Shown: piece after piece, positions 1 through 64,000 of the stretch | Layout: each line of letters starts with the position of its first letter | Position numbering within the stretch: the first letter of the stretch is position 1 | Assembly (NCBI GenBank): GCA_963666365.2 | Contig: CAXXNF010000002.1 | Span: 896,001-960,000, forward strand | Length of the DNA stretch: 64,000 nt | Direction of reading: 5' to 3' | From: Syntrophales bacterium | GTDB taxonomy: Bacteria; Desulfobacterota; Syntrophia; Syntrophales; UBA2210 | Notes under the pieces: model-generated | What the model saw: the letters and a program-made list of their open reading frames with translations, nothing else | What the model was told of the DNA's origin: nothing | Databases searched by the model: none | Position numbers and translations under genes: made by a program

Positions 1-920
1 GTGGGATTCATACCGGCCCCCTGCCCATAAAGAAGGACCGACCCCGCATAATCTCCGTCAAAATGGAAGGCGTTGAAGTTCCCGTTTACGCTTGACAGGA
101 GATGATCGAAGGGAATCATTGTGGGATGTATCCGGGCCTCTATTTCTTCTCCCCGTTGAATTGCAATGGCAAGAAGTTTGATGCGATATCCCAATTGACC
201 GGCAAATTCCACATCCTGCTGATCGAGATGAGCGATTCCTTCACGATAAATATCAGGAAGATTTACCCTCTTCCCATATGACAGCGCCAGAGATATCGCC
301 AGTTTATGGGCGGTATCGATGCCTTCGACATCGTATGTCGGATCGGCCTCGGCAAATCCCAGCCTTTGCGCTTCCTTCAACACTTCTTCAAAGGGCAGCC
401 CTTCATCGGTCATCCTGGAGAGGATATAATTGCAGGTACCGTTCATGATTCCGAAAATAGAAACGATATTGTTGGCCGCAAGGCTTTCCTTCAGTGTTTT
501 GATTACCGGTATCGCCCCTCCCACACTTGCTTCAAATCCTATATTCACCATCTCGGCATCGGCGGTTTCATATATTTCATTCCCGCAAGTGGCAAGAAGC
601 GCCTTGTTTGCGGTCACTACATGCTTCTTGTGCTTCATCGCTTCAATGATGAATGTCTTCGCAGGTTCCAGACCTCCCACCAGTTCGATCACGATATCGA
701 TCTCGGGATCATTCATTATTGCTTCTACGTTATCAGTAAGGACGGCATCTGCTGTGGATACTGAGCGCGGCGACATAATATCCTTATCGGCTATAGTCTT
801 GATCACAAGCGACGCACCAAGACGCTTTTCAATCAAGGATCTGTTCTTTTGCAAGAGATCGACCACTCCCGAGCCTACGGTTCCGAACCCTATCAATCCG
901 ACTTTAATAATTTTTTTCAC
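1..920 (-). CDS. hom: Homoserine dehydrogenase (3' end truncated by window edge)
   Basis: Not in the ORF track. Manual translation from GTG at 920 gives MKKIIKVGLIGFGTVGSGVV (Rossmann motif); near the window edge it reads ...LYGQGAGMNP, typical of Hom. Confidence 0.92.
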   Translation of the reverse strand, partial: MKKIIKVGLIGFGTVGSGVVDLLQKNRSLIEKRLGASLVIKTIADKDIMSPRSVSTADAVLTDNVEAIMNDPEIDIVIELVGGLEPAKTFIIEAMKHKKHVVTANKALLATCGNEIYETADAEMVNIGFEASVGGAIPVIKTLKESLAANNIVSIFGIMNGTCNYILSRMTDEGLPFEEVLKEAQRLGFAEADPTYDVEGIDTAHKLAISLALSYGKRVNLPDIYREGIAHLDQQDVEFAGQLGYRIKLLAIAIQRGEEIEARIHPTMIPFDHLLSSVNGNFNAFHFDGDYAGSVLLYGQGAGMNP

Positions 921-961
921 TCCCCACACCTTCCGATCATGCTTGTATGAGTACCATGCTT

Positions 962-3421
962 TCAGCCCGTCTTTGCCAATTCGAGACGATCCTTCCACCT
1001 TCTGAGCAACACTTCTCTGAGCAGGATATGTTCAGAGTCCTCGAGATGAGGATCTTTATTGCTCAGCCGGAAGGCTTCCTTGCGCGCTCTGTCGAGAAGT
1101 TCGCCGTCACGCAAGATGTTGGCGACGCGGAAATCGGGAAGACCCGATTGCCGAACCCCCATGAACTCGCCGGGGCCCCTGATTGCCAGGTCCTCTTCGG
1201 CGATCCGGAACCCATCGGCGGTTTGTTCCATGATGCGCAGTCGCCTGCGGGCATCTTCAGATCCCAAGTGATGTGCCACCAGAATACAGGAGGACTCGCT
1301 CGCGCCTCTTCCCACTCGTCCTCTCAACTGATGCAGTTGTGAAAGACCGAACCGTTCTGCATGCTCTATCACCATCAGCGATGCTCTCGGAATGTCGATG
1401 CCCACCTCTATGACGGTAGTCGACACGAGTATGTCAATGGCGCCGTTTCTGAAATCACCCATGATTCGGTCTTTTTCGTCCCCCTTCATCCGACCGTGCA
1501 CTAAACCGACTCGGAAATCGGGGAATATGTCCTTTTGCAGGTGCGCAGCCATGGTGGTGGCATCTTTGAGATCCAGCACCTCCGATTCCTCCACAAGAGG
1601 ATAGACAATAAACACCTGGTTCCCTTTTTTTATTTCCTGGTCGATACACGCATATACAAGATCTATCCTTTTTTCGAAATAGAGCTTTGTTTTGATGGGC
1701 TTCTTTGCCGGAGGCATCTGATCTATCACGGACACATCAAGGTCTCCATAGACGGTCATGGCCAATGTTCTTGGAATCGGAGTCGCCGTCATTACAAGCA
1801 CATCGGGAACAACGCCCTTGTCTCTCATGACCGCACGCTGGCGCACGCCGAAACGATGTTGTTCATCTATCACGACAAAGCCAAGCCTTTTGAAAATCAC
1901 CCCTTCCTGAATCAGGCTATGCGTGCCGATTATAATATCCGCTTCGCCCTTTTGAATTTGTTCGACTGCTACATACCGTTCTCTCGCCTTCATTGAGCCG
2001 GTCAGGAGCACTGCCGAGAGACCGAGCATCTTCGCCCAGCCTCCGATGTTGCGATAATGCTGCTCCGCCAGCATCTCCGTCGGCGCCATGATTGCCGATT
2101 GAAAACGGTTTTCAGACGCCACGATCATAGGAACCATCGACACAACCGTTTTGCCGCTTCCCACATCTCCCTGGAGAAGACGGTTCATCGGATATTCACG
2201 CTTCATATCTTCAAGGATTTCATCTATAACCCGCTTTTGGGCATGGGTCAACTCAAAGGGAAGGGCCTCATAAAATTTCCCAATCATGGAACCGCCCGTT
2301 ACAAAAGAATTTCCTTTCTCAACAACATTGCCCCGCTTTTTCAGCGCCATGCCCAGTTCGAAGAAAAAGAACTCATCAAACACCAATCTCCGATGCGACG
2401 GTGTTTTCATACGGTTCAACATCTCCATATCTGCATTGGATTCGGGGAAATGAACCTTTTTTACGGCATCCGCCATGCCGGGAAGACGCAGGCGTGTACA
2501 AATGTCGTCGGGAATCGGGCTGATAATGTACCGGGCGTAATCGTTGACAACTCTCATCATGATCCGACGCAGGTATTTTTGATTAAGCCCTTCCGTTTCC
2601 GAGTAAATCGGAACAATTCTTTTTACATGAAGGGAATCGTCGTCTTCGGAATCCAGTCTTTCATAGTCTGGGTGGAAAATATTACGTTCGAAAAGGGATC
2701 CCCTTACCTCTCCGATCAGAAAAAACCGCTCCCCTGTTTTAAATGTGCGCTGCAGATAGCTGAAATTACCGCGAAACCACTTCGCCGTCACCGCGCCGCT
2801 TCCATCATCGAAGATCACTTCGAATACACTCTTGTATCGATAGCGTTTCACCTCTGCGCTGACAACGGTTCCCAGCATTGTTTCAACGTTTCCGATTGCA
2901 GCATCCCCGATCCGTGTAATGTGTCTGCGGTCTTCATATTGACGGGGAAGGAAATAGAGCATGTCCTCAATTGTGTGAATCCCTTTTTTTACAAGCAGTG
3001 TCGCCATTTTTGGCCCCACGCCCTTCACAAATTGAATCGGTTGAGCCAGCGTATCAAAGCATCCCTTGCTGTCGACGATCACATTGTTCCCGGTCGAACA
3101 GACCAATCGCCCTCCATCATTCATCAGGTGTTTCAGTTCGTTGAAACACTGGATGGTCGAAACAAGACAGGCCTTTTTCGCTTCACTGTCGGCGTGGTCA
3201 AACCCCTGAAAGGCCCTTTCCATGTGTTCTCTAATCACGCGAGCTCTTTCGCGGAAATGTGGCTCTCCATCCAATGCATCCTCCGCATCGCTCATTTTCG
3301 AGAAAAACCCTCTCATAGTGCCTTCGAAATCCTTGACCAGCCCGATGTTTCTGAATGAATTTCCCGCAAGAAATGAAAGAGGGGCCTCCATGAGGGCTAT
3401 GATTTCCTTGTAATTATTCAT
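962..3421 (-). CDS. recG: ATP-dependent DNA helicase RecG
   Basis: Motifs RLLQGDVGSGKT, DEQHRFG, MTATPIPRTL, GLSQLHQLRGRVGRG, DLAIRGPGE; ~125-aa N-terminal extension. Confidence 0.97.
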   Translation of the reverse strand: MNNYKEIIALMEAPLSFLAGNSFRNIGLVKDFEGTMRGFFSKMSDAEDALDGEPHFRERARVIREHMERAFQGFDHADSEAKKACLVSTIQCFNELKHLMNDGGRLVCSTGNNVIVDSKGCFDTLAQPIQFVKGVGPKMATLLVKKGIHTIEDMLYFLPRQYEDRRHITRIGDAAIGNVETMLGTVVSAEVKRYRYKSVFEVIFDDGSGAVTAKWFRGNFSYLQRTFKTGERFFLIGEVRGSLFERNIFHPDYERLDSEDDDSLHVKRIVPIYSETEGLNQKYLRRIMMRVVNDYARYIISPIPDDICTRLRLPGMADAVKKVHFPESNADMEMLNRMKTPSHRRLVFDEFFFFELGMALKKRGNVVEKGNSFVTGGSMIGKFYEALPFELTHAQKRVIDEILEDMKREYPMNRLLQGDVGSGKTVVSMVPMIVASENRFQSAIMAPTEMLAEQHYRNIGGWAKMLGLSAVLLTGSMKARERYVAVEQIQKGEADIIIGTHSLIQEGVIFKRLGFVVIDEQHRFGVRQRAVMRDKGVVPDVLVMTATPIPRTLAMTVYGDLDVSVIDQMPPAKKPIKTKLYFEKRIDLVYACIDQEIKKGNQVFIVYPLVEESEVLDLKDATTMAAHLQKDIFPDFRVGLVHGRMKGDEKDRIMGDFRNGAIDILVSTTVIEVGIDIPRASLMVIEHAERFGLSQLHQLRGRVGRGASESSCILVAHHLGSEDARRRLRIMEQTADGFRIAEEDLAIRGPGEFMGVRQSGLPDFRVANILRDGELLDRARKEAFRLSNKDPHLEDSEHILLREVLLRRWKDRLELAKTG

Positions 3422-3505
3422 TCACTTACGCCTCAAAGCACCGATATTTGGGCCATTAAGACTGCGAATTATTAGCAGAAACGCAGTACTTTGACAAGGA
3501 AAGAA

Positions 3506-3534
3506 TTGACATTTTAAACGATTAGGGTTATCTA
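3506..3534 (+). promoter_or_regulatory. Putative sigma70 promoter for purM operon
   Basis: TTGACA-17 nt-TATCTA; the -10 match is imperfect. Confidence 0.45.
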
Positions 3535-3572
3535 CAGAGTATTATTTCGCTCAGAGGAAAGGACCCTGGGTT

Positions 3573-4619
3573 ATGGAGAAAAAAGGAACATCATACAAAG
3601 AAGCGGGCGTTGATATCGATCGGGCGAATGCATTTATTGATCGAATCAAGCCGCTTGTAAATACTGCCACACGGAAAGGGGTTTTAGGAAAAATCGGAAG
3701 CTTCGGCGGTCTGTTCCATCTGGATATTGAAACATATAAAAACCCCGTATTGGTCTCAACCACAGACGGGGTGGGCACAAAACTACTTATCGCCCATCAG
3801 ATGGACAAGCACGATACGGTAGGGGTCGACCTCGTGGCCATGAGCGTGAACGATCTCATTGTACAGGGTGCGGAACCGCTCTTCTTCCTCGATTACATCG
3901 CCACTGGAAAGATCGACACCGAAAAAAGCGTCGCGATTATTGAAGGTATTGCACAGGGATGCAGAGAATCCGGGTGTGCCCTTATCGGCGGCGAAACGGC
4001 TGAAATGCCGGGTTTTTACAATGATGAAGAGTACGATCTGGCCGGTTTCTGTGTCGGCGTGGTGGACTATGACAAGATTATCGACGGCTCCGATATTCGT
4101 GTGGGAGACAAAATCATCGGTCTGGCTTCAAGCGGTATTCACAGCAACGGCTATTCTCTTGTCAGAAAGGTCTTTTTCGAAAAGGCAAAACTGACGGTTC
4201 ATGATCGAGTTGACGGTCTGGATGATACCCTGGGTCTTGAATTGCTTCGCCCGACAAGAATATACACAAAATCCATTTTAAATCTGATTAAAAATCTGCC
4301 CGTGAGCGGGCTTGTTCATATCACCGGGGGGGGGTTTATAGATAATATCCCCCGGATACTGCACGACCCTTGCCGGGCGATCATTGAGAGAAACAGTTGG
4401 CCCATACCTCCGATTTTTCAGATTATTCAGGATATCGGGAAAATAGAAGAATCGGAAATGTGCAGGGTGTTCAATATGGGTATAGGAATGATAGTGGTCG
4501 TCCATGATGAAGATGCCGACGACGCCCTTGAACGTTTGAATTTACTTGGCGAGAAGGCCTTTTTCATCGGCACGGTTGCACAGCGAAGCGAAACGGAACA
4601 ACCGGTGGTATTCATATAG
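3573..4619 (+). CDS. purM: Phosphoribosylformylglycinamidine cyclo-ligase (AIR synthase)
   Basis: YKEAGVDI, TDGVGTK, GGETAEMPG, SSGIHSNGYSL, HITGGG. Confidence 0.97.
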   Translation: MEKKGTSYKEAGVDIDRANAFIDRIKPLVNTATRKGVLGKIGSFGGLFHLDIETYKNPVLVSTTDGVGTKLLIAHQMDKHDTVGVDLVAMSVNDLIVQGAEPLFFLDYIATGKIDTEKSVAIIEGIAQGCRESGCALIGGETAEMPGFYNDEEYDLAGFCVGVVDYDKIIDGSDIRVGDKIIGLASSGIHSNGYSLVRKVFFEKAKLTVHDRVDGLDDTLGLELLRPTRIYTKSILNLIKNLPVSGLVHITGGGFIDNIPRILHDPCRAIIERNSWPIPPIFQIIQDIGKIEESEMCRVFNMGIGMIVVVHDEDADDALERLNLLGEKAFFIGTVAQRSETEQPVVFI

Positions 4620-4621
4620 AA

Positions 4622-5287
4622 ATGAGGAAGAAACTTACTATTGGCGTGCTTGTTTCGGGAAGCGGATCGAATCTTCAATCCATCATCGATAAGATTGAGG
4701 AGGGAACGCTCGATGCCTCCATCAGCATTGTGATCAGCAATATTTCAGACGCCTACGCGCTCGAAAGGGCCAGGCGGCATAATATCAAGTCGGTTGTTGT
4801 CGATCACCGGCAATTCAAGACCCGTGAGGAATTTGAAAAGAAACTGATTGGCCTGTTGCGAGCCCATTCGGTTGAACTGGTTATAATGGCGGGATTCATG
4901 AGAATACTCTCCTCTCTTTTTTTGCAGACCTTTCCCTCTAGAATTATGAACATTCACCCGGCGCTTCTCCCCTCTTTTCAAGGTCTTCACGGTCAAAAGC
5001 AGGCCTTTGATTACGGTGTAAAATTTTCAGGATGCACGGTTCACTTCGCCGACGACGGCGTTGATACCGGTCCTATAATCATGCAGGCTATTGTTCCTGT
5101 TTTTGACAACGACACAGCCGACACGCTTCAACAGAGGATACTGAAGGAAGAACATCGCCTGTTTCCTCAGGCAATTCAATTTTATGCAGAAGGCCGGATT
5201 CAAATTGAGGGAAGAAAGGTTCGCATAATAGACGCAACCAACATTGAGGATCTTCCATTACATAATCCTCCAATAGAACGCTTTTAA
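4622..5287 (+). CDS. purN: Phosphoribosylglycinamide formyltransferase
   Basis: SGSGSNLQ, NIHPALLP, HF..DGVDTGPII; directly follows purM. Confidence 0.97.
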   Translation: MRKKLTIGVLVSGSGSNLQSIIDKIEEGTLDASISIVISNISDAYALERARRHNIKSVVVDHRQFKTREEFEKKLIGLLRAHSVELVIMAGFMRILSSLFLQTFPSRIMNIHPALLPSFQGLHGQKQAFDYGVKFSGCTVHFADDGVDTGPIIMQAIVPVFDNDTADTLQQRILKEEHRLFPQAIQFYAEGRIQIEGRKVRIIDATNIEDLPLHNPPIERF

Positions 5288-5293
5288 TCTGCC

Positions 5294-5731
5294 ATGATAC
5301 TTATCAGCGCCTGTCTTTTGGGAGTCTGTTGCCGTTTCGATGGAAAAAACAGTGCCCATCAGGACATTCAGATATTGCACACACAAGAGGTTCTGATTCC
5401 GGTCTGTCCCGAACAACTGGGAGGACTTCCTACTCCCCGCTCACCCGCCGAAATAAAGAAAGGCAACGGGATGGACGTACTTTTAAAGAGGGCCCGCGTG
5501 ATAAATGCCGAAGGACTTGATGTGTCGACCCAATTTATAACCGGCGCTGAACAGGCCCTTTTTATTGTTCGTGCCCTTGGCGTTGACCGGGCCATACTGA
5601 AAGAACGGAGTCCTTCCTGCGGCACTCATTACATTAAAAGGGGCGGCAGAACGATTGAAGGCATTGGAGTTACCGCGGCGCTTCTGAAAAAACACGGCAT
5701 ACAGATAATCTCCTCGGAGGAAGTGAATTAG
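5294..5731 (+). CDS. DUF523 / 2-thiouracil desulfurase (TudS)-family Fe-S protein
   Basis: SACLLG..CRFDG, VCPEQLGGLPTPR, LKERSPSCG, GVTAALL. Confidence 0.88.
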   Translation: MILISACLLGVCCRFDGKNSAHQDIQILHTQEVLIPVCPEQLGGLPTPRSPAEIKKGNGMDVLLKRARVINAEGLDVSTQFITGAEQALFIVRALGVDRAILKERSPSCGTHYIKRGGRTIEGIGVTAALLKKHGIQIISSEEVN

Positions 5732-5806
5732 TGCCCATGCGCGGGTTCGAAGGAGATATTTTGACGGCGTCGGCCGCATTAAAAACAGCAACGGGGGGTT
5801 CTACCT

Positions 5807-7087
5807 ATGTTTGAAATTGAAAACCTGGGAACATGCACAATACCAACACCGATTTCGGCGGATCATTTTATCCAGGACGGGCAACGCCTTCTCGTGGACC
5901 ATTACATCACTGCGTCCTCACCTGTCCCGAAATCGGAGGCAGCCTCTCTGGAGTTGGCGGGACCAAGAGAAACTATTTACTTCGATCCTTCAAAGGTCAA
6001 AGCCGCAGTCGTCACCTGCGGAGGCTTGAGTCCCGGCCTCAACGACGTAATTCGCGCTGTGGTGATGGAGCTTTTTTATCGATACGGAGTCAGTAATATC
6101 ATCGGAGTAAAATTCGGATTTCAAGGTCTCATTTCCCGCTACGGTCACCCCATTGTTGAGCTTACTCCGAATATTGTGAAAGATATTCATATGTTGGGGG
6201 GTAGCATTCTTGCATCGTCGCGGGGAAAGCAGGATATAGTCGAAATGGTCGACTCGCTTTTGAGAATGAATGTCAATCTTTTCTTCTGTATAGGCGGCGA
6301 CGGCACTATGAAGGCCACCAAATTGATTTCAGAGGAAATAGGCAGGCGCAACCTGAAAATATCAGTGATTGGAATTCCGAAGACCATTGATAATGACCTT
6401 AACCTCATTGATAAAACATTCGGCTTTGATACTGCCATATCGGAAGTGGTAAAGGTTATTCAATGCGCCCATGTAGAAGCGAAAGGCGCTCCTCGGGGCA
6501 TTGGTCTTGTAAAAATAATGGGACGTGAGTCGGGCCATATTGCCGTTAGTGCGACACTTGCGAATAACGATGTCAACTTTGCCCTCATTCCGGAGGTTCC
6601 CTTCGATCTCAAAGGTGAACAGGGATTTCTCGCCGTTCTTGAAGAGCGCCTTCGCCGCTCCGACCATGCACTGATACTTGTCTCGGAGGGGGCCGGCCAG
6701 AACCTCTTTTCAAGCGAAAAAGGACAGGAAACCGATGCTTCAGGCAATCTGAGGCTTTACGACATAGGGGTTTTTCTCAAAAATGAAATCGAATCTCACT
6801 TTCAATCCAGAGACATAGAAATAAATATTAAATATATCGACCCAAGCTATATCATCAGAAGCGTGCCCGCGAACGCCAGCGACAGCATATACTGCACACT
6901 GCTGGGACAGTATGCAGTACATGCAGGCATGGCAGGTAAAACCGGAATGGTCGTCGGACTTTTCAACAACGAATACGTTCATTTACCCCTTGAGTCCGTC
7001 ACCTCTCGAAAAAAAGTAAATATACGGGGAAATCTCTGGATGAGAACGCTCGAGGCAACAGGTCAACCGCGCTCCATGAAAAATTAA
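5807..7087 (+). CDS. pfkA: 6-phosphofructokinase (probably ATP-dependent)
   Basis: [37 protein letters not shown]. Confidence 0.92.
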
Positions 7088-7214
7088 TACGGATGCGTCG
7101 TCAAAAAAGACTTGCAAAATCAACTATGATAGTTTAGAGAACTTCATTCATTCCTTAGGACATGCGGGAAGGAATGGACTAATTGATCAGAATGATGCGA
7201 AGAGGAGAAAAGAG

Positions 7215-7415
7215 ATGTCTCGAATCTGCGACATATGCGGAAAAGGTCCCACCGTCGGCAACAATGTAAGCCATGCGAACAACAAAACGCGCAAAGTATG
7301 GTATCCAAATCTTCAAAAGATACGTGTCAGGGATGACAAAACCGGCGCCGTAAAAAGAATGAAGGTGTGCACGAGGTGCATCCGTTCGGGACATGTCACC
7401 AAAGCCGTTCAGTAG
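7215..7415 (+). CDS. rpmB: 50S ribosomal protein L28
   Basis: [30 protein letters not shown]...CTRCIRSG. Confidence 0.97.
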
Positions 7416-7442
7416 CCCTCTCTACTAGAAGCACTGCACCGG

Positions 7443-7476
7443 AACGGTGACGGCACAGCCGCCGTCGCCGTTTTTT
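7443..7476 (+). terminator. Intrinsic terminator after rpmB
   Basis: Stem AACGGTGACGGC/GCCGTCGCCGTT with a 6-nt loop, followed by a T-run. Confidence 0.8.
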
Positions 7477-7518
7477 CGTTTCATTGAATCACGTCCATGA
7501 AGAATAGGAGAATCCGCC

Positions 7519-8076
7519 ATGCCAAAGGTAAAGTTGGGACCTCAGACGTTGCTCTATCCCATGCCTGCTGTACTCATCGGATCAATGGTCCGGAAACGCC
7601 CCAACTTCATGACCGCCGCCTGGTGCTCCATCGCTGCGCTCAAACCGCCGGCCGTCGCTGTTGCCGTTCATAAAACGCGGCACACCCTTGAAGGCATAGA
7701 AGAAACCGGAACTTTTTCCGTCAATGTGCCCTCGTCCGATATGGCCGAAATCGTTGACTTCTGCGGCATCTATTCCGGTCGCAGCAGTGACAAATCAACC
7801 CTGTTCCATCTTTTCTATGGAGTATTGAATTCGGCGCCCCTTGTCGATGAGTGCCCGCTCAACCTCGAGTGCACACTCATCCATACCGTCGACTTGCAGA
7901 GTCACAAATTGGTGATCGGTGAAATTGTGGAAACCTATATTCGTGAAGACTGCCTCGTGAACGGAAAACCGGCGCCTTCGAAAATCAACCCATTGATTTT
8001 CTCCGTCGGAACACTGGAATACCATGAATTAGGGGATGCAATCGGTCGCGCCTATCGCATCGGAAAGAAAGAATAA
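7519..8076 (+). CDS. Flavin reductase-family (flavoredoxin-like) protein
   Basis: LYPMPAVLI, PNFMTAAW, FSVNVPS, DFCGIYSG, ECPLNLEC. Confidence 0.88.
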   Translation: MPKVKLGPQTLLYPMPAVLIGSMVRKRPNFMTAAWCSIAALKPPAVAVAVHKTRHTLEGIEETGTFSVNVPSSDMAEIVDFCGIYSGRSSDKSTLFHLFYGVLNSAPLVDECPLNLECTLIHTVDLQSHKLVIGEIVETYIREDCLVNGKPAPSKINPLIFSVGTLEYHELGDAIGRAYRIGKKE

Positions 8077-8103
8077 ACAAAATGGAGGCAACGTCCTGTT
8101 TCT

Positions 8104-8856
8104 TCATGCCTTCTGAGATGCTGCAGCCTCATTAAGCCCCGTTTCAATGACGGTTCTCACTTTGTTTATGAGATCCTCTTTTGTCTCATTGGTATAGCCA
8201 TCCACCGGTATCGGTTCATGCACCACGACTTCCATGGCGCCTGGAACCATCTTCAGTGTTCCTTTCGGCAGTATGGCTCTTCCTCCTCTCACGGTTACGG
8301 GAAGTATGGGAACACCGGCCGCAAGCGCGATCACAAACCCACCCTTCTTGAAAGGGAGCAGCGCCCCGTCGGTACTTCGTGTTCCCTCCGGGAAAAACAT
8401 GATCGAGGCACCTGCGCGAATTTTTTCTCCGGCGGCCTGGAGACTCTGTCGTGCGTGCGTTGAATTACCCCTGTCGATGGATATGGTCCCTATCCTTTCG
8501 CAGCAGTATCCGAAAAAGGGTATTCTGCGAAGTTCGATTTTCATAACCCATCTGAACTGTACAGGCAGATACCCCATCAACGCGAGCACATCATAATGGC
8601 TCTGATGATTCGCCATTACAATATAGGGCTGATGCGTTGCGATGTGATGGAGCCCCTTTGCGGTGACACGGACGCCTGACATGAAGAGATTGCTGCGCGA
8701 CCAGAACTTACCAAGGTAAAACCCCGCATTCCCCCTATGATCAACAAGAGAAGCCACGAGCGCCATAGCACCGAATATCAGTGTCTGTACGACCACGGAA
8801 CCCATGAAAAACGGACGATAGACAGGAAATAATAATTGAGTGACCGACTTTTTCAT
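8104..8856 (-). CDS. plsC: 1-acyl-sn-glycerol-3-phosphate acyltransferase (PlsC family)
   Basis: NHQSHYD, FFPEGTRS, FKKGGF. Confidence 0.88.
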   Translation of the reverse strand: MKKSVTQLLFPVYRPFFMGSVVVQTLIFGAMALVASLVDHRGNAGFYLGKFWSRSNLFMSGVRVTAKGLHHIATHQPYIVMANHQSHYDVLALMGYLPVQFRWVMKIELRRIPFFGYCCERIGTISIDRGNSTHARQSLQAAGEKIRAGASIMFFPEGTRSTDGALLPFKKGGFVIALAAGVPILPVTVRGGRAILPKGTLKMVPGAMEVVVHEPIPVDGYTNETKEDLINKVRTVIETGLNEAAASQKA

Positions 8857-9113
8857 ATCTGCACCTGCACTACATCTTAAATATGAAGAACCGCAAAACG
8901 TTTTCGCGTGTGTAACGGGTTAGAGACCTCCGACCAGCTCATCCCGTCCTGTTGTGAATACCTCCGTTTTTCAAAGAAATCAACCCGCATAATTTGTAAA
9001 ATATACATTCACAACATCTCTCACTACTGCGGGCAGGCTTGAAAAACAGACGTCTTTATGCCATACAATGTTTTTAGTGACAGTGCGGCACGCCGCCATA
9101 GGTGAGTTCATCG

Positions 9114-10109
9114 ATGCATTCAGACACAGATAAGGTAATGCCTGTAGAGGAAGCGGTGGATCGCTTCGTAAAAAACGGCTGCCACATTTCAATCGGCGGT
9201 TTTACGATTAACCGCAATCCTATGGCAGCCGTGTATGCAATTATACGAAAGCGCCTAGAAGGGCTGCATCTTTACGTGCACTCAAACGGGACCGCCGTTG
9301 ATGAGCTCATCGGCGCCGGTTGCGTATCAAAATTGGAACTCGCTTACGGAGGAAATGGACGTCTGGCGCCCACCTGCATTCGCCTGAGAAAGGCGGTCGA
9401 ATCTCAAAGCATCATTTGTGAGGACTATAGCAACTATCAGATGGCGCTACGCTTTCTCGCCGGCGCCATGGGGGTTCCCTTCCTTCCCACCAGATCGTCC
9501 CTCGGTTCGGATATTGTCAATATATGGGGGTTTTCAGAACACATGAGGGCCTGCGACGACCGGATTCCCGACAAAAAACTCGTCGTTATCGAAAACCCTT
9601 TCGGCAGCTGGTGCGCTGCGAGAGAGATTGTTCTCGTCCCCGCAATATGTCCCGATGTCACAATTATTCATGTGCAGAAGGCCGACTCCCAGGGAACCTG
9701 CAGGATTCTTGGAAATACTTTTGCCGATGTCGAGCAGGCAAGGGCCGCCAGGCACGTCATCGTCACCTGTGATGAGCTTGTATCCAGCGAAGAATTACGG
9801 AAAGATCCCGACCGCAACAAGCTCTCCCTGATCGACGTTTCGGCGGTCTGTCCCATCGCCTTCGGTGCATACCCCACCGCATCATTCCGTCTCTATGACT
9901 ATGACGCACGATACATGGCTGAGTATGCAAGATCTGCAGAAAGCGACGATCGCTTTCGTGCATATCAAAATGAATTTATTTTCGGGGTGAAAAACCACGA
10001 GCAATTTCTTGCCTTGATCGGTTCCGAACGACTTGCATCCCTCACTGCAGATCCCCGTAAGGGCTACTCGCTTGAGGGCAGAACGCTCTCACAGGGGAAA
10101 ACCGCATGA
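9114..10109 (+). CDS. Family I CoA-transferase alpha subunit (glutaconate CoA-transferase GctA-like)
   Basis: ISIGGF...RNPMA, LRFLAGAMGVPFLP.RS.LGSD, IIHVQKAD; start is uncertain (9102/9114/9138). Confidence 0.88.
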   Translation: MHSDTDKVMPVEEAVDRFVKNGCHISIGGFTINRNPMAAVYAIIRKRLEGLHLYVHSNGTAVDELIGAGCVSKLELAYGGNGRLAPTCIRLRKAVESQSIICEDYSNYQMALRFLAGAMGVPFLPTRSSLGSDIVNIWGFSEHMRACDDRIPDKKLVVIENPFGSWCAAREIVLVPAICPDVTIIHVQKADSQGTCRILGNTFADVEQARAARHVIVTCDELVSSEELRKDPDRNKLSLIDVSAVCPIAFGAYPTASFRLYDYDARYMAEYARSAESDDRFRAYQNEFIFGVKNHEQFLALIGSERLASLTADPRKGYSLEGRTLSQGKTA

Positions 10110-10867
10110 ACTTCACTTCCAACGAACAAATGACCATAATGGCGGCACGAGAAATTAAAAACGGTGATATCGTCTTTTGCGGGACCGGCATCTCAATGGT
10201 GGCGGCTATGGCGGCGAAACACATACATGCCCCGGAGAGCATCATTTTTTTCGAAACGGGCTCAATAGATTCTTCTCTCGAAGATATACCGCTTGCCGTA
10301 TCCGATCCCCGGGTTATGTGTGGCGGGTCCTTAAACGGAACGCTCCTTGATGCCTTTTCCACCATGCAGAATCGCACAACAGGCAACCGAGTGATCGGCA
10401 TTGTAGGCGCCGCGCAAATCGACCGATTCGCAAATTTGAATACAACCGTAATTGGTGAATATCATTCACCTCTGGTGCGTCTCGCCGGAAGCGGAGGATC
10501 CTGTGATGTCGCCTCATTTGCACCGCGATTGTGTGTGTTTATGAAACACGAAAAAAGAAGATTTGTCTCGAAACTCGACTACCTGACTAGCCCCGGATAT
10601 ATCGACGGCCCTCAGGGCAGGCAGCGGGCTGGGCTTCCCGAAAGAATCGCCACCACAGTGATCACCGACATGGGTATCATTAGATTCGACCCTGACAGTG
10701 CAGGCATATATCTCGACTGCTGCTATAGGGGAATTGTCCCTGAAACAATTCTTGAAAACACGGGATTTGAACTCGACATATCGCGTGCCGTACCGGCAGC
10801 GCCGCCGACACACAATGAATTGGAAATTTTACGTAAAAAATGTGATCCCGAGGGATATTTTTCCTAG
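10106..10867 (+). CDS. Family I CoA-transferase beta subunit (GctB-like)
   Basis: FFETG (catalytic Glu position), AQIDRFANLN, GSGG..D, YLTSPG; 4-nt overlap with the alpha subunit. Confidence 0.88.
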   Translation: MNFTSNEQMTIMAAREIKNGDIVFCGTGISMVAAMAAKHIHAPESIIFFETGSIDSSLEDIPLAVSDPRVMCGGSLNGTLLDAFSTMQNRTTGNRVIGIVGAAQIDRFANLNTTVIGEYHSPLVRLAGSGGSCDVASFAPRLCVFMKHEKRRFVSKLDYLTSPGYIDGPQGRQRAGLPERIATTVITDMGIIRFDPDSAGIYLDCCYRGIVPETILENTGFELDISRAVPAAPPTHNELEILRKKCDPEGYFS

Positions 10868-10872
10868 CATAC

Positions 10873-11286
10873 TCACTTCAGCAGTAGTTTCTTCAAATTT
10901 TCGAGTTTTATTCGATAGGTGCCGTAGGGCGTTCTTCCATATGCCGTGAAATTCTTTTTTGTAACCAGCGCTATTGTTTCTTTTTTCTCTTTAAGTGTTA
11001 TTTCAATGGTAAGTTCCCCACCTTCGAGAAAAAAAGCGACGGCATGTATGTTCTCAAAAGGAACTGTGTATTCGCCTTTGCCCCTCTTTCCTTCAAGAAA
11101 TGTCTTTCCCTCAATGCTGACCTCTGAGCATTCCGTCAGAACATCGTTTTGATCCACAAAGATCGCACTGAATTTTTTTTCAGGCCTGGGGATAGTCTCT
11201 GACGTAGTATTACCGACAAGCCCTCCCATACCAAGCACAAAGGGAATCGCAATCAGCATGAATGCAACTGCCGTGATTCGTTTCAT
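10873..11286 (-). CDS. Hypothetical exported protein
   Basis: Signal-like N-terminus (..FVLGMGG); overlaps the upstream gene by 4 nt. Confidence 0.7.
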   Translation of the reverse strand: MKRITAVAFMLIAIPFVLGMGGLVGNTTSETIPRPEKKFSAIFVDQNDVLTECSEVSIEGKTFLEGKRGKGEYTVPFENIHAVAFFLEGGELTIEITLKEKKETIALVTKKNFTAYGRTPYGTYRIKLENLKKLLLK

Positions 11287-11522
11287 CCTATTTCTCCATT
11301 GTCTATCGCAGTGTAGGTGATTTCATGTTTCAAGTCTGCCAGGATCCTATCGACAAGATCGAGGAAATCTGGAGCAATCAGAAGCTTTATAATTGACTTT
11401 TCGGGGTCGATGGTGGTCGCATAGGCGATTCCTTCATATCCCTCGAGCACATATCTGATATAGGAAATATCCTTCTTATGAACTCGAAGATCACGTTCAA
11501 CCATGTCGCGCTTTTCGGCCAT
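11283..11522 (-). CDS. Small conserved protein (DUF4911-like)
   Basis: DISYIRYVLEGYEGIA..TTID pattern. Confidence 0.7.
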   Translation of the reverse strand: MAEKRDMVERDLRVHKKDISYIRYVLEGYEGIAYATTIDPEKSIIKLLIAPDFLDLVDRILADLKHEITYTAIDNGEIG

Positions 11523-11596
11523 AAATCCACTACTTCCTTATTTTTCCTCAGAAAATAGCATCGGAATCACGAAATATCAAGCAAATAAATCCTGCC

Positions 11597-11625
11597 TTGA
11601 CAGAGCGACCATGCTCGTTTATAGT
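11597..11625 (+). promoter_or_regulatory. sigma70 promoter for recJ
   Basis: TTGACA-17 nt-TATAGT. Confidence 0.75.
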
Positions 11626-11745
11626 TCCATTGCCGTTTTGGGTTCACCATATCGGAGTGGAGGGACTCATTTGATGACGCCATAGTCCGATACATTTCTG
11701 GATTTGCTCAAACATCGCTTACACACCTTGCTGCGGAGAGATTTG

Positions 11746-13476
11746 ATGCCGACCATATCCCAGTGGAGACTATCCAACAACAACAGTACGGGGAAAAAAC
11801 GTCTTGCTGCCGAGCTTGGCATTAATCATTTAATATCTCAGATACTTATCAACAGAAATATCGAAAGCCCCGATGAGGCGAAAAAGTTTCTTTTCCCTTC
11901 GCTGAAAGATCTTCACAACCCCTTTCTTATGAAAGATATGGAAAAAGGGGTCGATCGTGTAATAGACGCAATAATTCGCGGGCAGAAAATCACCGTGTAC
12001 GGCGATTACGATGCAGACGGTATTACGTCCACCGTTATTCTGGTCAAATTTTTAAAGGAGTGTTGCGACAATGTATCCTTTTACATTCCGGACAGAATCA
12101 GAGAGGGCTATGGACTTAATATAGAGGCCGTCGATATGATAAAGAAAGACGGCTCGCAACTGATTCTGACGGTGGATTGCGGAATTTCAAATCACAAAGA
12201 AATCGATTACGCCTTAACCCTGGGGATTGACACAGTAGTGCTTGACCACCACGAAGTGCCGGAGACACTTCCCCGCGCAACAGCCGCTATAAACCCCAAT
12301 CGCAGGGACAGTGCGTTCCCTTTCCGCTCTCTCGCCGGTGTGGGCGTCGTGTTTAATTTCCTTATCGCCCTGAGAGGGACCCTGCGCAACAGGGGATTCT
12401 GGAAAAACAGGCAATACCCTAACCTCAAAGCCTATCTCGATCTTGTGGCCTTGGGCACCATCGGAGATATGATGCCCCTTGTCGATGAAAACAGAATTTT
12501 TACGAAGATAGGACTTTCAATACTTGACCTTGACAGCAGAGCCGGCCTCAAGGCATTAAAACTCGTCAGTGGTCTTGAAAAGTCCGTCATTGATGCAGAA
12601 TCGGCGGCGTTTAAACTTATCCCGCGAATCAACGCCGCAGGGCGGGTGGGATCTCCTTACGATGCCGTGAAGCTTCTTTTAAGCAACGATTTCAGCGAAT
12701 CCCTTGTCATGGCGGAACGTCTCGATCAATATAACAGTCAGCGCCAAGAGATTGAAAGAACTATCGTCAAGGAATTACTTGAAATAATAGATGCCGAACT
12801 CGATCCTGGGGCACGTAGTTGTTTTGTTTTTTCGTCCACACGATGGCACCCCGGAGTCATCGGAATCGTTGCGTCGAAAATCGTCGAGCGCTACTATCGC
12901 CCTACGGTACTGATCAGCATTAAAGACGGAATCGGGAGAGGTTCCGCTCGAAGCATCGCGGAATATAATCTCTACGAGGGCCTTGAATCAAAATGTTCTC
13001 CCCTGCTTCTTTCATATGGCGGTCATCGCTATGCTGCAGGCATTTCGATTCGAGAGGAGGATATCCTCGATTTTTCCCGCCTCTTAAGTGAAGCGGTCGA
13101 AGTAGACATTGGAGACACACGGCCGACGCCACAGACAGTTATCGATGCTGAATGCACGCTCGGGGACATAGATTTTAATCTCCTTTCGCAGATAGAAATG
13201 CTTGCGCCCTTCGGAAATATGAATCCGGAACCGATATTCTGCGCGAAAGACATTTTCGTGGAATCCCACACGATGGTCGGCAACAACCACCTCAGGATGT
13301 CGCTCAGCGACAACACCATCGGCTATGATTCAATATGGTTTAACAGGGGAAATCTTTTCGGTTCTCTCGACGGTTCAAAAGTGGATATCGCCTTCACGCC
13401 CCAACTCAACCGATGGAAAGGCATGAGCAATATTCAACTGAAAATTAGAGATTTATCGATGAACCTTGCAAGTTAA
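11746..13476 (+). CDS. recJ: Single-stranded-DNA exonuclease RecJ
   Basis: YGDYDADG, TVDCG, DHH, PRINAAGR, GSARS, GGH.YAAG; ATG 11746 preferred over TTG 11704. Confidence 0.97.
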   Translation: MPTISQWRLSNNNSTGKKRLAAELGINHLISQILINRNIESPDEAKKFLFPSLKDLHNPFLMKDMEKGVDRVIDAIIRGQKITVYGDYDADGITSTVILVKFLKECCDNVSFYIPDRIREGYGLNIEAVDMIKKDGSQLILTVDCGISNHKEIDYALTLGIDTVVLDHHEVPETLPRATAAINPNRRDSAFPFRSLAGVGVVFNFLIALRGTLRNRGFWKNRQYPNLKAYLDLVALGTIGDMMPLVDENRIFTKIGLSILDLDSRAGLKALKLVSGLEKSVIDAESAAFKLIPRINAAGRVGSPYDAVKLLLSNDFSESLVMAERLDQYNSQRQEIERTIVKELLEIIDAELDPGARSCFVFSSTRWHPGVIGIVASKIVERYYRPTVLISIKDGIGRGSARSIAEYNLYEGLESKCSPLLLSYGGHRYAAGISIREEDILDFSRLLSEAVEVDIGDTRPTPQTVIDAECTLGDIDFNLLSQIEMLAPFGNMNPEPIFCAKDIFVESHTMVGNNHLRMSLSDNTIGYDSIWFNRGNLFGSLDGSKVDIAFTPQLNRWKGMSNIQLKIRDLSMNLAS

Positions 13477-13488
13477 TACCAAGAAAAA

Positions 13489-15567
13489 ATGTACCGGATA
13501 ACGCGCGCATTAAAAAAAATCCTGAATATCAATCTTCAAAGCCGCCTCATCCTCGGCTTTCTCATCGCCACATGTCTTACAGGCGGCATCGCCACTATCG
13601 TAGGGATACATCTCATCAGCAACAACACCATTGATGAGGTTCAACGAAAGGTCCAGCAGGACATCAACACTGCCCGTCTGATTTACGATCACCATATGGA
13701 ACGCCTTACCAGTCAAATAAACTGGATCGCAGTGCGTTCCCCGCTAGCCCGGATTGTACTCACCGGACAGTATACACAACTCGGCGACCTTTCTGATCTT
13801 ATACGCCACGATCCTGCTGCGGAATATGAACCTGCTTCCATTGATATGCTGTCACTTATCGATTCAAAGGGAAAGGTGCTGTACCGGGTATCCAATCCGG
13901 AGCGTTTCGGTGACACGGCCTTGTGGGATCCCGTCATCAGAATGTGCCTCGACAAGGGGACCTTGCAGTCCTCAACGGAACTGTTTCCCATATCAAGCGC
14001 GCTGGCTGAAAATCCGGCTATTCGGGAACGCACGTCCATGCCTATCATAGAAACCCCTCAGTCAATACGGATCGGCGACACCAAACTCTCCCATGTCATG
14101 GTCATGAGAGTGGCCTGCCCTATTCGTAACAAGGCGGGCGACGTCATCGGCGTTCTTGCCGGAGGCACGCTCATTAACAAGGATTATTCAATTGTCGATG
14201 AGATTAAGAAAACCGTCTATTCCAACGAAAAATATCGCGGCCTTGACATGGGATTCGCCACAATATTTCAGGGAGGCGTACGGATATCGACCAATGTAAT
14301 GACCGAGGACGGCACGCGGGCAATAGGAACTACGGTCTCAAATGAGGTTTATCGAACCGTCGTTGAGGAAGGCAAGCGCTGGATAGGAAGAGCCTTTGTA
14401 GTAAGCGACTGGTACATCAGTTCCTACATTCCCATTTACAACCTCCAGGGCGCCATCATTGGCATGCTGTATACGGGCATACTGGAAGCGAAGTATCGCG
14501 ATATGAAGTTGTCGGCAATGTGGATCTTTCTCGGCATCACCACTATTGGCATTATCGTGGCTTTTTTAATATCCTATACGCTGGGCAATACCATCATAGG
14601 AAGGATTCGTCTTTTGAAGGAAGCCACCGATGTAATCGCCTCCGGCAATCTCGATTACAAGCTCAGGTGTGAACGTTTCTCAGGATTCGACATGCTGGAC
14701 GAGGCATTTAACAATATGACCAGGTCACTTAAAGACCGAGACGATCGACTGAAGAAAGTGTTTCAGCAGCTGACGCGAACGGAACGACTTGCGGCTCTCG
14801 GACAGATTGCAGCCGGTGTTGCCCACGAAATCAACAATCCCCTCGGTGGCATACTCCTGTATGGCAATCTTGTGTTAGAAGAATTGGACCCGGATAAAAA
14901 AGATTTGCGCGCAAACATGGAAAAAATCATCTACCAGACCAATAGATGCAAAGAAATTGTGCAAAACCTTCTGGATTTTTCCAGAACTCCCTCGAGTGAG
15001 CTGCTTCCCTTTCAAATCAATAAGATTATTCATACTTCCCTGAATTTGCTGAAGGATCAATCGATGTTTCATGGAATCAACATCGAAACCCACCTCTCCG
15101 ACACGCTTCCTGACGTGATGGGAGACCAATGGCGTCTTGAACAAGTATTTTTAAATCTCTTTGTAAATGCCGCAGATGCCATGAACGGCAATGGCACGCT
15201 TAAAATTGAAACAAAGCTCATAGAACGATACTCTCACGACGAGACAACCGACGCCATGGAAACGGAAAAGGTCTGCCTTCTGACCAGTACGCGCACGGTA
15301 AAAATAACCGTCTCGGATACGGGCAAAGGCATCGATAAAAGCTACCTTCCCCATATTTTTGAGCCCTTTTTCACCACAAAAGAACCGGGGAAGGGAACGG
15401 GTCTGGGCTTGTCCATAACGTACGGAATTATAAAAAAACATAACGGCTTTATCGACATCGAAAGTGAGGATGGCAAGGGAACAACGGTCACGATCTATCT
15501 GCCGGCGCTGGAAAGGACTCAGGCTCACCCTGAATGGACCGGCGGAGAAGAACGGTACATAGGATAG
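13489..15567 (+). CDS. Membrane sensor histidine kinase (Cache-HAMP-HisKA-HATPase)
   Basis: Two TM helices flank a periplasmic domain (ATIFQGGVRISTNV...RAIGT); AHEINNPL; FEPFFTTK; GTGLGL. Confidence 0.93.
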   Translation: MYRITRALKKILNINLQSRLILGFLIATCLTGGIATIVGIHLISNNTIDEVQRKVQQDINTARLIYDHHMERLTSQINWIAVRSPLARIVLTGQYTQLGDLSDLIRHDPAAEYEPASIDMLSLIDSKGKVLYRVSNPERFGDTALWDPVIRMCLDKGTLQSSTELFPISSALAENPAIRERTSMPIIETPQSIRIGDTKLSHVMVMRVACPIRNKAGDVIGVLAGGTLINKDYSIVDEIKKTVYSNEKYRGLDMGFATIFQGGVRISTNVMTEDGTRAIGTTVSNEVYRTVVEEGKRWIGRAFVVSDWYISSYIPIYNLQGAIIGMLYTGILEAKYRDMKLSAMWIFLGITTIGIIVAFLISYTLGNTIIGRIRLLKEATDVIASGNLDYKLRCERFSGFDMLDEAFNNMTRSLKDRDDRLKKVFQQLTRTERLAALGQIAAGVAHEINNPLGGILLYGNLVLEELDPDKKDLRANMEKIIYQTNRCKEIVQNLLDFSRTPSSELLPFQINKIIHTSLNLLKDQSMFHGINIETHLSDTLPDVMGDQWRLEQVFLNLFVNAADAMNGNGTLKIETKLIERYSHDETTDAMETEKVCLLTSTRTVKITVSDTGKGIDKSYLPHIFEPFFTTKEPGKGTGLGLSITYGIIKKHNGFIDIESEDGKGTTVTIYLPALERTQAHPEWTGGEERYIG

Positions 15568-15579
15568 CAGAAGAAAACG

Positions 15580-15608
15580 TTGACTTCATTTTGCCGGCCC
15601 GGTAATAT
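15580..15608 (+). promoter_or_regulatory. Putative sigma70 promoter for response-regulator genes
   Basis: TTGACT-17 nt-TAATAT. Confidence 0.55.
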
Positions 15609-15721
15609 CAAAATACATATGTTCGAATTTTTGGGCTTCATGGCCGCAAGGTGTTTGTCTTCCTAAGAAATTGTGGCGGCAGTGCACATCAAAATTTCAC
15701 TACATCAGGAGGTAAGTGAAC

Positions 15722-16114
15722 ATGACTTCAGAAATGGGAAAAAAGGTTCTCCTTGTTGACGACGACCAGGATTTCCTGATGGCCACCAGACTTATACTCG
15801 AAAAAGGCGGGTTCAAAGTCGTTGCGGCTGAAGATGGAAAAGCAGGAATAGAAATGGCGGAATCTGAAAAACCCGATATTGCCATTATCGATATGATGAT
15901 GGAGACCTGGGGCGAAGGATTCTCGGTCATTTCAAAAATTCGCGAATTGGAATGCGGCAAAAAAATGCCCCTGATTGTATTGAGTTCAGTCGATCTTCAG
16001 GGACCATACCAATCTTTCGAACCTTCCGACGAGTTCCCTAAGGTTAACTTGGTACTGCAGAAGCCTGTCAAGGCCGAAGACCTTATTTCGTATATAAATG
16101 ATTTAACAAGTTGA
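15722..16114 (+). CDS. Single-domain response regulator
   Basis: LLVDDD, IIDMMM (phospho-Asp), KP; AGGAGG RBS. Confidence 0.92.
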   Translation: MTSEMGKKVLLVDDDQDFLMATRLILEKGGFKVVAAEDGKAGIEMAESEKPDIAIIDMMMETWGEGFSVISKIRELECGKKMPLIVLSSVDLQGPYQSFEPSDEFPKVNLVLQKPVKAEDLISYINDLTS

Positions 16115-16124
16115 TCACTGTGCT

Positions 16125-17222
16125 ATGTCGGAAATCTCCAATTCTGAGTACATACTCATTATAGATGATGAAGAATCCATTCGAGACGGCTGCAGACAAG
16201 CCCTTGAAAGATTTGGATTTCGAGTGCTTGCTGCGGCTGACGGCCAGGAAGGCATTAAAATCGCAAGAGAAATAGGACCGGCAATTGTATTTGTCGACCT
16301 GAAAATGCCCACGGTTTCCGGTATGGACGTAATCGAGGTGCTTTCGAGAGATATTGACGACATCGTGCTTATCGTCATTACGGGATACGCATCAATACTT
16401 TCCGCGGTAGAATCCCTCAAAAAAGGTGCCTATGATTACATCCCCAAGCCTTTTACCCCTGATCAACTCAGAGCGGTAGCCCGCCGCGCCCTGGATCACC
16501 GTAACCTTAAAATCGAGGCGAAAAAGCTTAAAGAGGAACGCGATCAAATCGAAAAAAACTTCATTACTTTCGTGAGTCACGAAATGCGCTCACCCCTTGC
16601 CACGATTCAGCAGTACATGGAAGCCCTCAGACTTGTGAGCGGCGATTGTCTCAGCACGGAGGCAATGGATATTATTGAACGGTGCAGCAAGCGGATTCAG
16701 AATTTGGAAGCGCTGGTGGAACGCTGGCTTGACATAAGCCGAATCGAAAACGAAACCTTTGCATCCGATGTCGAGCCTGTAAAGCTCATAACCGTGGTTG
16801 ACCGGGCTTCTGAAGAAATGTCCCATCTCTGTCAAATCCGCGGTCTCACCGTTGACACCGATATCCCCCCCGATCTGCCGGAAATCAAAGGCGACAAAGA
16901 AAGCCTGGTGCGGGTTCTCATAAACATCATCGGCAATGCAACCAAGTACACCGCCAGTGGAGGAACCATTTCGATTCACGCGCACCATGACGACCACTAC
17001 GTCAGCCTCAGCATCACGGACACCGGCGCCGGAATCCCGCGCGAGAAACTCCCTCTCATCTTTGAGCCCTTTTACCGCGTCGGAGGCAAAGAGGAACAGC
17101 ACAGAGGATCAGGACTTGGACTCACCTTCTGCAAAAAGATTATGGAGGCTCACAATGGAACTATCGGTGTGAGTTCTGAGGTGAATAAGGGAACAACGTT
17201 TACTCTCACTTTTCCTCGTTAG
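16125..17222 (+). CDS. Cytoplasmic hybrid receiver-histidine kinase
   Basis: IIDDE..DLKMP..KPF receiver, then SHEMRSPL, NATKYT, DTG.GI, GSGLGL. Confidence 0.93.
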   Translation: MSEISNSEYILIIDDEESIRDGCRQALERFGFRVLAAADGQEGIKIAREIGPAIVFVDLKMPTVSGMDVIEVLSRDIDDIVLIVITGYASILSAVESLKKGAYDYIPKPFTPDQLRAVARRALDHRNLKIEAKKLKEERDQIEKNFITFVSHEMRSPLATIQQYMEALRLVSGDCLSTEAMDIIERCSKRIQNLEALVERWLDISRIENETFASDVEPVKLITVVDRASEEMSHLCQIRGLTVDTDIPPDLPEIKGDKESLVRVLINIIGNATKYTASGGTISIHAHHDDHYVSLSITDTGAGIPREKLPLIFEPFYRVGGKEEQHRGSGLGLTFCKKIMEAHNGTIGVSSEVNKGTTFTLTFPR

Positions 17223-17245
17223 GGGTTACAGGCAGACGCCGCTAT

Positions 17246-17470
17246 ATGGATATTTTTGACTCAAAATGTTATGAATTTCACGAAGAGGATCTTTCAGATC
17301 AGTGCTTTATCTGTAAGCATAATTCAAAAAAATGCTTTATCATGCGACACATCGGAAGCATGAAGATGGTCCATCTCTGCGAATCCTGCATGCTGTCGCA
17401 TCTTTCCGAGTATTATCTGGACAACACGCGCCCGTGGATCGGCAAAAGCGATCGTAAACAGCGGAAATAA
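17246..17470 (+). CDS. Small putative zinc-binding protein
   Basis: 74 aa with CFIC and CESC pairs; fills the gap after the kinase gene. Confidence 0.6.
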   Translation: MDIFDSKCYEFHEEDLSDQCFICKHNSKKCFIMRHIGSMKMVHLCESCMLSHLSEYYLDNTRPWIGKSDRKQRK

Positions 17471-17524
17471 AATCCTCTTGATCATGATGGTGTAAAATAA
17501 GTATGGCATGCCCTATTGAGTCTA

Positions 17525-18328
17525 TCAGAGCCACCGTTTTCTCCGCTTATAGGACTTCACATCACCATAGGATTTTTTGTCACCCGTAGCGGCCATTCCA
17601 AGGTAGAACTCCTTTACGTCGGGGTTTTCTTTGAGATCGCCCGCGGAGCCTTCCATAACGATTTTACCGTTTTCCATCACGTACCCGTAATGGGCGATCT
17701 GCAGGGCGATATTGGCGTTCTGTTCCACCAGGACGATGGTTGTCTTCTGTTCTTCGTTAATTCTCTTTATGATCTTGAATATTTCGCGCACAATCAGGGG
17801 AGCAAGTCCAAGCGACGGTTCGTCGAGAAGCAGCAGTTTTGGATGGGCCATAAGCGCTCTTCCCATGACAAGCATTTGAAGTTCTCCGCCGCTGCAATAG
17901 CCCGCCATCGATTTTTTACGGGCCTTCAAAGCGGGGAAATACTCGTATATGAGATCCATATCTTTTTTGTAGGGCTTCCCCCACCTCGTTGCCGTACCGA
18001 CCCTCAAATTTTCTTCAATGGTGAGATATTTGAAAGGCTGTCGCCCCTCGAGCACCTGGATGATGCCCTTGCGTGTAATCGCCTCGGGAGATGAATTCTG
18101 TATCCTCATCCCCTGATATTCGATGGTGCCGTCGGTAACCTCGCCGTTTTCCGTTTTGAGGAGTCCCGAAATCGCCTTCAGCGTTGATGTTTTTCCCGCG
18201 CCGTTGCTTCCCAGAAGTGATACGATATCCCCTTCTTGTACAGAAAGAGACACGCCCTTGAGCACTTGAATCACGTCGGAATAGACAACACTGATATTGT
18301 TCAATTGAAGCATGGGAGTGATATCCAT
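17525..18328 (-). CDS. LIV-type ABC transporter ATPase (LivF-like)
   Basis: GSNGAGKT, SGGELQM, LLLDEPSLGLAP, VEQNA. Confidence 0.93.
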   Translation of the reverse strand: MDITPMLQLNNISVVYSDVIQVLKGVSLSVQEGDIVSLLGSNGAGKTSTLKAISGLLKTENGEVTDGTIEYQGMRIQNSSPEAITRKGIIQVLEGRQPFKYLTIEENLRVGTATRWGKPYKKDMDLIYEYFPALKARKKSMAGYCSGGELQMLVMGRALMAHPKLLLLDEPSLGLAPLIVREIFKIIKRINEEQKTTIVLVEQNANIALQIAHYGYVMENGKIVMEGSAGDLKENPDVKEFYLGMAATGDKKSYGDVKSYKRRKRWL

Positions 18329-18340
18329 GACTGCAGCTCC

Positions 18341-19420
18341 TTAGTATGAAAACGGCCATAGGCGAAAGCTTGAACGCACAATGCGCCATACCTCGGCTAA
18401 TCCTCGCGGTTCGAAAATAATGAACAGCACAATGGCCCCGCCAAAAGCCAGCTCTCTGAGGGGGGCGAGTGTGAGTTCGATACCCTGCATCATTCCCGTG
18501 TTCATCAGAAAATCGGTAAACCAGCGCAGACCTTCATTCAGGAATGTAATAAAGGTGGCGCCGAATATGGCGCCTGAAACGCTTCCCAGCCCTCCAATAA
18601 TCACCATGGCGATATATTCAACGGAAAGGCCCAGGGTGAAAGGTTCCGCCGATATGCTGGTCATGTAGAACGCCCACAGCCCCCCGGCGAGACCCGCATA
18701 GAACGAACTGATGCCGAAAGAAAGTATCTTGTAGCGGAATATTGGAATTCCCATACCTTCGGCGGCCCGATCATTGTCCCGTATGGCGATGAATGCGCGT
18801 CCGTATCGCGTTCTCACAATATTGACGGCCACAAGGGTCATGGCGATCAAAAAGATGTAGGATACGTAAAAGTATTTGACGTCCCCTTCCAGTGCGAAGC
18901 CGAACAGGGAGGGCATGGGCAGGACAATCCCCATGGTGCCCTTCGTCAGGCTTTCCCAGTGAATCAGCACATACTCAATTATAAACTGGCCGGCAAGTGT
19001 GGCGATGGTAAGGTAGAGTCCCTTCAGACGACCGGAGGGCAACCCGAATATCATTCCGACAAAGGCCGTCACAACACCTCCCGCAATAACGGCCGGAAGG
19101 AAGGGAAAGTGGAGATCAGTCGCCAGAATGGCGGCGGCATAGGCACCCACACCGAAAAATGCACCGTGGCCCAATGAAATCTGGCCGGTGAAACCGACAA
19201 GAATATTAAGTCCCAGGGCCGCGATCGAGGTAATCGCCACAAGATTCAACACATACATCGTATAGGGGCCGCATATCAAGGGCACTGCCGTGAAGAGAAT
19301 CAAAAGTCCGATACCCACGCATATTCTGCCGAAATCGGTTTCGAATATTTTCAGTTCCTCATTATAATTTTCAAAATAATTGCCGCAGGGATGCAGCGAC
19401 AGCCTTTTCAGTTTCCTCAT
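18341..19420 (-). CDS. LIV-type ABC permease (LivM-like)
   Basis: GQISLGHGAF, GLYL.IATLA, GRAFIAIRD, IIGGLGS. Confidence 0.93.
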   Translation of the reverse strand: MRKLKRLSLHPCGNYFENYNEELKIFETDFGRICVGIGLLILFTAVPLICGPYTMYVLNLVAITSIAALGLNILVGFTGQISLGHGAFFGVGAYAAAILATDLHFPFLPAVIAGGVVTAFVGMIFGLPSGRLKGLYLTIATLAGQFIIEYVLIHWESLTKGTMGIVLPMPSLFGFALEGDVKYFYVSYIFLIAMTLVAVNIVRTRYGRAFIAIRDNDRAAEGMGIPIFRYKILSFGISSFYAGLAGGLWAFYMTSISAEPFTLGLSVEYIAMVIIGGLGSVSGAIFGATFITFLNEGLRWFTDFLMNTGMMQGIELTLAPLRELAFGGAIVLFIIFEPRGLAEVWRIVRSSFRLWPFSY

Positions 19421-19443
19421 GCCCGTTGTCCTTTATGCATGTG

Positions 19444-20322
19444 CTACACCCGTTCGATTTCGACGAGGCCGAAGAGACCGTAGGGTCTCACCATAAGAAT
19501 GAATATCAGGAATATATAGGGAACGACATCCCGAAGAGAGGGGGAAATATATCCTCCCGTAAAGGTTTCCAGGAGGCCGATAATGAGCGCGGCGATAATA
19601 GCGCCGCCTATACTGTCAAGCCCGCCGAGAATAACGACGGGAAAGACCTTCAGCCCTACCGCGGACAGATCGTGCACATTGATTCCATTGATGATGCCGA
19701 GCACAATGCCACTCATGCCGGCAACAAGGGCGGCAATTGCCCAGGAGAGAGCGAACACCCTGCGGACGTGCACTCCCAGCGACATGGCCGCGGACTGATT
19801 ATCCGCAACGGACCGCATATAAATTCCCTGCGATGAATACTTGAAGAAGAGTCCGAATATAATGAGGAACGCCAGACCGATTATGATCGCCGTTACATAG
19901 ACCGGCGGCACAGTAATGTTTCCTAGATCTACTGCAAGCCATTTCGGAAGAAAATCGGGATAGATATAGAGGTTGCCTCCCCACACAAGCAGCATGAACC
20001 CCTTCAGCATGGCGGCGAGACCTACGGTGAGCATGATCACGTAAATAAGCGGCTCGCCGATCAACGGGCGCAGAAACAGCCGCTCAATCACGAACCCCAG
20101 CACGAAGCTTCCGGCCAGTGCGACAAGAAATGCAAAAAAAACAGGCAATCCCGCCCACGTTACAAGGGTAAGAAATATATAGGCGCCCAGCGCAAGCAAT
20201 TCACCATGGGCAAAATTAAGGACGCTCGATGATTTAAAGATCATGACAAATCCCATAGCAGCCAATCCGTAAAGAAAACCGATGCTTATGCCGTTGATCA
20301 AAAGTTGCAGGAAAAATTCCAT
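19444..20322 (-). CDS. LIV-type ABC permease (LivH-like)
   Basis: LNFAHGE, VILGGLDS, RPYGLFG. Confidence 0.93.
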   Translation of the reverse strand: MEFFLQLLINGISIGFLYGLAAMGFVMIFKSSSVLNFAHGELLALGAYIFLTLVTWAGLPVFFAFLVALAGSFVLGFVIERLFLRPLIGEPLIYVIMLTVGLAAMLKGFMLLVWGGNLYIYPDFLPKWLAVDLGNITVPPVYVTAIIIGLAFLIIFGLFFKYSSQGIYMRSVADNQSAAMSLGVHVRRVFALSWAIAALVAGMSGIVLGIINGINVHDLSAVGLKVFPVVILGGLDSIGGAIIAALIIGLLETFTGGYISPSLRDVVPYIFLIFILMVRPYGLFGLVEIERV

Positions 20323-20354
20323 CTACATGCCTCCATATTGTGGAACCTTTTTTC

Positions 20355-22286
20355 TCAGGTATCCAGTATTCTCACCGTTGTTTCTATGGTACCGGTGCGA
20401 CCGTCCCGGTAATGCACCTTCCCCTTTACCGCCACTTCTCTTTCATCACGATACATGCCCTCGATGAGCTTCAGGTAGAGCCCGTAGACAAAGCGCCTCC
20501 GCACCTTCCCCGTTCTGGTAAGTTCCTCGTCATCGGCATCGAGCAGTTTATAGAGCAGCAGGAATCTGCGAATTCTCATCGGTTCCGGCAGCCGTTCATT
20601 CACCGCCCTCAACTCCGAGAGTATAAGCTGCTCCACCGGCTCCTGCTGGGAAAGATCTGTGTAGGTGGTATAGGGAATCATTCGGTCTTCAGCCCAGTTC
20701 CCCACATTGCCCATGTCGATGTTTATAAATGCCGCAATATAAGGGCGACCCTCGCCGAATACCACCGCCTCCTTGATGTAAGGGCTGAATTTTAAACGAG
20801 TCTCAATAAAATCGGGAGAAAAGGCTCTCCCCTCTTTGTCTCGTATAATCTCTTCCTTTCTTCCGATAATCACGAGATGACCGTCATCATCTATATACCC
20901 GGCATCGCCGGTTTTCAGCCATCCTTCATCGAATGCCGCCTCGGTGGCCTCATAATCTTTATGATATCCCATGAACCGAGACGGACTTGATACAAGCACT
21001 TCGCCGTTTTCAGAAATCTTTACCCGCGTGCGAGGAAGCGGCACCCCTACTGTCTCTGCCTTTACCTCGTCATCGGGTTGAACCTGGAAGATGCCGCCCG
21101 CCTCCGTCAGCCCATAGCACTGCTTCAGATTGAGACCGATGGAACGGAAGAAACGTATCACATCGGGGCTTATGGGATGCCCCCCCGTATAGGCGCTTTC
21201 CAACCGTGCACAGCCGATACGGTCGAGAAGAGGATGGTAGACGGTAAGGGCTGCAAATTGGTGAAGCAGCTTCAGTGAAAGGGGTACGGGGCTTTTTTCG
21301 CTTCTCAGATCGAAGACCCTGCCCCCGATTCGCTCCGCCCAGGAAAAGAACAGACGTTTCACCAATCCCGCATCGGCGATCTTTACACGGATCGACGAGG
21401 CGAGATCCTCCCAGAATCTGGATGAAGTGATGATCACCTGCGGACCGAGCTCACGAAAATCTTCCGTGATTGTTTCCGGCGTTTCGGGAAAATTCATTGC
21501 CATGGCGCCCACCAATGCCACCCCCACACCCCACATCTGATCGACAATCCAGGGAGGCGGTGATATGGAAAGCCAGTTTGAATCGATTCCGATGGGGGCC
21601 GTCTCAAGCCACTTTCTTGCAATGTCAATGAAGTTTGCGTGCGACAGCATGGCGAGCTTTGCCACGCCCGTCGTCCCCGATGTCATTATCATGACCGCAA
21701 TATCATTGGGTTTCCCCTTTTTAATTTCTTCTTCGATCACCCCGGGATGTGCAATTCCGTACCGTTCGCCCAGTTCAAGCAACTCTCGAAAGCTCAAAAG
21801 CCAGGGATCGTCATAGGTGCGCATGCCTGTGGGATCGACATAAATCACCTTTCGCACGGCAGGGATTTTGTCTCTCACTTCTATGAGCTTATCAACCTGC
21901 TCCTGATCCTGGGCAATCACAAAGACCGAATCCGCCCTGTTGAGTCCATGGGCAAGTTCCGCACCAATGGCCGAGGTAAAGAGGTTAAGCGTGACGCCGC
22001 CCAGAGCCTGTCCGGCCAGTTCGCTGAACAGCCATTCCTGATGGTTATCCATAATGATCGCCAGGTGCTCTCCCCGTTTGAATCCCAGCGCCTTTAAACC
22101 CAGTCCTGTTTTTTTGACATAGGACCAGTACCCTTTCCAGTCATGAGCCTGCCAGATACCATAGGCCTTTTCCCGTATCGCCGTACAGTCGGATGAAAGG
22201 GTCGCGGCATGCCGCATCAGTATCTGAGGCAGCGTAAGCCGTTCCATTTCATTCAGGCTTTCTGTGTCAATCTTCTGCATCTTCAT
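20355..22286 (-). CDS. AMP-forming acyl-CoA ligase embedded in the ABC operon
   Basis: TSGTTG..K, YGLTE, WLKTGDAG, LTRTGKVRR. Confidence 0.92.
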   Translation of the reverse strand: MKMQKIDTESLNEMERLTLPQILMRHAATLSSDCTAIREKAYGIWQAHDWKGYWSYVKKTGLGLKALGFKRGEHLAIIMDNHQEWLFSELAGQALGGVTLNLFTSAIGAELAHGLNRADSVFVIAQDQEQVDKLIEVRDKIPAVRKVIYVDPTGMRTYDDPWLLSFRELLELGERYGIAHPGVIEEEIKKGKPNDIAVMIMTSGTTGVAKLAMLSHANFIDIARKWLETAPIGIDSNWLSISPPPWIVDQMWGVGVALVGAMAMNFPETPETITEDFRELGPQVIITSSRFWEDLASSIRVKIADAGLVKRLFFSWAERIGGRVFDLRSEKSPVPLSLKLLHQFAALTVYHPLLDRIGCARLESAYTGGHPISPDVIRFFRSIGLNLKQCYGLTEAGGIFQVQPDDEVKAETVGVPLPRTRVKISENGEVLVSSPSRFMGYHKDYEATEAAFDEGWLKTGDAGYIDDDGHLVIIGRKEEIIRDKEGRAFSPDFIETRLKFSPYIKEAVVFGEGRPYIAAFINIDMGNVGNWAEDRMIPYTTYTDLSQQEPVEQLILSELRAVNERLPEPMRIRRFLLLYKLLDADDEELTRTGKVRRRFVYGLYLKLIEGMYRDEREVAVKGKVHYRDGRTGTIETTVRILDT

Positions 22287-22319
22287 CGATACCGGTCACG
22301 CACTCTCTCGCATTATTTA

Positions 22320-23147
22320 TTAAATTTCCGTTTTATCGCCAAGATAGGCCATAATTACCTCAGGATCGTTTTGTATTTCTTCGGGGGTCCCTTCCGTGAG
22401 CTTTTGACCGAAATTCAAAGCCACCACCCTCTTGGATATAGTCATTACCACCGACATATCATGTTCAACCAGAATCATGGTCTGTTTCCAGGTCTTATTC
22501 AGCTCCACAAGGAACCGGACCATGTCCTCCTTTTCTTCAAGGTTCATGCCGGCGAAGGGCTCATCCAGCACGAGCAGCTTCGGTTCCAGGGCCAGCGCCC
22601 TCCCCAACTCAACACGTTTTCTCAAACCGTAGGGAAGCGAGCCGACAAGCTTCTTTCGGATCGATTGCATTTCCAGAAAATCGATTATTTCCTCCACGAC
22701 CCTGCGGTGTCTGATCTCTTCCTTTCTGACGGATGGCAGAAAGAAACAGGCACTCGCAACATCATAGCGGGTATGGACATGGCGCGCCAGCAGCATATTC
22801 GACAACACGGTCATGCCCGGGAAAAGCTCAATATTCTGAAAACTGCGACCGATTCCCTTTGTCACCAGCGCATGAGTCGGAAGGCCCGTTATATTTTCTC
22901 CGTTGAAAATAATGGTCCCCTTTTGCGGCCGGTAATATCCGGTAAGACAATTGAGCAAACTTGTCTTGCCGGCGCCGTTCGGCCCAATTACCGCCAGCAA
23001 CTCACCTGTTGCCACGGACATGCTGATATCGGAGAGCGCCATCAGACCGCCAAACTTCAACGATAGATCGACCACCGACAGCTCGGCCCTGCGTGATCTC
23101 TCGTCTCTTGATTCAAATATGCTCAGCTGCCCGCGAAATGTCTTCAT
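22320..23147 (-). CDS. LIV-type ABC transporter ATPase (LivG-like)
   Basis: GPNGAGKT, RSFQN, LPYG..KRVELGRAL, DEPFAGMN, VEHDM. Confidence 0.93.
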   Translation of the reverse strand: MKTFRGQLSIFESRDERSRRAELSVVDLSLKFGGLMALSDISMSVATGELLAVIGPNGAGKTSLLNCLTGYYRPQKGTIIFNGENITGLPTHALVTKGIGRSFQNIELFPGMTVLSNMLLARHVHTRYDVASACFFLPSVRKEEIRHRRVVEEIIDFLEMQSIRKKLVGSLPYGLRKRVELGRALALEPKLLVLDEPFAGMNLEEKEDMVRFLVELNKTWKQTMILVEHDMSVVMTISKRVVALNFGQKLTEGTPEEIQNDPEVIMAYLGDKTEI

Positions 23148-23150
23148 GGG

Positions 23151-24353
23151 TTACCTGCTGATAACTTTTACCGGTTCTTTTCCGGGTATGAAGAAATTGG
23201 TCAGGGGAACGAATGTTCCATCTTCTTTTACCTGAACAATCCTTGCCGTGAACGATCCCTCATGATTATCCGGGGAATAGCTTACATCTGGAAGAAGGCC
23301 GCCGAAATGTTCATTTTTGAAGCTTTCCATTGCCTTGTTAATTGATTCCCTGCTGATTTTGCCCGATTGTTCCTTTGCGCGCCTCAGCGCCCGCTCCATG
23401 ATCATTCCAATAGAAACGCCTTCCCAGTATGCAGCGTCAAAGGAATTCACCGTTTTATATTTCTTCCACAGCACTTCCATGATCTCCATGCCTTCGGAGT
23501 TGTCTCCGGGAAGCCCCCCGGGAAATTGAATTCTTAACCGGTCGCGAATAAGTCCTTCACCCATCTTGAAGAAGTCAGGATCAGTGGATGTCCAGGTGCC
23601 GAAGAACTGGGGGGCGTACCCGATACGGTCGGCGCTCTTGAATGTGGTGACGATCGCGGCAGGAAGCATCTGCATGAAGATATAGTCGGCGCCGTTTTTC
23701 TGAAGGCGAAGCAGTTCCGTGGTCAGATCGACTGTTTTCGGAGGAAATTCCTCGATACTGACAATTTCCACACCCAGCTTTTCCGCATACTCGCGGCTCG
23801 GATTATGGATAGATCTTCCGTAGGCATTGTTATAGGTCAGAAGTCCTACTTTCGGTTTTTCACTTTTTCCATGTATTTTCTTTATATATTCAAGGATTGC
23901 ATAACAATCGAGGCGATAGCTCCCGAAGGGAAGGTACATATAGTCGACGGGCGATTCGAGAATTTCCCAGCTTGTGGAATAATTAATCGTGGGAATCTTG
24001 TATCTCTGCACGAGAGGCTTTGCGGCAAGCCCCTCGCCGGCGCCCCATGTCGCAATCATATGTGCCCGATCCCTTACTGCAAATTTCCTTACCGCTGCCA
24101 CGGCCTCCTGAACTTTATACATCGTATCGACAAGAATCATATCGATTTTCTGCCCATCGATACCGTTTTTTGTTTCATTGATGTAGTTGAAATAATCCTG
24201 TTGTCCCTTTGCATGATACTGCCCCCATGTGGAAGCGGGGCCGGTCAAGTTTATGGCTGCCCCGATTTTAATCGTTTCCGCAGCGACCACCGTTCCACAG
24301 GCAAATGCTGCAATCAGCATCACCATGAAGACTATACCTACCGTTTTTTTCAT
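23151..24353 (-). CDS. ABC substrate-binding protein (LIV/PBP type 1)
   Basis: Signal peptide, IKIG...LTGP; AAGGAGG RBS 8 nt upstream of ATG 24353. Confidence 0.9.
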   Translation of the reverse strand: MKKTVGIVFMVMLIAAFACGTVVAAETIKIGAAINLTGPASTWGQYHAKGQQDYFNYINETKNGIDGQKIDMILVDTMYKVQEAVAAVRKFAVRDRAHMIATWGAGEGLAAKPLVQRYKIPTINYSTSWEILESPVDYMYLPFGSYRLDCYAILEYIKKIHGKSEKPKVGLLTYNNAYGRSIHNPSREYAEKLGVEIVSIEEFPPKTVDLTTELLRLQKNGADYIFMQMLPAAIVTTFKSADRIGYAPQFFGTWTSTDPDFFKMGEGLIRDRLRIQFPGGLPGDNSEGMEIMEVLWKKYKTVNSFDAAYWEGVSIGMIMERALRRAKEQSGKISRESINKAMESFKNEHFGGLLPDVSYSPDNHEGSFTARIVQVKEDGTFVPLTNFFIPGKEPVKVISR

Positions 24354-24382
24354 CACATCGCCCTCCTTTTCGGCTTATCACT

Positions 24383-24416
24383 AAAAAAAGGGCCGTGTAT
24401 GTGTTCCACGACCCTC
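24383..24416 (-). terminator. Second (distal) terminator-like hairpin in the ABC operon leader
   Basis: Minus strand AGGGTCGTG-loop-CACGGCCCT followed by a T-run. Confidence 0.7.
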
Positions 24417-24423
24417 AATAACT

Positions 24424-24462
24424 AAAAAGCCGTGGGAGACTCCTTCAGCCTGCCCACGGCTT
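24424..24462 (-). terminator. Attenuator terminator hairpin
   Basis: Minus strand AAGCCGTGGG...CCCACGGCTT(TTT), a perfect 10-bp stem plus T-run. Confidence 0.8.
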
Positions 24463-24479
24463 ATACACTGTTTACTCTT

Positions 24480-24551
24480 CTACAAGCCCGATCGGCAGAC
24501 CTCCCAGGTAAAGCTAAAAAAGTCAAATGTGCATTTCCTGTGTAGAAGCAT
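24480..24551 (-). CDS. Putative Phe-rich attenuation leader peptide MLLHRKCTFDFFSFTWEVCRSGL
   Basis: 23 codons, with four TTT codons within six positions followed by Thr-Trp; purine-rich RBS-like GAGGAAAAGGG upstream; followed by terminators. Too short for the ORF track. Confidence 0.75.
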   Translation of the reverse strand: MLLHRKCTFDFFSFTWEVCRSGL

Positions 24552-24592
24552 TAACCCTTTTCCTCGTACAGCTATTTTTACAACTGGCCCTT

Positions 24593-24621
24593 CTATTAAT
24601 TGTTGTTGCCAAAAATGTCAA
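24593..24621 (-). promoter_or_regulatory. Putative promoter for leader/ABC operon
   Basis: Perfect TTGACA (24621-24616) followed by an AT-rich, imperfect -10 (ATTAATAG). Confidence 0.45.
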
Positions 24622-24631
24622 GCAATTTTTG

Positions 24632-25480
24632 TTATTTTATGTGTTTGAAAAATTTTACGTCCGGCGTCACGACCACTTTCGTCTTTTCGTTCAATGCCGT
24701 TTTGTAGGCCTCGAGACTTCTGAAATATTCAAAAAAATCCACATCCTGCTCGTAGGCCCGGGCGTAGATTTTTATTGCTTCCGCATCACCCTCGCCTTTC
24801 AAATTTTCTGATTCCTTGTAGGCCTTCGCCAGAATAATAGTCCGCTCCATGTCCGCTTTTGCCGTAATTTTCTTTGACTCTTCCTCCCCTTCCGACCGGT
24901 ACTGCCGGGCCTGGCGCTCCCTCTCCGCCTTCATTCTCCCAAAGACGTGCTTTTCGTTCTGTTCGGGAAGGTCGGCACGCTTTATCCTGACATCAACAAC
25001 CTGTATTCCATACTCCTTTGCTTTCAGTGCCGATGCCTCCGTCACTTTGTGCATAATATCGCCCCGCGTTGTCGATACAATATCGGATAGATCGTGCTGC
25101 CCCAGTTCCACTCTGAGCTGCGCATAGACAATATCGTCGAGGCGGGCCTGCGCCCCTGCTTCGGTCCGTACGGTTTTGTAAAACCGCAGAGGGTTTTCTA
25201 TCTTCCACTTGGTATAATTGTCCACTACAAGGTTTTTTTTGTCTTTTGTGAGGATTTCCGTGGGAGTGGCATCGTAGAGTACGATTCTGTTTTCAAAATA
25301 TTCCACCTGCTGAATAAAGGGTATCTTGAAATGAAGCCCCGCCATGGCCACACCATCGATGGGTTTGCCCAACTGTATAACGATTGCCTGCTTGGTCTGG
25401 TCGACCGTGAACACACAAAAAGAAATGCCTATCACGACAACCAGCACTATGACAAATATAATGGGTCCTTTTCTTTTCAT
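24632..25480 (-). CDS. hflC: FtsH protease modulator HflC
   Basis: N-terminal TM, SPFH domain, LTKDKKNLVVD, RMKAERER.A..YRSEG; follows hflK. Confidence 0.95.
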   Translation of the reverse strand: MKRKGPIIFVIVLVVVIGISFCVFTVDQTKQAIVIQLGKPIDGVAMAGLHFKIPFIQQVEYFENRIVLYDATPTEILTKDKKNLVVDNYTKWKIENPLRFYKTVRTEAGAQARLDDIVYAQLRVELGQHDLSDIVSTTRGDIMHKVTEASALKAKEYGIQVVDVRIKRADLPEQNEKHVFGRMKAERERQARQYRSEGEEESKKITAKADMERTIILAKAYKESENLKGEGDAEAIKIYARAYEQDVDFFEYFRSLEAYKTALNEKTKVVVTPDVKFFKHIK

Positions 25481-25491
25481 CGATCCCTCCC

Positions 25492-26541
25492 TCACTTGTC
25501 CTTAGGTATTCCAGAAGTATTTGAGTCCAGCGACAGATGGGGAAGCAAATTGTTCCCGACAGTCCCCTCTACAATAATTTTTTCCACATTGGGCAGAATC
25601 TTTTCCATCATTTCAATGTAGAGCCGCTTCTCCGTAACCTCACGGGCGCTTTTGTATTGGGTGAGAATCTGCTCGAACCTGCTTGCATCACCCTGTGCCG
25701 AAATAATCTTGGATTCCTTGTAGGCAATCGCATCATTTACGATCTGCGATGCCTTCCCGTTGGCTTTCGGCAGTATTTCATTCCGATAGCCGTGCGCTTC
25801 ATTTACCATCTTTGCTTTATCCTCTTTCGCACTGGCCACGTCCTTGAAGGCCGCCATGACCTGATCCGGAGGATGAACATCCTGAAGCTGAACCGCGACG
25901 ATTTGAATGCCCGCATTATAGCCGTTCAAAATATCCTGCAGTATCGACTTTGCATCCTGCTGAACCTGGAATTTCCCCGTCGTAAGAATATCGTCAATGT
26001 TGTTATCGCCTACTACTTGTCTCATCGCTGCCTCGGCGGCATCCTTCACCGTCTTCTCCTGGTACTTGACATTGAAGAGATACTGCACGGCATCACTGAT
26101 TTTATACTGCACGATAAAGGTTAAATTGACTATATTCTCTGCCCGTGTCAGCATCAGGCTTTCGCCGGGCACCGCCCGGTTTGGACCGACTTGACGGTCG
26201 CCGATGCTTCTGAACCCGATTTCAATGCGGCGCACCTGGGTTACTGCAGGTTTCAATACCGTTTCGATCGGGATTGGTAGATGATAGTGCGGCCCCGACA
26301 TGGTGGTTCTCACTGCCTTCCCGAACCGTTTCACCACGCCGACTTCTTCGGGCTTTACCACATAAATACCCGAAAGAAGCCACAGCACTACTACCACGAG
26401 TACAATGATCGGCAACGCGCCGAATTTCCCGCCGAACGGTACCTTAAAGGGGAATGCTTTTTTTACTTTTTCAATCACTTCCTGCAAATCGGGTGATTGC
26501 TTACCCCCCCAGGGATCTCCGCCTTGATCCTGCCATCCCAT
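25492..26541 (-). CDS. hflK: FtsH protease modulator HflK
   Basis: DPWG N-terminus, MLT..ENIV, PPDQV.AAFKDV, RLYIE.ME. Confidence 0.95.
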   Translation of the reverse strand: MGWQDQGGDPWGGKQSPDLQEVIEKVKKAFPFKVPFGGKFGALPIIVLVVVVLWLLSGIYVVKPEEVGVVKRFGKAVRTTMSGPHYHLPIPIETVLKPAVTQVRRIEIGFRSIGDRQVGPNRAVPGESLMLTRAENIVNLTFIVQYKISDAVQYLFNVKYQEKTVKDAAEAAMRQVVGDNNIDDILTTGKFQVQQDAKSILQDILNGYNAGIQIVAVQLQDVHPPDQVMAAFKDVASAKEDKAKMVNEAHGYRNEILPKANGKASQIVNDAIAYKESKIISAQGDASRFEQILTQYKSAREVTEKRLYIEMMEKILPNVEKIIVEGTVGNNLLPHLSLDSNTSGIPKDK

Positions 26542-26657
26542 AAATAAACCTCCCTTTGTATGTTTGCCGGTGCAGAATTCAGCGGCGCCTCATCAATAAG
26601 TGCTCAATACATGACAACCGGAATATCCACCACGCCAATCACTACGATTAGTTCGGC

Positions 26658-26686
26658 ATGCTACCATGCGGTTACCGCACTGTCAA
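26658..26686 (-). promoter_or_regulatory. sigma70 promoter for hflKC with palindromic spacer
   Basis: TTGACA-17 nt-TAGCAT; the spacer holds TGCGGT-N-ACCGCA. Confidence 0.6.
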
Positions 26687-26712
26687 TAGACCCGGCGCAA
26701 AAATGATACTCA

Positions 26713-26741
26713 TTGTACCACAGGAAATCATGTGGTACTAT
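26713..26741 (+). promoter_or_regulatory. Putative promoter/operator for the PMM/PGM gene
   Basis: TTGTAC-17 nt-TACTAT, overlapped by the inverted repeat GTACCACA-N8-TGTGGTAC. Confidence 0.55.
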
Positions 26742-26781
26742 CGTTCCCGCTATCCTTCAATCTAACAAGGAGTCACTCATA

Positions 26782-28137
26782 ATGAATCCGGAAGTCTTCC
26801 GAGAATACGATGTGAGAGGTCTCGTAGAAAAGGACCTTACCTATGAATTTGTTCGCGACTTGGGCAAGGCGGTGGGCGCCCTCGGCGCTGGAAGAGGGGT
26901 GAAGGCAGTGACGGTGGGAAGGGACTGTCGTCTTTCTTCTGAAAATTACCGCAATGCAATTACAGAAGGTCTTGCTTCAGCGGGTATCGATGTGATTGAC
27001 ATCGGGCTTGCGGCAACGCCGATGGTCTATTTTTCGATTCGGCATCTCGGGGTCGGCGGCGGCGTGATGATCACGGGAAGTCACAATCCTCCCGATTTCA
27101 ATGGTTTTAAAATATGCATCGGTGTTGACACCATTTACGGCGAAGAGATACAGCGCCTTCGAACCATAATGGAGCGCGGCGCCTATACCGAGGGTCGCGG
27201 AAGGATTACCGCACAATCCATCACAGATGCCTATTATGAGAGTGTTTCCAAGAATATATCCATAGGCAGTCCTCTCAAAATTGCCGTTGATGGCGGCAAC
27301 GGCGTAGGCGGTTTTTTTTCACTTCCCCTCTTTGAGCGCTTCGGCTGCACCGCTATCCCCATCTACTGTGATATGGACGGGCGTTTCCCCAACCATTTTC
27401 CCGATCCTACGGTAGAGGAAAATCTCGATGATCTGATACGCATCGTGAAGGATAAACGCTGTGCTTTCGGAATCGCCTTTGACGGAGACGCCGATCGTAT
27501 AGGCGTTGTGACAAAGGAAGGTCGCATTGTGCGCGGAGATGAACTGCTGCTGCTGTTTTCCCGCGCTGTTCTGAAGGAACACCCCGGAGCGACGATCATT
27601 GGTGAAGTCAAGTGTTCCCGGATCCTCTATGACGACATTGCACGGCGCGGGGGTCGCCCAATCATGTGGAAAGCGGGTCACTCGCTTATTAAGGGAAAGA
27701 TGAGGGAGGAAAAGGCGCTGCTGGCGGGAGAGATGAGCGGACACCTGTTTTTCGCCGATCGTTATTTCGGATATGATGATGCCCTTTACGCCGCGATGCG
27801 TCTTCTCGAAATTGTGTCGCAATCGAATGACGCCATTGAGGAGTTTCTCTCCGATATTCCCGTCACCTACAGCACACCTGAAATCAGGATCGACTGTCCC
27901 GACCGCGCAAAGTTCGGAGTCGTCGCGGCGGTAAAAGACTTTTTTCGCGGAGCATACAGGATTAACGATATAGACGGGGTGCGGATCGAGTTCGATGAGG
28001 GATGGGGGCTTGTACGAGCCTCGAACACGCAGCCGGTGCTGGTGCTGCGCTTCGAATCCACAAGCGAAAAAGGTCTTGCAAGGATCAGGGAATTGATCGA
28101 AGGGGTCCTTCAAAAGGCAATGACCCATCTGGCATAA
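26782..28137 (+). CDS. Phosphomannomutase/phosphoglucomutase
   Basis: FREYDVRG, ITGSHNP, FDGDADR, GEMSGH, RASNTQP; AAGGAG RBS before ATG 26782. Confidence 0.95.
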   Translation: MNPEVFREYDVRGLVEKDLTYEFVRDLGKAVGALGAGRGVKAVTVGRDCRLSSENYRNAITEGLASAGIDVIDIGLAATPMVYFSIRHLGVGGGVMITGSHNPPDFNGFKICIGVDTIYGEEIQRLRTIMERGAYTEGRGRITAQSITDAYYESVSKNISIGSPLKIAVDGGNGVGGFFSLPLFERFGCTAIPIYCDMDGRFPNHFPDPTVEENLDDLIRIVKDKRCAFGIAFDGDADRIGVVTKEGRIVRGDELLLLFSRAVLKEHPGATIIGEVKCSRILYDDIARRGGRPIMWKAGHSLIKGKMREEKALLAGEMSGHLFFADRYFGYDDALYAAMRLLEIVSQSNDAIEEFLSDIPVTYSTPEIRIDCPDRAKFGVVAAVKDFFRGAYRINDIDGVRIEFDEGWGLVRASNTQPVLVLRFESTSEKGLARIRELIEGVLQKAMTHLA

Positions 28138-28266
28138 GCCGCACTGTCAGTGCCTGCCGTTCCGGTCGTTTGGAGGTGGAACGCGGCTTCCACTAAGCAT
28201 GCAGTGCGTACCCACAGTGCATGCACAGCAGCTATCAGTTGATCACTTGGAAAGGAGACGTAAGTT

Positions 28267-29631
28267 ATGTTTAACTTTTCACAGAAGCACACAAAGCTTA
28301 CCACCCTGTACCTCCTTGGCACAAAGGCGGAGGATCTGGGCTCACAGCTGAGAAAGTACTCCAAGAGAAAAAAAACAATGCTCGTGGTGCCCACACTGGC
28401 CACTGAATTTACACTTGACGAGAATAAACCTGTGTTTTTGAACATTGCACGGCAACTGGGAAAGGTAACCTATCTCAATAAAATTATCTTCGGGCTGGAT
28501 CGCGCCACCGATCAGGAAGCCCACGAGCTTGCCGGCATATTAAAAAAGGCGGGGGTAAAAAATTTTATTATCCAGCACAATGAGGGAAAAACATTCAGTG
28601 CTCTTTACGACAGCCTGAATGAAGCCGGGTTTAAACTGGACCAGCCCGGTAAAGGCCGTAACATGTTCATGTCCTTCGGTGTGGCCCAGGCGCTCGGCGC
28701 CCGTTGTATCGGGGTGCTGGATGCCGACATCAAGAGTTTTCACCGACGGCAGCTTGACAGGCTTTTCTATCCGGTACTTGCGCGAGACTACGAATTTTCC
28801 AAGGCCTTTTATGCACGTATCGGCGACGGCAGAATGTACGGAAGAGTTAAGCGTCTTCTCCTTGATCCTCTCCTTTTATCGTTGAAACGCAAATTTTCCG
28901 ATTCGGGAGACGACAAGTTTCTACGCATTGTCGATTATCTCCTTGCCTACAATTACCAGCTTTCGGGCGAAGTGGCCTTCGATACGAGCCTCCTGAAACG
29001 CATGCACTTTGCCACCAACTGGGGAGTGGAAATCTTTACGCTTATAGAAGTGTATCGCAAGGGGAATAATGTTGCTCAGGTCCAGTTTTCACGGCGTCCC
29101 TTCGACCATAAGCACCAGAATGTATCGATTGAGGATAAGGAGCGTGGTCTCTATAAAATGGCCATCGATATAGTGACGACGATCCTTTCTGCGCTTGTCA
29201 TCGAAGAAGGCCTTGAAATATCGGACTATTTTATTCAGGATCTGACAATAACCTACCTCAATGTGGCCGATGAGTTGATAAAAAAATACGCCGACAATTC
29301 CGCTTTCTCGGGTCTTACCTATGACCGCAGTGCCGACGAAGCCATTGTAAGAACCATCTTCAAAGATGCAATCCTCACCGCCGGCGAGTATCTGACGTCA
29401 CCCTACCGCGTGACGGATCGTTTTTTGCGTTTGCTGCTGAGCGACAAACGGTTCCATAAATATCTCGATATGGGGCTCGACCGTGATTTGCTGGATTACG
29501 AGCGTGAAAATCACAGTCAGCTTTTCGAAGTGCCCCAGACCGTTTCATGGGAACGCATCATAATGAAAATCCCAAGGATTCTCTCGGACATTGACGATGC
29601 AGTGACGAAAGAACGCAAGGTATATGTCTAA
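28267..29631 (+). CDS. Glycosyltransferase, glucosyl-3-phosphoglycerate synthase (GpgS)-like
   Basis: PGKGRNM, DADI (DxD), K.FYAR...GRVKRLLLDPLL, YQLSGE, WGVEI, DHKHQ. Confidence 0.75.
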   Translation: MFNFSQKHTKLTTLYLLGTKAEDLGSQLRKYSKRKKTMLVVPTLATEFTLDENKPVFLNIARQLGKVTYLNKIIFGLDRATDQEAHELAGILKKAGVKNFIIQHNEGKTFSALYDSLNEAGFKLDQPGKGRNMFMSFGVAQALGARCIGVLDADIKSFHRRQLDRLFYPVLARDYEFSKAFYARIGDGRMYGRVKRLLLDPLLLSLKRKFSDSGDDKFLRIVDYLLAYNYQLSGEVAFDTSLLKRMHFATNWGVEIFTLIEVYRKGNNVAQVQFSRRPFDHKHQNVSIEDKERGLYKMAIDIVTTILSALVIEEGLEISDYFIQDLTITYLNVADELIKKYADNSAFSGLTYDRSADEAIVRTIFKDAILTAGEYLTSPYRVTDRFLRLLLSDKRFHKYLDMGLDRDLLDYERENHSQLFEVPQTVSWERIIMKIPRILSDIDDAVTKERKVYV

Positions 29632-30971
29632 CGGGGCACGTATCGGCTGATCAGCATGATTCTCAGGTCCATCACATTTGTCATGGTGGGTCCCGTAATC
29701 AACAGCTCCCCGGAGTTCTCGAAAAAGGTGTAGGAGTTATTATCTTCCAGATATTCGGCGGCCTGCTTGCCTTTCTCAAGGGCATGGTTCACGGTGTCCC
29801 CGTCAACAACGGCGCCGGCCGCATCGGTGGGGCCATCGGTTCCGTCGGTTCCGCCGCTCAGTATGACCACCCCGGGAATGTCGTCTATAGCAATAGCGGC
29901 GGCAAGCGCAAACTCGGTATTCCGCCCTCCTTTACCGTTGCCCCGTAGGGTGACCGTGGTCTCCCCCCCCGAAATAATGCAGGCTGGCGGTTTGAGGGGA
30001 TTTCCCGAGAGGGTGACTTCCTTTGCAATAGCCGCATGAACCTTTGCAACCTCTCGTGTTTCCCCCTCTATGCATGATGACAGGATAAGCGTTCGATATC
30101 CGAGGGAACGGGCCCTTTCTTCCGCCGCCTTCAGTGAAGTCCCGGCACTTCCGACTATGTGATTGACGGTCTTTTCAAAAAAACTGTCCCCTGATTTCGG
30201 CGTTTCCTCCTCTTCTCCCACCCCCCCCCTTTCGAGATATGCCCTTACCGCGGCGGGAACCTTATCACGCACCTTGTAGGCATCAAGTATTCTCAAACAG
30301 TCAGCAAAGGTGCTTCGATCAGCCACGGTGGGGCCGGAGGCAATCACGTCCAGATCGTCGCCGACGACATCCGAAAGAATCAGCGTGATCACCGACGCAG
30401 GATAGGCCAGCTTTGCAAGCCTCCCCCCCTTGATTCGGGATATGTGCTTACGTATCGCATTAATTTCATGAATCGTCGCCCCGCACTCCAGGAGGATTTG
30501 TGTGGTCTGCTGCTTTTCCGCCAGGGAAAGCCCTTCAGCGGGCAACGGCATCAGGGCCGAACCTCCTCCCGATATCAGGCACAGCACAAGATCCTGTGCG
30601 TTCGCCCCTTCAAGAAGAGCAACAATGTCGCCGCTTCCCTTCACCCCTTCCTCGTCAGGTACAGGATGTCCTGCTTCACGCAACGAAATGTACGCAAGGG
30701 GCCTTCCATGTCCATATTTTGTCGTCACGTGCCCGCCTTTTATTCTTTCACCCAAAATGTCTTCCAGGGCCTGAGCCATAGGAGATGCCGCTTTCCCCGC
30801 CCCTACCACCAGAATCCTTCTAAAATTCATGAGATCGTAGGTATGATCCCCCACAATAAGGCGGTTATCCTCTGTCACTCTCATACTGTGCCGCAGCGCT
30901 TCCTTCGGGTCCGCCGCCTGCAAACCGGCATCAAAAACGGCTCGGATGTCCTTACGCAGCTTATCCAGCAT
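29628..30971 (-). CDS. Glycerate kinase (class II, MOFRL family)
   Basis: GAGKA, LISGGGSAL, SDVVGD...IASGPT, GGETTV, GTDGTDGPT, TMTNVMD. Confidence 0.93.
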   Translation of the reverse strand: MLDKLRKDIRAVFDAGLQAADPKEALRHSMRVTEDNRLIVGDHTYDLMNFRRILVVGAGKAASPMAQALEDILGERIKGGHVTTKYGHGRPLAYISLREAGHPVPDEEGVKGSGDIVALLEGANAQDLVLCLISGGGSALMPLPAEGLSLAEKQQTTQILLECGATIHEINAIRKHISRIKGGRLAKLAYPASVITLILSDVVGDDLDVIASGPTVADRSTFADCLRILDAYKVRDKVPAAVRAYLERGGVGEEEETPKSGDSFFEKTVNHIVGSAGTSLKAAEERARSLGYRTLILSSCIEGETREVAKVHAAIAKEVTLSGNPLKPPACIISGGETTVTLRGNGKGGRNTEFALAAAIAIDDIPGVVILSGGTDGTDGPTDAAGAVVDGDTVNHALEKGKQAAEYLEDNNSYTFFENSGELLITGPTMTNVMDLRIMLISRYVPR

Positions 30972-31032
30972 GACGCATCACCCCCACTTTCCACATATTT
31001 AAACATTCTCTACTTTTCATACTTTTCATACC

Positions 31033-31404
<372 letters not shown>

Positions 31405-31493
31405 TTATTTCATCATTTTCTTTCTTCTGCCACATCGCCCTTTTGGGCCTCTCTTCACTTGACTCGGCCTTGTCGTTATGAGAGAAATGCATC

Positions 31494-32000
31494 ATGTACA
31501 TGCGCAGACGATCGAAAAAAAAACACTACAGGCTGACAAGGCTCAGCGAGTTTCTGCCCAAGGTTCTGAAAAAGGAAAACCTCTCTATCTCAACCCTGGA
31601 CCCGACAATTGCCGCGGCCTGGAAAACTGCCGTGGGACCGCTGATTTCAAATCAGACAGCTCCCGTCCGCTTCACGGACGGCACACTCCACGTTAAAGTG
31701 GCCACATCGGCCTGGATGCAGCAGTTGCAGTTCATGAAAAACGAGATCATTGAAAAAGTCAACGAAAGACTTGCTCAGAAAAAAATATCTTCACTGTACT
31801 TTTCAATAGGCCGCCTGACTGCTAAAGAACTGCACGGAAAAGAAGAAATGGAACTCCCGCAATTCGATCCGAATATCCTTCGTGAAAGAGACAAGCGCAT
31901 TGTCGCAGAAAGCATCAGGTCAATTCCGGACGAAGAGCTCAAATCCATTGTTGAACGTGTGATGATCAAGGGAATTATCAACCGCCGTTTTCGTTCGTAA
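31494..32000 (+). CDS. DUF721/DciA-family protein (replicative helicase loader-like)
   Basis: AWKTAVG..I...T.P....G.L.V...SAWMQQL.F.K..II. Confidence 0.85.
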   Translation: MYMRRRSKKKHYRLTRLSEFLPKVLKKENLSISTLDPTIAAAWKTAVGPLISNQTAPVRFTDGTLHVKVATSAWMQQLQFMKNEIIEKVNERLAQKKISSLYFSIGRLTAKELHGKEEMELPQFDPNILRERDKRIVAESIRSIPDEELKSIVERVMIKGIINRRFRS

Positions 32001-32088
32001 CCATGGCAGAATAATAGAACAGGATTGCCGAAATTGCAACGCAGTGTGCCACGGTGTTTTTTTACACATTTTTTCTTGATTTTTCTTC

Positions 32089-32117
32089 TTGAATAGCAGA
32101 TTAATACTAATTAACAT
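32089..32117 (+). promoter_or_regulatory. Putative sigma70 promoter for the TPR/beta-barrel gene
   Basis: TTGAAT-17 nt-TAACAT in an AT-rich intergenic region. Confidence 0.5.
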
Positions 32118-32205
32118 CAAGGTCATAAAAAATCTCAAATAATGGAATATTCATACAGTTTTTCTCGTTCGAGCTTATCGAACCTGTGATTGAAAGGAGT
32201 TGCCC

Positions 32206-33756
32206 GTGAAACGAGGAATATCGATAGCACTGACAGGCCTTTTCGTTTTCTCCACACTGATTTTTTTCCTCCCCCCCCTGTATTGTCAGGAACCCTCGGA
32301 GATCATCAAAAAGGGAATTGCAGAATATAAGCAGGAAAATTATGAAGAGTCCGTGGCAATCCTTGAAAGAGCACGAGCCGAAGAGCCGAATTCCTCGCTC
32401 GCCGCATTCTTTCTCGGCATGGCCTACAAACAGGTGATGGATTTCGAGAAGGCCCTCGTCCATTTCAACGACGCCGTGACGCTGACGCCGCGGATCAAGG
32501 AGGCGCTCCCCGAACTGATAAGCATTCTCTACAAACAGGACAACATAGAAGAGGCAAAAAAATGGATTGCCGTGGCGGAAAAAGACTCGATAATGCCGCC
32601 ACAGATCGCCTTTCTTAAGGGTCTTGTGCTGCAGAAAGAAAATAAATTCACCGACTCGGTCGTCGAATTCGAGAAGGCGACGGATCTCGATCCATCGCTG
32701 AAGCAGGCCGCGGAATTCCAGATTGCCCTCTCTTATGTCAAGGCAAGGAAACTCTCGTACGCGAAGGAGCGTTTTCAGGCTGCCGTTATCGCCAACCCTG
32801 ACAGCGACCTCGCCGCGTACGCGAGACGATACCAGGATCTCGTGGAAGAGCGCATATTTGTGGAGCGGCCCCTTCGTTTCACCCTCGGTCTCTTCGGGCA
32901 GTACGATTCCAACGTGGTGCTGAGTCCGGACGATTCCGTATTTTCGGCCGGAATCACCAATGAATACAGTACGGTTCTCATGCCTTCATTCCGCGTCGAT
33001 TATGTGCCCATTCTTGAGGGATCGAAGCTTTTCAGCGCCCAGTATTCATTTGTATCCAACTACCACGAACACAATTCCACAACCCATGATATGACGGCAA
33101 ACACCATCAGCCTCACCCCCGGCTACAGCTTCGGACGTTCGGCGCTCAATTTTAACCTGAGCTATAGCCATTTTCTGCTGCACGGATCCCGATATATGGA
33201 AAACCTGTCCTACGGGCCCCTCTACCGCTACCTGCTCAATGATACAAACATTTTTGAAGTGTTCGCGGGGTACGGCATAAAAAACTATTTCCAGGACATC
33301 ACTCCGCCCGATTTCGAAAACGACCGCGACTGCGAAGGAATCAATGCCTACCTGAGCTGGGTGTGGCTGTTCAGCCGCAACGCCTTCTTTAACTTAAAAT
33401 ATGAATTTATCGATGAAAACGCCGACGGGCTCCGTTACGAAAACAACGGCCACCGGTTGAGCGCAAACGCTATCATTCCCCTGTTGACCAATCTCAAGCT
33501 GCAGCTCAGCGCATCCTATTACCGGCAGCAGTACCGATACCGACTCAATTACCCCGAGTTCATTGCGGGCGCCCTTGTCAACGTACCCAAGGAACGGCGC
33601 GACAAGAACTTATCGAGCACCATCGGCCTTACCTGGGAATTAAACAGGAATATCAACGTGATTGTGCAGTATTCGAGAACACGGAACGACTCGAACGACG
33701 AAACTTCGGAATATACCCGTCATCTCTACACCGCGGGGGTTGAATTCAAGTTCTAG
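32206..33756 (+). CDS. Outer-membrane protein with N-terminal TPR repeats and C-terminal beta-barrel (Slam/DUF560-like)
   Basis: Signal peptide; helical TPR-like repeats to ~aa 215; barrel opening with QYDSNV; alternating aromatic beta strands; C-terminal beta-signal YTAGVEFKF. Confidence 0.8.
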   Translation: MKRGISIALTGLFVFSTLIFFLPPLYCQEPSEIIKKGIAEYKQENYEESVAILERARAEEPNSSLAAFFLGMAYKQVMDFEKALVHFNDAVTLTPRIKEALPELISILYKQDNIEEAKKWIAVAEKDSIMPPQIAFLKGLVLQKENKFTDSVVEFEKATDLDPSLKQAAEFQIALSYVKARKLSYAKERFQAAVIANPDSDLAAYARRYQDLVEERIFVERPLRFTLGLFGQYDSNVVLSPDDSVFSAGITNEYSTVLMPSFRVDYVPILEGSKLFSAQYSFVSNYHEHNSTTHDMTANTISLTPGYSFGRSALNFNLSYSHFLLHGSRYMENLSYGPLYRYLLNDTNIFEVFAGYGIKNYFQDITPPDFENDRDCEGINAYLSWVWLFSRNAFFNLKYEFIDENADGLRYENNGHRLSANAIIPLLTNLKLQLSASYYRQQYRYRLNYPEFIAGALVNVPKERRDKNLSSTIGLTWELNRNINVIVQYSRTRNDSNDETSEYTRHLYTAGVEFKF

Positions 33757-33772
33757 TGTGAATGATTTCACA
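33757..33772. promoter_or_regulatory. Palindromic operator TGTGAA-N4-TTCACA (Rex- or CRP/FNR-family-like)
   Basis: TGTGAATGATTTCACA immediately after the stop codon of the barrel gene. Confidence 0.55.
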
Positions 33773-33814
33773 TGGAACACACCAATTTAATCGATGATTA
33801 GCCGCCATTGCCGG

Positions 33815-33843
33815 TTGAAGGCGCCGGCGTATTTTGCTAAACT
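33815..33843 (+). promoter_or_regulatory. Putative internal promoter for the giant gene
   Basis: TTGAAG-17 nt-TAAACT with extended -10 TG. Confidence 0.55.
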
Positions 33844-33919
33844 GATATCATCATTTCATAAACGAACGACGCCGTGGAGGCGCCTGACAGATAACCGCCA
33901 ATCGTAAAGGACTCAAAGG

Positions 33920-36900
33920 GTGACCGCAATGAAGATGAAAAAATATATAGTATTTTTTATTCTGATAGGCCTGATTTTCCTGCTGCCGCTTTCTGTACTC
34001 GGTGCGAGCATAGGGAAGTTCACCTTTACCCAGGGAACGGTGGATCTCACACGGCCGGGAGAAGCGGCGCAGCCGGCCACGGTCGGCGACGAGATCGCCA
34101 TTGGCGACTTTATCCGCACCAAGAGTAATTCAAAGGCGGAAATTACCTTTGTAGACGGGAGCATCACCCGTCTGGCGCCCCGTTCGCGTCTTAAAATTAC
34201 GGAATACTTCATCAGCGATGAAGGGCGGAAAGGCACCCTTGACCTTGTCAGAGGAAAGGTACAGAGCGTCATACAAAAGACTGAAATAACCGGAACGGAC
34301 AGCCGCTTTGAAGTGCACACCCCTACCGCCGTCTGCGGCGTCAGGGGCACCATTTTCTTCACCTATTATCAGGACGGCGTATCCGGCGGCGCAACTCAGG
34401 ACGGCGTGGTCTATGTATACAGCAAGAACAGGCCGAGCGAAGTAAGGACTATGTCCTCAGGCGAGGCGATGATCGTTACGAGCCCTGACCAGCCTCCAGT
34501 GGTGCGACCGGCCACGGATCCTGAAATTCAGCAACATACAGACGATACCAGTCCCGGTGACGACGGAGAGGAAGGCGATGATGACAGTGGCGACGATGAC
34601 GGTGGAGGCGGCACGCAGTCTGGCGGAACCCAGGGTGATGAAGGTGGCGGCGGAGCCGGCGGCGGTGATGGTGGTGGAGGAGAGGGAGCCGACAGTGTTG
34701 ATGAGGAATTAATAACCACCACGTTACTGACCGGCACGGAAGATACCTCCGGCGACAGCGGCCAAGGCCCCGGCAGTTCACTGCCCGGGCCGGACACTAC
34801 CGGCCAAAATCTTGTGGACAATACCCCTGAACCGATAATTGAGCCCGAAACCCCCTCAAACGCCTTTTGCAGTACGGGTGAATACGGGTATGGAACGGTC
34901 ACCCTGGCGATCACTCCCCCTGAAGGAACGCAGCAATACGGCGCCATTGATATAAGCGGCATAGTCTATGATTCTGTCTGGATGGGTTCGATTGCCGCCG
35001 CCTCTGAAGAGGGCAGCAAATTGGGCGGCTACTTTGCGGGTGTAGCCGGTTCATGGCGCGGCTATCTGAGTACGCTCTACTGTGAGACGAACGACCGTAC
35101 CGAGGGAGGCCACATACTAGGCTATCTCTCTACCGATCCCTCGGGGAGCTTCGAAGCCGAAACCGGCGCTTTTGCGGGAAGCGGCACTGTCCTCATGATT
35201 CCCATGGCGGACACCACCTTTAATCCTACTGAATTTACTGCACTTCTCAATGACGAGATCTATCAAGCGGATCTCCCCTTCTCGCGCATCCCCTTCCATG
35301 CATTTACCCTGGGAGTGATCGATTTCGACGGTTCCTTCAGTGGGTCCGTGACTTCCGAAGGAGACTATAAAGGAATCGACGCCGGCGATATTCTCCTCGG
35401 CGTATGGGCCGCGAAAACTAAAGACGGATATTACTCGAATGTGAACCAGCATGATCTCGGAACAATTTATTTCGGTTATACTCCTGACCTGGATGAAGAT
35501 GAAGACTGCTACATGATAGGCGGCATCGACGGGAATCAATCTCTCGGCGACGATGGCGACGGCCATATTGACCTTTACGGCTACGCCACCTATATCGACC
35601 ATGAGCACCTCGGTGTGCTCGACTTTCGTCATCTCGGCGTCTACGAGGGCAACCCCGGCGCCTACAACAGCATTACCAGCGGCACGGCAACCCTTTACCC
35701 CCTCGCCTTTTCGGGGCACATCGGCGGAACAGTGAGACCGGTGGGCGCAGTCGAACAGCAACCTTCCAGCCTTTACAGAAACGAGGGGGGCATGGCCTTG
35801 ATCTATGCCCACGAGGAAGGCATCGTCGGCGGCCGTACAAGCCCCTGGGGCGCCGCCGACTCCACTCTCAAGGATGTGCAGCCGGGATTCTTCCGTGCAC
35901 TGGGACAATACTATGATACGGAAGAGGCGCCACTGGTCAGTGCAACCCCTTCGCACTTTCTCTGGAACACCGCTTCATACCTGTCATACCTGAACCGAAA
36001 CGAAGGCGGCACGCTTGACAGAGAAGAGCGTTCCCTGTCCTTTGTGACAGGGCTCTGGAAAGACGACGGAACCATCGTCGGGGAAAGCATCGGTTTTTAC
36101 GAAAGCGACGACGGGACCCTTGGCATTATCGGCGGTGATCTTACCGGCTATTATTACACGGATCTGGGCATGTGGATGATCGAAGGCACAGTAACTCCCG
36201 ATGATACGATTATCGGCACATTTACCGACAGCACGCACCTCTCAATGGACGAAATCACCGGCTCTCTCTACTCCGATTTCAGCGACGGCAGCTATGTTGA
36301 GGGTGCAGCTCTCGGCAGCGCATTCAGACTCACCGACAACGAGGGAACACCCGCCCTCTTCGGCGTATTCGATATTTTGTTCGGCGGGTATTCCGAGTTC
36401 TTTTCAACCGGCGGCGGCAACACCTTTTACTGCGCCTCGGAGAATTATGCGGACATGGCGGGTCGCGAGATACTGTTCGGCTCTTTTGCCTACAATCCCT
36501 ACACATATCCCGTATCATACCCCCTGAATGGCCTGGACATGGGCGGCGGCACTTATATGATGGGGTCACTGATCATCGACAGCTGGAACAACGACGGCAC
36601 CATTTACGGAACCCTCACGAACGGTGAGTATTTCTATCTTTCCCTTGACTCCTTCGGTAGCTTTGAGGGCTCTTTCTACGGCCTCTATGATGAGCTGGAA
36701 GCCGGTTACGGCACCTGGATCGGCGTAAGCGCAGGCGCCTTTGTTGGTGAACCTCTCGCATACAGTGGATTATGGGGAAATTACCTGTTCGATGGATTCG
36801 ATGCGGGCTGTCTTTTTACCGTCGATTCCATCGATGAGTATGGCGACCTCCTTACCATGGGCGAAGAGTACGGCCTCTTCGGCCTTGCACCCCGGGGCGA

Positions 36901-39900
36901 CGACTACCTGTTCGTTGCCATGGGTTCCTACGACGCATGGGATGAAGGCATCGGTCCCTATCTGTGGAACACGCCCATAATGAGCGCAAGCTTCGATCCC
37001 TATGAGTATACCTTTTTCGATAATGAAGGCATCGCCGGGTATACCACGGGCATATGGAACAACGGCGCCCTCGAGGGCTATGCCCTGGCCCTGCTTTCAC
37101 GGTACGACGGAGAAACGGGCCTTGTCGATCTCGGCGTCGTCGCGGGACCGCTCACCGGCACATACAATGCCGACATTGCCATGTGGATGGCGCAGGGTAC
37201 GGCAACCACCAACATCCGTGAGACCGGCGTCGATCCCTTGGTGTTTGAACTGTACGGTGACTGGGGGTATTTCGATGAATCCTGTCTGGCGGGAGATTTC
37301 GAAGGAAATGGCTCTATCGAGGGATACAGCGACTGGGGAAGTACATACTTTGCAGGATATTACGATGCGGAAGAGGATCTCGACCTTTCCTATCCCTGGG
37401 GCATCTACAGCGTTACCATGGCGGGAACGTTTGAAAACCCGAATTCCGGATCTTCATGGTCGGCTGTCATCGGCGGGTTCGGTGAATTCGGCTACGACGA
37501 CCGCTACTATAATTTCAACGATGAATACGGCTACCTCGAAGGCTACTGGATCGCCTCCGTCTCCGGCATATGGAATGAGGACGGTACGATACTGGGCTAT
37601 CTAGGCATTGAAGAGGAAGAGAACGGCATTACCTTTTTCAGTACGAGTGTAATAAGCATCCCCGAGCCGGGTGTAAGCGACGAAGGCTTCGGACTGTTTA
37701 TCACGCTCCAGGGAATCGGCTCTATCGGCGGTCCCTTCTACGGTCTTTATGACAACAACGATTATTGGATCGGCGCGAGCATAGGCACCTTTGAATTGGA
37801 GGCCGCCTTTGACATGAGCGGCTACTGGGAGCATTGGCTTCTTGCTGACGACGGGGGATCTCTTGTCGAGGTGGGCGAGGGATGGGGCATTATCGGCCTT
37901 GTCGAAAACGAAGGCATCTACGAATATTTCGGCATGGGGGAATTCTTCGCCGAAACGGGGTACGACTCCTATCTCTGGGATACTTTCACCTATGGGATCC
38001 CCGGAACGCTCTCCACCAGCGCAACTCCCTATCACATGTTCCTGGGATATGCCGGCGGCATATGGAACAACGGAACATGGAACGGATATGCATCATTTCT
38101 CTATTCCGAAGCCGATCAGGATACGGGGTTAGTCAATCTGGGATATCTTTCGGGATCGATAGACGGCGTCTACTATCCCGGCATTGAAATGTGGATAATG
38201 GGCGGCACGCTTACCCCGGAAATCAAAGTGAGCGGCCTTGATCTTTCCGAAGGCGGCTATTTCTGGGAATACGGCAGTTCTCTTACGGCGGCCCTGTCGG
38301 GAAGTTTCGGTGAATTGCAAGAAGGCGCACTCTCATCGGAGTTCAACGAGGAGGACATGCAGGGAAACACGTTCTTCTTTGTAGTAGAAACTGCCGATCA
38401 GCAAGGGCCACTTCCCTGGGGCATCTACTCGCTGAGTCTGGGGTATGACAGCGCCTATTCGCAACCCGAAGGCACAGATGCGTTCAGTGCTGTAATCGGC
38501 GGAGAAGGCGCCTTCAGCGCCTCCGATACGGGAAGCCCCGAATACGGCTACTGGATGGCTTCCGTCTCCGGCATATGGAACGAAGACGGCACAATCAGCG
38601 GCATGCTGGGCGAAACGGAGGAGCATGAAAACTCCTTCGGCTTCTATCTGAACGCCACGCACATGGGAACTCTCGGCGGACCTTTCTACGGTCTTTACAG
38701 TGAAACCGAGGCGGGCGTCGGTACCTGGGTTGCCGGAAGCGTTGGCGCCTTCGACGGGGCGCCGCTGGCGCTCGGCGGTGAAATAACCGGGAATGCTCTT
38801 TATTACGACGGTACCGCTCTTGTCACCGGAAACAGTGTCGAAGGTCTTCTCGGCGCCACGACGAACCCTCTGTTCGGTGAGGAACTTACGGAAGCAGTAA
38901 TCATGGGCGCACTGAATGTGAATGACCCCGCTGCTTCAGGCCTTTACGAGCAGGAGGTGACCGGCTGGTCCGCCGACGGAGACGCCTTTACCGGATTTAT
39001 GGCGAGCATCCGTACCAAAGAGCCGTTCTATGGGGGTGTCGGCTTTCTCCTCGCCTTATATATCGATTCAGAAGGCAATGCAGGAATTCTTGAAGGGGAG
39101 TTTGAAGAAGCCGGCCGTCTAAACAATAGTGTATGGCTCGACTACGGAATCCTCTCGGCCATTCCACAGGGCACGACGTCAATAACCCCGGATATGCTCT
39201 ACGATTCTCTCATAACAAGCACATTCGAGGGATGCGGGGGATACAGTCAGGAAGAGGGGAACGGCCTCTGGACCGAATCCGTTTCGGGAACACTGCTCGG
39301 ATTAATGGATCAGGATTGGGGAATTTTCAGGATATCTCTCGGCGGCAGCTATGAAGGCGTACTCCCCTACTCTGTCATGGCGTTCTGGGGCGCCTCCGCC
39401 ACGCTGGACGAATTGCCCGGGTATGTGTTCGGGATTTCAGAAACAATGCTGCAGGAAGAAGCCTTTCCGCTTGTAGCCTTCTCATATGGCTTTGCGCTGA
39501 ACGACTCTTATCTGTATATGCTTATGGGCGAACTGATCGGCACTTATCAGCCCGACGGCGCCGCCGGAGGGGAACTCGAAACAGGCACGTGGCAGGCTTC
39601 CGGCGTCGGACGGTATGAAAGGGCTGCATTGTCCGCAAGCGGCGCCTGGAACGCCGAACAGACACCCGACGTATTCTATAATTCAGAAGGCTATATGGAG
39701 TCGGCCGGCGTAATGACGGGAATTATCGGCATTGCTGATGAAGAAAGCGGGTTTTTCTCATCTCTCGTCGCCATGGGAAGTTATGAGGAATACGCCCCTG
39801 CGCAACTCTATCTGTGGAATTCACCCCTCGAAGTCGAGTGGAAAGACGGATCGGGCGGATTTTACGGTTACGGTATCGGCATCTCGGGCAGTTGGTATAA

Positions 39901-42900
39901 TGATTACAGTGCAACCGCAGGCATGACCGTTTCCCTCGGATACATGGTAACTCTCTTTGATCAATACGATGCCGACGGCATGACATTCGATCTGGGAATC
40001 ATGTCGGGGGAAATGGAAGGATTCTTCGTAAACGATTCGGGACTCTGGTTTATGATGGGAGAGTTTGACGATGCCCTGATAATGGATACGGTCCCCGATT
40101 CACTGTCGGTATCGCTCGAAAGCGGTACGCTCGACGGCGACTTTTACGGCGATTTTATAGGCTCCGGCTCCATTACGGGCAACGGTGCAATCGGAACCAC
40201 GGACTTCTTTGTAATCTCCGAAGGAGAATTGTCCTATTCGCTCCCCTGGGGTATTTATAGCTTCATCCTTGCTTCGGGAAACTACTATGAAAATCCGCTT
40301 TACGAAACCGACTTTTCCGCAATTGTCGGCGGAATGGGCGTTTTCGGCTATGAGTTCGACGGTACCGACGGATATGACGAAACCGGATACTGGATAGCCA
40401 CAGTAGAGGGCTATTGTGATGAAGACGGTTCAATTTTCGGCGATCTCGGTATGTTCGAAGATGATGGCACTACCTACAGCGCAGGCTATTATATAACCGA
40501 TACGCACATGGGAACAATTCAGGGGCTTCTCCTTGGTATCTACGAAGCATCCGAAGACGAAGGATCCGGCACCTGGATCGGCGAAAGCCTGGGAACCTTC
40601 ACGGGTGAAGAACTCGCCTATGGCGGCGCCTGGGGCGGTTATTATAATGGTGGTTACGATGCATTGAGTGCCGGCAGTCTCTTTTCCCTCGGTTCCGTGA
40701 TTACCGATGAATATGACGACACCTATATCGAAGGTCCGATGGGAGAAGAATTCGGCATGTTCGGTCTTGCCCCGAGAGGAAACGACTATGCCTTTCTCGC
40801 CATCGGCGAATATGAATATTATGACGAAAGCGGCAGCGGACCTTATATCTGGAACACGCCCATCGCAAGTCCCGGCTTTGACCCCTACGATTTCCTCTTC
40901 AACTATGACGGTATTGCAGGATATACCTCCGGCATTTGGAAAGATGGCTCGATGGGTGGTTATGCCGTTGCACTTTTATCGCGATATGACGACGAAACAG
41001 GCCTCGTCGATCTCGGCTTTGTCACGGGACCGCTTGCAGGCATCTACAGTCCCGAGATCGCCATGTGGATGGCGGAAGGAATGCTGATCACCGACATAAG
41101 GGAAGTCGGTATCGACCCGGAAGAGTATGAGTTATATGGTGACTGGGGCAACTTCGATGAAATAACCTTTACTGGAAGCTTTCAGGGCAGCGGGTATCTC
41201 GAGGGATACAGTGATGGAGGCCACACCTACTTCTTCGGTGCGATCGACCAGGCAACGGAAATCGACATTTCCTATCCCTGGGGACTCTACACCTTCACTA
41301 TTGCGGGCACGCATGATAATCCCGAACTGGGTTCCTCGTGGTCGGGGCGCGTGGGCGGGAACGGCGAGTTCGGATACGACAGTCGCTTCACCTCATCTTA
41401 TTACGAAGGGTGCTGGTTAGCCACTGTTTCAGGCACATGGAACGATGACGGCACGATCACCGGCGTTGTGGGCGATACGGCGGGTGAGGATGACGACAGG
41501 TTCGGCATTTTCATGAGCGTCAAAGGAATGGGGAAAATAGGCGGGCCCTTCTGCGGACTCTATGACGATACCCTCGGTACCTGGATCGGCACGAGCATCG
41601 GCACCTTTAAACAGGAAATCGCCTTCGACTGCGCCGCCTATGTGGGATTTTACGGAAGCGAGCTTTTCTATGACGACGGCGGGTATCTCGCCTCGGCGGG
41701 ATGGCTGGAAGGTTTGTCCGGTCTTAAATCGACGGATACGGGCTTTGACTTCCACGCCATGGGAATGTATGACGATTACGATGCCTATGGTATCTACGAG
41801 GGCCCCTATCTTTGGTATGCCGATGTTTCGCCGGGTGAATACTACTACAACTATTATGCTCTCAGCCCCATGGTCGCAGCGGGGGAAGAACACGTCAGCG
41901 GTTATGTGGGCCGCACCATCGGCATCGCGAAAGAGGGCGCCATGGGCGGATACCTTGCCGCGTTGTTCGGCCGGTTTGATTCCGAGGGCACATCGTACCA
42001 GGCAGGTCTCTTATCAGGATCTGTCGAAGGCACGCTCTTCGATGATATCGGCATGTGGCTGGCAGCAGGCACGATGGACTATACACTCCTTGTTGAAAGC
42101 GCTCCCTACTCCGAGAACCTGGACGTATACCCCGACTGGGGCGATCTGGACTACATCGCGCTTTCGGGAAGCTTTGATGGCAATGCGGGGATGATCAGCG
42201 GCGCCAACGGCTACGGCAGCACCAGCTTTATCAGCGTCTACAACATTGAAACCGACTATGAATCATCATACCCCTGGGGCATCTATGAGTTCATTATCGG
42301 TACCGGAAATGCCTATGAAAACCCGAACGCATCGACGGTCTTCTCTGCGACCATCGGCGGATACGGCGAGTTCGGATACAGCACCGATGCCGACGGTATG
42401 CACATCGGCTACTGGCTTGCCACGTTACAGGGCGACTGGAACAGTGACGGAACCATTATAGGCACCCTCGGCAAGGTGGCTGAGGATGACGGCACATTTG
42501 GCGTTTACCTTACCACCGGCCAGCGCGGCGTTATCGGTGGTCCCTTCTATGGGCTTTACACCGAGGCAGAAGAAGGCGGGTCCGGCACCTGGGTAGGCGA
42601 AAGTATAGGCACGTACCAAGGTTCAGCGCTGCACCATGTCATTCAGATTGAACCCACAGACGGATATAGAAACGCCACCTTGATCACCCAGGTCTGGGAT
42701 AGTCAGTACGAATATTTGTACTACGAGGAAGACGGCTCCCTAACGGCACTTTTCGGCGGAAGCGATATAATCAGGGATGCGACGGAAGCTTCACCCGCCG
42801 ACGTCCTGATGCTGGGCGAATACTATCCGGAAAGCACTCAACCGCACATGTGGTACTATGGCACCAGACCATGCGAACCTGCAAGTATCTTCACCACAGA

Positions 42901-45900
42901 TGGCGGGGCATACAGGACTTTCTTTGTGGGCGCTGAAGCGGGCAATGCGATGGATGCGCTCCTGCTCGGTCTTTACATAGACCCGGACGGGAATCCGGGC
43001 TATCTCAAAGGCACAATGAGCGGCAATGCCTATAGTGAAATAGATATGTTCTTAATGGATGGCAGCCTGTACCCGACTATGGTGACATCCTCGGCAACCT
43101 ACAACCCCGAAGACATTCAATACACCTGCAACGATGCTGTTGCAATAGTACGATCCATGCCCCTATCGCCTTTTGCCTTCGATGGAACCTACGGTTTGGA
43201 AGGTTCAATGGTGAACTATGAAGGCTGTACCGGCGCCCAGCGCCCCTCCAGTTCCTGGTGGTTTGAGGATTATGAATCGAACACGTCCGAGCACTGGGGC
43301 ATATACTTCCGGAGCGTGGCAGGAACCTATCAATCGCCATTAGAGGGAGAATCGTGGACGGCAACGATGGGTGGAATGGGATTCTTCGGCTCATTTGAAA
43401 ATAGTGATTGCGGGGAGCTTACACCTGCCCGTGGATACTGGCTGCTGTTCCTCGGTGGCGAGGCGCAGGATAGCATGCTGACCGGCGCCGTATGTGAAGG
43501 ATACTATGTCACGACGAACACGATGGGAATCTTTTCTGAAGAAGCGGGCACAGGCATGACGGGAGATCTGCTTGGAACCTATGATTCGACTAACAATACA
43601 TGGCAGGCAGGAATCCTTGGCACATGGGCCGGAACACCCACAGACTTCGGAGGGTATTGGCACCATAGCACACTCTATAATGATAATGTCTACCTGGAAT
43701 GGGCCAGTGTAAACAGCTGTAGCAAGGAGAATGAGGGTACCTTTGGATTAATAGAGAATACGGAAGGTGGATATGACTTTTTCGCCATGGGACGATATTA
43801 CGAGCCGCTATCACAGGGAGCAGGCTTTGTCGGACCGTACCTCTGGAACGGGTCATTGTCGTATGATGACCGTCGAATGGGCAATCGCAACTTTGAAGCC
43901 TTTGTCGGCGGCATTTGGTCGAATGGAGCAACCACCGTGGCGGCGATGGAAGGCGTAATTACGGCCCTTTACTTTACCGAAGAACTTATCGGTGAGAATT
44001 TCGTTCCCGCAGCAGGCCTTATGACGGGTGACCTGTCCGGCGTCCTGCACGAAATGGTGTATTGGACCCATGACGACATGTCCGGCATGTGGCAGGTTGA
44101 AAGCGATGAAGAGGGACTTGCCGTCATTGAAAGGCCTGTGCCGGAAGACTTCACGGCGGAAAACGCCTATGTCGACGAAGACGGCATCTCTGCCCACCTT
44201 GCGGGCGGGTTCGGCGGCGCCGGCGGAATGAGCAGTGAATATGAGGGGGGCAGTACACGGTTCATCAGTTATGATGTCTATGAATCCGAAACCTTTATGG
44301 CCACGAAGAGCCTTCCCTTCGGCATCTACAATCTGAAGCCGGCTGACGGTTATGGAAGCAGCTACTTCACCGGCAAGCCTTCGGGGACTTCTGTTGAATG
44401 GAACGCAACGATAGGCGGCGCCGGTTACTTCGGATACAGTTATACCTCTGACTACGGTTCACACTATCATCCCGGCTTCTGGCTGGCCGATATTACAGGT
44501 ACATGGGATGCACGCGCTGCGGAAGAGGGACAGGGGACCATCAGCGGCACATTGGAGGGCGCCTATATGACCTATACGCATGTAGGAACCATAGGAGGTC
44601 CCTTTTACGGACTTTATACCGAATCAGGCGAGGCCGGAGACGGCGCTTGGGTCGGAGAAAGCCAGGGCGTTTTCGATGCCTCATCGACGCTCACCTTTGC
44701 CAATGAGCTGAATGCGGATATCATCAGTTGCTGCGTGGGACCCGAAGGGACTATGGCCGGTATTCTGGGCGGACCGGATTCGCTCTGGACCGGTTCAGAC
44801 ATTCCGGTTTATTCAATGGGAGCAGTCACCAGCGGCACTGAATGCATCTGGTATGATCACTATTTCATGAGTGCCAACTACCTGACCGGCGAAAGCGATA
44901 CCTACGACGGCGGCGCCTTTTACGGAACCGTCAGCGGTATAAAGCAAGACGAGTTTCTGTCGGGCAGCCTCTTTGCCCTTTACATAGACAATGCCGGCGC
45001 CGCCGGATATCTCGCGGGAGACCTCTCGGGTACGGTCTACGAGACACTCGGCCTTTATGAAATGGACGGCACTGTGAACCGGATCGTCATGAACGAGACT
45101 CTTGACGGCGTAAGCCAGACATCGTTTCCTGGTGCCGTCACCCGTATTGACGGCATCGACTTCATGGGATCAGGCGTGTTCAGCGCAGGAGGAGACATCG
45201 TTGAACTTACATCCGAATATGACGAGGGATGCGGCTTCAGCGCCTTCATCACCGGTCAGGATTGGGGCATGTGGGCCTCCACGCTCTACGGAGCATACAC
45301 CGACAACAGTGAGCTGACAAATGATACCTGGTCGCTTGAGCTGGTGGAAGCCGCTCAGGAATCACCGACGGGAATGAACCACTGGATGGAAATATCAGGG
45401 ACGAAGTTCTCCAACGGTGAAATGGCGGGAAACACGGCAGGCGCCTGGGTGAACTGGGATCAGGCCATGACGGGAGTCTCCGGGGGCACGCTCAAGGGGA
45501 CCTTCGATGCCGCCAACTTTGCCTGGGAGGCGGTAGCGAAAGGTGCTTCCATCGAAACCCAGAAGTTCCTCGACATGGTGGCCAACAGCCCTGAAAAACT
45601 GGCACAGTTGAATATTCCCTGTGTTCAGATCGGCACCACCGATCTTACAGGATCGAACGGAGACCTGACGGTGAATATGAACAGTGTGAACTTCTTCGCC
45701 TACTCAAACGGAACATCGCCTTCAATATGGGCCACTGATTCCGTGAGCGGCGCCTACAATCAGGAAATACCAAGCTACACGGGTACATCGCTCACCCTCA
45801 GCGGCAATGGATTCAGCAGCGTTGATTTCGGGGTGAAGAAATGGGATAATGCCCAGTGGGGCGCCGCAGTGAACGGCGCCGGCAACGTACCGGGAACCGA

Positions 45901-46000
45901 CTTTAATGTGAACATTACAGGGGCTGCGGCGGGAACGTTCAGTGCCGGCACTCTCAGCGGCACCGGCGCCGGCGTTGCCTCCCCGGGCGGCAGCAGGTGA
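33920..46000 (+). CDS. Giant (4026 aa) secreted FecR-domain protein with tandem beta-rich repeat modules
   Basis: Sec signal peptide without lipobox Cys; FecR domain (GD.IRT...S.AEITF.DGS...EVHTPTAVCGVRGT); D/G/E linker; ~11 modules ending in GGPFYGLY..GTW.G.S.G-like motifs; uninterrupted 12-kb ORF. Confidence 0.9.
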   Translation: MTAMKMKKYIVFFILIGLIFLLPLSVLGASIGKFTFTQGTVDLTRPGEAAQPATVGDEIAIGDFIRTKSNSKAEITFVDGSITRLAPRSRLKITEYFISDEGRKGTLDLVRGKVQSVIQKTEITGTDSRFEVHTPTAVCGVRGTIFFTYYQDGVSGGATQDGVVYVYSKNRPSEVRTMSSGEAMIVTSPDQPPVVRPATDPEIQQHTDDTSPGDDGEEGDDDSGDDDGGGGTQSGGTQGDEGGGGAGGGDGGGGEGADSVDEELITTTLLTGTEDTSGDSGQGPGSSLPGPDTTGQNLVDNTPEPIIEPETPSNAFCSTGEYGYGTVTLAITPPEGTQQYGAIDISGIVYDSVWMGSIAAASEEGSKLGGYFAGVAGSWRGYLSTLYCETNDRTEGGHILGYLSTDPSGSFEAETGAFAGSGTVLMIPMADTTFNPTEFTALLNDEIYQADLPFSRIPFHAFTLGVIDFDGSFSGSVTSEGDYKGIDAGDILLGVWAAKTKDGYYSNVNQHDLGTIYFGYTPDLDEDEDCYMIGGIDGNQSLGDDGDGHIDLYGYATYIDHEHLGVLDFRHLGVYEGNPGAYNSITSGTATLYPLAFSGHIGGTVRPVGAVEQQPSSLYRNEGGMALIYAHEEGIVGGRTSPWGAADSTLKDVQPGFFRALGQYYDTEEAPLVSATPSHFLWNTASYLSYLNRNEGGTLDREERSLSFVTGLWKDDGTIVGESIGFYESDDGTLGIIGGDLTGYYYTDLGMWMIEGTVTPDDTIIGTFTDSTHLSMDEITGSLYSDFSDGSYVEGAALGSAFRLTDNEGTPALFGVFDILFGGYSEFFSTGGGNTFYCASENYADMAGREILFGSFAYNPYTYPVSYPLNGLDMGGGTYMMGSLIIDSWNNDGTIYGTLTNGEYFYLSLDSFGSFEGSFYGLYDELEAGYGTWIGVSAGAFVGEPLAYSGLWGNYLFDGFDAGCLFTVDSIDEYGDLLTMGEEYGLFGLAPRGDDYLFVAMGSYDAWDEGIGPYLWNTPIMSASFDPYEYTFFDNEGIAGYTTGIWNNGALEGYALALLSRYDGETGLVDLGVVAGPLTGTYNADIAMWMAQGTATTNIRETGVDPLVFELYGDWGYFDESCLAGDFEGNGSIEGYSDWGSTYFAGYYDAEEDLDLSYPWGIYSVTMAGTFENPNSGSSWSAVIGGFGEFGYDDRYYNFNDEYGYLEGYWIASVSGIWNEDGTILGYLGIEEEENGITFFSTSVISIPEPGVSDEGFGLFITLQGIGSIGGPFYGLYDNNDYWIGASIGTFELEAAFDMSGYWEHWLLADDGGSLVEVGEGWGIIGLVENEGIYEYFGMGEFFAETGYDSYLWDTFTYGIPGTLSTSATPYHMFLGYAGGIWNNGTWNGYASFLYSEADQDTGLVNLGYLSGSIDGVYYPGIEMWIMGGTLTPEIKVSGLDLSEGGYFWEYGSSLTAALSGSFGELQEGALSSEFNEEDMQGNTFFFVVETADQQGPLPWGIYSLSLGYDSAYSQPEGTDAFSAVIGGEGAFSASDTGSPEYGYWMASVSGIWNEDGTISGMLGETEEHENSFGFYLNATHMGTLGGPFYGLYSETEAGVGTWVAGSVGAFDGAPLALGGEITGNALYYDGTALVTGNSVEGLLGATTNPLFGEELTEAVIMGALNVNDPAASGLYEQEVTGWSADGDAFTGFMASIRTKEPFYGGVGFLLALYIDSEGNAGILEGEFEEAGRLNNSVWLDYGILSAIPQGTTSITPDMLYDSLITSTFEGCGGYSQEEGNGLWTESVSGTLLGLMDQDWGIFRISLGGSYEGVLPYSVMAFWGASATLDELPGYVFGISETMLQEEAFPLVAFSYGFALNDSYLYMLMGELIGTYQPDGAAGGELETGTWQASGVGRYERAALSASGAWNAEQTPDVFYNSEGYMESAGVMTGIIGIADEESGFFSSLVAMGSYEEYAPAQLYLWNSPLEVEWKDGSGGFYGYGIGISGSWYNDYSATAGMTVSLGYMVTLFDQYDADGMTFDLGIMSGEMEGFFVNDSGLWFMMGEFDDALIMDTVPDSLSVSLESGTLDGDFYGDFIGSGSITGNGAIGTTDFFVISEGELSYSLPWGIYSFILASGNYYENPLYETDFSAIVGGMGVFGYEFDGTDGYDETGYWIATVEGYCDEDGSIFGDLGMFEDDGTTYSAGYYITDTHMGTIQGLLLGIYEASEDEGSGTWIGESLGTFTGEELAYGGAWGGYYNGGYDALSAGSLFSLGSVITDEYDDTYIEGPMGEEFGMFGLAPRGNDYAFLAIGEYEYYDESGSGPYIWNTPIASPGFDPYDFLFNYDGIAGYTSGIWKDGSMGGYAVALLSRYDDETGLVDLGFVTGPLAGIYSPEIAMWMAEGMLITDIREVGIDPEEYELYGDWGNFDEITFTGSFQGSGYLEGYSDGGHTYFFGAIDQATEIDISYPWGLYTFTIAGTHDNPELGSSWSGRVGGNGEFGYDSRFTSSYYEGCWLATVSGTWNDDGTITGVVGDTAGEDDDRFGIFMSVKGMGKIGGPFCGLYDDTLGTWIGTSIGTFKQEIAFDCAAYVGFYGSELFYDDGGYLASAGWLEGLSGLKSTDTGFDFHAMGMYDDYDAYGIYEGPYLWYADVSPGEYYYNYYALSPMVAAGEEHVSGYVGRTIGIAKEGAMGGYLAALFGRFDSEGTSYQAGLLSGSVEGTLFDDIGMWLAAGTMDYTLLVESAPYSENLDVYPDWGDLDYIALSGSFDGNAGMISGANGYGSTSFISVYNIETDYESSYPWGIYEFIIGTGNAYENPNASTVFSATIGGYGEFGYSTDADGMHIGYWLATLQGDWNSDGTIIGTLGKVAEDDGTFGVYLTTGQRGVIGGPFYGLYTEAEEGGSGTWVGESIGTYQGSALHHVIQIEPTDGYRNATLITQVWDSQYEYLYYEEDGSLTALFGGSDIIRDATEASPADVLMLGEYYPESTQPHMWYYGTRPCEPASIFTTDGGAYRTFFVGAEAGNAMDALLLGLYIDPDGNPGYLKGTMSGNAYSEIDMFLMDGSLYPTMVTSSATYNPEDIQYTCNDAVAIVRSMPLSPFAFDGTYGLEGSMVNYEGCTGAQRPSSSWWFEDYESNTSEHWGIYFRSVAGTYQSPLEGESWTATMGGMGFFGSFENSDCGELTPARGYWLLFLGGEAQDSMLTGAVCEGYYVTTNTMGIFSEEAGTGMTGDLLGTYDSTNNTWQAGILGTWAGTPTDFGGYWHHSTLYNDNVYLEWASVNSCSKENEGTFGLIENTEGGYDFFAMGRYYEPLSQGAGFVGPYLWNGSLSYDDRRMGNRNFEAFVGGIWSNGATTVAAMEGVITALYFTEELIGENFVPAAGLMTGDLSGVLHEMVYWTHDDMSGMWQVESDEEGLAVIERPVPEDFTAENAYVDEDGISAHLAGGFGGAGGMSSEYEGGSTRFISYDVYESETFMATKSLPFGIYNLKPADGYGSSYFTGKPSGTSVEWNATIGGAGYFGYSYTSDYGSHYHPGFWLADITGTWDARAAEEGQGTISGTLEGAYMTYTHVGTIGGPFYGLYTESGEAGDGAWVGESQGVFDASSTLTFANELNADIISCCVGPEGTMAGILGGPDSLWTGSDIPVYSMGAVTSGTECIWYDHYFMSANYLTGESDTYDGGAFYGTVSGIKQDEFLSGSLFALYIDNAGAAGYLAGDLSGTVYETLGLYEMDGTVNRIVMNETLDGVSQTSFPGAVTRIDGIDFMGSGVFSAGGDIVELTSEYDEGCGFSAFITGQDWGMWASTLYGAYTDNSELTNDTWSLELVEAAQESPTGMNHWMEISGTKFSNGEMAGNTAGAWVNWDQAMTGVSGGTLKGTFDAANFAWEAVAKGASIETQKFLDMVANSPEKLAQLNIPCVQIGTTDLTGSNGDLTVNMNSVNFFAYSNGTSPSIWATDSVSGAYNQEIPSYTGTSLTLSGNGFSSVDFGVKKWDNAQWGAAVNGAGNVPGTDFNVNITGAAAGTFSAGTLSGTGAGVASPGGSR
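34860..45560 (+). repeat. Degenerate intragenic tandem repeat, ~0.85-1.06 kb period
   Basis: Module-end motifs at ~35630, 36668, 37727, 38675, 39527, 40520, 41540, 42536, 43562, 44594 and 45485. Confidence 0.85.
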
Positions 46001-46024
46001 TATATCTAAGCCTTAGTACTACAG

Positions 46025-46063
46025 GAGGGGCACTGTAACTGAATTACCGTGCCCCTCTTTTTT
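46025..46063 (+). terminator. Intrinsic terminator after the giant gene
   Basis: GAGGGGCAC...GTGCCCCTC followed by TTTTTT. Confidence 0.8.
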
Positions 46064-46087
46064 AAAAATTGAAAGGAGTTATGTTGT

Positions 46088-46609
46088 ATGAAACGTTCCT
46101 GTGTGGTTGCTTTTTCCTTTATGCTTATCTTTTCTTTTCTCATGGTATCGACTGCCTGTGACGCAGCAACGGTAAAAATCGGCGTTATCGATACGCAGAA
46201 GATTCTGCGCGATTCGCAGGCAGCCAAGGAAGCGCAGAAGGTTTTTCGAAGGGATCTTGAAGCGAAACGGGCCGTATTGAAATCCAAGGAACAGGAAGTG
46301 ATGGTCCTGGATCAGGAAATAAAAAAAGAGGGGCCCAAAATGGAAGCGACGGTGCTGAAAAACAAGCGTGAAAAGCTTGCCGATGAAATGAAAGAACTGA
46401 AACGCCTCAGGACCGATCTAAGCGACGACCTCAAGAAGAAAGATGCCGAACTGACCCAGAAGATCCTGAAGGAAATCGATGCAATCGTCAAGGATTACAG
46501 CAAGAAGAATAAATATACGATCATACTCGACAGGCGCATGGTCATAGACTTCGATGAAACTGTGGAAATCACGAATGATGTCATTAAAATTTACGACAAA
46601 AAGAAATAA
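46088..46609 (+). CDS. skp: OmpH/Skp periplasmic chaperone
   Basis: Signal peptide, KIGVID.QKIL..S, long coiled coil, Y.IILD, ITNDVI. Confidence 0.9.
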   Translation: MKRSCVVAFSFMLIFSFLMVSTACDAATVKIGVIDTQKILRDSQAAKEAQKVFRRDLEAKRAVLKSKEQEVMVLDQEIKKEGPKMEATVLKNKREKLADEMKELKRLRTDLSDDLKKKDAELTQKILKEIDAIVKDYSKKNKYTIILDRRMVIDFDETVEITNDVIKIYDKKK

Positions 46610-46640
46610 ACCCGGTACGTTACTATAACTGTTTTAAAGA

Positions 46641-46712
46641 TTGTCTCGCGCAGCGGGTGGGCATGAGAGGAATTATGTGACATGTTTCCAGGTGCTCTGC
46701 TGCGCGAGACAA
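46641..46712. repeat. Long inverted repeat between convergent genes
   Basis: TTGTCTCGCGCAGC...GCTGCGCGAGACAA; perfect 14-bp arms around a ~44-nt centre. Confidence 0.75.
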
Positions 46713-46752
46713 AGGGCGGAAAGCCCAACAACCCTGATCCACACACGCACAC

Positions 46753-47196
46753 CTAATCCATGGTCGCGAAATCGATCTGTACCACTTCTTCCCCGAGCGC
46801 GGCTGCATCCTCTCTGCGTTTGAACTGTCTGATCTTATCCATCAACCAGAGCGCCTGCGAAGGCGTAAGCACTTCGAGCTTTTCCGCCAGAAGAACGGGA
46901 TCAACGCCATAATTGACGCTGATCTTTTCGCAGCGTTCCACATCCTCCACATCCCAGGCAAAAAGCATGGGCCATTCCTGGAATCTGTCTATCCCCATAT
47001 CGGTATTTTTAAATAACTCACAGAGCAGCGCTGCTTCCGCGTCCGTAAACATGTCGCGCATTTCCACCGCAGTTGCATCCACGAGCGCATAATAGGATTG
47101 TACCGCTTCCCACGCCGCATCGGGCAGATTTTCGTTTCGTTTTTCCAGTCGTTTTATGAGCGTTTCCGAAATGTGAACAGTGACCGGTACATTCAT
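46753..47196 (-). CDS. Hypothetical protein, possible N-terminal ribbon-helix-helix
   Basis: 147-aa ORF starting 29 nt downstream of tRNA-His; PVTVHISETLIKRLEK is strand-helix-like. Confidence 0.7.
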   Translation of the reverse strand: MNVPVTVHISETLIKRLEKRNENLPDAAWEAVQSYYALVDATAVEMRDMFTDAEAALLCELFKNTDMGIDRFQEWPMLFAWDVEDVERCEKISVNYGVDPVLLAEKLEVLTPSQALWLMDKIRQFKRREDAAALGEEVVQIDFATMD

Positions 47197-47224
47197 ACAT
47201 TTCTATCGATTTCAAAAATAAAAA

Positions 47225-47302
47225 TGGGGTGAGTGAAGGGATTTGAACCCTCGACCTCCGGGGCCACAACCCGGCACTCTAACCAACTGAGCTACACCCA
47301 CC
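47225..47302 (-). tRNA. tRNA-His (GTG)
   Basis: G-GTGGGTGTAGCTCAGTTGGTTAGAGTG CCGGG TTGTGGC CCCGG AGGTC GAGGG TTCAAAT CCCTT CACTCAC C CCA; G-1, discriminator C and CCA are all encoded. Confidence 0.97.
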
Positions 47303-47527
47303 ACAGAATATTACCCCTTCGAGAGTGGCATGTCTCTGACGATGACCCAGTGTGCTGATACATCGCTGAAGGATGATGTTCATATCATACATTCTTTGAG
47401 ATTGGCAATAAAAAAGACACGCCATCACACCAAGGAACGTAAAAACTGCTCTATGCCGACCGTTTGACATTATAATGGAAAGTAACGCACAGTTGTTTGA
47501 GCAGCATACCGAAAATAAAAAAAATAG

Positions 47528-47613
47528 ATTTTCGCGCAGGGCGCAGTGGCGCTGAGAACAAGCCAATAAAAATAGTTTTTCTCTGCGAACTCGCCGTCTC
47601 TGCGGGAGAAAAT
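47528..47613. repeat. Degenerate REP-like palindromic element (CGCAG/CTCTGCG units)
   Basis: Arms ATTTTCGCGCAGGGCGCAGTGGCGCTGAGAA and TTCTCTGCGAACTCGCCGTCTCTGCGGGAGAAAAT around an A-rich loop. Confidence 0.6.
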
Positions 47614-47678
47614 GAATACGTTACTTACAAGAGCGCTGGACATGGTGCCACGCCGCCCCTCACCCGAGATCCTCGAGG

Positions 47679-48440
47679 TTACACATATCCGTATGCGGTC
47701 CACCCGCCATCGACCGTCACAACACAACCCGTGATATAGGCAGCTTCGTCGCCGGCCAAAAAAACTGCGGCACCGGTCACATCCTCCGCTTCGCCAATTC
47801 GGCCCTGAGGTGTTCGTCTCTTTACGGCTTCCAGATCGAGTAATCCCTGGTCAATGACACCCTGCACCAGCTCCGTTCTGATATATCCCGGGGCAATGGC
47901 ATTTACTCTGATATTTTTTTTCGCCCACTCCGAAGCGAGCACTTTTGTCAGCATATTCCCCGCCGCTTTGCTGGCGCAGTAGGCGGCACGATTGGGCGCG
48001 GCAACGATGCCATAGGCCGACGTGATGGTTATGATAGAACCGCCGCCCTGGGGAATCATCTGACGTGCCGCTGACTGGCACCCGTAAAAGACACCGAAAA
48101 GATCCGTTTCCAGCGCCCGTGTCCAGTCCTCGGGGGCGATGCTCTCCGAGGGTCCTCCCATGGAGATGCCGGCGTTGTTGACAAGAATATCAAGTCTCCC
48201 ATAGGTTTCCACCGTTTTATCCACTACATCCTGAATACTCTGCGCACTCCGCACATCAACGGCAAGGGCCAGGGCTTCCCCACCTGCCTGCACAATCTCT
48301 TCGGCAATCGCCGAGAGAAGATCCATCGAACGACTCGCCAGGACTACCGAGGCGCCCTCTTGCGCATAACGCTTCGCAATTGCCTTGCCGATACCCTTGC
48401 TCGCCCCTGTCACTATAGCTACTTTATTTTCAAGCTTCAT
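47679..48440 (-). CDS. Short-chain dehydrogenase/reductase
   Basis: TGASKGIG, NNAG, YCASK, IRVNAIAPG, VDGG; AGGAGG RBS before ATG 48440. Confidence 0.94.
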   Translation of the reverse strand: MKLENKVAIVTGASKGIGKAIAKRYAQEGASVVLASRSMDLLSAIAEEIVQAGGEALALAVDVRSAQSIQDVVDKTVETYGRLDILVNNAGISMGGPSESIAPEDWTRALETDLFGVFYGCQSAARQMIPQGGGSIITITSAYGIVAAPNRAAYCASKAAGNMLTKVLASEWAKKNIRVNAIAPGYIRTELVQGVIDQGLLDLEAVKRRTPQGRIGEAEDVTGAAVFLAGDEAAYITGCVVTVDGGWTAYGYV

Positions 48441-48537
48441 CGCGCCTCCTTTTCTTCTATTGAAAAGAAAGGTGCAATCCATGAAATGCGATTGCACCTT
48501 TCGTCATTATCAGTCCGGCGGCATCACCGGATTTCAA

Positions 48538-49752
48538 TTACTTGATGCGGGTACAACCCGTTTCTTCACAGGGCGTGGCGATATCGCCCGCGGGAATAAT
48601 GGTCGCCTGACCCACGAAGGGATGTTTGAAATACTTGTTATCTTTCACGATCTTTCCGATCCAGGCGGGAATCTGTGCTTGATGATCGCAGGCACGCATT
48701 TCCCATGCGCCTGCGAGACCGTCCCATTTCAGCCCTTCCCAGGCCTTAATAACGTCTTCCACTTTTGTGCTGCCCGCCTTTTTGACGGCTTCCGCCCAGA
48801 ACATGATAGAGCTGTAGGCTTTTCCTCTCAGGTAGGTGGGATAATGACCATTTGCCTTATAGAATCCCTCAACGAATTTTGCATTTTTTTCAGTGGGAAT
48901 GGAAAGCATGTAGCACTCGGCGGTAACGGAATCCAAAACCGCCTGCTCGCTGCCCACCGCCGAAATAACATATTCGTCATTGAGGTAGTAGCAGGCGAAT
49001 TTTGACTTCATGCCAAGAGATTCGGCTTGCTTGATAAGGAGAGTAAGATCGTTGCCCCAGTTCGAGGTGAACACGATTTCCGGTTTGGATGAAATTATCT
49101 GGCTGATATAGGGAGCGTAATCTTTTTCTCCTATCTTATGATAGAGTTCTACGGTAATTTCTATCTGAGGATTTAATGCTTTCACCCGTTTTATAAATGC
49201 CGCTGTGGCCTCGTGTCCGAAAGAATAATCCTGAGCGATGGTCGCTACCTTTTTATAGCCGTTTTTTGCTACCCACGCGGCAAGAGCGTAGGACTGCTGG
49301 TCCGTTGTCAAGCAGGTCCTGAAAAAGTTCTTGCTGCATTTCGGGCCGGTCAAACTGGCCGCTGCCATGCCGTAAGAAATCATTATGGCATTGTTCTTTT
49401 CCGCAAGCACCGACATGGCGCCACCGACGGAGCTTCCCGTACCGCCGCAGAAGAATTTCACATCATCCTGCATGATCAGTTTGGTCGCTTTACGCGTGGC
49501 CACATCAGGCTTCAGTTCTGTATCAACGGCGATCAATTCAACCTTTTGACCCAGAAGCCCTCCTCCGGCGTTGATCTCTTTTACGGCGTACTCGACGCCA
49601 CTCAAATAACGCTCGCCAATATCTTTAAAATTACCGGAAAGAGGTTCCATCGCCGCAAGCTTGATGGTATCCGCAGCCACGGACATCGATGCAAATCCGA
49701 GAACCCCTGCTATACACATAACCGCCACACCTACTAAAAAAATCCTTCTCAT
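48538..49752 (-). CDS. ABC substrate-binding protein (LIV/PBP type 1)
   Basis: Signal peptide, PLSG, INAGGGLLG, DYSFG, MRACDHQ. Confidence 0.9.
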   Translation of the reverse strand: MRRIFLVGVAVMCIAGVLGFASMSVAADTIKLAAMEPLSGNFKDIGERYLSGVEYAVKEINAGGGLLGQKVELIAVDTELKPDVATRKATKLIMQDDVKFFCGGTGSSVGGAMSVLAEKNNAIMISYGMAAASLTGPKCSKNFFRTCLTTDQQSYALAAWVAKNGYKKVATIAQDYSFGHEATAAFIKRVKALNPQIEITVELYHKIGEKDYAPYISQIISSKPEIVFTSNWGNDLTLLIKQAESLGMKSKFACYYLNDEYVISAVGSEQAVLDSVTAECYMLSIPTEKNAKFVEGFYKANGHYPTYLRGKAYSSIMFWAEAVKKAGSTKVEDVIKAWEGLKWDGLAGAWEMRACDHQAQIPAWIGKIVKDNKYFKHPFVGQATIIPAGDIATPCEETGCTRIK

Positions 49753-49785
49753 CACTAGTCTCCTTTCCACCATGTTGTGTTGCAA

Positions 49786-50496
49786 TTAAACCTCTAAATA
49801 ATTTCTCCTTACATCTTCCGCCGCCATCAACGCCTTGTCATCGCCTTCGAACATAATCTGTCCCTTACTCATGACATAAAACCGATCGGCGATCTTGACG
49901 GCTGCTTTAAAATTTTGCTCTACCATAAGCACGGTGACTCCCGACTCGCGGACCCGCGACAGCATCTCCAGCACGTCCTTTACTATGAGAGGCGCGAGCC
50001 CTTCCGTCGGTTCATCAACGAGCACCAATTCCGGGTTTCCCATCAACGTGCGCACCACCGTCAGCATCTGCTGTTCACCGCCCGAAAGATGTTTCCCTTT
50101 ATTGTTCTGCCGTTCCTTCAGACGAGGAAACATTTCATAGACCCGTTCCGGCGTCCAGCCCGCACCGCTCTTCCCTCTTCTTCCTTCCTGAATGCCGATA
50201 AGGAGGTTCTCATGAACGGTAAGGCTCCCGAATATGCGCCGTTCCTCCGGCACAATCCCCACGCCAATGCGGGCAATTTCATAAGGCGCCTTTCCTGCCA
50301 GTTCCTGTCCGTTAAAAAGAATGCTTCCGTCTTGGGGCGTGACAAGCCCCATGATGCTTTTCAGGGTGGTCGTTTTACCCACGCCGTTACGGCCCAGTAG
50401 ACAGACCATTTCACCCTTTTTCAGTTCCATTGACACCCCGTGGAGTATATGGCTCTTTCCATAATAACTGTGAATATCCCTTACTTCTAGCAGCAT
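49786..50496 (-). CDS. LIV-type ABC ATPase (LivF-like)
   Basis: GRNGVGKTT, LSGGEQQM, DEPTEGLAP. Confidence 0.93.
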   Translation of the reverse strand: MLLEVRDIHSYYGKSHILHGVSMELKKGEMVCLLGRNGVGKTTTLKSIMGLVTPQDGSILFNGQELAGKAPYEIARIGVGIVPEERRIFGSLTVHENLLIGIQEGRRGKSGAGWTPERVYEMFPRLKERQNNKGKHLSGGEQQMLTVVRTLMGNPELVLVDEPTEGLAPLIVKDVLEMLSRVRESGVTVLMVEQNFKAAVKIADRFYVMSKGQIMFEGDDKALMAAEDVRRNYLEV

Positions 50497-51251
50497 TATT
50501 CTTCCTCTCCCAGATAGGCGTCTTTCACCCGTTGATCGTTTCGTATTTCTTCCGGCGCCCCCGAAGCCAGAATGGCGCCGTAATGCAAAACGGATATCCT
50601 GTCGGCCAACGAAAACACCACATCCATGTCGTGTTCTATGATGACAAGCGTTTTTCCCCTGGTAACCCGGTCTATCATGCGGATCGCCTCGGCCGTTTCT
50701 TCCCGGGTCATCCCCGCCGTGGGCTCGTCAAGCAGAATCAGTTCCGGCTCCGTGGAAAGAGTAATACCGATCTCAAGGGCGCGTTGACGACCGTAGGACA
50801 GGGCGCTGACCGGTTCATGCATTACATCGTCAAGGCCTACCAGTTTCAGTATCTGTTCAGTTTTTTCAGCAACCACCCTGTTGTGGTCCGGTCTTTTAAA
50901 AAAACTGTATCGCAATCCCTGGCGACATCGGACACCGGCTCTCACATTTTCCAGGACTGTCAGTTCCTGAAAAAGATTGGTAATCTGGAAGGATCGAGCC
51001 ATTCCTCTATGGTTCAGCACATGGGGCTGTTTTCTTGAAACGTCCCGTCCCTTGAAAATAATTGCTCCTGTTGAAGGTTTATATTTGCCGGAAATAATAT
51101 TGAAGAGTGTGGTCTTGCCGGCGCCGTTGGGACCGATCACGGCGTGACGCTCCTCATTTCGCACGGAAAAGGTCACGCCCGTAAGCACTTCGAGTCCCGA
51201 GAAATCCTTGTATATATCTTTAATTTCAAGAATGCCCTGTGAGGGGTCCAT
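50496..51251 (-). CDS. LIV-type ABC ATPase (LivG-like)
   Basis: GPNGAGKTT, LSYG.QRALE, DEPTAGM, IEHDM. Confidence 0.93.
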   Translation of the reverse strand: MDPSQGILEIKDIYKDFSGLEVLTGVTFSVRNEERHAVIGPNGAGKTTLFNIISGKYKPSTGAIIFKGRDVSRKQPHVLNHRGMARSFQITNLFQELTVLENVRAGVRCRQGLRYSFFKRPDHNRVVAEKTEQILKLVGLDDVMHEPVSALSYGRQRALEIGITLSTEPELILLDEPTAGMTREETAEAIRMIDRVTRGKTLVIIEHDMDVVFSLADRISVLHYGAILASGAPEEIRNDQRVKDAYLGEEE

Positions 51252-52246
51252 CAGTCATCTCCCTCCATTTCAAGTTTCCCTGTGGAATTTGCAAAACCAA
51301 ATCGCTCTTTGATCGAAACAATGAGTCCCGACAAGCCTCCCGGCACATACAACACCATTACCACAAAGATAATCCCCATGATAATCGGCCACCGATCGGT
51401 AATATCGCTTAAAAAATCCTGGAGATAGGTAAAGACAAGCGCACCCAGAATAGGACCGCCGAAACTTCCCGTGCCTCCGATAAACGTCATAAGCAGTACC
51501 GTCGTTGTCATGTCGATACTGATTGCCGAAATTGAAGTGAACTGAAAAAAAAGCGCATAAAAGGCACCCGCACAACCGGCCAGGGCACCCGTGAAGGTAA
51601 AGAGAATCAAGCGGCTGATATTCGTATTATATCCGAGAAATTTCATCCTTTCCTCGTTTTCTCTCATGAGAAGAATCGTCTTCCCCATTGCCGTAGTGGT
51701 AAAATACCAGCAGAAAAGAATCACCAGGCCGACAACGATCAACGTGAAAAAATAGAACACCTTCACATTGGTCATGTTCAGGGTGGCAACGCCTAAGTTG
51801 ATATCGGGGCGCCATACGCTGAGTCCGTCATCGCCGCCGGTCATGGAGTACCACTTTGTCGCGACGGCAAAGAACAGGGCGTTAAAGGCCAGTGTTAAAA
51901 GGGCAAAGTAGGACCCCTTGTGCCGGAGCAGAAGGCTGCCCACGAGGAACCCGACAATCACCGTCACCAGCGTAGCCGCCAGAATGGCCGCGAGAAGCGG
52001 AATGCCCTGAAAATGATTCAGAATCACCGCTACGGCGTAGGCGCCGGTGCCGAAAAACATGGCATGACCGAAGGATAACAACCCGGCGTAACCGAGGAGC
52101 AGGTTATAGCTGACGGCAAAAAGTGAAAAAATAACTACTTCCGTCATCAGTGCTATCTGATAACGTGGGAACAGGAGTGGAACAATTATCAGAAGCACGA
52201 CAAGCAGAACAATTCCCAGATATATGCGTATGTTGAGTCCTTTCAT
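51251..52246 (-). CDS. LIV-type ABC permease (LivM-like)
   Basis: GLLSFGHA, YFALLTLAF, TGGDDG, GGTGSFGGP. Confidence 0.93.
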   Translation of the reverse strand: MKGLNIRIYLGIVLLVVLLIIVPLLFPRYQIALMTEVVIFSLFAVSYNLLLGYAGLLSFGHAMFFGTGAYAVAVILNHFQGIPLLAAILAATLVTVIVGFLVGSLLLRHKGSYFALLTLAFNALFFAVATKWYSMTGGDDGLSVWRPDINLGVATLNMTNVKVFYFFTLIVVGLVILFCWYFTTTAMGKTILLMRENEERMKFLGYNTNISRLILFTFTGALAGCAGAFYALFFQFTSISAISIDMTTTVLLMTFIGGTGSFGGPILGALVFTYLQDFLSDITDRWPIIMGIIFVVMVLYVPGGLSGLIVSIKERFGFANSTGKLEMEGDD

Positions 52247-53107
52247 TTACTGTTCCTCTCCAAATAGTCCCGAAGGTTTTATGATGAGCACTGCCGCCAT
52301 AAGCATATAAATCAGCGCCATTGAAAGTTTGGGTATCAGGAGCGCACCAAATGACTGCAGTTCGCCGATAATAAGCGAAGCCAGAAGGGCACCCCCAAGA
52401 CTTCCGAACCCGCCCACCACGATGACCACAAAGGCGTCGATGAGGATCTCAGCCGCCATGCCGGGATAGGTCGTCAGGAGCGGTCCGGCAATCACACCGG
52501 CAAACCCTGAAAGGGCGGCGCCTGCAGCAAAGACGCTCATAAAAACAAGAGGAATATTAATTCCCAGGGCATTTACCATTTCGTTATCGTTCACTGCGGC
52601 TCGAACGATAATACCGACGCGCGTTTTATAGAGTACCAGGTACATAATAAGGCCAATCGCCACGGCACAGAACATCATAAAGAGCCTATATATGGGATAG
52701 GTGATTCCGAAAATGTCCACCTGCCCTTCCAGGAAATTCCCCAGGGTCACTGCAAGGGGGTAGTTTCCCCATATCCATTTGACCGACTCTGTAATGATAT
52801 AGGCAAGCCCGAAGGTCAGCAAGAGTTCATGCACATGCCCGAAGGCATGGACGCGACGCAGCAGGAATCGTTCAACCAGTATGCCGAATATAAACATCAG
52901 AAAGGGACAGATAATAATGGAAAGCCAGAAGTTGCCCGTTAACTTCAGTACGGTATAGGAGAAATAAGCTCCCATCATATAAAACGCTGCGTGTGCGAAA
53001 TTAAGTACATTCATCATGCCGAAAACGAGGGTCAGCCCCGATGACACCAGAAAGAGCAGTCCGGCATAGGCAAGGCCGTGCAGAATAAATACAGGAATGT
53101 CACTCAT
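52247..53107 (-). CDS. LIV-type ABC permease (LivH-like)
   Basis: GLTLVFGMM.VLNFAH, VVGG.GS, KPSGLFG. Confidence 0.93.
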   Translation of the reverse strand: MSDIPVFILHGLAYAGLLFLVSSGLTLVFGMMNVLNFAHAAFYMMGAYFSYTVLKLTGNFWLSIIICPFLMFIFGILVERFLLRRVHAFGHVHELLLTFGLAYIITESVKWIWGNYPLAVTLGNFLEGQVDIFGITYPIYRLFMMFCAVAIGLIMYLVLYKTRVGIIVRAAVNDNEMVNALGINIPLVFMSVFAAGAALSGFAGVIAGPLLTTYPGMAAEILIDAFVVIVVGGFGSLGGALLASLIIGELQSFGALLIPKLSMALIYMLMAAVLIIKPSGLFGEEQ

Positions 53108-53191
53108 GTCCCTTCCTTTCTATTACAATTGTTGCCGCACATCAGGTAACCTGTTTTGAAACAGCGGCATTATTAATCACATCCAGTCCCC

Positions 53192-53779
53192 TTATCTGCT
53201 GCCAGGGCCCGGGTTGTATATCACCATAAAACATTTAACCGCTCTCTCACCCATCGACTCTCCGAAATGGGAAACGCTTGAATCAAAGTAGACACAGTCT
53301 CCCTTTTCCACGATGTATTCTTCAGTGCCGTAGAGAAACTTCATTGTTCCCTGAAGTACGAAAAGCAGTTCCTGCCCTTCATGCCGGTAGACGGTCTTCT
53401 TTTTCTGATGAACGGGAAGAGTAAGGATAAAGGGCTCCATCATTTTGTTCTTAAAATTATGCGCTACCGCTTCATAGGCATATCCAAAGGCGGTCCCGTC
53501 CCGTGCGATCAGAGGCCGCTCTTTTCTCTTTACCACACTGATGGATGTCTGAATATTATCCTCGCCCAGCAGAAATGAAATGGAAACCCCCAATGCACGC
53601 GCTATGATGCCGAGGGTGGAAACAGGAGGCGCTTTTTCCGATTTTTCGACCTTTGACAGATAACCCTTGCTGAAGCCGGTCTGCGCCGCGAGACGTTCGA
53701 GCGTAACCCCTCTCCCGGAACGCAAGGCCCTTATTCTCGTCCCAATTTCCGCTTCTGTAATCACTTGCTGACGTTTCAT
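53192..53779 (-). CDS. XRE-family HTH regulator with cupin sensor domain
   Basis: IG.RIR.LR...TL..LA..TG.S.GYLSKVE; HEGQE..FVL.G; GDCVYFDS..SH. Confidence 0.92.
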   Translation of the reverse strand: MKRQQVITEAEIGTRIRALRSGRGVTLERLAAQTGFSKGYLSKVEKSEKAPPVSTLGIIARALGVSISFLLGEDNIQTSISVVKRKERPLIARDGTAFGYAYEAVAHNFKNKMMEPFILTLPVHQKKKTVYRHEGQELLFVLQGTMKFLYGTEEYIVEKGDCVYFDSSVSHFGESMGERAVKCFMVIYNPGPGSR

Positions 53780-53995
53780 CTCAGGATACAGGCCTCACAA
53801 AACAAGGGTAGTACTTATATGGGTGCTCTATAATGTATTACCCTGTCGCATATCAACGAAATGAGTGGACACACATACGCTACTAAACTTATATTACTGA
53901 GTATACTGATCATATAGTTATCAAAACCAACAGATCAAACCACCATGAGCGGCGCTGGAACTCCATGCGACGACCACAAGAAATAGCCGCAAAAT

Positions 53996-54024
53996 AAAGT
54001 TTCATATCAGTAAACTTTTGTCAA
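53996..54024 (-). promoter_or_regulatory. Putative promoter with overlapping palindromic operator
   Basis: Minus-strand TTGACA (54024-54019) directly followed by AAAGTTT-N9-AAACTTT. Confidence 0.55.
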
Positions 54025-54118
54025 GTAATATTTTTGCCGTCCCTGAAATTCAAAACTGTTCTGTAATCATAGTATGTTTCGCCACTTTTTTCAAAGCGAG
54101 GACAGTCATTTATTTCCA

Positions 54119-54147
54119 TTGATATCTTACAGGGAATGCGATAGGAT
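54119..54147 (+). promoter_or_regulatory. Putative sigma70 promoter for the GAF-ATPase gene
   Basis: TTGATA-17 nt-TAGGAT. Confidence 0.55.
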
Positions 54148-54183
54148 CACGTGTTATATTGATCTGCCGGAGAACAATCGAAG

Positions 54184-56499
54184 ATGGCGCTTTTTCAGTC
54201 GCGGATAAAACAAGATACAGTAACAGAAAAAAGCCATATTACAGAGCTTGAGGAAAAACTTAATTTTCAAAAAAGGCTCAAAGAGATCACCAATCGGATA
54301 CATGCCGCACAAAACTTGAAACAGATCCTTGTTGATCTGAGAGATGACATCCTCAGTCTCTTCGATGCCGAATCCCTTACTCTGTATGTCGCCGACAATT
54401 TAAAAAATGAAATATATTCTATGGTCCTTTCAGGGACCACACTTTCGGAGATCAGACTTCCCATAAGCAATAAGAGCATCGCCGGATATGCCGCATTCAA
54501 ACGGCACTCGGTAAATATTAAAGATGCCTATGATAAGTCGGAAGTGAACACCTTTGACACCGAGCTCAATTTTGACAGCAGCTGGGACCGGAAATCCGGC
54601 ATGCGGACAACCCAGGTGCTGGCCGTCCCCATTCTCTACAAAGATCAGGTGCGCGGCGTAATTCAGCTTATCAATAAAAAATCAAGCGGTTTTTTCAGCA
54701 AGGATGACCAGGATTTGGTCGAGGAAATGGCGAGCGTCCTGGGAATTGCCTTTTTCAACCAGGAACGAATTAAACAAAAGAAGAAATCTAAGTTCGATTA
54801 CCTCCTGAGAAGCGGGCTGATATCAGTCGAAGACTTGGAGGGTTCATGGGAAGACGCTCGAAAGAACAGAGAAACAATTGAGCAGTATCTGATAAAGCAC
54901 CATAAAATATCCAAGAGCGATATCGGGAAATCCTTAAGCGAATTTTACAACTGCACATTTGTCGAGTTCAGCGACAAGGCACCCACTCCCTACGATCTTC
55001 TAAAAAATCTGAAGGAAGAGTATCTCCGGCGCGAAATGTGGGTGCCGCTCGAGCGCAAAGACGGGAAGATAATAATCGTAATAGACGACCCAAACAACGT
55101 TTTGAAGCGCGATATGATCGAAAGCCTCTTGAAGACACGGGAAGTCGTCTACGATGTGGCACTCTATGAAGATATCATAAAGTTTATAAATCATTTCTAC
55201 CAGACCGACGACAGCGCATCTTCCATATCAGACATCCTGGGCAAACTCGACAGCGACGACGACCACGAAGATGAAGAAGACGAGGGCATCACGGAATCCG
55301 ACAGCATTATCATGCAACTGGTGAACCGCATTGTCAACGATGCCTACAATCGAAACGCATCTGATATTCACGTGGAACCGAATCTCACAAAAAAGAACGT
55401 TGAAGTCCGGTATCGCGTAGACGGCGCTCTTATGATCTATCAGACCGTCCCTTTCAGTTACAAAAACGCGCTGGTGTCACGAATCAAGATCATGTCGAAT
55501 CTGGATATTACCGAGCGCCGAGTCCCACAGGACGGGAAAATCAAATTCAGACGCCCTCGAGGCGATGAGATCGAACTTCGGGTCGCGACAATTCCCACCC
55601 AGGGCGGTCTTGAAGACGTGGTCATGCGCATCCTCGCCAAGGGGGAAACGATGCCCCTCGAGGATATGGGGCTGTCAAAGCGCAACTTTAATGAACTTGT
55701 GGAAATTTTAAAAAAGCCCTACGGCATGTGCCTCGTTGTCGGCCCTACCGGGTCGGGAAAGACCACTACTCTGCACGCCGGTCTGCACCATATTAATAAA
55801 CCGGACACTAAAATATGGACCGCCGAAGATCCCGTGGAGATTACCCAGTACGGCCTCCGTCAGGTACAGGTCAATCCCAAAATAGGGTTTGATTTCGCTG
55901 CCGCCATGCGCGCCTTTCTCCGGGCCGATCCCGATGTAATCATGGTAGGGGAAATGCGCGATTACGAAACAGCCAAGACCGGCGTCGAGGCTTCGCTGAC
56001 CGGACACCTTGTGTTCAGTACGCTCCATACGAACAGTGCCCCCGAAACCATTGTCAGGCTCCTGGATATGGGAATCGACCCTCTTAATTTCGCTGATTCG
56101 CTCCTGGGGATACTGGCACAACGGTTGGTGCGCACACTGTGCAAGCAGTGCAAGGAAAAATATCATCCCACAAAAGATGAGTACGACGAATTGGCGCGAA
56201 ATTACGGAGAAGAATTATTTTCACAGTTGAATATTCCCTACAACGAGGATTTCATGCTATTCCGCCCGAAGGGGTGCAGCGCCTGCGACAATACCGGCTA
56301 CAAGGGTCGCATGGGCATTCATGAATTGCTCGTCTCGACTGATGAGGTCAAAGAGAAGATTCAGAAACGCGCATCGGTAGAGAATCTTCGTGATCTGGCC
56401 ATTGAACAGGGAATGCGGACACTGCTGCAGGATGGCATTGAAAAGGTCATCGAAGGACGGGCCGATTTTGCCCAGGTGAGAAAGGTGTGTATAAAGTAG
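54184..56499 (+). CDS. GspE/PilB-family ATPase with N-terminal GAF domain
   Basis: GAF (SIAGY...NI.DAY...FD.SWD..SG.RT.QVLAVP...GVIQLINK); ASDIHVEP; GPTGSGKTT; EDPVE; LR.DPD.IMVGE; STLHTN; CxxC...CxxC. Confidence 0.93.
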   Translation: MALFQSRIKQDTVTEKSHITELEEKLNFQKRLKEITNRIHAAQNLKQILVDLRDDILSLFDAESLTLYVADNLKNEIYSMVLSGTTLSEIRLPISNKSIAGYAAFKRHSVNIKDAYDKSEVNTFDTELNFDSSWDRKSGMRTTQVLAVPILYKDQVRGVIQLINKKSSGFFSKDDQDLVEEMASVLGIAFFNQERIKQKKKSKFDYLLRSGLISVEDLEGSWEDARKNRETIEQYLIKHHKISKSDIGKSLSEFYNCTFVEFSDKAPTPYDLLKNLKEEYLRREMWVPLERKDGKIIIVIDDPNNVLKRDMIESLLKTREVVYDVALYEDIIKFINHFYQTDDSASSISDILGKLDSDDDHEDEEDEGITESDSIIMQLVNRIVNDAYNRNASDIHVEPNLTKKNVEVRYRVDGALMIYQTVPFSYKNALVSRIKIMSNLDITERRVPQDGKIKFRRPRGDEIELRVATIPTQGGLEDVVMRILAKGETMPLEDMGLSKRNFNELVEILKKPYGMCLVVGPTGSGKTTTLHAGLHHINKPDTKIWTAEDPVEITQYGLRQVQVNPKIGFDFAAAMRAFLRADPDVIMVGEMRDYETAKTGVEASLTGHLVFSTLHTNSAPETIVRLLDMGIDPLNFADSLLGILAQRLVRTLCKQCKEKYHPTKDEYDELARNYGEELFSQLNIPYNEDFMLFRPKGCSACDNTGYKGRMGIHELLVSTDEVKEKIQKRASVENLRDLAIEQGMRTLLQDGIEKVIEGRADFAQVRKVCIK

Positions 56500-56561
56500 G
56501 ACCCGGGTTCGAGGGAACGCAGGGCGGGGCGATCGTGCGAGTGCCCTTTCCTGACATATCG

Positions 56562-59177
56562 TTATTTTTTCAGCATTTCCTGCCACTGTGAAATTCTGTT
56601 GAGTGCCTCCAGGGGTGTCAGGTTGTTCGCATCAAGCCCTTTGAGATCGCGAATAACCCGGTCCTTCTCATCCACAAAGAGGTTGAGCTGGCCGGCGTTT
56701 TTCCGTCTGGCTGAGACCTTTCCCCCGGCAATTTTGGGAAGCCCCACATCGTCGAGTTCCCCTTTTTCAAGATTCTCCAGCACCTCACGGGCGCGCATCA
56801 CCACCGTTTCGGGAACGCCTGCAAGTCGAGCTACCTGGATTCCGTAACTTCGGTTTGTCCCCCCTTTCACAATTTTTCTCAGGAAAATGATTCGTTCTCC
56901 CCATTCCTTGACGGCAATGCTGTAGTTTTTCACTCCCTCGGCAGTGCATGCCAGATCGATCAGCTCGTGATAGTGGGTCGCAAAGAGCGTCCGCGCCCCT
57001 ATACGCTGACTGTCGTGAATATATTCACTTACGGCCCAGGCAATGCTCAATCCATCGAATGTGCTTGTGCCTCTGCCCACCTCGTCGAGCAGAATGAGAC
57101 TCCGCCCGGTTGCGCTCTTTAAGATGGCTGCCACCTCCGTCATTTCAACCATAAAGGTGCTCTGCCCCCGAGCCAGACTGTCTCCGGCGCCGACGCGTGT
57201 GAAAATTCGATCCGCCACGCCGATCAGAGCCGACGCGGCAGGCACAAATCCCCCCATTTGCGCCATAAGCACAATCAGGGCGGTCTGCCTGATGTAGGTC
57301 GATTTTCCTGCCATATTCGGCCCGGTAATGATGAGAAAGCGATTCGATCCGCAATCGAGCATGGCGTCGTTCGGCACAAATCCATCGGCGAGGTTCATCC
57401 TTTCGACCACCGGATGGCGGCCGTCTTTTATTTCGATTCTGTCATCGTCGGTGATTTTCGGACAGCAGTAGTTATATTGTTCGGCCACCTCTGCAAGCGA
57501 AACAAGGACATCCAGATCGGCGATAGAGGACGCCGTTTTTTGTATCCTTTGTATCTCCTGTGCAATTTGGGCGCGAACTTCGACAAAGAGCTCGAATTCA
57601 CGGCTCTTCCTCTTCTCTTCCGCATTGAGCACCGTCGTCTCGTAGCGCTTCAGTTCTTCGTTGATGTAACGCTCGGCGTTGACAAGGGTCTGCTTTCTGA
57701 TGTAGCTTTCCGGCACGAGATGGGCATTCGCCTTTGTAACCTCGATATAATATCCGAATACGCTGTTGTAGCCCACCTTCAGGGTCGCGATGCCTGTTTC
57801 ACTCCGTTCCTTCGCTTCCAGAGAGGCAATCCAGCGCTTTCCGTCCATTGACATGGACACCAGTTCGTCCAGTTCACTGTCGAACCCTTTTTTAATCAGA
57901 TAGCCCTCACGAATTGTCAGCGGCGGATCGTCTACAATGGCTCTTTCCACGAGGTCGGCGATATCCTCCAGGTCATCAAGCCCCTCGGCTGTTGCATTAA
58001 TCAATGAGGATTCTCCGCCTCCAATGGCGGTTCGAATTTCAGGCACGACGCAAAGTGATTTTCTGAGGGCAACCAGATCACGGCCATTGGCGACACCCAT
58101 GGAAACCCGGCTGCCCAATCTCTCAAGGTCATACACTTCCGCCAGCAACCCCCTCACCTTTTCCCGCATGTGATGCGCGTCTTTCAGCTCCGCAACAGCG
58201 GCGAGCCTCTCTCGAATCCTATCGGGATTCACCAGAGGATACTTCATCCACCATCGAAGCCTTCTCCCGCCCATGGCGGTAACGGTCTGATCAAGCACGT
58301 GAAAGAGCGACCCCTCTTTCTTCATATCCTGTATCGTACCGAACAGTTCGAGATTCCTTCGGGCTGTATCATCGATGACGAGGTAATTTTCAGGATGATA
58401 CCACCTGATCCGGTTGATGTGGTCAAGTTCTTGACGTTGCATCTCCCGGACATAGCGAAGCACTGCGCCGGCAGCCCTTGTCATGGCTTTGTTTGTTTCG
58501 AAATCCACACCTTCGACTGCACCGTTATGAAAGTGTTCGTGAAGCAGCGTTAAAGAATCTTCGTAGTTAAAACAGTCTCCATCCAGATAATTAACCCGAC
58601 ACTCCGTCATGGCACTTACGAGCATACGGGTAACCGCCGCGTCCCTGTCATCCTCGCGTACAACAGCTTCCTTGAATTCAAGACTGGCCATTTCCGCAGC
58701 GAAGTCTTCCTTCGCATCTCCTTCGGTTACGCGAAATTCCCCTGTTGAGATATCCACAAAGGCAATACCGATACGATCACCGTCGATAACCCATCCGGCC
58801 AGATAGTTATTCTTGTTCGCATCCAGGGTATCCGTATCCACCACCAATCCCGGAGATACGACCCTGACCACCTCGCGCCTGACAACTCCCTTGGCCTCTT
58901 TGGGATCTTCCATCTGCTCGCAGACGGCGACTTTAAATCCCGCACCGATCAGTTTCGACAGATAGGTCGATGCTGCGTGGTAGGGCACGCCACAGAGGGG
59001 AACACTGTCTTCCTTGCCTTTGTTTCTTGATGTCAGAGTTATGTCCAAGACCTTCGAAGCCGTCAGTGCATCTTCGAAAAACATTTCGTAAAAATCGCCC
59101 ATGCGGAAGAACAGAATGCAGTCTTTATATTGTTCCTTGATAGCAAGATACTGCTGCATGGCCGGAGTCAGGTTCAT
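56562..59177 (-). CDS. mutS: DNA mismatch repair protein MutS
   Basis: [49 protein letters not shown]. Confidence 0.98.
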
Positions 59178-59602
59178 TACTCCCATTTGTCTCCGTCTTT
59201 CTTCTTCAGATCAATGTAGCCTCCTCTGTCGCCTCGACGGCCTCCCCTTGCAAACCCGCCGCTTTCCCGTAATAGTATACCCAGAATCCAGTTGATTATA
59301 CTTATGATCAGCGCAGCCAGTATCGCCGTCCAGAAGTCTGCAACTTGAAAGCCCGAAATGACGCCCGATGCCATCTTGATCAGTAATGCATTAATGACAA
59401 ATGTGAAGAGGCCGAGACTCAGGACATTGATGGGCAGTGTAAGGACAAGCAGTATGGGCCGGAAAAAAGTGTTGAGCAGTCCCAAAACCGCTGCAGCGAA
59501 AAAGGCGGAGAAAAAATCTTCCACATACACACCCGAAAGCGTATACGAAGCGGCCATTACGGCAATTGTCAGAATAATCCATCGAATTATGATGTGTGTC
59601 AT
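59177..59602 (-). CDS. 4-TM 'phage holin family' (YvlD-like) membrane protein
   Basis: [35 protein letters not shown]; its stop overlaps the mutS start (TAATG). Confidence 0.85.
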
Positions 59603-59691
59603 AGGCAGCTCTCCTATTGTACCGGTTCTTTTTACCTGCACTCACAGAGCAGGTCAACCCCTTGTAGAAAAAATGAACGTCTCTCATCTTT

Positions 59692-60660
59692 CTAGAGGAT
59701 GAGCATCCATCGGTATTCCCTGATATGATCGAGAAGTTCGTAAATGATTTCCTGTGTGTCCGATCCCACCATGCGACCCACAAAGATGTTTCTCATCCGG
59801 GACGTTTTTTCTAGGCCGACTAAATCAATCAGGGCGCCGGTGACCACGCGTTTACCCCACCAGGCGGCAGTTTTGATCAAATGATCGAAGCGAATGGTAT
59901 ACTCGGAGTGATCTTTGAGGCAAATCTCCCTCGGAAACCCGTCGCAGGACAGACCACGGGCCAGATAGGCCATGCCCTCCGGGATAATCGGATCGCTTGA
60001 ATGCTCGGAAATGAAAGCACAGGCGCCGGATTTACAGATCTCCTCCACCAGACAAACTGCCCCCATATTGAAGTGGAACAATTCTTCCCGGGGAATGGTA
60101 AGGCCATAACGCGCCACTCTCTCCTCCACGGCGTGAGGAAGACGTCGTGAATCGAGATCGGTCCATGTATCCAGATCGCCGACGACTTCATTGATTATAA
60201 AGAGATCAATTCCGGAAAGCGCCGGCACAATCCCATGGGCATCCCCGTTGATAAAGGATATTTTGTTTTTCCACTGTTTCAGCAGGCCACGCTGCCTTTG
60301 CAAGAGATTGAAGGACAGATCGATCATGCAGACATGGCGGAGGCTTTCTGCATAGCAGGACAGCAGACCCTTCATAAGATTGCCGTAGCCGCCGCCTATT
60401 TCACAGATCCGCCCGTTGCCGTTCATAAGACCCTTATCATATAAAAGGTCCCCGATAATTTCGCCGTAGGCCCGCGGGTGCTCTATGGCGATCATGTAGG
60501 GTGAATCCGCTCTGGCCAGGGATTCGCAGATGGTATGTTCAGTAAAGAGATCGACCGGCTGCATCCGGTAAAAAGCGGCCGTTGAATTCACCTGCCTCAT
60601 CAGGTCATTACCTTGTTCCGATTGCATACCATTATCGTGCATCCGTGACACTGCTGTCAT
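59692..60660 (-). CDS. Class I SAM-dependent methyltransferase
   Basis: ICEIGGGYG, IDLS, NGDA, NEVVGD; start is uncertain. Confidence 0.75.
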   Translation of the reverse strand: MTAVSRMHDNGMQSEQGNDLMRQVNSTAAFYRMQPVDLFTEHTICESLARADSPYMIAIEHPRAYGEIIGDLLYDKGLMNGNGRICEIGGGYGNLMKGLLSCYAESLRHVCMIDLSFNLLQRQRGLLKQWKNKISFINGDAHGIVPALSGIDLFIINEVVGDLDTWTDLDSRRLPHAVEERVARYGLTIPREELFHFNMGAVCLVEEICKSGACAFISEHSSDPIIPEGMAYLARGLSCDGFPREICLKDHSEYTIRFDHLIKTAAWWGKRVVTGALIDLVGLEKTSRMRNIFVGRMVGSDTQEIIYELLDHIREYRWMLIL

Positions 60661-60860
60661 AACCGCCTGTCATAGAGCATTTGTTGTGTCTGCTCCTTTT
60701 TTATACAAACACCACTCCATTATATACCAGCGCTTTTTATTACAGACACCACCCCGGGTCAAGCGAAACCATCAAACTCGAAGGTGCTGTCAGTTTTTAT
60801 TGAAATTTACATTTCCTTCATATATGGTAATGTGCTTTGTTTCAGGGAGATGATTGATTG

Positions 60861-62810
60861 ATGGGCAAAACACTGGTGGAAAAGATCATTGAAGGGCGCC
60901 TTGTTTCTGGCACATTTACTCCAGGCAGGGAGATTTCAATTCGCATCGATCAGACGCTTACCCAGGATGCCACGGGCACCATGGCGTATCTTCAGTTCGA
61001 AGCCCTCAATATCCCCCGTGTAACCACGGAACTCTCCGTCAGCTATATCGACCACAATACAGTACAGATAGGCTATGAAAACGGCGACGATCACGCATAT
61101 CTTGCGGACATCGCTCAAAACTACGGCATCTATCTCTCTCGGGCCGGTAACGGCATCTGCCATCAGGTGCATCTGGAACGATTCGGAATCCCGGGTAAAA
61201 CGCTTCTCGGTTCCGATAGCCACACCCCCACGGGGGGGGGCATGGGCATGCTTGCCATCGGCGCCGGCGGTCTTGACGTGGCGCTTGCCATGGGAGGTGA
61301 ACCCTTTTTTCTTACCTGCCCCAGGGTGGTCGGCATTACCCTGACGGGGAAACTCAGACCCTGGGTGTCGGCAAAAGATGTGGTTCTCAGGATACTTGAA
61401 CTTTTCACCACAAAGGGGAATGTGGGAACCGTTTTCGAGTACCGAGGCGATGGACTTGCCACTTTGACAGTACCGGAACGAGCCACAATCGCCAACATGG
61501 GCGCCGAGTGCGGGGTGACCACCTCGATCTTTCCAAGCGACGAAATGACACGCCGTTTTCTTACGGCCCAAAGACGCAAAAGAGACTGGGTGGAACTCAC
61601 CGCCGACAGTGACGCGGTCTATGATCGAATCGTTGATATCGATCTTTCGGAAATAGAACCGCTGGCCGCCGCTCCTCACAGTCCCGAGAACACAGTTTCC
61701 ATAAAACACATAACCGGAACACCGGTCGATCAGGTCTGCATAGGAAGCTGTACCAACTCGTCCTATAAAGATCTTGCGACAGTCGCCGCGATGCTCAAGA
61801 GAAAACATATTCACAGACGCGTAGGCCTTGTCGTTGCGCCCGGCTCCCGACAGGTCCTTGAAAACCTTGCCCGGGACGGATTTCTTGCCGACCTTATCGC
61901 CGCCGGGGCGCGCATCGATGAGTGCGCCTGTGGATTCTGTATCGGAAACAGCAGGAGTCCCTCATCGGGCGCAGTGTCGCTCCGCACATCCAACAGAAAC
62001 TTCAAGGGACGGTCGGGCACGGGAGACGCCAAAGTCTATCTCGTGAGCCCCGAAACAGCTGCCGCTGCGGCAATCAGCGGCCGAATCACCGATCCAAGAG
62101 ATCTGGGAATCCCATATCCGTCAGTCGAACCACCCCTGCAATTTCACATCGACGACGGCATGATTGTCCCGCCGGATGCATCACAGAACTCAGCGGTAAA
62201 AATTCGCCGGGGTCCCAACATCGGCGACCCCCCTGCCGGCGAACCCCTCCCCGCTGACATTGCAGGTGAAGTCACGATCAAAGTAGGCGATAGAATTACC
62301 ACGGACCACATCATGCCCGCCGGCGCCCGCATGAAATATCGCTCAAATATCGCTCGGTACGCCGAATTCGTCTTCGAACCGATAGACCCCTCATTTTCAG
62401 ACCGCGCAGCGGCAATCAAAAAGGAAGGCCGGCACAACATCATTATTGCTGGACTTTCCTATGGTCAGGGATCATCCCGTGAGCATGCGGCCCTGTGCCC
62501 CATGCATCTGGGAGTGAAGGCGGTGCTGGCGAAATCCTTTGAACGAATCCACGAATCGAACTTGATCAATTTCGGAATCGCTCCTTTCACATTTGCCGAC
62601 AGATCGGATTACGATGCAATTGACCAGGCGGATCTAATTGAGATACCGGCCATTCATGAACGTATTGCTTCGGACGATCCGATCATTGTAATCAACACAA
62701 CGAAAGGCCGTTCCTTTCAGGTACGATACAGTCTTTCCCCACGGCAGAAAGACATACTGCTGGCGGGGGGGGCGCTGAATTTTTCAAAGCATGCACGATT
62801 ATCGCTTTAA
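60861..62810 (+). CDS. Aconitate hydratase (single-chain aconitase family)
   Basis: LTQDATG, DH, GICHQ, GSDSHT, GSCTN, CGFCIG, NRNF.GR, TTDHI.P, YGQGSSRE; sits upstream of icd. Confidence 0.9.
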   Translation: MGKTLVEKIIEGRLVSGTFTPGREISIRIDQTLTQDATGTMAYLQFEALNIPRVTTELSVSYIDHNTVQIGYENGDDHAYLADIAQNYGIYLSRAGNGICHQVHLERFGIPGKTLLGSDSHTPTGGGMGMLAIGAGGLDVALAMGGEPFFLTCPRVVGITLTGKLRPWVSAKDVVLRILELFTTKGNVGTVFEYRGDGLATLTVPERATIANMGAECGVTTSIFPSDEMTRRFLTAQRRKRDWVELTADSDAVYDRIVDIDLSEIEPLAAAPHSPENTVSIKHITGTPVDQVCIGSCTNSSYKDLATVAAMLKRKHIHRRVGLVVAPGSRQVLENLARDGFLADLIAAGARIDECACGFCIGNSRSPSSGAVSLRTSNRNFKGRSGTGDAKVYLVSPETAAAAAISGRITDPRDLGIPYPSVEPPLQFHIDDGMIVPPDASQNSAVKIRRGPNIGDPPAGEPLPADIAGEVTIKVGDRITTDHIMPAGARMKYRSNIARYAEFVFEPIDPSFSDRAAAIKKEGRHNIIIAGLSYGQGSSREHAALCPMHLGVKAVLAKSFERIHESNLINFGIAPFTFADRSDYDAIDQADLIEIPAIHERIASDDPIIVINTTKGRSFQVRYSLSPRQKDILLAGGALNFSKHARLSL

Positions 62811-62825
62811 TGAGGAAGAGATACA

Positions 62826-64000
62826 ATGAGCAGCACAAAGAAAATCAAAGTTGTCAGCCCCATCGTTGAGATGGACGGTGACGAAATGACCCGCGTGATG
62901 TGGACCATGATAAAGGAAAAACTCCTTTACCCCTTTCTCGATATGGATATCCGTTACTACGACCTGCACATCGCCAATCGAGATATAACCAACGATCGGG
63001 TAACGGTGGAGGCGGCCGAGGCAACCATGGAATATGGCGTGGCCGTTAAGTGTGCCACCATTACCGCCAATATGGATCGGGTAAAGGAGTACAATCTGAA
63101 ACAGATGTGGAAAAGCCCGAACGGAACAATCAGGGCCATGCTTGACGGAACGGTCTTCAGGGCGCCAATAATTGTCAAAAACATCAAGCCTCTTATTCCT
63201 TCCTGGCGTCACCCCATAGTGATCGGCAGACACGCTTACGGCGACGTGTATGATAATGTGGAACTCTCCGTCCCCGGTCCCGGGGCGGCTGAAATCACCT
63301 TCACCCCTTCAGACGGCTCACCGGCTGTGCGAAGCGTTATAAAGAATTTTACGGGCACCGGCATCATTCAGGGTATTCATAATACCGATATATCGATTCG
63401 AAACTTTGCACAAGCCTGTTTTATATTTGCGTACGAAAGGAAGATCGATCTCTGGTTCAGCACCAAGGATACGATTTCCAAAATCTATGACGCGCGCTTT
63501 CGGGATATTTTCGAAGAGGAATACCGGCGCCACTGGAAAGAGAAGTTTCGCGATGCCGGAATTGAGTATTTCTTTACGCTTATAGATGATGCAGTTGCGA
63601 GGGTGGTTCGCTCTCAGGGAGGAATGCTCTGGGCTTTAAAAAATTACGACGGTGATGTGATGTCCGATATGATTGCCACCACCTACGGCAGTCTTGCCAT
63701 GATGACCTCCATCCTCGTCTCTCCGAAAGGATTTTACGAGTACGAAGCGGCCCACGGCACCGTACAGAAGCACTACTACCGGTACCTGGAAGGCGAGAAA
63801 ACGTCGACCAATTCAATGGCCCTCATTTTTGCGTGGTCCGGCGGACTCCGCAAACGGGGAGAACTGGATGAAACAGAAGATTTAGTAGACTTTGCCGACA
63901 GGCTTGAAGCAGCGGCGATAGAAACCATCGAAGCGGGAATCATGACAGGCGACCTTCTGCTTGTGGCCGATCCCGATCCACACAACCGCAAGGTAACCAC
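62826..64000 (+). CDS. icd: NADP-dependent isocitrate dehydrogenase (3' end truncated)
   Basis: Not in the ORF track. Manual translation gives [50 protein letters not shown]. Confidence 0.95.

Follow-up and report, generated by a model that had tools for sequence, protein, structure and literature searches.

How would an anaerobic sediment bacterium place a predicted 4026-aa protein, and what would the protein do there? The question was raised by a 64,000-nucleotide stretch of a Syntrophales genome (the window, to which all coordinates refer), in which three co-oriented open reading frames (ORFs) on the + strand encode a protein with tetratricopeptide repeats (TPRs) and an outer-membrane barrel, a giant protein and a Skp chaperone. 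An initial annotation, made from the DNA alone, had interpreted this trio as a Slam-like (type 11) secretion locus with an exceptionally large cargo. We compared its genes with protein families, structures, related loci and other genomes of the phylum.

Organization of the locus

All three annotated genes are present as ORFs, with the following features:

32200/32206..33756, + strand: outer-membrane barrel gene, with its start at TTG 32200 (518 aa) or GTG 32206 (516 aa)
33920..46000, + strand: giant cargo gene, 4026 aa
34109..34405, + strand: FecR domain of the giant, residues 64-162 (PF04773, 49.1 bits versus a cut-off of 24)
34517..34819, + strand: low-complexity linker rich in acidic residues and Gly, spanning about residues 200-300 (read from the translation)
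34988..45172, + strand: tandem array of 11 modules, residues 357-3751 (self-BLAST and module HMM)
45398..45997, + strand: conserved C-terminal domain, last 200 aa of the giant (alignments and structure model)
46023..46065, + strand: intrinsic terminator in the gap between the giant gene and skp (sequence and fold energy)
46088..46609, + strand: second Skp/OmpH gene, encoding 173 aa behind a separate ribosome-binding site (PF03938)

Contigs from the source run span 32200-46700 with zero differences; since this run is possibly the sample behind the window assembly, the coverage does not amount to independent support. The terminator claimed between the giant gene and skp proved real, consisting of a hairpin at 46023-46059 followed by a U-run. 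Its fold energy is -23.2 kcal/mol (z -5.4); none of 200 shuffled sequences folded as well. The terminator was missed by a consensus terminator scan of 31000-48000, which returned 16 sites compared to 15.5 in shuffles; a consensus promoter scan of the same interval likewise showed no excess (16 sites versus 14.5). Between the barrel gene and the giant gene, a hairpin at 33809-33829 folds no better than shuffles (z -1.1) and was, therefore, not called an attenuator. The wider neighborhood includes a phosphoglucomutase gene 4 kb upstream of the barrel gene and ABC genes for a Liv-type amino-acid importer, while glycosyltransferase or polymerase genes were not found among the barrel-gene neighbors.

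Architecture of the barrel protein

The barrel protein opens with a Sec signal, continues with a periplasmic TPR arm and ends in a predicted 14-strand beta-barrel. In the structure model, helices of the arm occupy residues ~34-221 (32299-32862), in agreement with Pfam repeats at about residues 37-190 that scored above the cut-off for several TPR families. The 14 C-terminal strands follow at residues 222-518 (32863-33753) and end in VEFKF, that is, in a terminal aromatic beta-signal, which bears out the annotated combination of TPRs with an outer-membrane barrel and terminal Phe. Across the barrel family, the signal peptide closes with a signal-peptidase-I site, A-x-C/S/A/G. We also considered the barrel as a lipoprotein and rejected this idea, because the site is no lipobox and the conserved Cys is its position -1.

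A Foldseek search with the model ranked BcsC first (E 8.8e-13) and also listed PelBC. The BcsC match has a TM score of 0.38 and an rmsd of 11, reflecting the TPR-plus-barrel layout common to both proteins. The best solved look-alikes are instead CymA and OmpG, rather than 16-strand polysaccharide porins, so the outcome named in advance as refuting a Slam-like protein, an unrelated polysaccharide-type barrel, did not occur. Neither the Foldseek nor the VIA-align lists for the model held a Slam structure, and a search of PDB sequences with the barrel family profile matched TPR proteins only. According to PMC8406197, type 11 barrels have 14 strands, as opposed to 16 for PgaA.

Relationship to the Slam family

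The initial annotation had expected a DUF560/Slam match together with a 14-strand barrel. The strand count held and the family overlaps SlipAM (PF04575, DUF560), but the window's own barrel did not match PF04575 at E<=0.1, and a genome-wide search was empty at the locus. Its only Pfam barrel match above the cut-off was to BBP2_2 (last 54 residues, 28.8 bits); TPR_Slam (PF24575) stayed under its cut-off at E 0.0034, and NCBIfam EpsL gave 33.9 bits, far under a cut-off of 275. Among 45 members of the barrel family, Pfam SlipAM matched ten (best 1.3e-8) and TPR_Slam 32. As BBP2_2 (43/45) and DUF2860 (25/45) each matched more members than SlipAM did, membership of the barrel in SlipAM would be at the superfamily level.

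Several further comparisons connect the two groups. SlipAM matched seven of 36 more distant barrel representatives (best 5.8e-11), and 12 of the 51 genomic places of the barrel family coincide with places above the 22-bit SlipAM cut-off. Two relatives that are 34-37% identical to the window's barrel reached 41.6 and 32.4 bits against this cut-off; downstream of each lies a FecR-headed protein that shares the C-terminal domain of the giant (E 3e-50 and 4e-51), and one of the two loci continues with skp. As a lead only, the nearest named language-model clusters of the barrel are SlipAM (0.97, 191/256 features). The representative search covered the best 150 of 4183 matches, all of them strong family members, and is thus blind to the border between this family and canonical DUF560. 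Judged from sequence comparisons, the window's barrel is most likely a distant relative of the Slam (type 11) family at the superfamily level. In a supplement table of PMC8406197, deltaproteobacterial DUF560 proteins appear solely as cluster 7 of a network, an uncharacterised group of 35 sequences.

Conserved pairing with FecR-headed proteins

Among 80 related loci, 68 encode a FecR head downstream of the barrel and in the same orientation. Where at least 2500 nt of downstream sequence were available (61 loci), 57 contained the FecR head and 59 either the head or the C-terminal domain. The pairing that the initial annotation predicted from one locus is thus conserved, although the loci derive mostly from metagenome bins of related lineages and their counts do not represent independent events. 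The window genome itself encodes one barrel and one such C-terminal domain. In a sample of 301 genomes of the phylum, 45 contained the barrel and 19 the C-terminal domain of the cargo, and all 19 were among the 45. Some related loci carry regulators between the barrel and cargo genes, namely a VpsT-like LuxR (14/80) and a PilZ protein (12/80).

Architecture of the giant putative cargo

The composition of the giant is strongly acidic and rich in Gly (G 15.8%, D+E 14.2%, K+R 2.5%). It starts with a hydrophobic signal, and its first Cys is residue 139, which leaves no lipobox and agrees with its description as a non-lipidated Sec-signal protein. FecR, just behind the signal peptide, is its only Pfam domain; the head had no match better than E 0.34 among PDB sequences. 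Also in line with the annotation, Pfam detected no RTX or HemolysinCabind domain in the giant at E<=0.1, and no autotransporter, POTRA, Omp85 or TPS domain in either the giant or the barrel protein at the same threshold.

Most of the chain consists of modules of ~330 aa. Self-comparison and a module HMM delineated nine clear copies at residues 887-3751 and two weak ones at 357-795. A contig from a related strain lacks one module (41140-42132, 993 nt) with the reading frame kept, and cargo lengths in related loci range from about 570 to 3177 aa. The C-terminal domain was modeled as the last part of a small beta-barrel followed by two short helices and eight beta-strands (pLDDT 92.1, pTM 0.90), and comparable small barrels recur along the module array. 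Across the cargo family it ends in GTAAGVA plus a variable tail, with no terminal aromatic beta-signal. We regard this domain as a candidate targeting signal. A complex prediction for barrel residues 30-518 with the last 200 aa of the cargo scored 0.01 versus a mark of 0.32; run without controls, it is evidence neither way.

Homology between this eight-strand tail and TbpB_B_D, the domain canonical for type 11 cargos, was not detectable at the sequence level. None of 47 cargo tails matched TbpB_B_D in Pfam at E<=1, and hhalign gave the cargo C-terminal alignment a probability of 3.9% against a TbpB_B_D-side alignment (A3 versus A6). A bridge to type 11 secretion is nevertheless present in the same phylum, where SlipAM barrels stand beside proteins with a FecR head and a TbpB_B_D tail. 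At one such locus, L103, the protein next to a SlipAM barrel (63.6 bits) has 872 aa, with FecR at its head (37.9 bits) and TbpB_B_D at its C-terminus (35.5 bits versus a cut-off of 26). Both domains are present in 49 of 79 homologues of this downstream protein. The bridge does not extend to the tails, since hhalign of the cargo-tail alignment with the L103 tail gave a probability of 0.4%, and the cargo C-terminal HMMs (A3 and A5) and the module HMM found no match in the ORFs of L103-L107, which encode FecR proteins beside canonical SlipAM barrels. For relatives of the L103 protein (P0278-P0350), database annotation goes no further than the names 'FecR domain-containing protein' and 'transferrin-binding protein-like solute binding protein'. 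To our knowledge, neither these proteins nor cargos of the window type have been studied so far.

A second Skp

The skp product matches OmpH (PF03938) with 91.4 bits. Its placement outside the usual bamA-skp-lpxD context was annotated correctly, as the genome carries its housekeeping OmpH gene elsewhere in a canonical bamA-skp-lpxD-lpxA-...-lpxB cluster; the two Skp proteins share 28% identity. The connection of the extra copy to the export module, rated from the outset as the weakest part of the interpretation, recurs in 14 of 80 related loci and in two different positions: skp lies directly after the barrel gene (six), after the giant gene (seven) or 1.8 kb beyond the latter (one). Conversely, of 42 loci in which the cargo gene is complete and the sequence continues for 800 nt or more past its end, 31 lack skp, and in the window the terminator intervenes. 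For Slam itself, a dependence of TbpB translocation on Skp is described in PMC9090332.

A putative export-and-display module

We consider it probable that the locus serves the export and display of a giant surface protein, through a dedicated module built on a divergent barrel of the Slam/type 11 superfamily. This reading draws on the gene structure and predicted folds, on a similarity to SlipAM at the level of the family, and on conserved adjacency and co-occurrence across genomes. The neighborhood, structure and family checks all came out in favor of the Slam-like, giant-cargo interpretation.

In the proposed mechanism, the 4026-aa protein would cross the inner membrane via Sec and be held unfolded in the periplasm with help from the extra Skp. 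The TPR arm and 14-strand barrel would then recognize the C-terminal ~190 aa of the cargo, a predicted helical hairpin plus eight-strand beta domain, and the chain would pass the outer membrane C-terminus first. Outside, the ~330-aa modules may fold into a chain of small beta-barrels. The FecR head would remain periplasmic as a stopper or docking domain, so that the giant would stay tethered to the cell. A role in adhesion or matrix building appears likely from sequence features, because the protein is an acidic repeat protein with a strain-variable number of modules and because some relatives encode the c-di-GMP-type VpsT-like LuxR and PilZ regulators.

A more speculative extension, which we hold to be rather doubtful, combines tethered display with signaling. 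The chain, threaded through the barrel and held by its folded FecR head, might signal via this head to periplasmic partners whether the filament on the surface is bound, pulled or cleaved. In anaerobic sediment bacteria, a type 11-derived barrel would then form the center of an outside-in mechanosensing adhesin. Candidate partners, named just as tentatively, are CHASE2 cyclases in the sister systems and the c-di-GMP-linked VpsT/PilZ regulators in the window's family.

Known type 11 cargos, such as TbpB, hemophilins and NilC, are a handful of small, host-associated proteins of under about 1000 aa. If the export module is real, the giant would exceed the known sizes roughly five-fold or more and consist of many small barrels. 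Such a size would set hard limits on the mechanism, which would require unfolded, processive threading, and the dedicated Skp would be a natural starting point for reconstitution. As a feature common also to TbpB_B_D-tailed proteins beside canonical SlipAM barrels, the FecR head would define a cargo class unnamed in the cargo surveys consulted; the supplement of a 2025 survey features FecR only as a non-significant neighboring domain (201 co-occurrences, FDR 0.24). Finally, a function would be suggested for a gene pair that is widespread among syntrophic and sulfate-reducing bacteria of sediments, for which surface adhesion matters in partner contact.

Alternative explanations

Four other explanations were weighed. 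The module might primarily be a trans-envelope device for signal perception, modeled on the pairing of FecR domains with FecA or CHASE2 sensors, in which the barrel holds or gates the FecR protein, the head talks to periplasmic sensors and the array acts as an antenna. A trio of SlipAM barrel, FecR protein and CHASE2 adenylate/guanylate cyclase does occur in the same phylum, in three of the four extended loci with room for it (L103, L104 and L105). FecR-domain proteins also adjoin CHASE2 kinases in Burkholderia according to PMC5192318, and in Sinorhizobium the CHASE2-cyclase/Clr pathway has one among its targets (PMC5498481). We nonetheless judge this explanation unlikely, given that no CHASE2 gene lies near the window locus (the single one of the genome is on another contig), that the regulators in relatives of the window's family are LuxR and PilZ proteins rather than CHASE2, and that a 4026-aa array with a strain-variable module number resembles an adhesin more than a sensor. 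Signaling and display are compatible, and one does not exclude the other.

That the giant stays inside, as a periplasmic or inner-leaflet-associated scaffold docked on the TPR arm of the barrel, would fit the protein-docking nature of TPR arms and the known periplasmic location of FecR domains, and export is a step that we infer only. A 4026-aa chain with ~20 or more small barrels is, however, hard to fit into the periplasm, and its extreme acidity, its variation in repeat number and the kinship of the barrel to a translocon family all point outward, making this explanation quite improbable. We give still less credence to self-anchoring, in which the C-terminal eight-strand domain would insert as an OmpA-like membrane barrel via BAM and Skp, with the TPR-barrel protein as an accessory or partner rather than the conduit. 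Soluble eight-strand barrels (avidins, a designed soluble barrel and Diels-Alderases) score equally well against the model, the tail lacks the terminal aromatic residue of the neighboring barrel, similar small barrels occur throughout the soluble module array, and the strict co-occurrence with the TPR barrel would be left unexplained. Lastly, a polysaccharide-export porin of the BcsC/PgaA/PelB/EpsL kind with an incidental neighbor, as the top-ranked BcsC and listed PelBC matches, the weak EpsL match and the upstream phosphoglucomutase gene could suggest, is highly improbable in view of the poor BcsC superposition, the 14 strands with CymA and OmpG as best matches, the lack of nearby glycosyltransferase or polymerase genes, the conserved protein neighbor (57/61 loci) and the finding that relatives in the 80 loci do not regularly lie in polysaccharide synthesis clusters.

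Comparison with known systems

With TPR-barrel polysaccharide porins (BcsC, PgaA and PelB), the window's barrel shares the overall layout. These porins have 16 strands, whereas the window's barrel has a predicted 14 and a conserved protein partner in place of polysaccharide genes. The giant differs from type 5 autotransporters in that its tail is an eight-strand domain and not a C-terminal 12-strand translocator. Two-partner secretion (TpsB/FhaC with FHA-type giants) similarly places one dedicated barrel beside one very large Sec-dependent cargo; there, the barrel is a 16-strand Omp85 protein with POTRA domains, as opposed to TPRs and 14 strands here, and the window's cargo lacks a TPS domain and is conserved in its signal at both ends, C-terminal and N-terminal. 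Giant adhesins of type 1 secretion (LapA/LapE) are likewise acidic surface proteins with conserved ends and a middle of variable repeat number, and their c-di-GMP-linked regulation has a counterpart in relatives of the window's locus. They also possess an N-terminal retained plug, a role that can be assigned to the FecR head by analogy only. In contrast, the window's module lacks an ABC transporter, membrane-fusion protein, TolC-like channel or RTX repeats, and export of its cargo is proposed to be Sec-dependent and two-step.

Slam/type 11 systems (Neisseria Slam1-TbpB, Xenorhabdus NilB-NilC and HrpB-HrpC) agree with the window in the TPR arm and 14-strand barrel, the adjacent cargo gene, a cargo with a variable N-terminal part and a conserved C-terminal beta domain (modeled with eight strands here), and a Skp link, which is functional for Slam1-TbpB and a genomic linkage here. 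Differences concern the barrel, which falls under the SlipAM threshold although part of its family passes the cut-off; the cargo, with its 4026 aa, absent lipidation, FecR head, 11 tandem modules and a tail with no detectable relation to TbpB_B_D; and the dedicated Skp paralogue and the anaerobic 'delta' lineage of the host. L103-type proteins of the same phylum are shorter (540-1163 aa), end in a TbpB_B_D tail and precede a CHASE2 cyclase, whereas in the window the tail differs, the module array is long and no cyclase follows. Both systems share the gene order, in which a SlipAM-type barrel precedes a protein with a Sec signal, and their FecR heads are 28% identical over 93 residues.

Organization of the locus

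All three genes that the initial annotation had described as co-oriented were found as open reading frames (ORFs) on the + strand, with the following layout:

32200/32206-33756, +, barrel gene (518/516 aa; signal peptide, TPR repeats, C-terminal end ...VEFKF)
33920-46000, +, giant gene (4026 aa), the candidate cargo
46023-46065, +, terminator after the giant gene (hairpin and U-run)
46088-46609, +, skp (173-aa OmpH/Skp, own ribosome-binding site)

The hairpin and U-run following the giant gene has a folding energy of -23.2 kcal/mol (z -5.4; 0/200 shuffles as good). Neighboring genes are unrelated to the module and comprise dciA upstream, a phosphoglucomutase, a glycerate kinase-type gene, a short-chain dehydrogenase and a Liv-type ABC importer. 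dciA (31494-32000) directly precedes the barrel gene here and in the related loci L011, L012, L032, L035 and L040, an adjacency that probably reflects no more than synteny between closely related genomes. Two flanking ORFs, of 454 aa (+, 28267-29631) and 147 aa (-, 46753-47196), had no Pfam match at E<=1e-5. Located 8 kb downstream, at 54184-56499, is a type II/IV secretion ATPase (T2SSE; 771 aa) that has a GAF domain at its N-terminus as well as an MshEN domain, a combination pointing to a pilus or secretion ATPase under nucleotide control.

A probable offshoot of the SlipAM/DUF560 barrels

The 14-strand barrel anticipated for the first gene product appears in its AlphaFold model, a confident one built on an alignment of 45 homologues (pLDDT 91.8), in which residues 34-221 form the TPR helices and residues 225-517 contain 14 strands. 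In a non-Foldseek search of 48,161 solved chains, the best matches to the barrel part were CymA and OmpG, both 14-strand barrels; the other top rows were TPR proteins. Foldseek ranked BcsC first (TM 0.38, rmsd 11) because the TPR-plus-barrel layout is common to both proteins, and neither structural match list contained a Slam structure.

At the sequence level, the window's barrel protein, single-copy in its genome, had no match to PF04575 (SlipAM) at E<=0.1, and a genome-wide search yielded none at the locus; its only barrel-model match over the cut-off was BBP2_2, covering the last 54 residues. Among the 45 homologues aligned, taken from the best 120 of 343 found, Pfam matches were to BBP2_2 (43), TPR_Slam (32), DUF2860 (25) and SlipAM (10, best 1.3e-8). 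The corresponding numbers for 36 distant representatives, chosen from the weakest of 150 listed (best 150 of 4183), were 12, 9, 9 and 7 (best SlipAM match 5.8e-11). Judged by these profiles, the family is spread over three Pfam models that are related to one another. Across 301 genomes sampled from the phylum, PF04575 exceeded its curated cut-off in 37, while a barrel-only profile of our family detected 51 places in 45 genomes (E<=1e-15), 12 of which coincide with places over the SlipAM cut-off. Two of these shared places, L109 and L110, encode barrels that have 34-37% identity to the window's along the full length and are followed by FecR-headed proteins (1505 and 901 aa) with the same C-terminal tail as the giant (E 3e-50 and 4e-51) and, in one of them, also by skp. 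A language-model look-alike search likewise ranked SlipAM clusters first (0.97), which we treat as a lead only. Part of the family exceeds the SlipAM cut-off, the window's own barrel lacks a PF04575 match, and we place the protein within the SlipAM/DUF560 superfamily as a diverged lineage, not as a Pfam-defined member.

Pairing of barrel and giant across relatives

A related-locus search confirmed 116 relatives, from which 80 loci were kept; all but one, an Omnitrophica bin, belong to 'delta' lineages. In 68 of the 80, a window-like FecR head is encoded downstream of the barrel and in the same orientation. Where at least 2500 nt of downstream DNA was available (n=61), 57 loci had the head and 59 had at least one of head and conserved tail; the exceptions were L019 and L055, the latter with a tail-bearing gene upstream instead. 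A profile of the last 200 aa of the tail was detected in 19 of the 301 genomes, each of which also belongs to the 45 that have the barrel. Because related genomes are not independent, the true number of events is smaller than these counts suggest; the neighborhood survey upholds the suggested pairing. Contig G116:C16, from the same order, carries two barrel and two cargo genes (module places 11311-12258, 19038-19961, 4619-5239 and 28143-28781; open frames of 2109 and 2943 aa), so that genome has the module in duplicate.

A FecR-headed modular giant

The giant begins with a hydrophobic signal and, in agreement with the initial annotation, has no recognizable lipobox, autotransporter barrel or RTX signal: no Cys occurs before residue 139, and FecR at residues 64-162 is the sole Pfam match (E<=0.1). 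An acidic, Gly-rich linker leads into a long repetitive body with 11 tandem copies of a ~330-aa unit, nine clear (residues 887-3751) and two weak (357-795), as delineated by self-BLAST (74 off-diagonal pairs) and an HMM from five copies. Gly makes up 15.8% of the residues and Asp+Glu 14.2%, against only 2.5% for Lys+Arg. Cargo ORFs in related loci span about 570 to 3177 aa, some short 'complete' ones probably being broken genes. A large protein collection contained only four giant-like forms of at least 2214 aa (longest 3698 aa), making the window's 4026 aa the longest cargo form encountered among the relatives searched. A sediment metagenome contig from run X3, which holds a relative (none of its contigs is >95% identical to the window), joins position 41139 to 42133. 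The missing 993 nt (331 codons; 41140-42132) are exactly one module in frame, which indicates that module number varies between close strains and fits the 3698-aa database relative.

FecR-headed proteins also occur beside canonical SlipAM barrels. We extended the five places with the best PF04575 scores in the phylum (L103-L107). L103 (G278:C1:2148000-2167000), L104 and L105 share the order SlipAM barrel, FecR-like protein and CHASE2 adenylate/guanylate cyclase; the L106 stretch is too short to show gene order. The 872-aa FecR protein of L103 has a head matching FecR at 37.9 bits and ends in TbpB_B_D, the canonical cargo domain (35.5 bits, cut-off 26); 49 of its 79 homologues contain both. From these domain matches, FecR-headed proteins with a canonical type 11 targeting barrel do exist beside canonical SlipAM barrels, which makes the window's giant a plausible cargo by analogy. 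L107 (G078:C25, 10705-16145) has different neighbors from this trio: downstream of its SlipAM barrel (43.7 bits) come a 513-aa protein that matches nothing in Pfam, a CsgG/FlgO-like protein and one with a CarboxypepD_reg domain.

The same trio raises the main alternative, namely that the modules may signal via FecR-CHASE2 type pairing, since FecR domains and CHASE2 sensors are described as a known pair (PMC5192318; PMC5498481). The single CHASE2 gene of the window's genome, however, lies on the other contig.

A tail with a predicted fold like that of type 11 cargo

The tail domain is single-copy in the window's genome, and conservation along the giant is highest in its last ~190 residues. We aligned the last 487 aa with 46 loci whose tail match reached the end, leaving out L053 with only 43 in-frame residues there. 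The resulting confident model (pLDDT 92.1, pTM 0.90) predicts three small domains that resemble beta-barrels (model residues 52-187, 199-348 and 361-487), the last with eight strands preceded by two short helices. The top ten Foldseek matches were all TbpB, albeit weak (best E 6.7e-5, probability 0.47, TM 0.12), and Pfam, hhalign and family HMMs against the ORFs of L103-L107 revealed no sequence bridge to TbpB_B_D. The modeled tail thus has the fold class expected of type 11 cargo, a likeness of fold without detectable sequence homology to TbpB_B_D. A membrane-anchoring tail would be compatible with this fold, but the family C-terminus lacks the terminal aromatic residue that the barrel protein has.

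A recurrent but optional Skp

The window's genome (4.0 Mb, 2 contigs, 94% complete) contains two OmpH genes whose products share 28% identity. The other copy resides in a textbook bamA-skp-lpxD-lpxA-...-lpxB cluster, so the module's skp is, as initially noted, an extra copy outside that context. Across the 80 loci, skp occurs in 14: six directly after the barrel, seven after the cargo gene and one at 1.8 kb beyond. These two different positions argue for selection and not inherited synteny alone. Of the 42 loci in which the cargo gene is complete and at least 800 nt follow it, 11 have skp. The suggested Skp link is thus recurrent but optional, and a strong terminator precedes the window's copy. 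In the six barrel-adjacent loci, the gene after skp encodes an SLT-domain transglycosylase; in Desulfatiglans-type bins, L022 (11630-13667) and five loci like it show the order barrel, skp, 477-aa SLT-domain lytic transglycosylase and FecR-headed cargo. Other insertions between barrel and cargo gene are a LuxR-type regulator with a VpsT-like receiver domain (14/80 loci) and a PilZ protein (12/80), as in L013 (11477-12769), L064 (5726-7043) and L072 (11887-13281). They hint at c-di-GMP control in some relatives; the window's module contains neither.

Proposed mechanism and relation to known systems

As far as computation reaches, these data support an export module of a Slam-like barrel and a giant cargo, the underlying genes being confirmed. 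With moderate confidence, we consider the most likely mechanism to be Slam-like export, assisted by Skp, of a giant modular protein that would be displayed on the surface while remaining tethered. The giant would be recognized, then threaded and then tethered.

Skp is described as necessary for Slam1-TbpB translocation (PMC9090332). Papers on the type 11 system (PMC8406197, PMC12282271) present it as a proteobacterial one and name the eight-strand barrel at the C-terminus as the hallmark of its cargos; the terms 'FecR', 'Desulf' and 'Deltaproteobacteria' are absent from the main texts of these two papers. In its supplementary node table, the 2021 survey lists deltaproteobacterial DUF560 proteins, those examined here belonging to cluster 7, an uncharacterised group of 35 sequences (PMC8406197), and the 2025 supplement lists FecR as a neighboring domain 201 times (FDR 0.24) and OmpH 3 times (PMC12282271). 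A hemophilin preprint takes FecR as a nearby regulator gene. Full-text literature searches found no paper on a FecR-headed cargo or a barrel and FecR-giant gene pair. The module would be a variation on the known type 11 system, with a FecR-headed giant candidate cargo that has no described counterpart in the literature searched.
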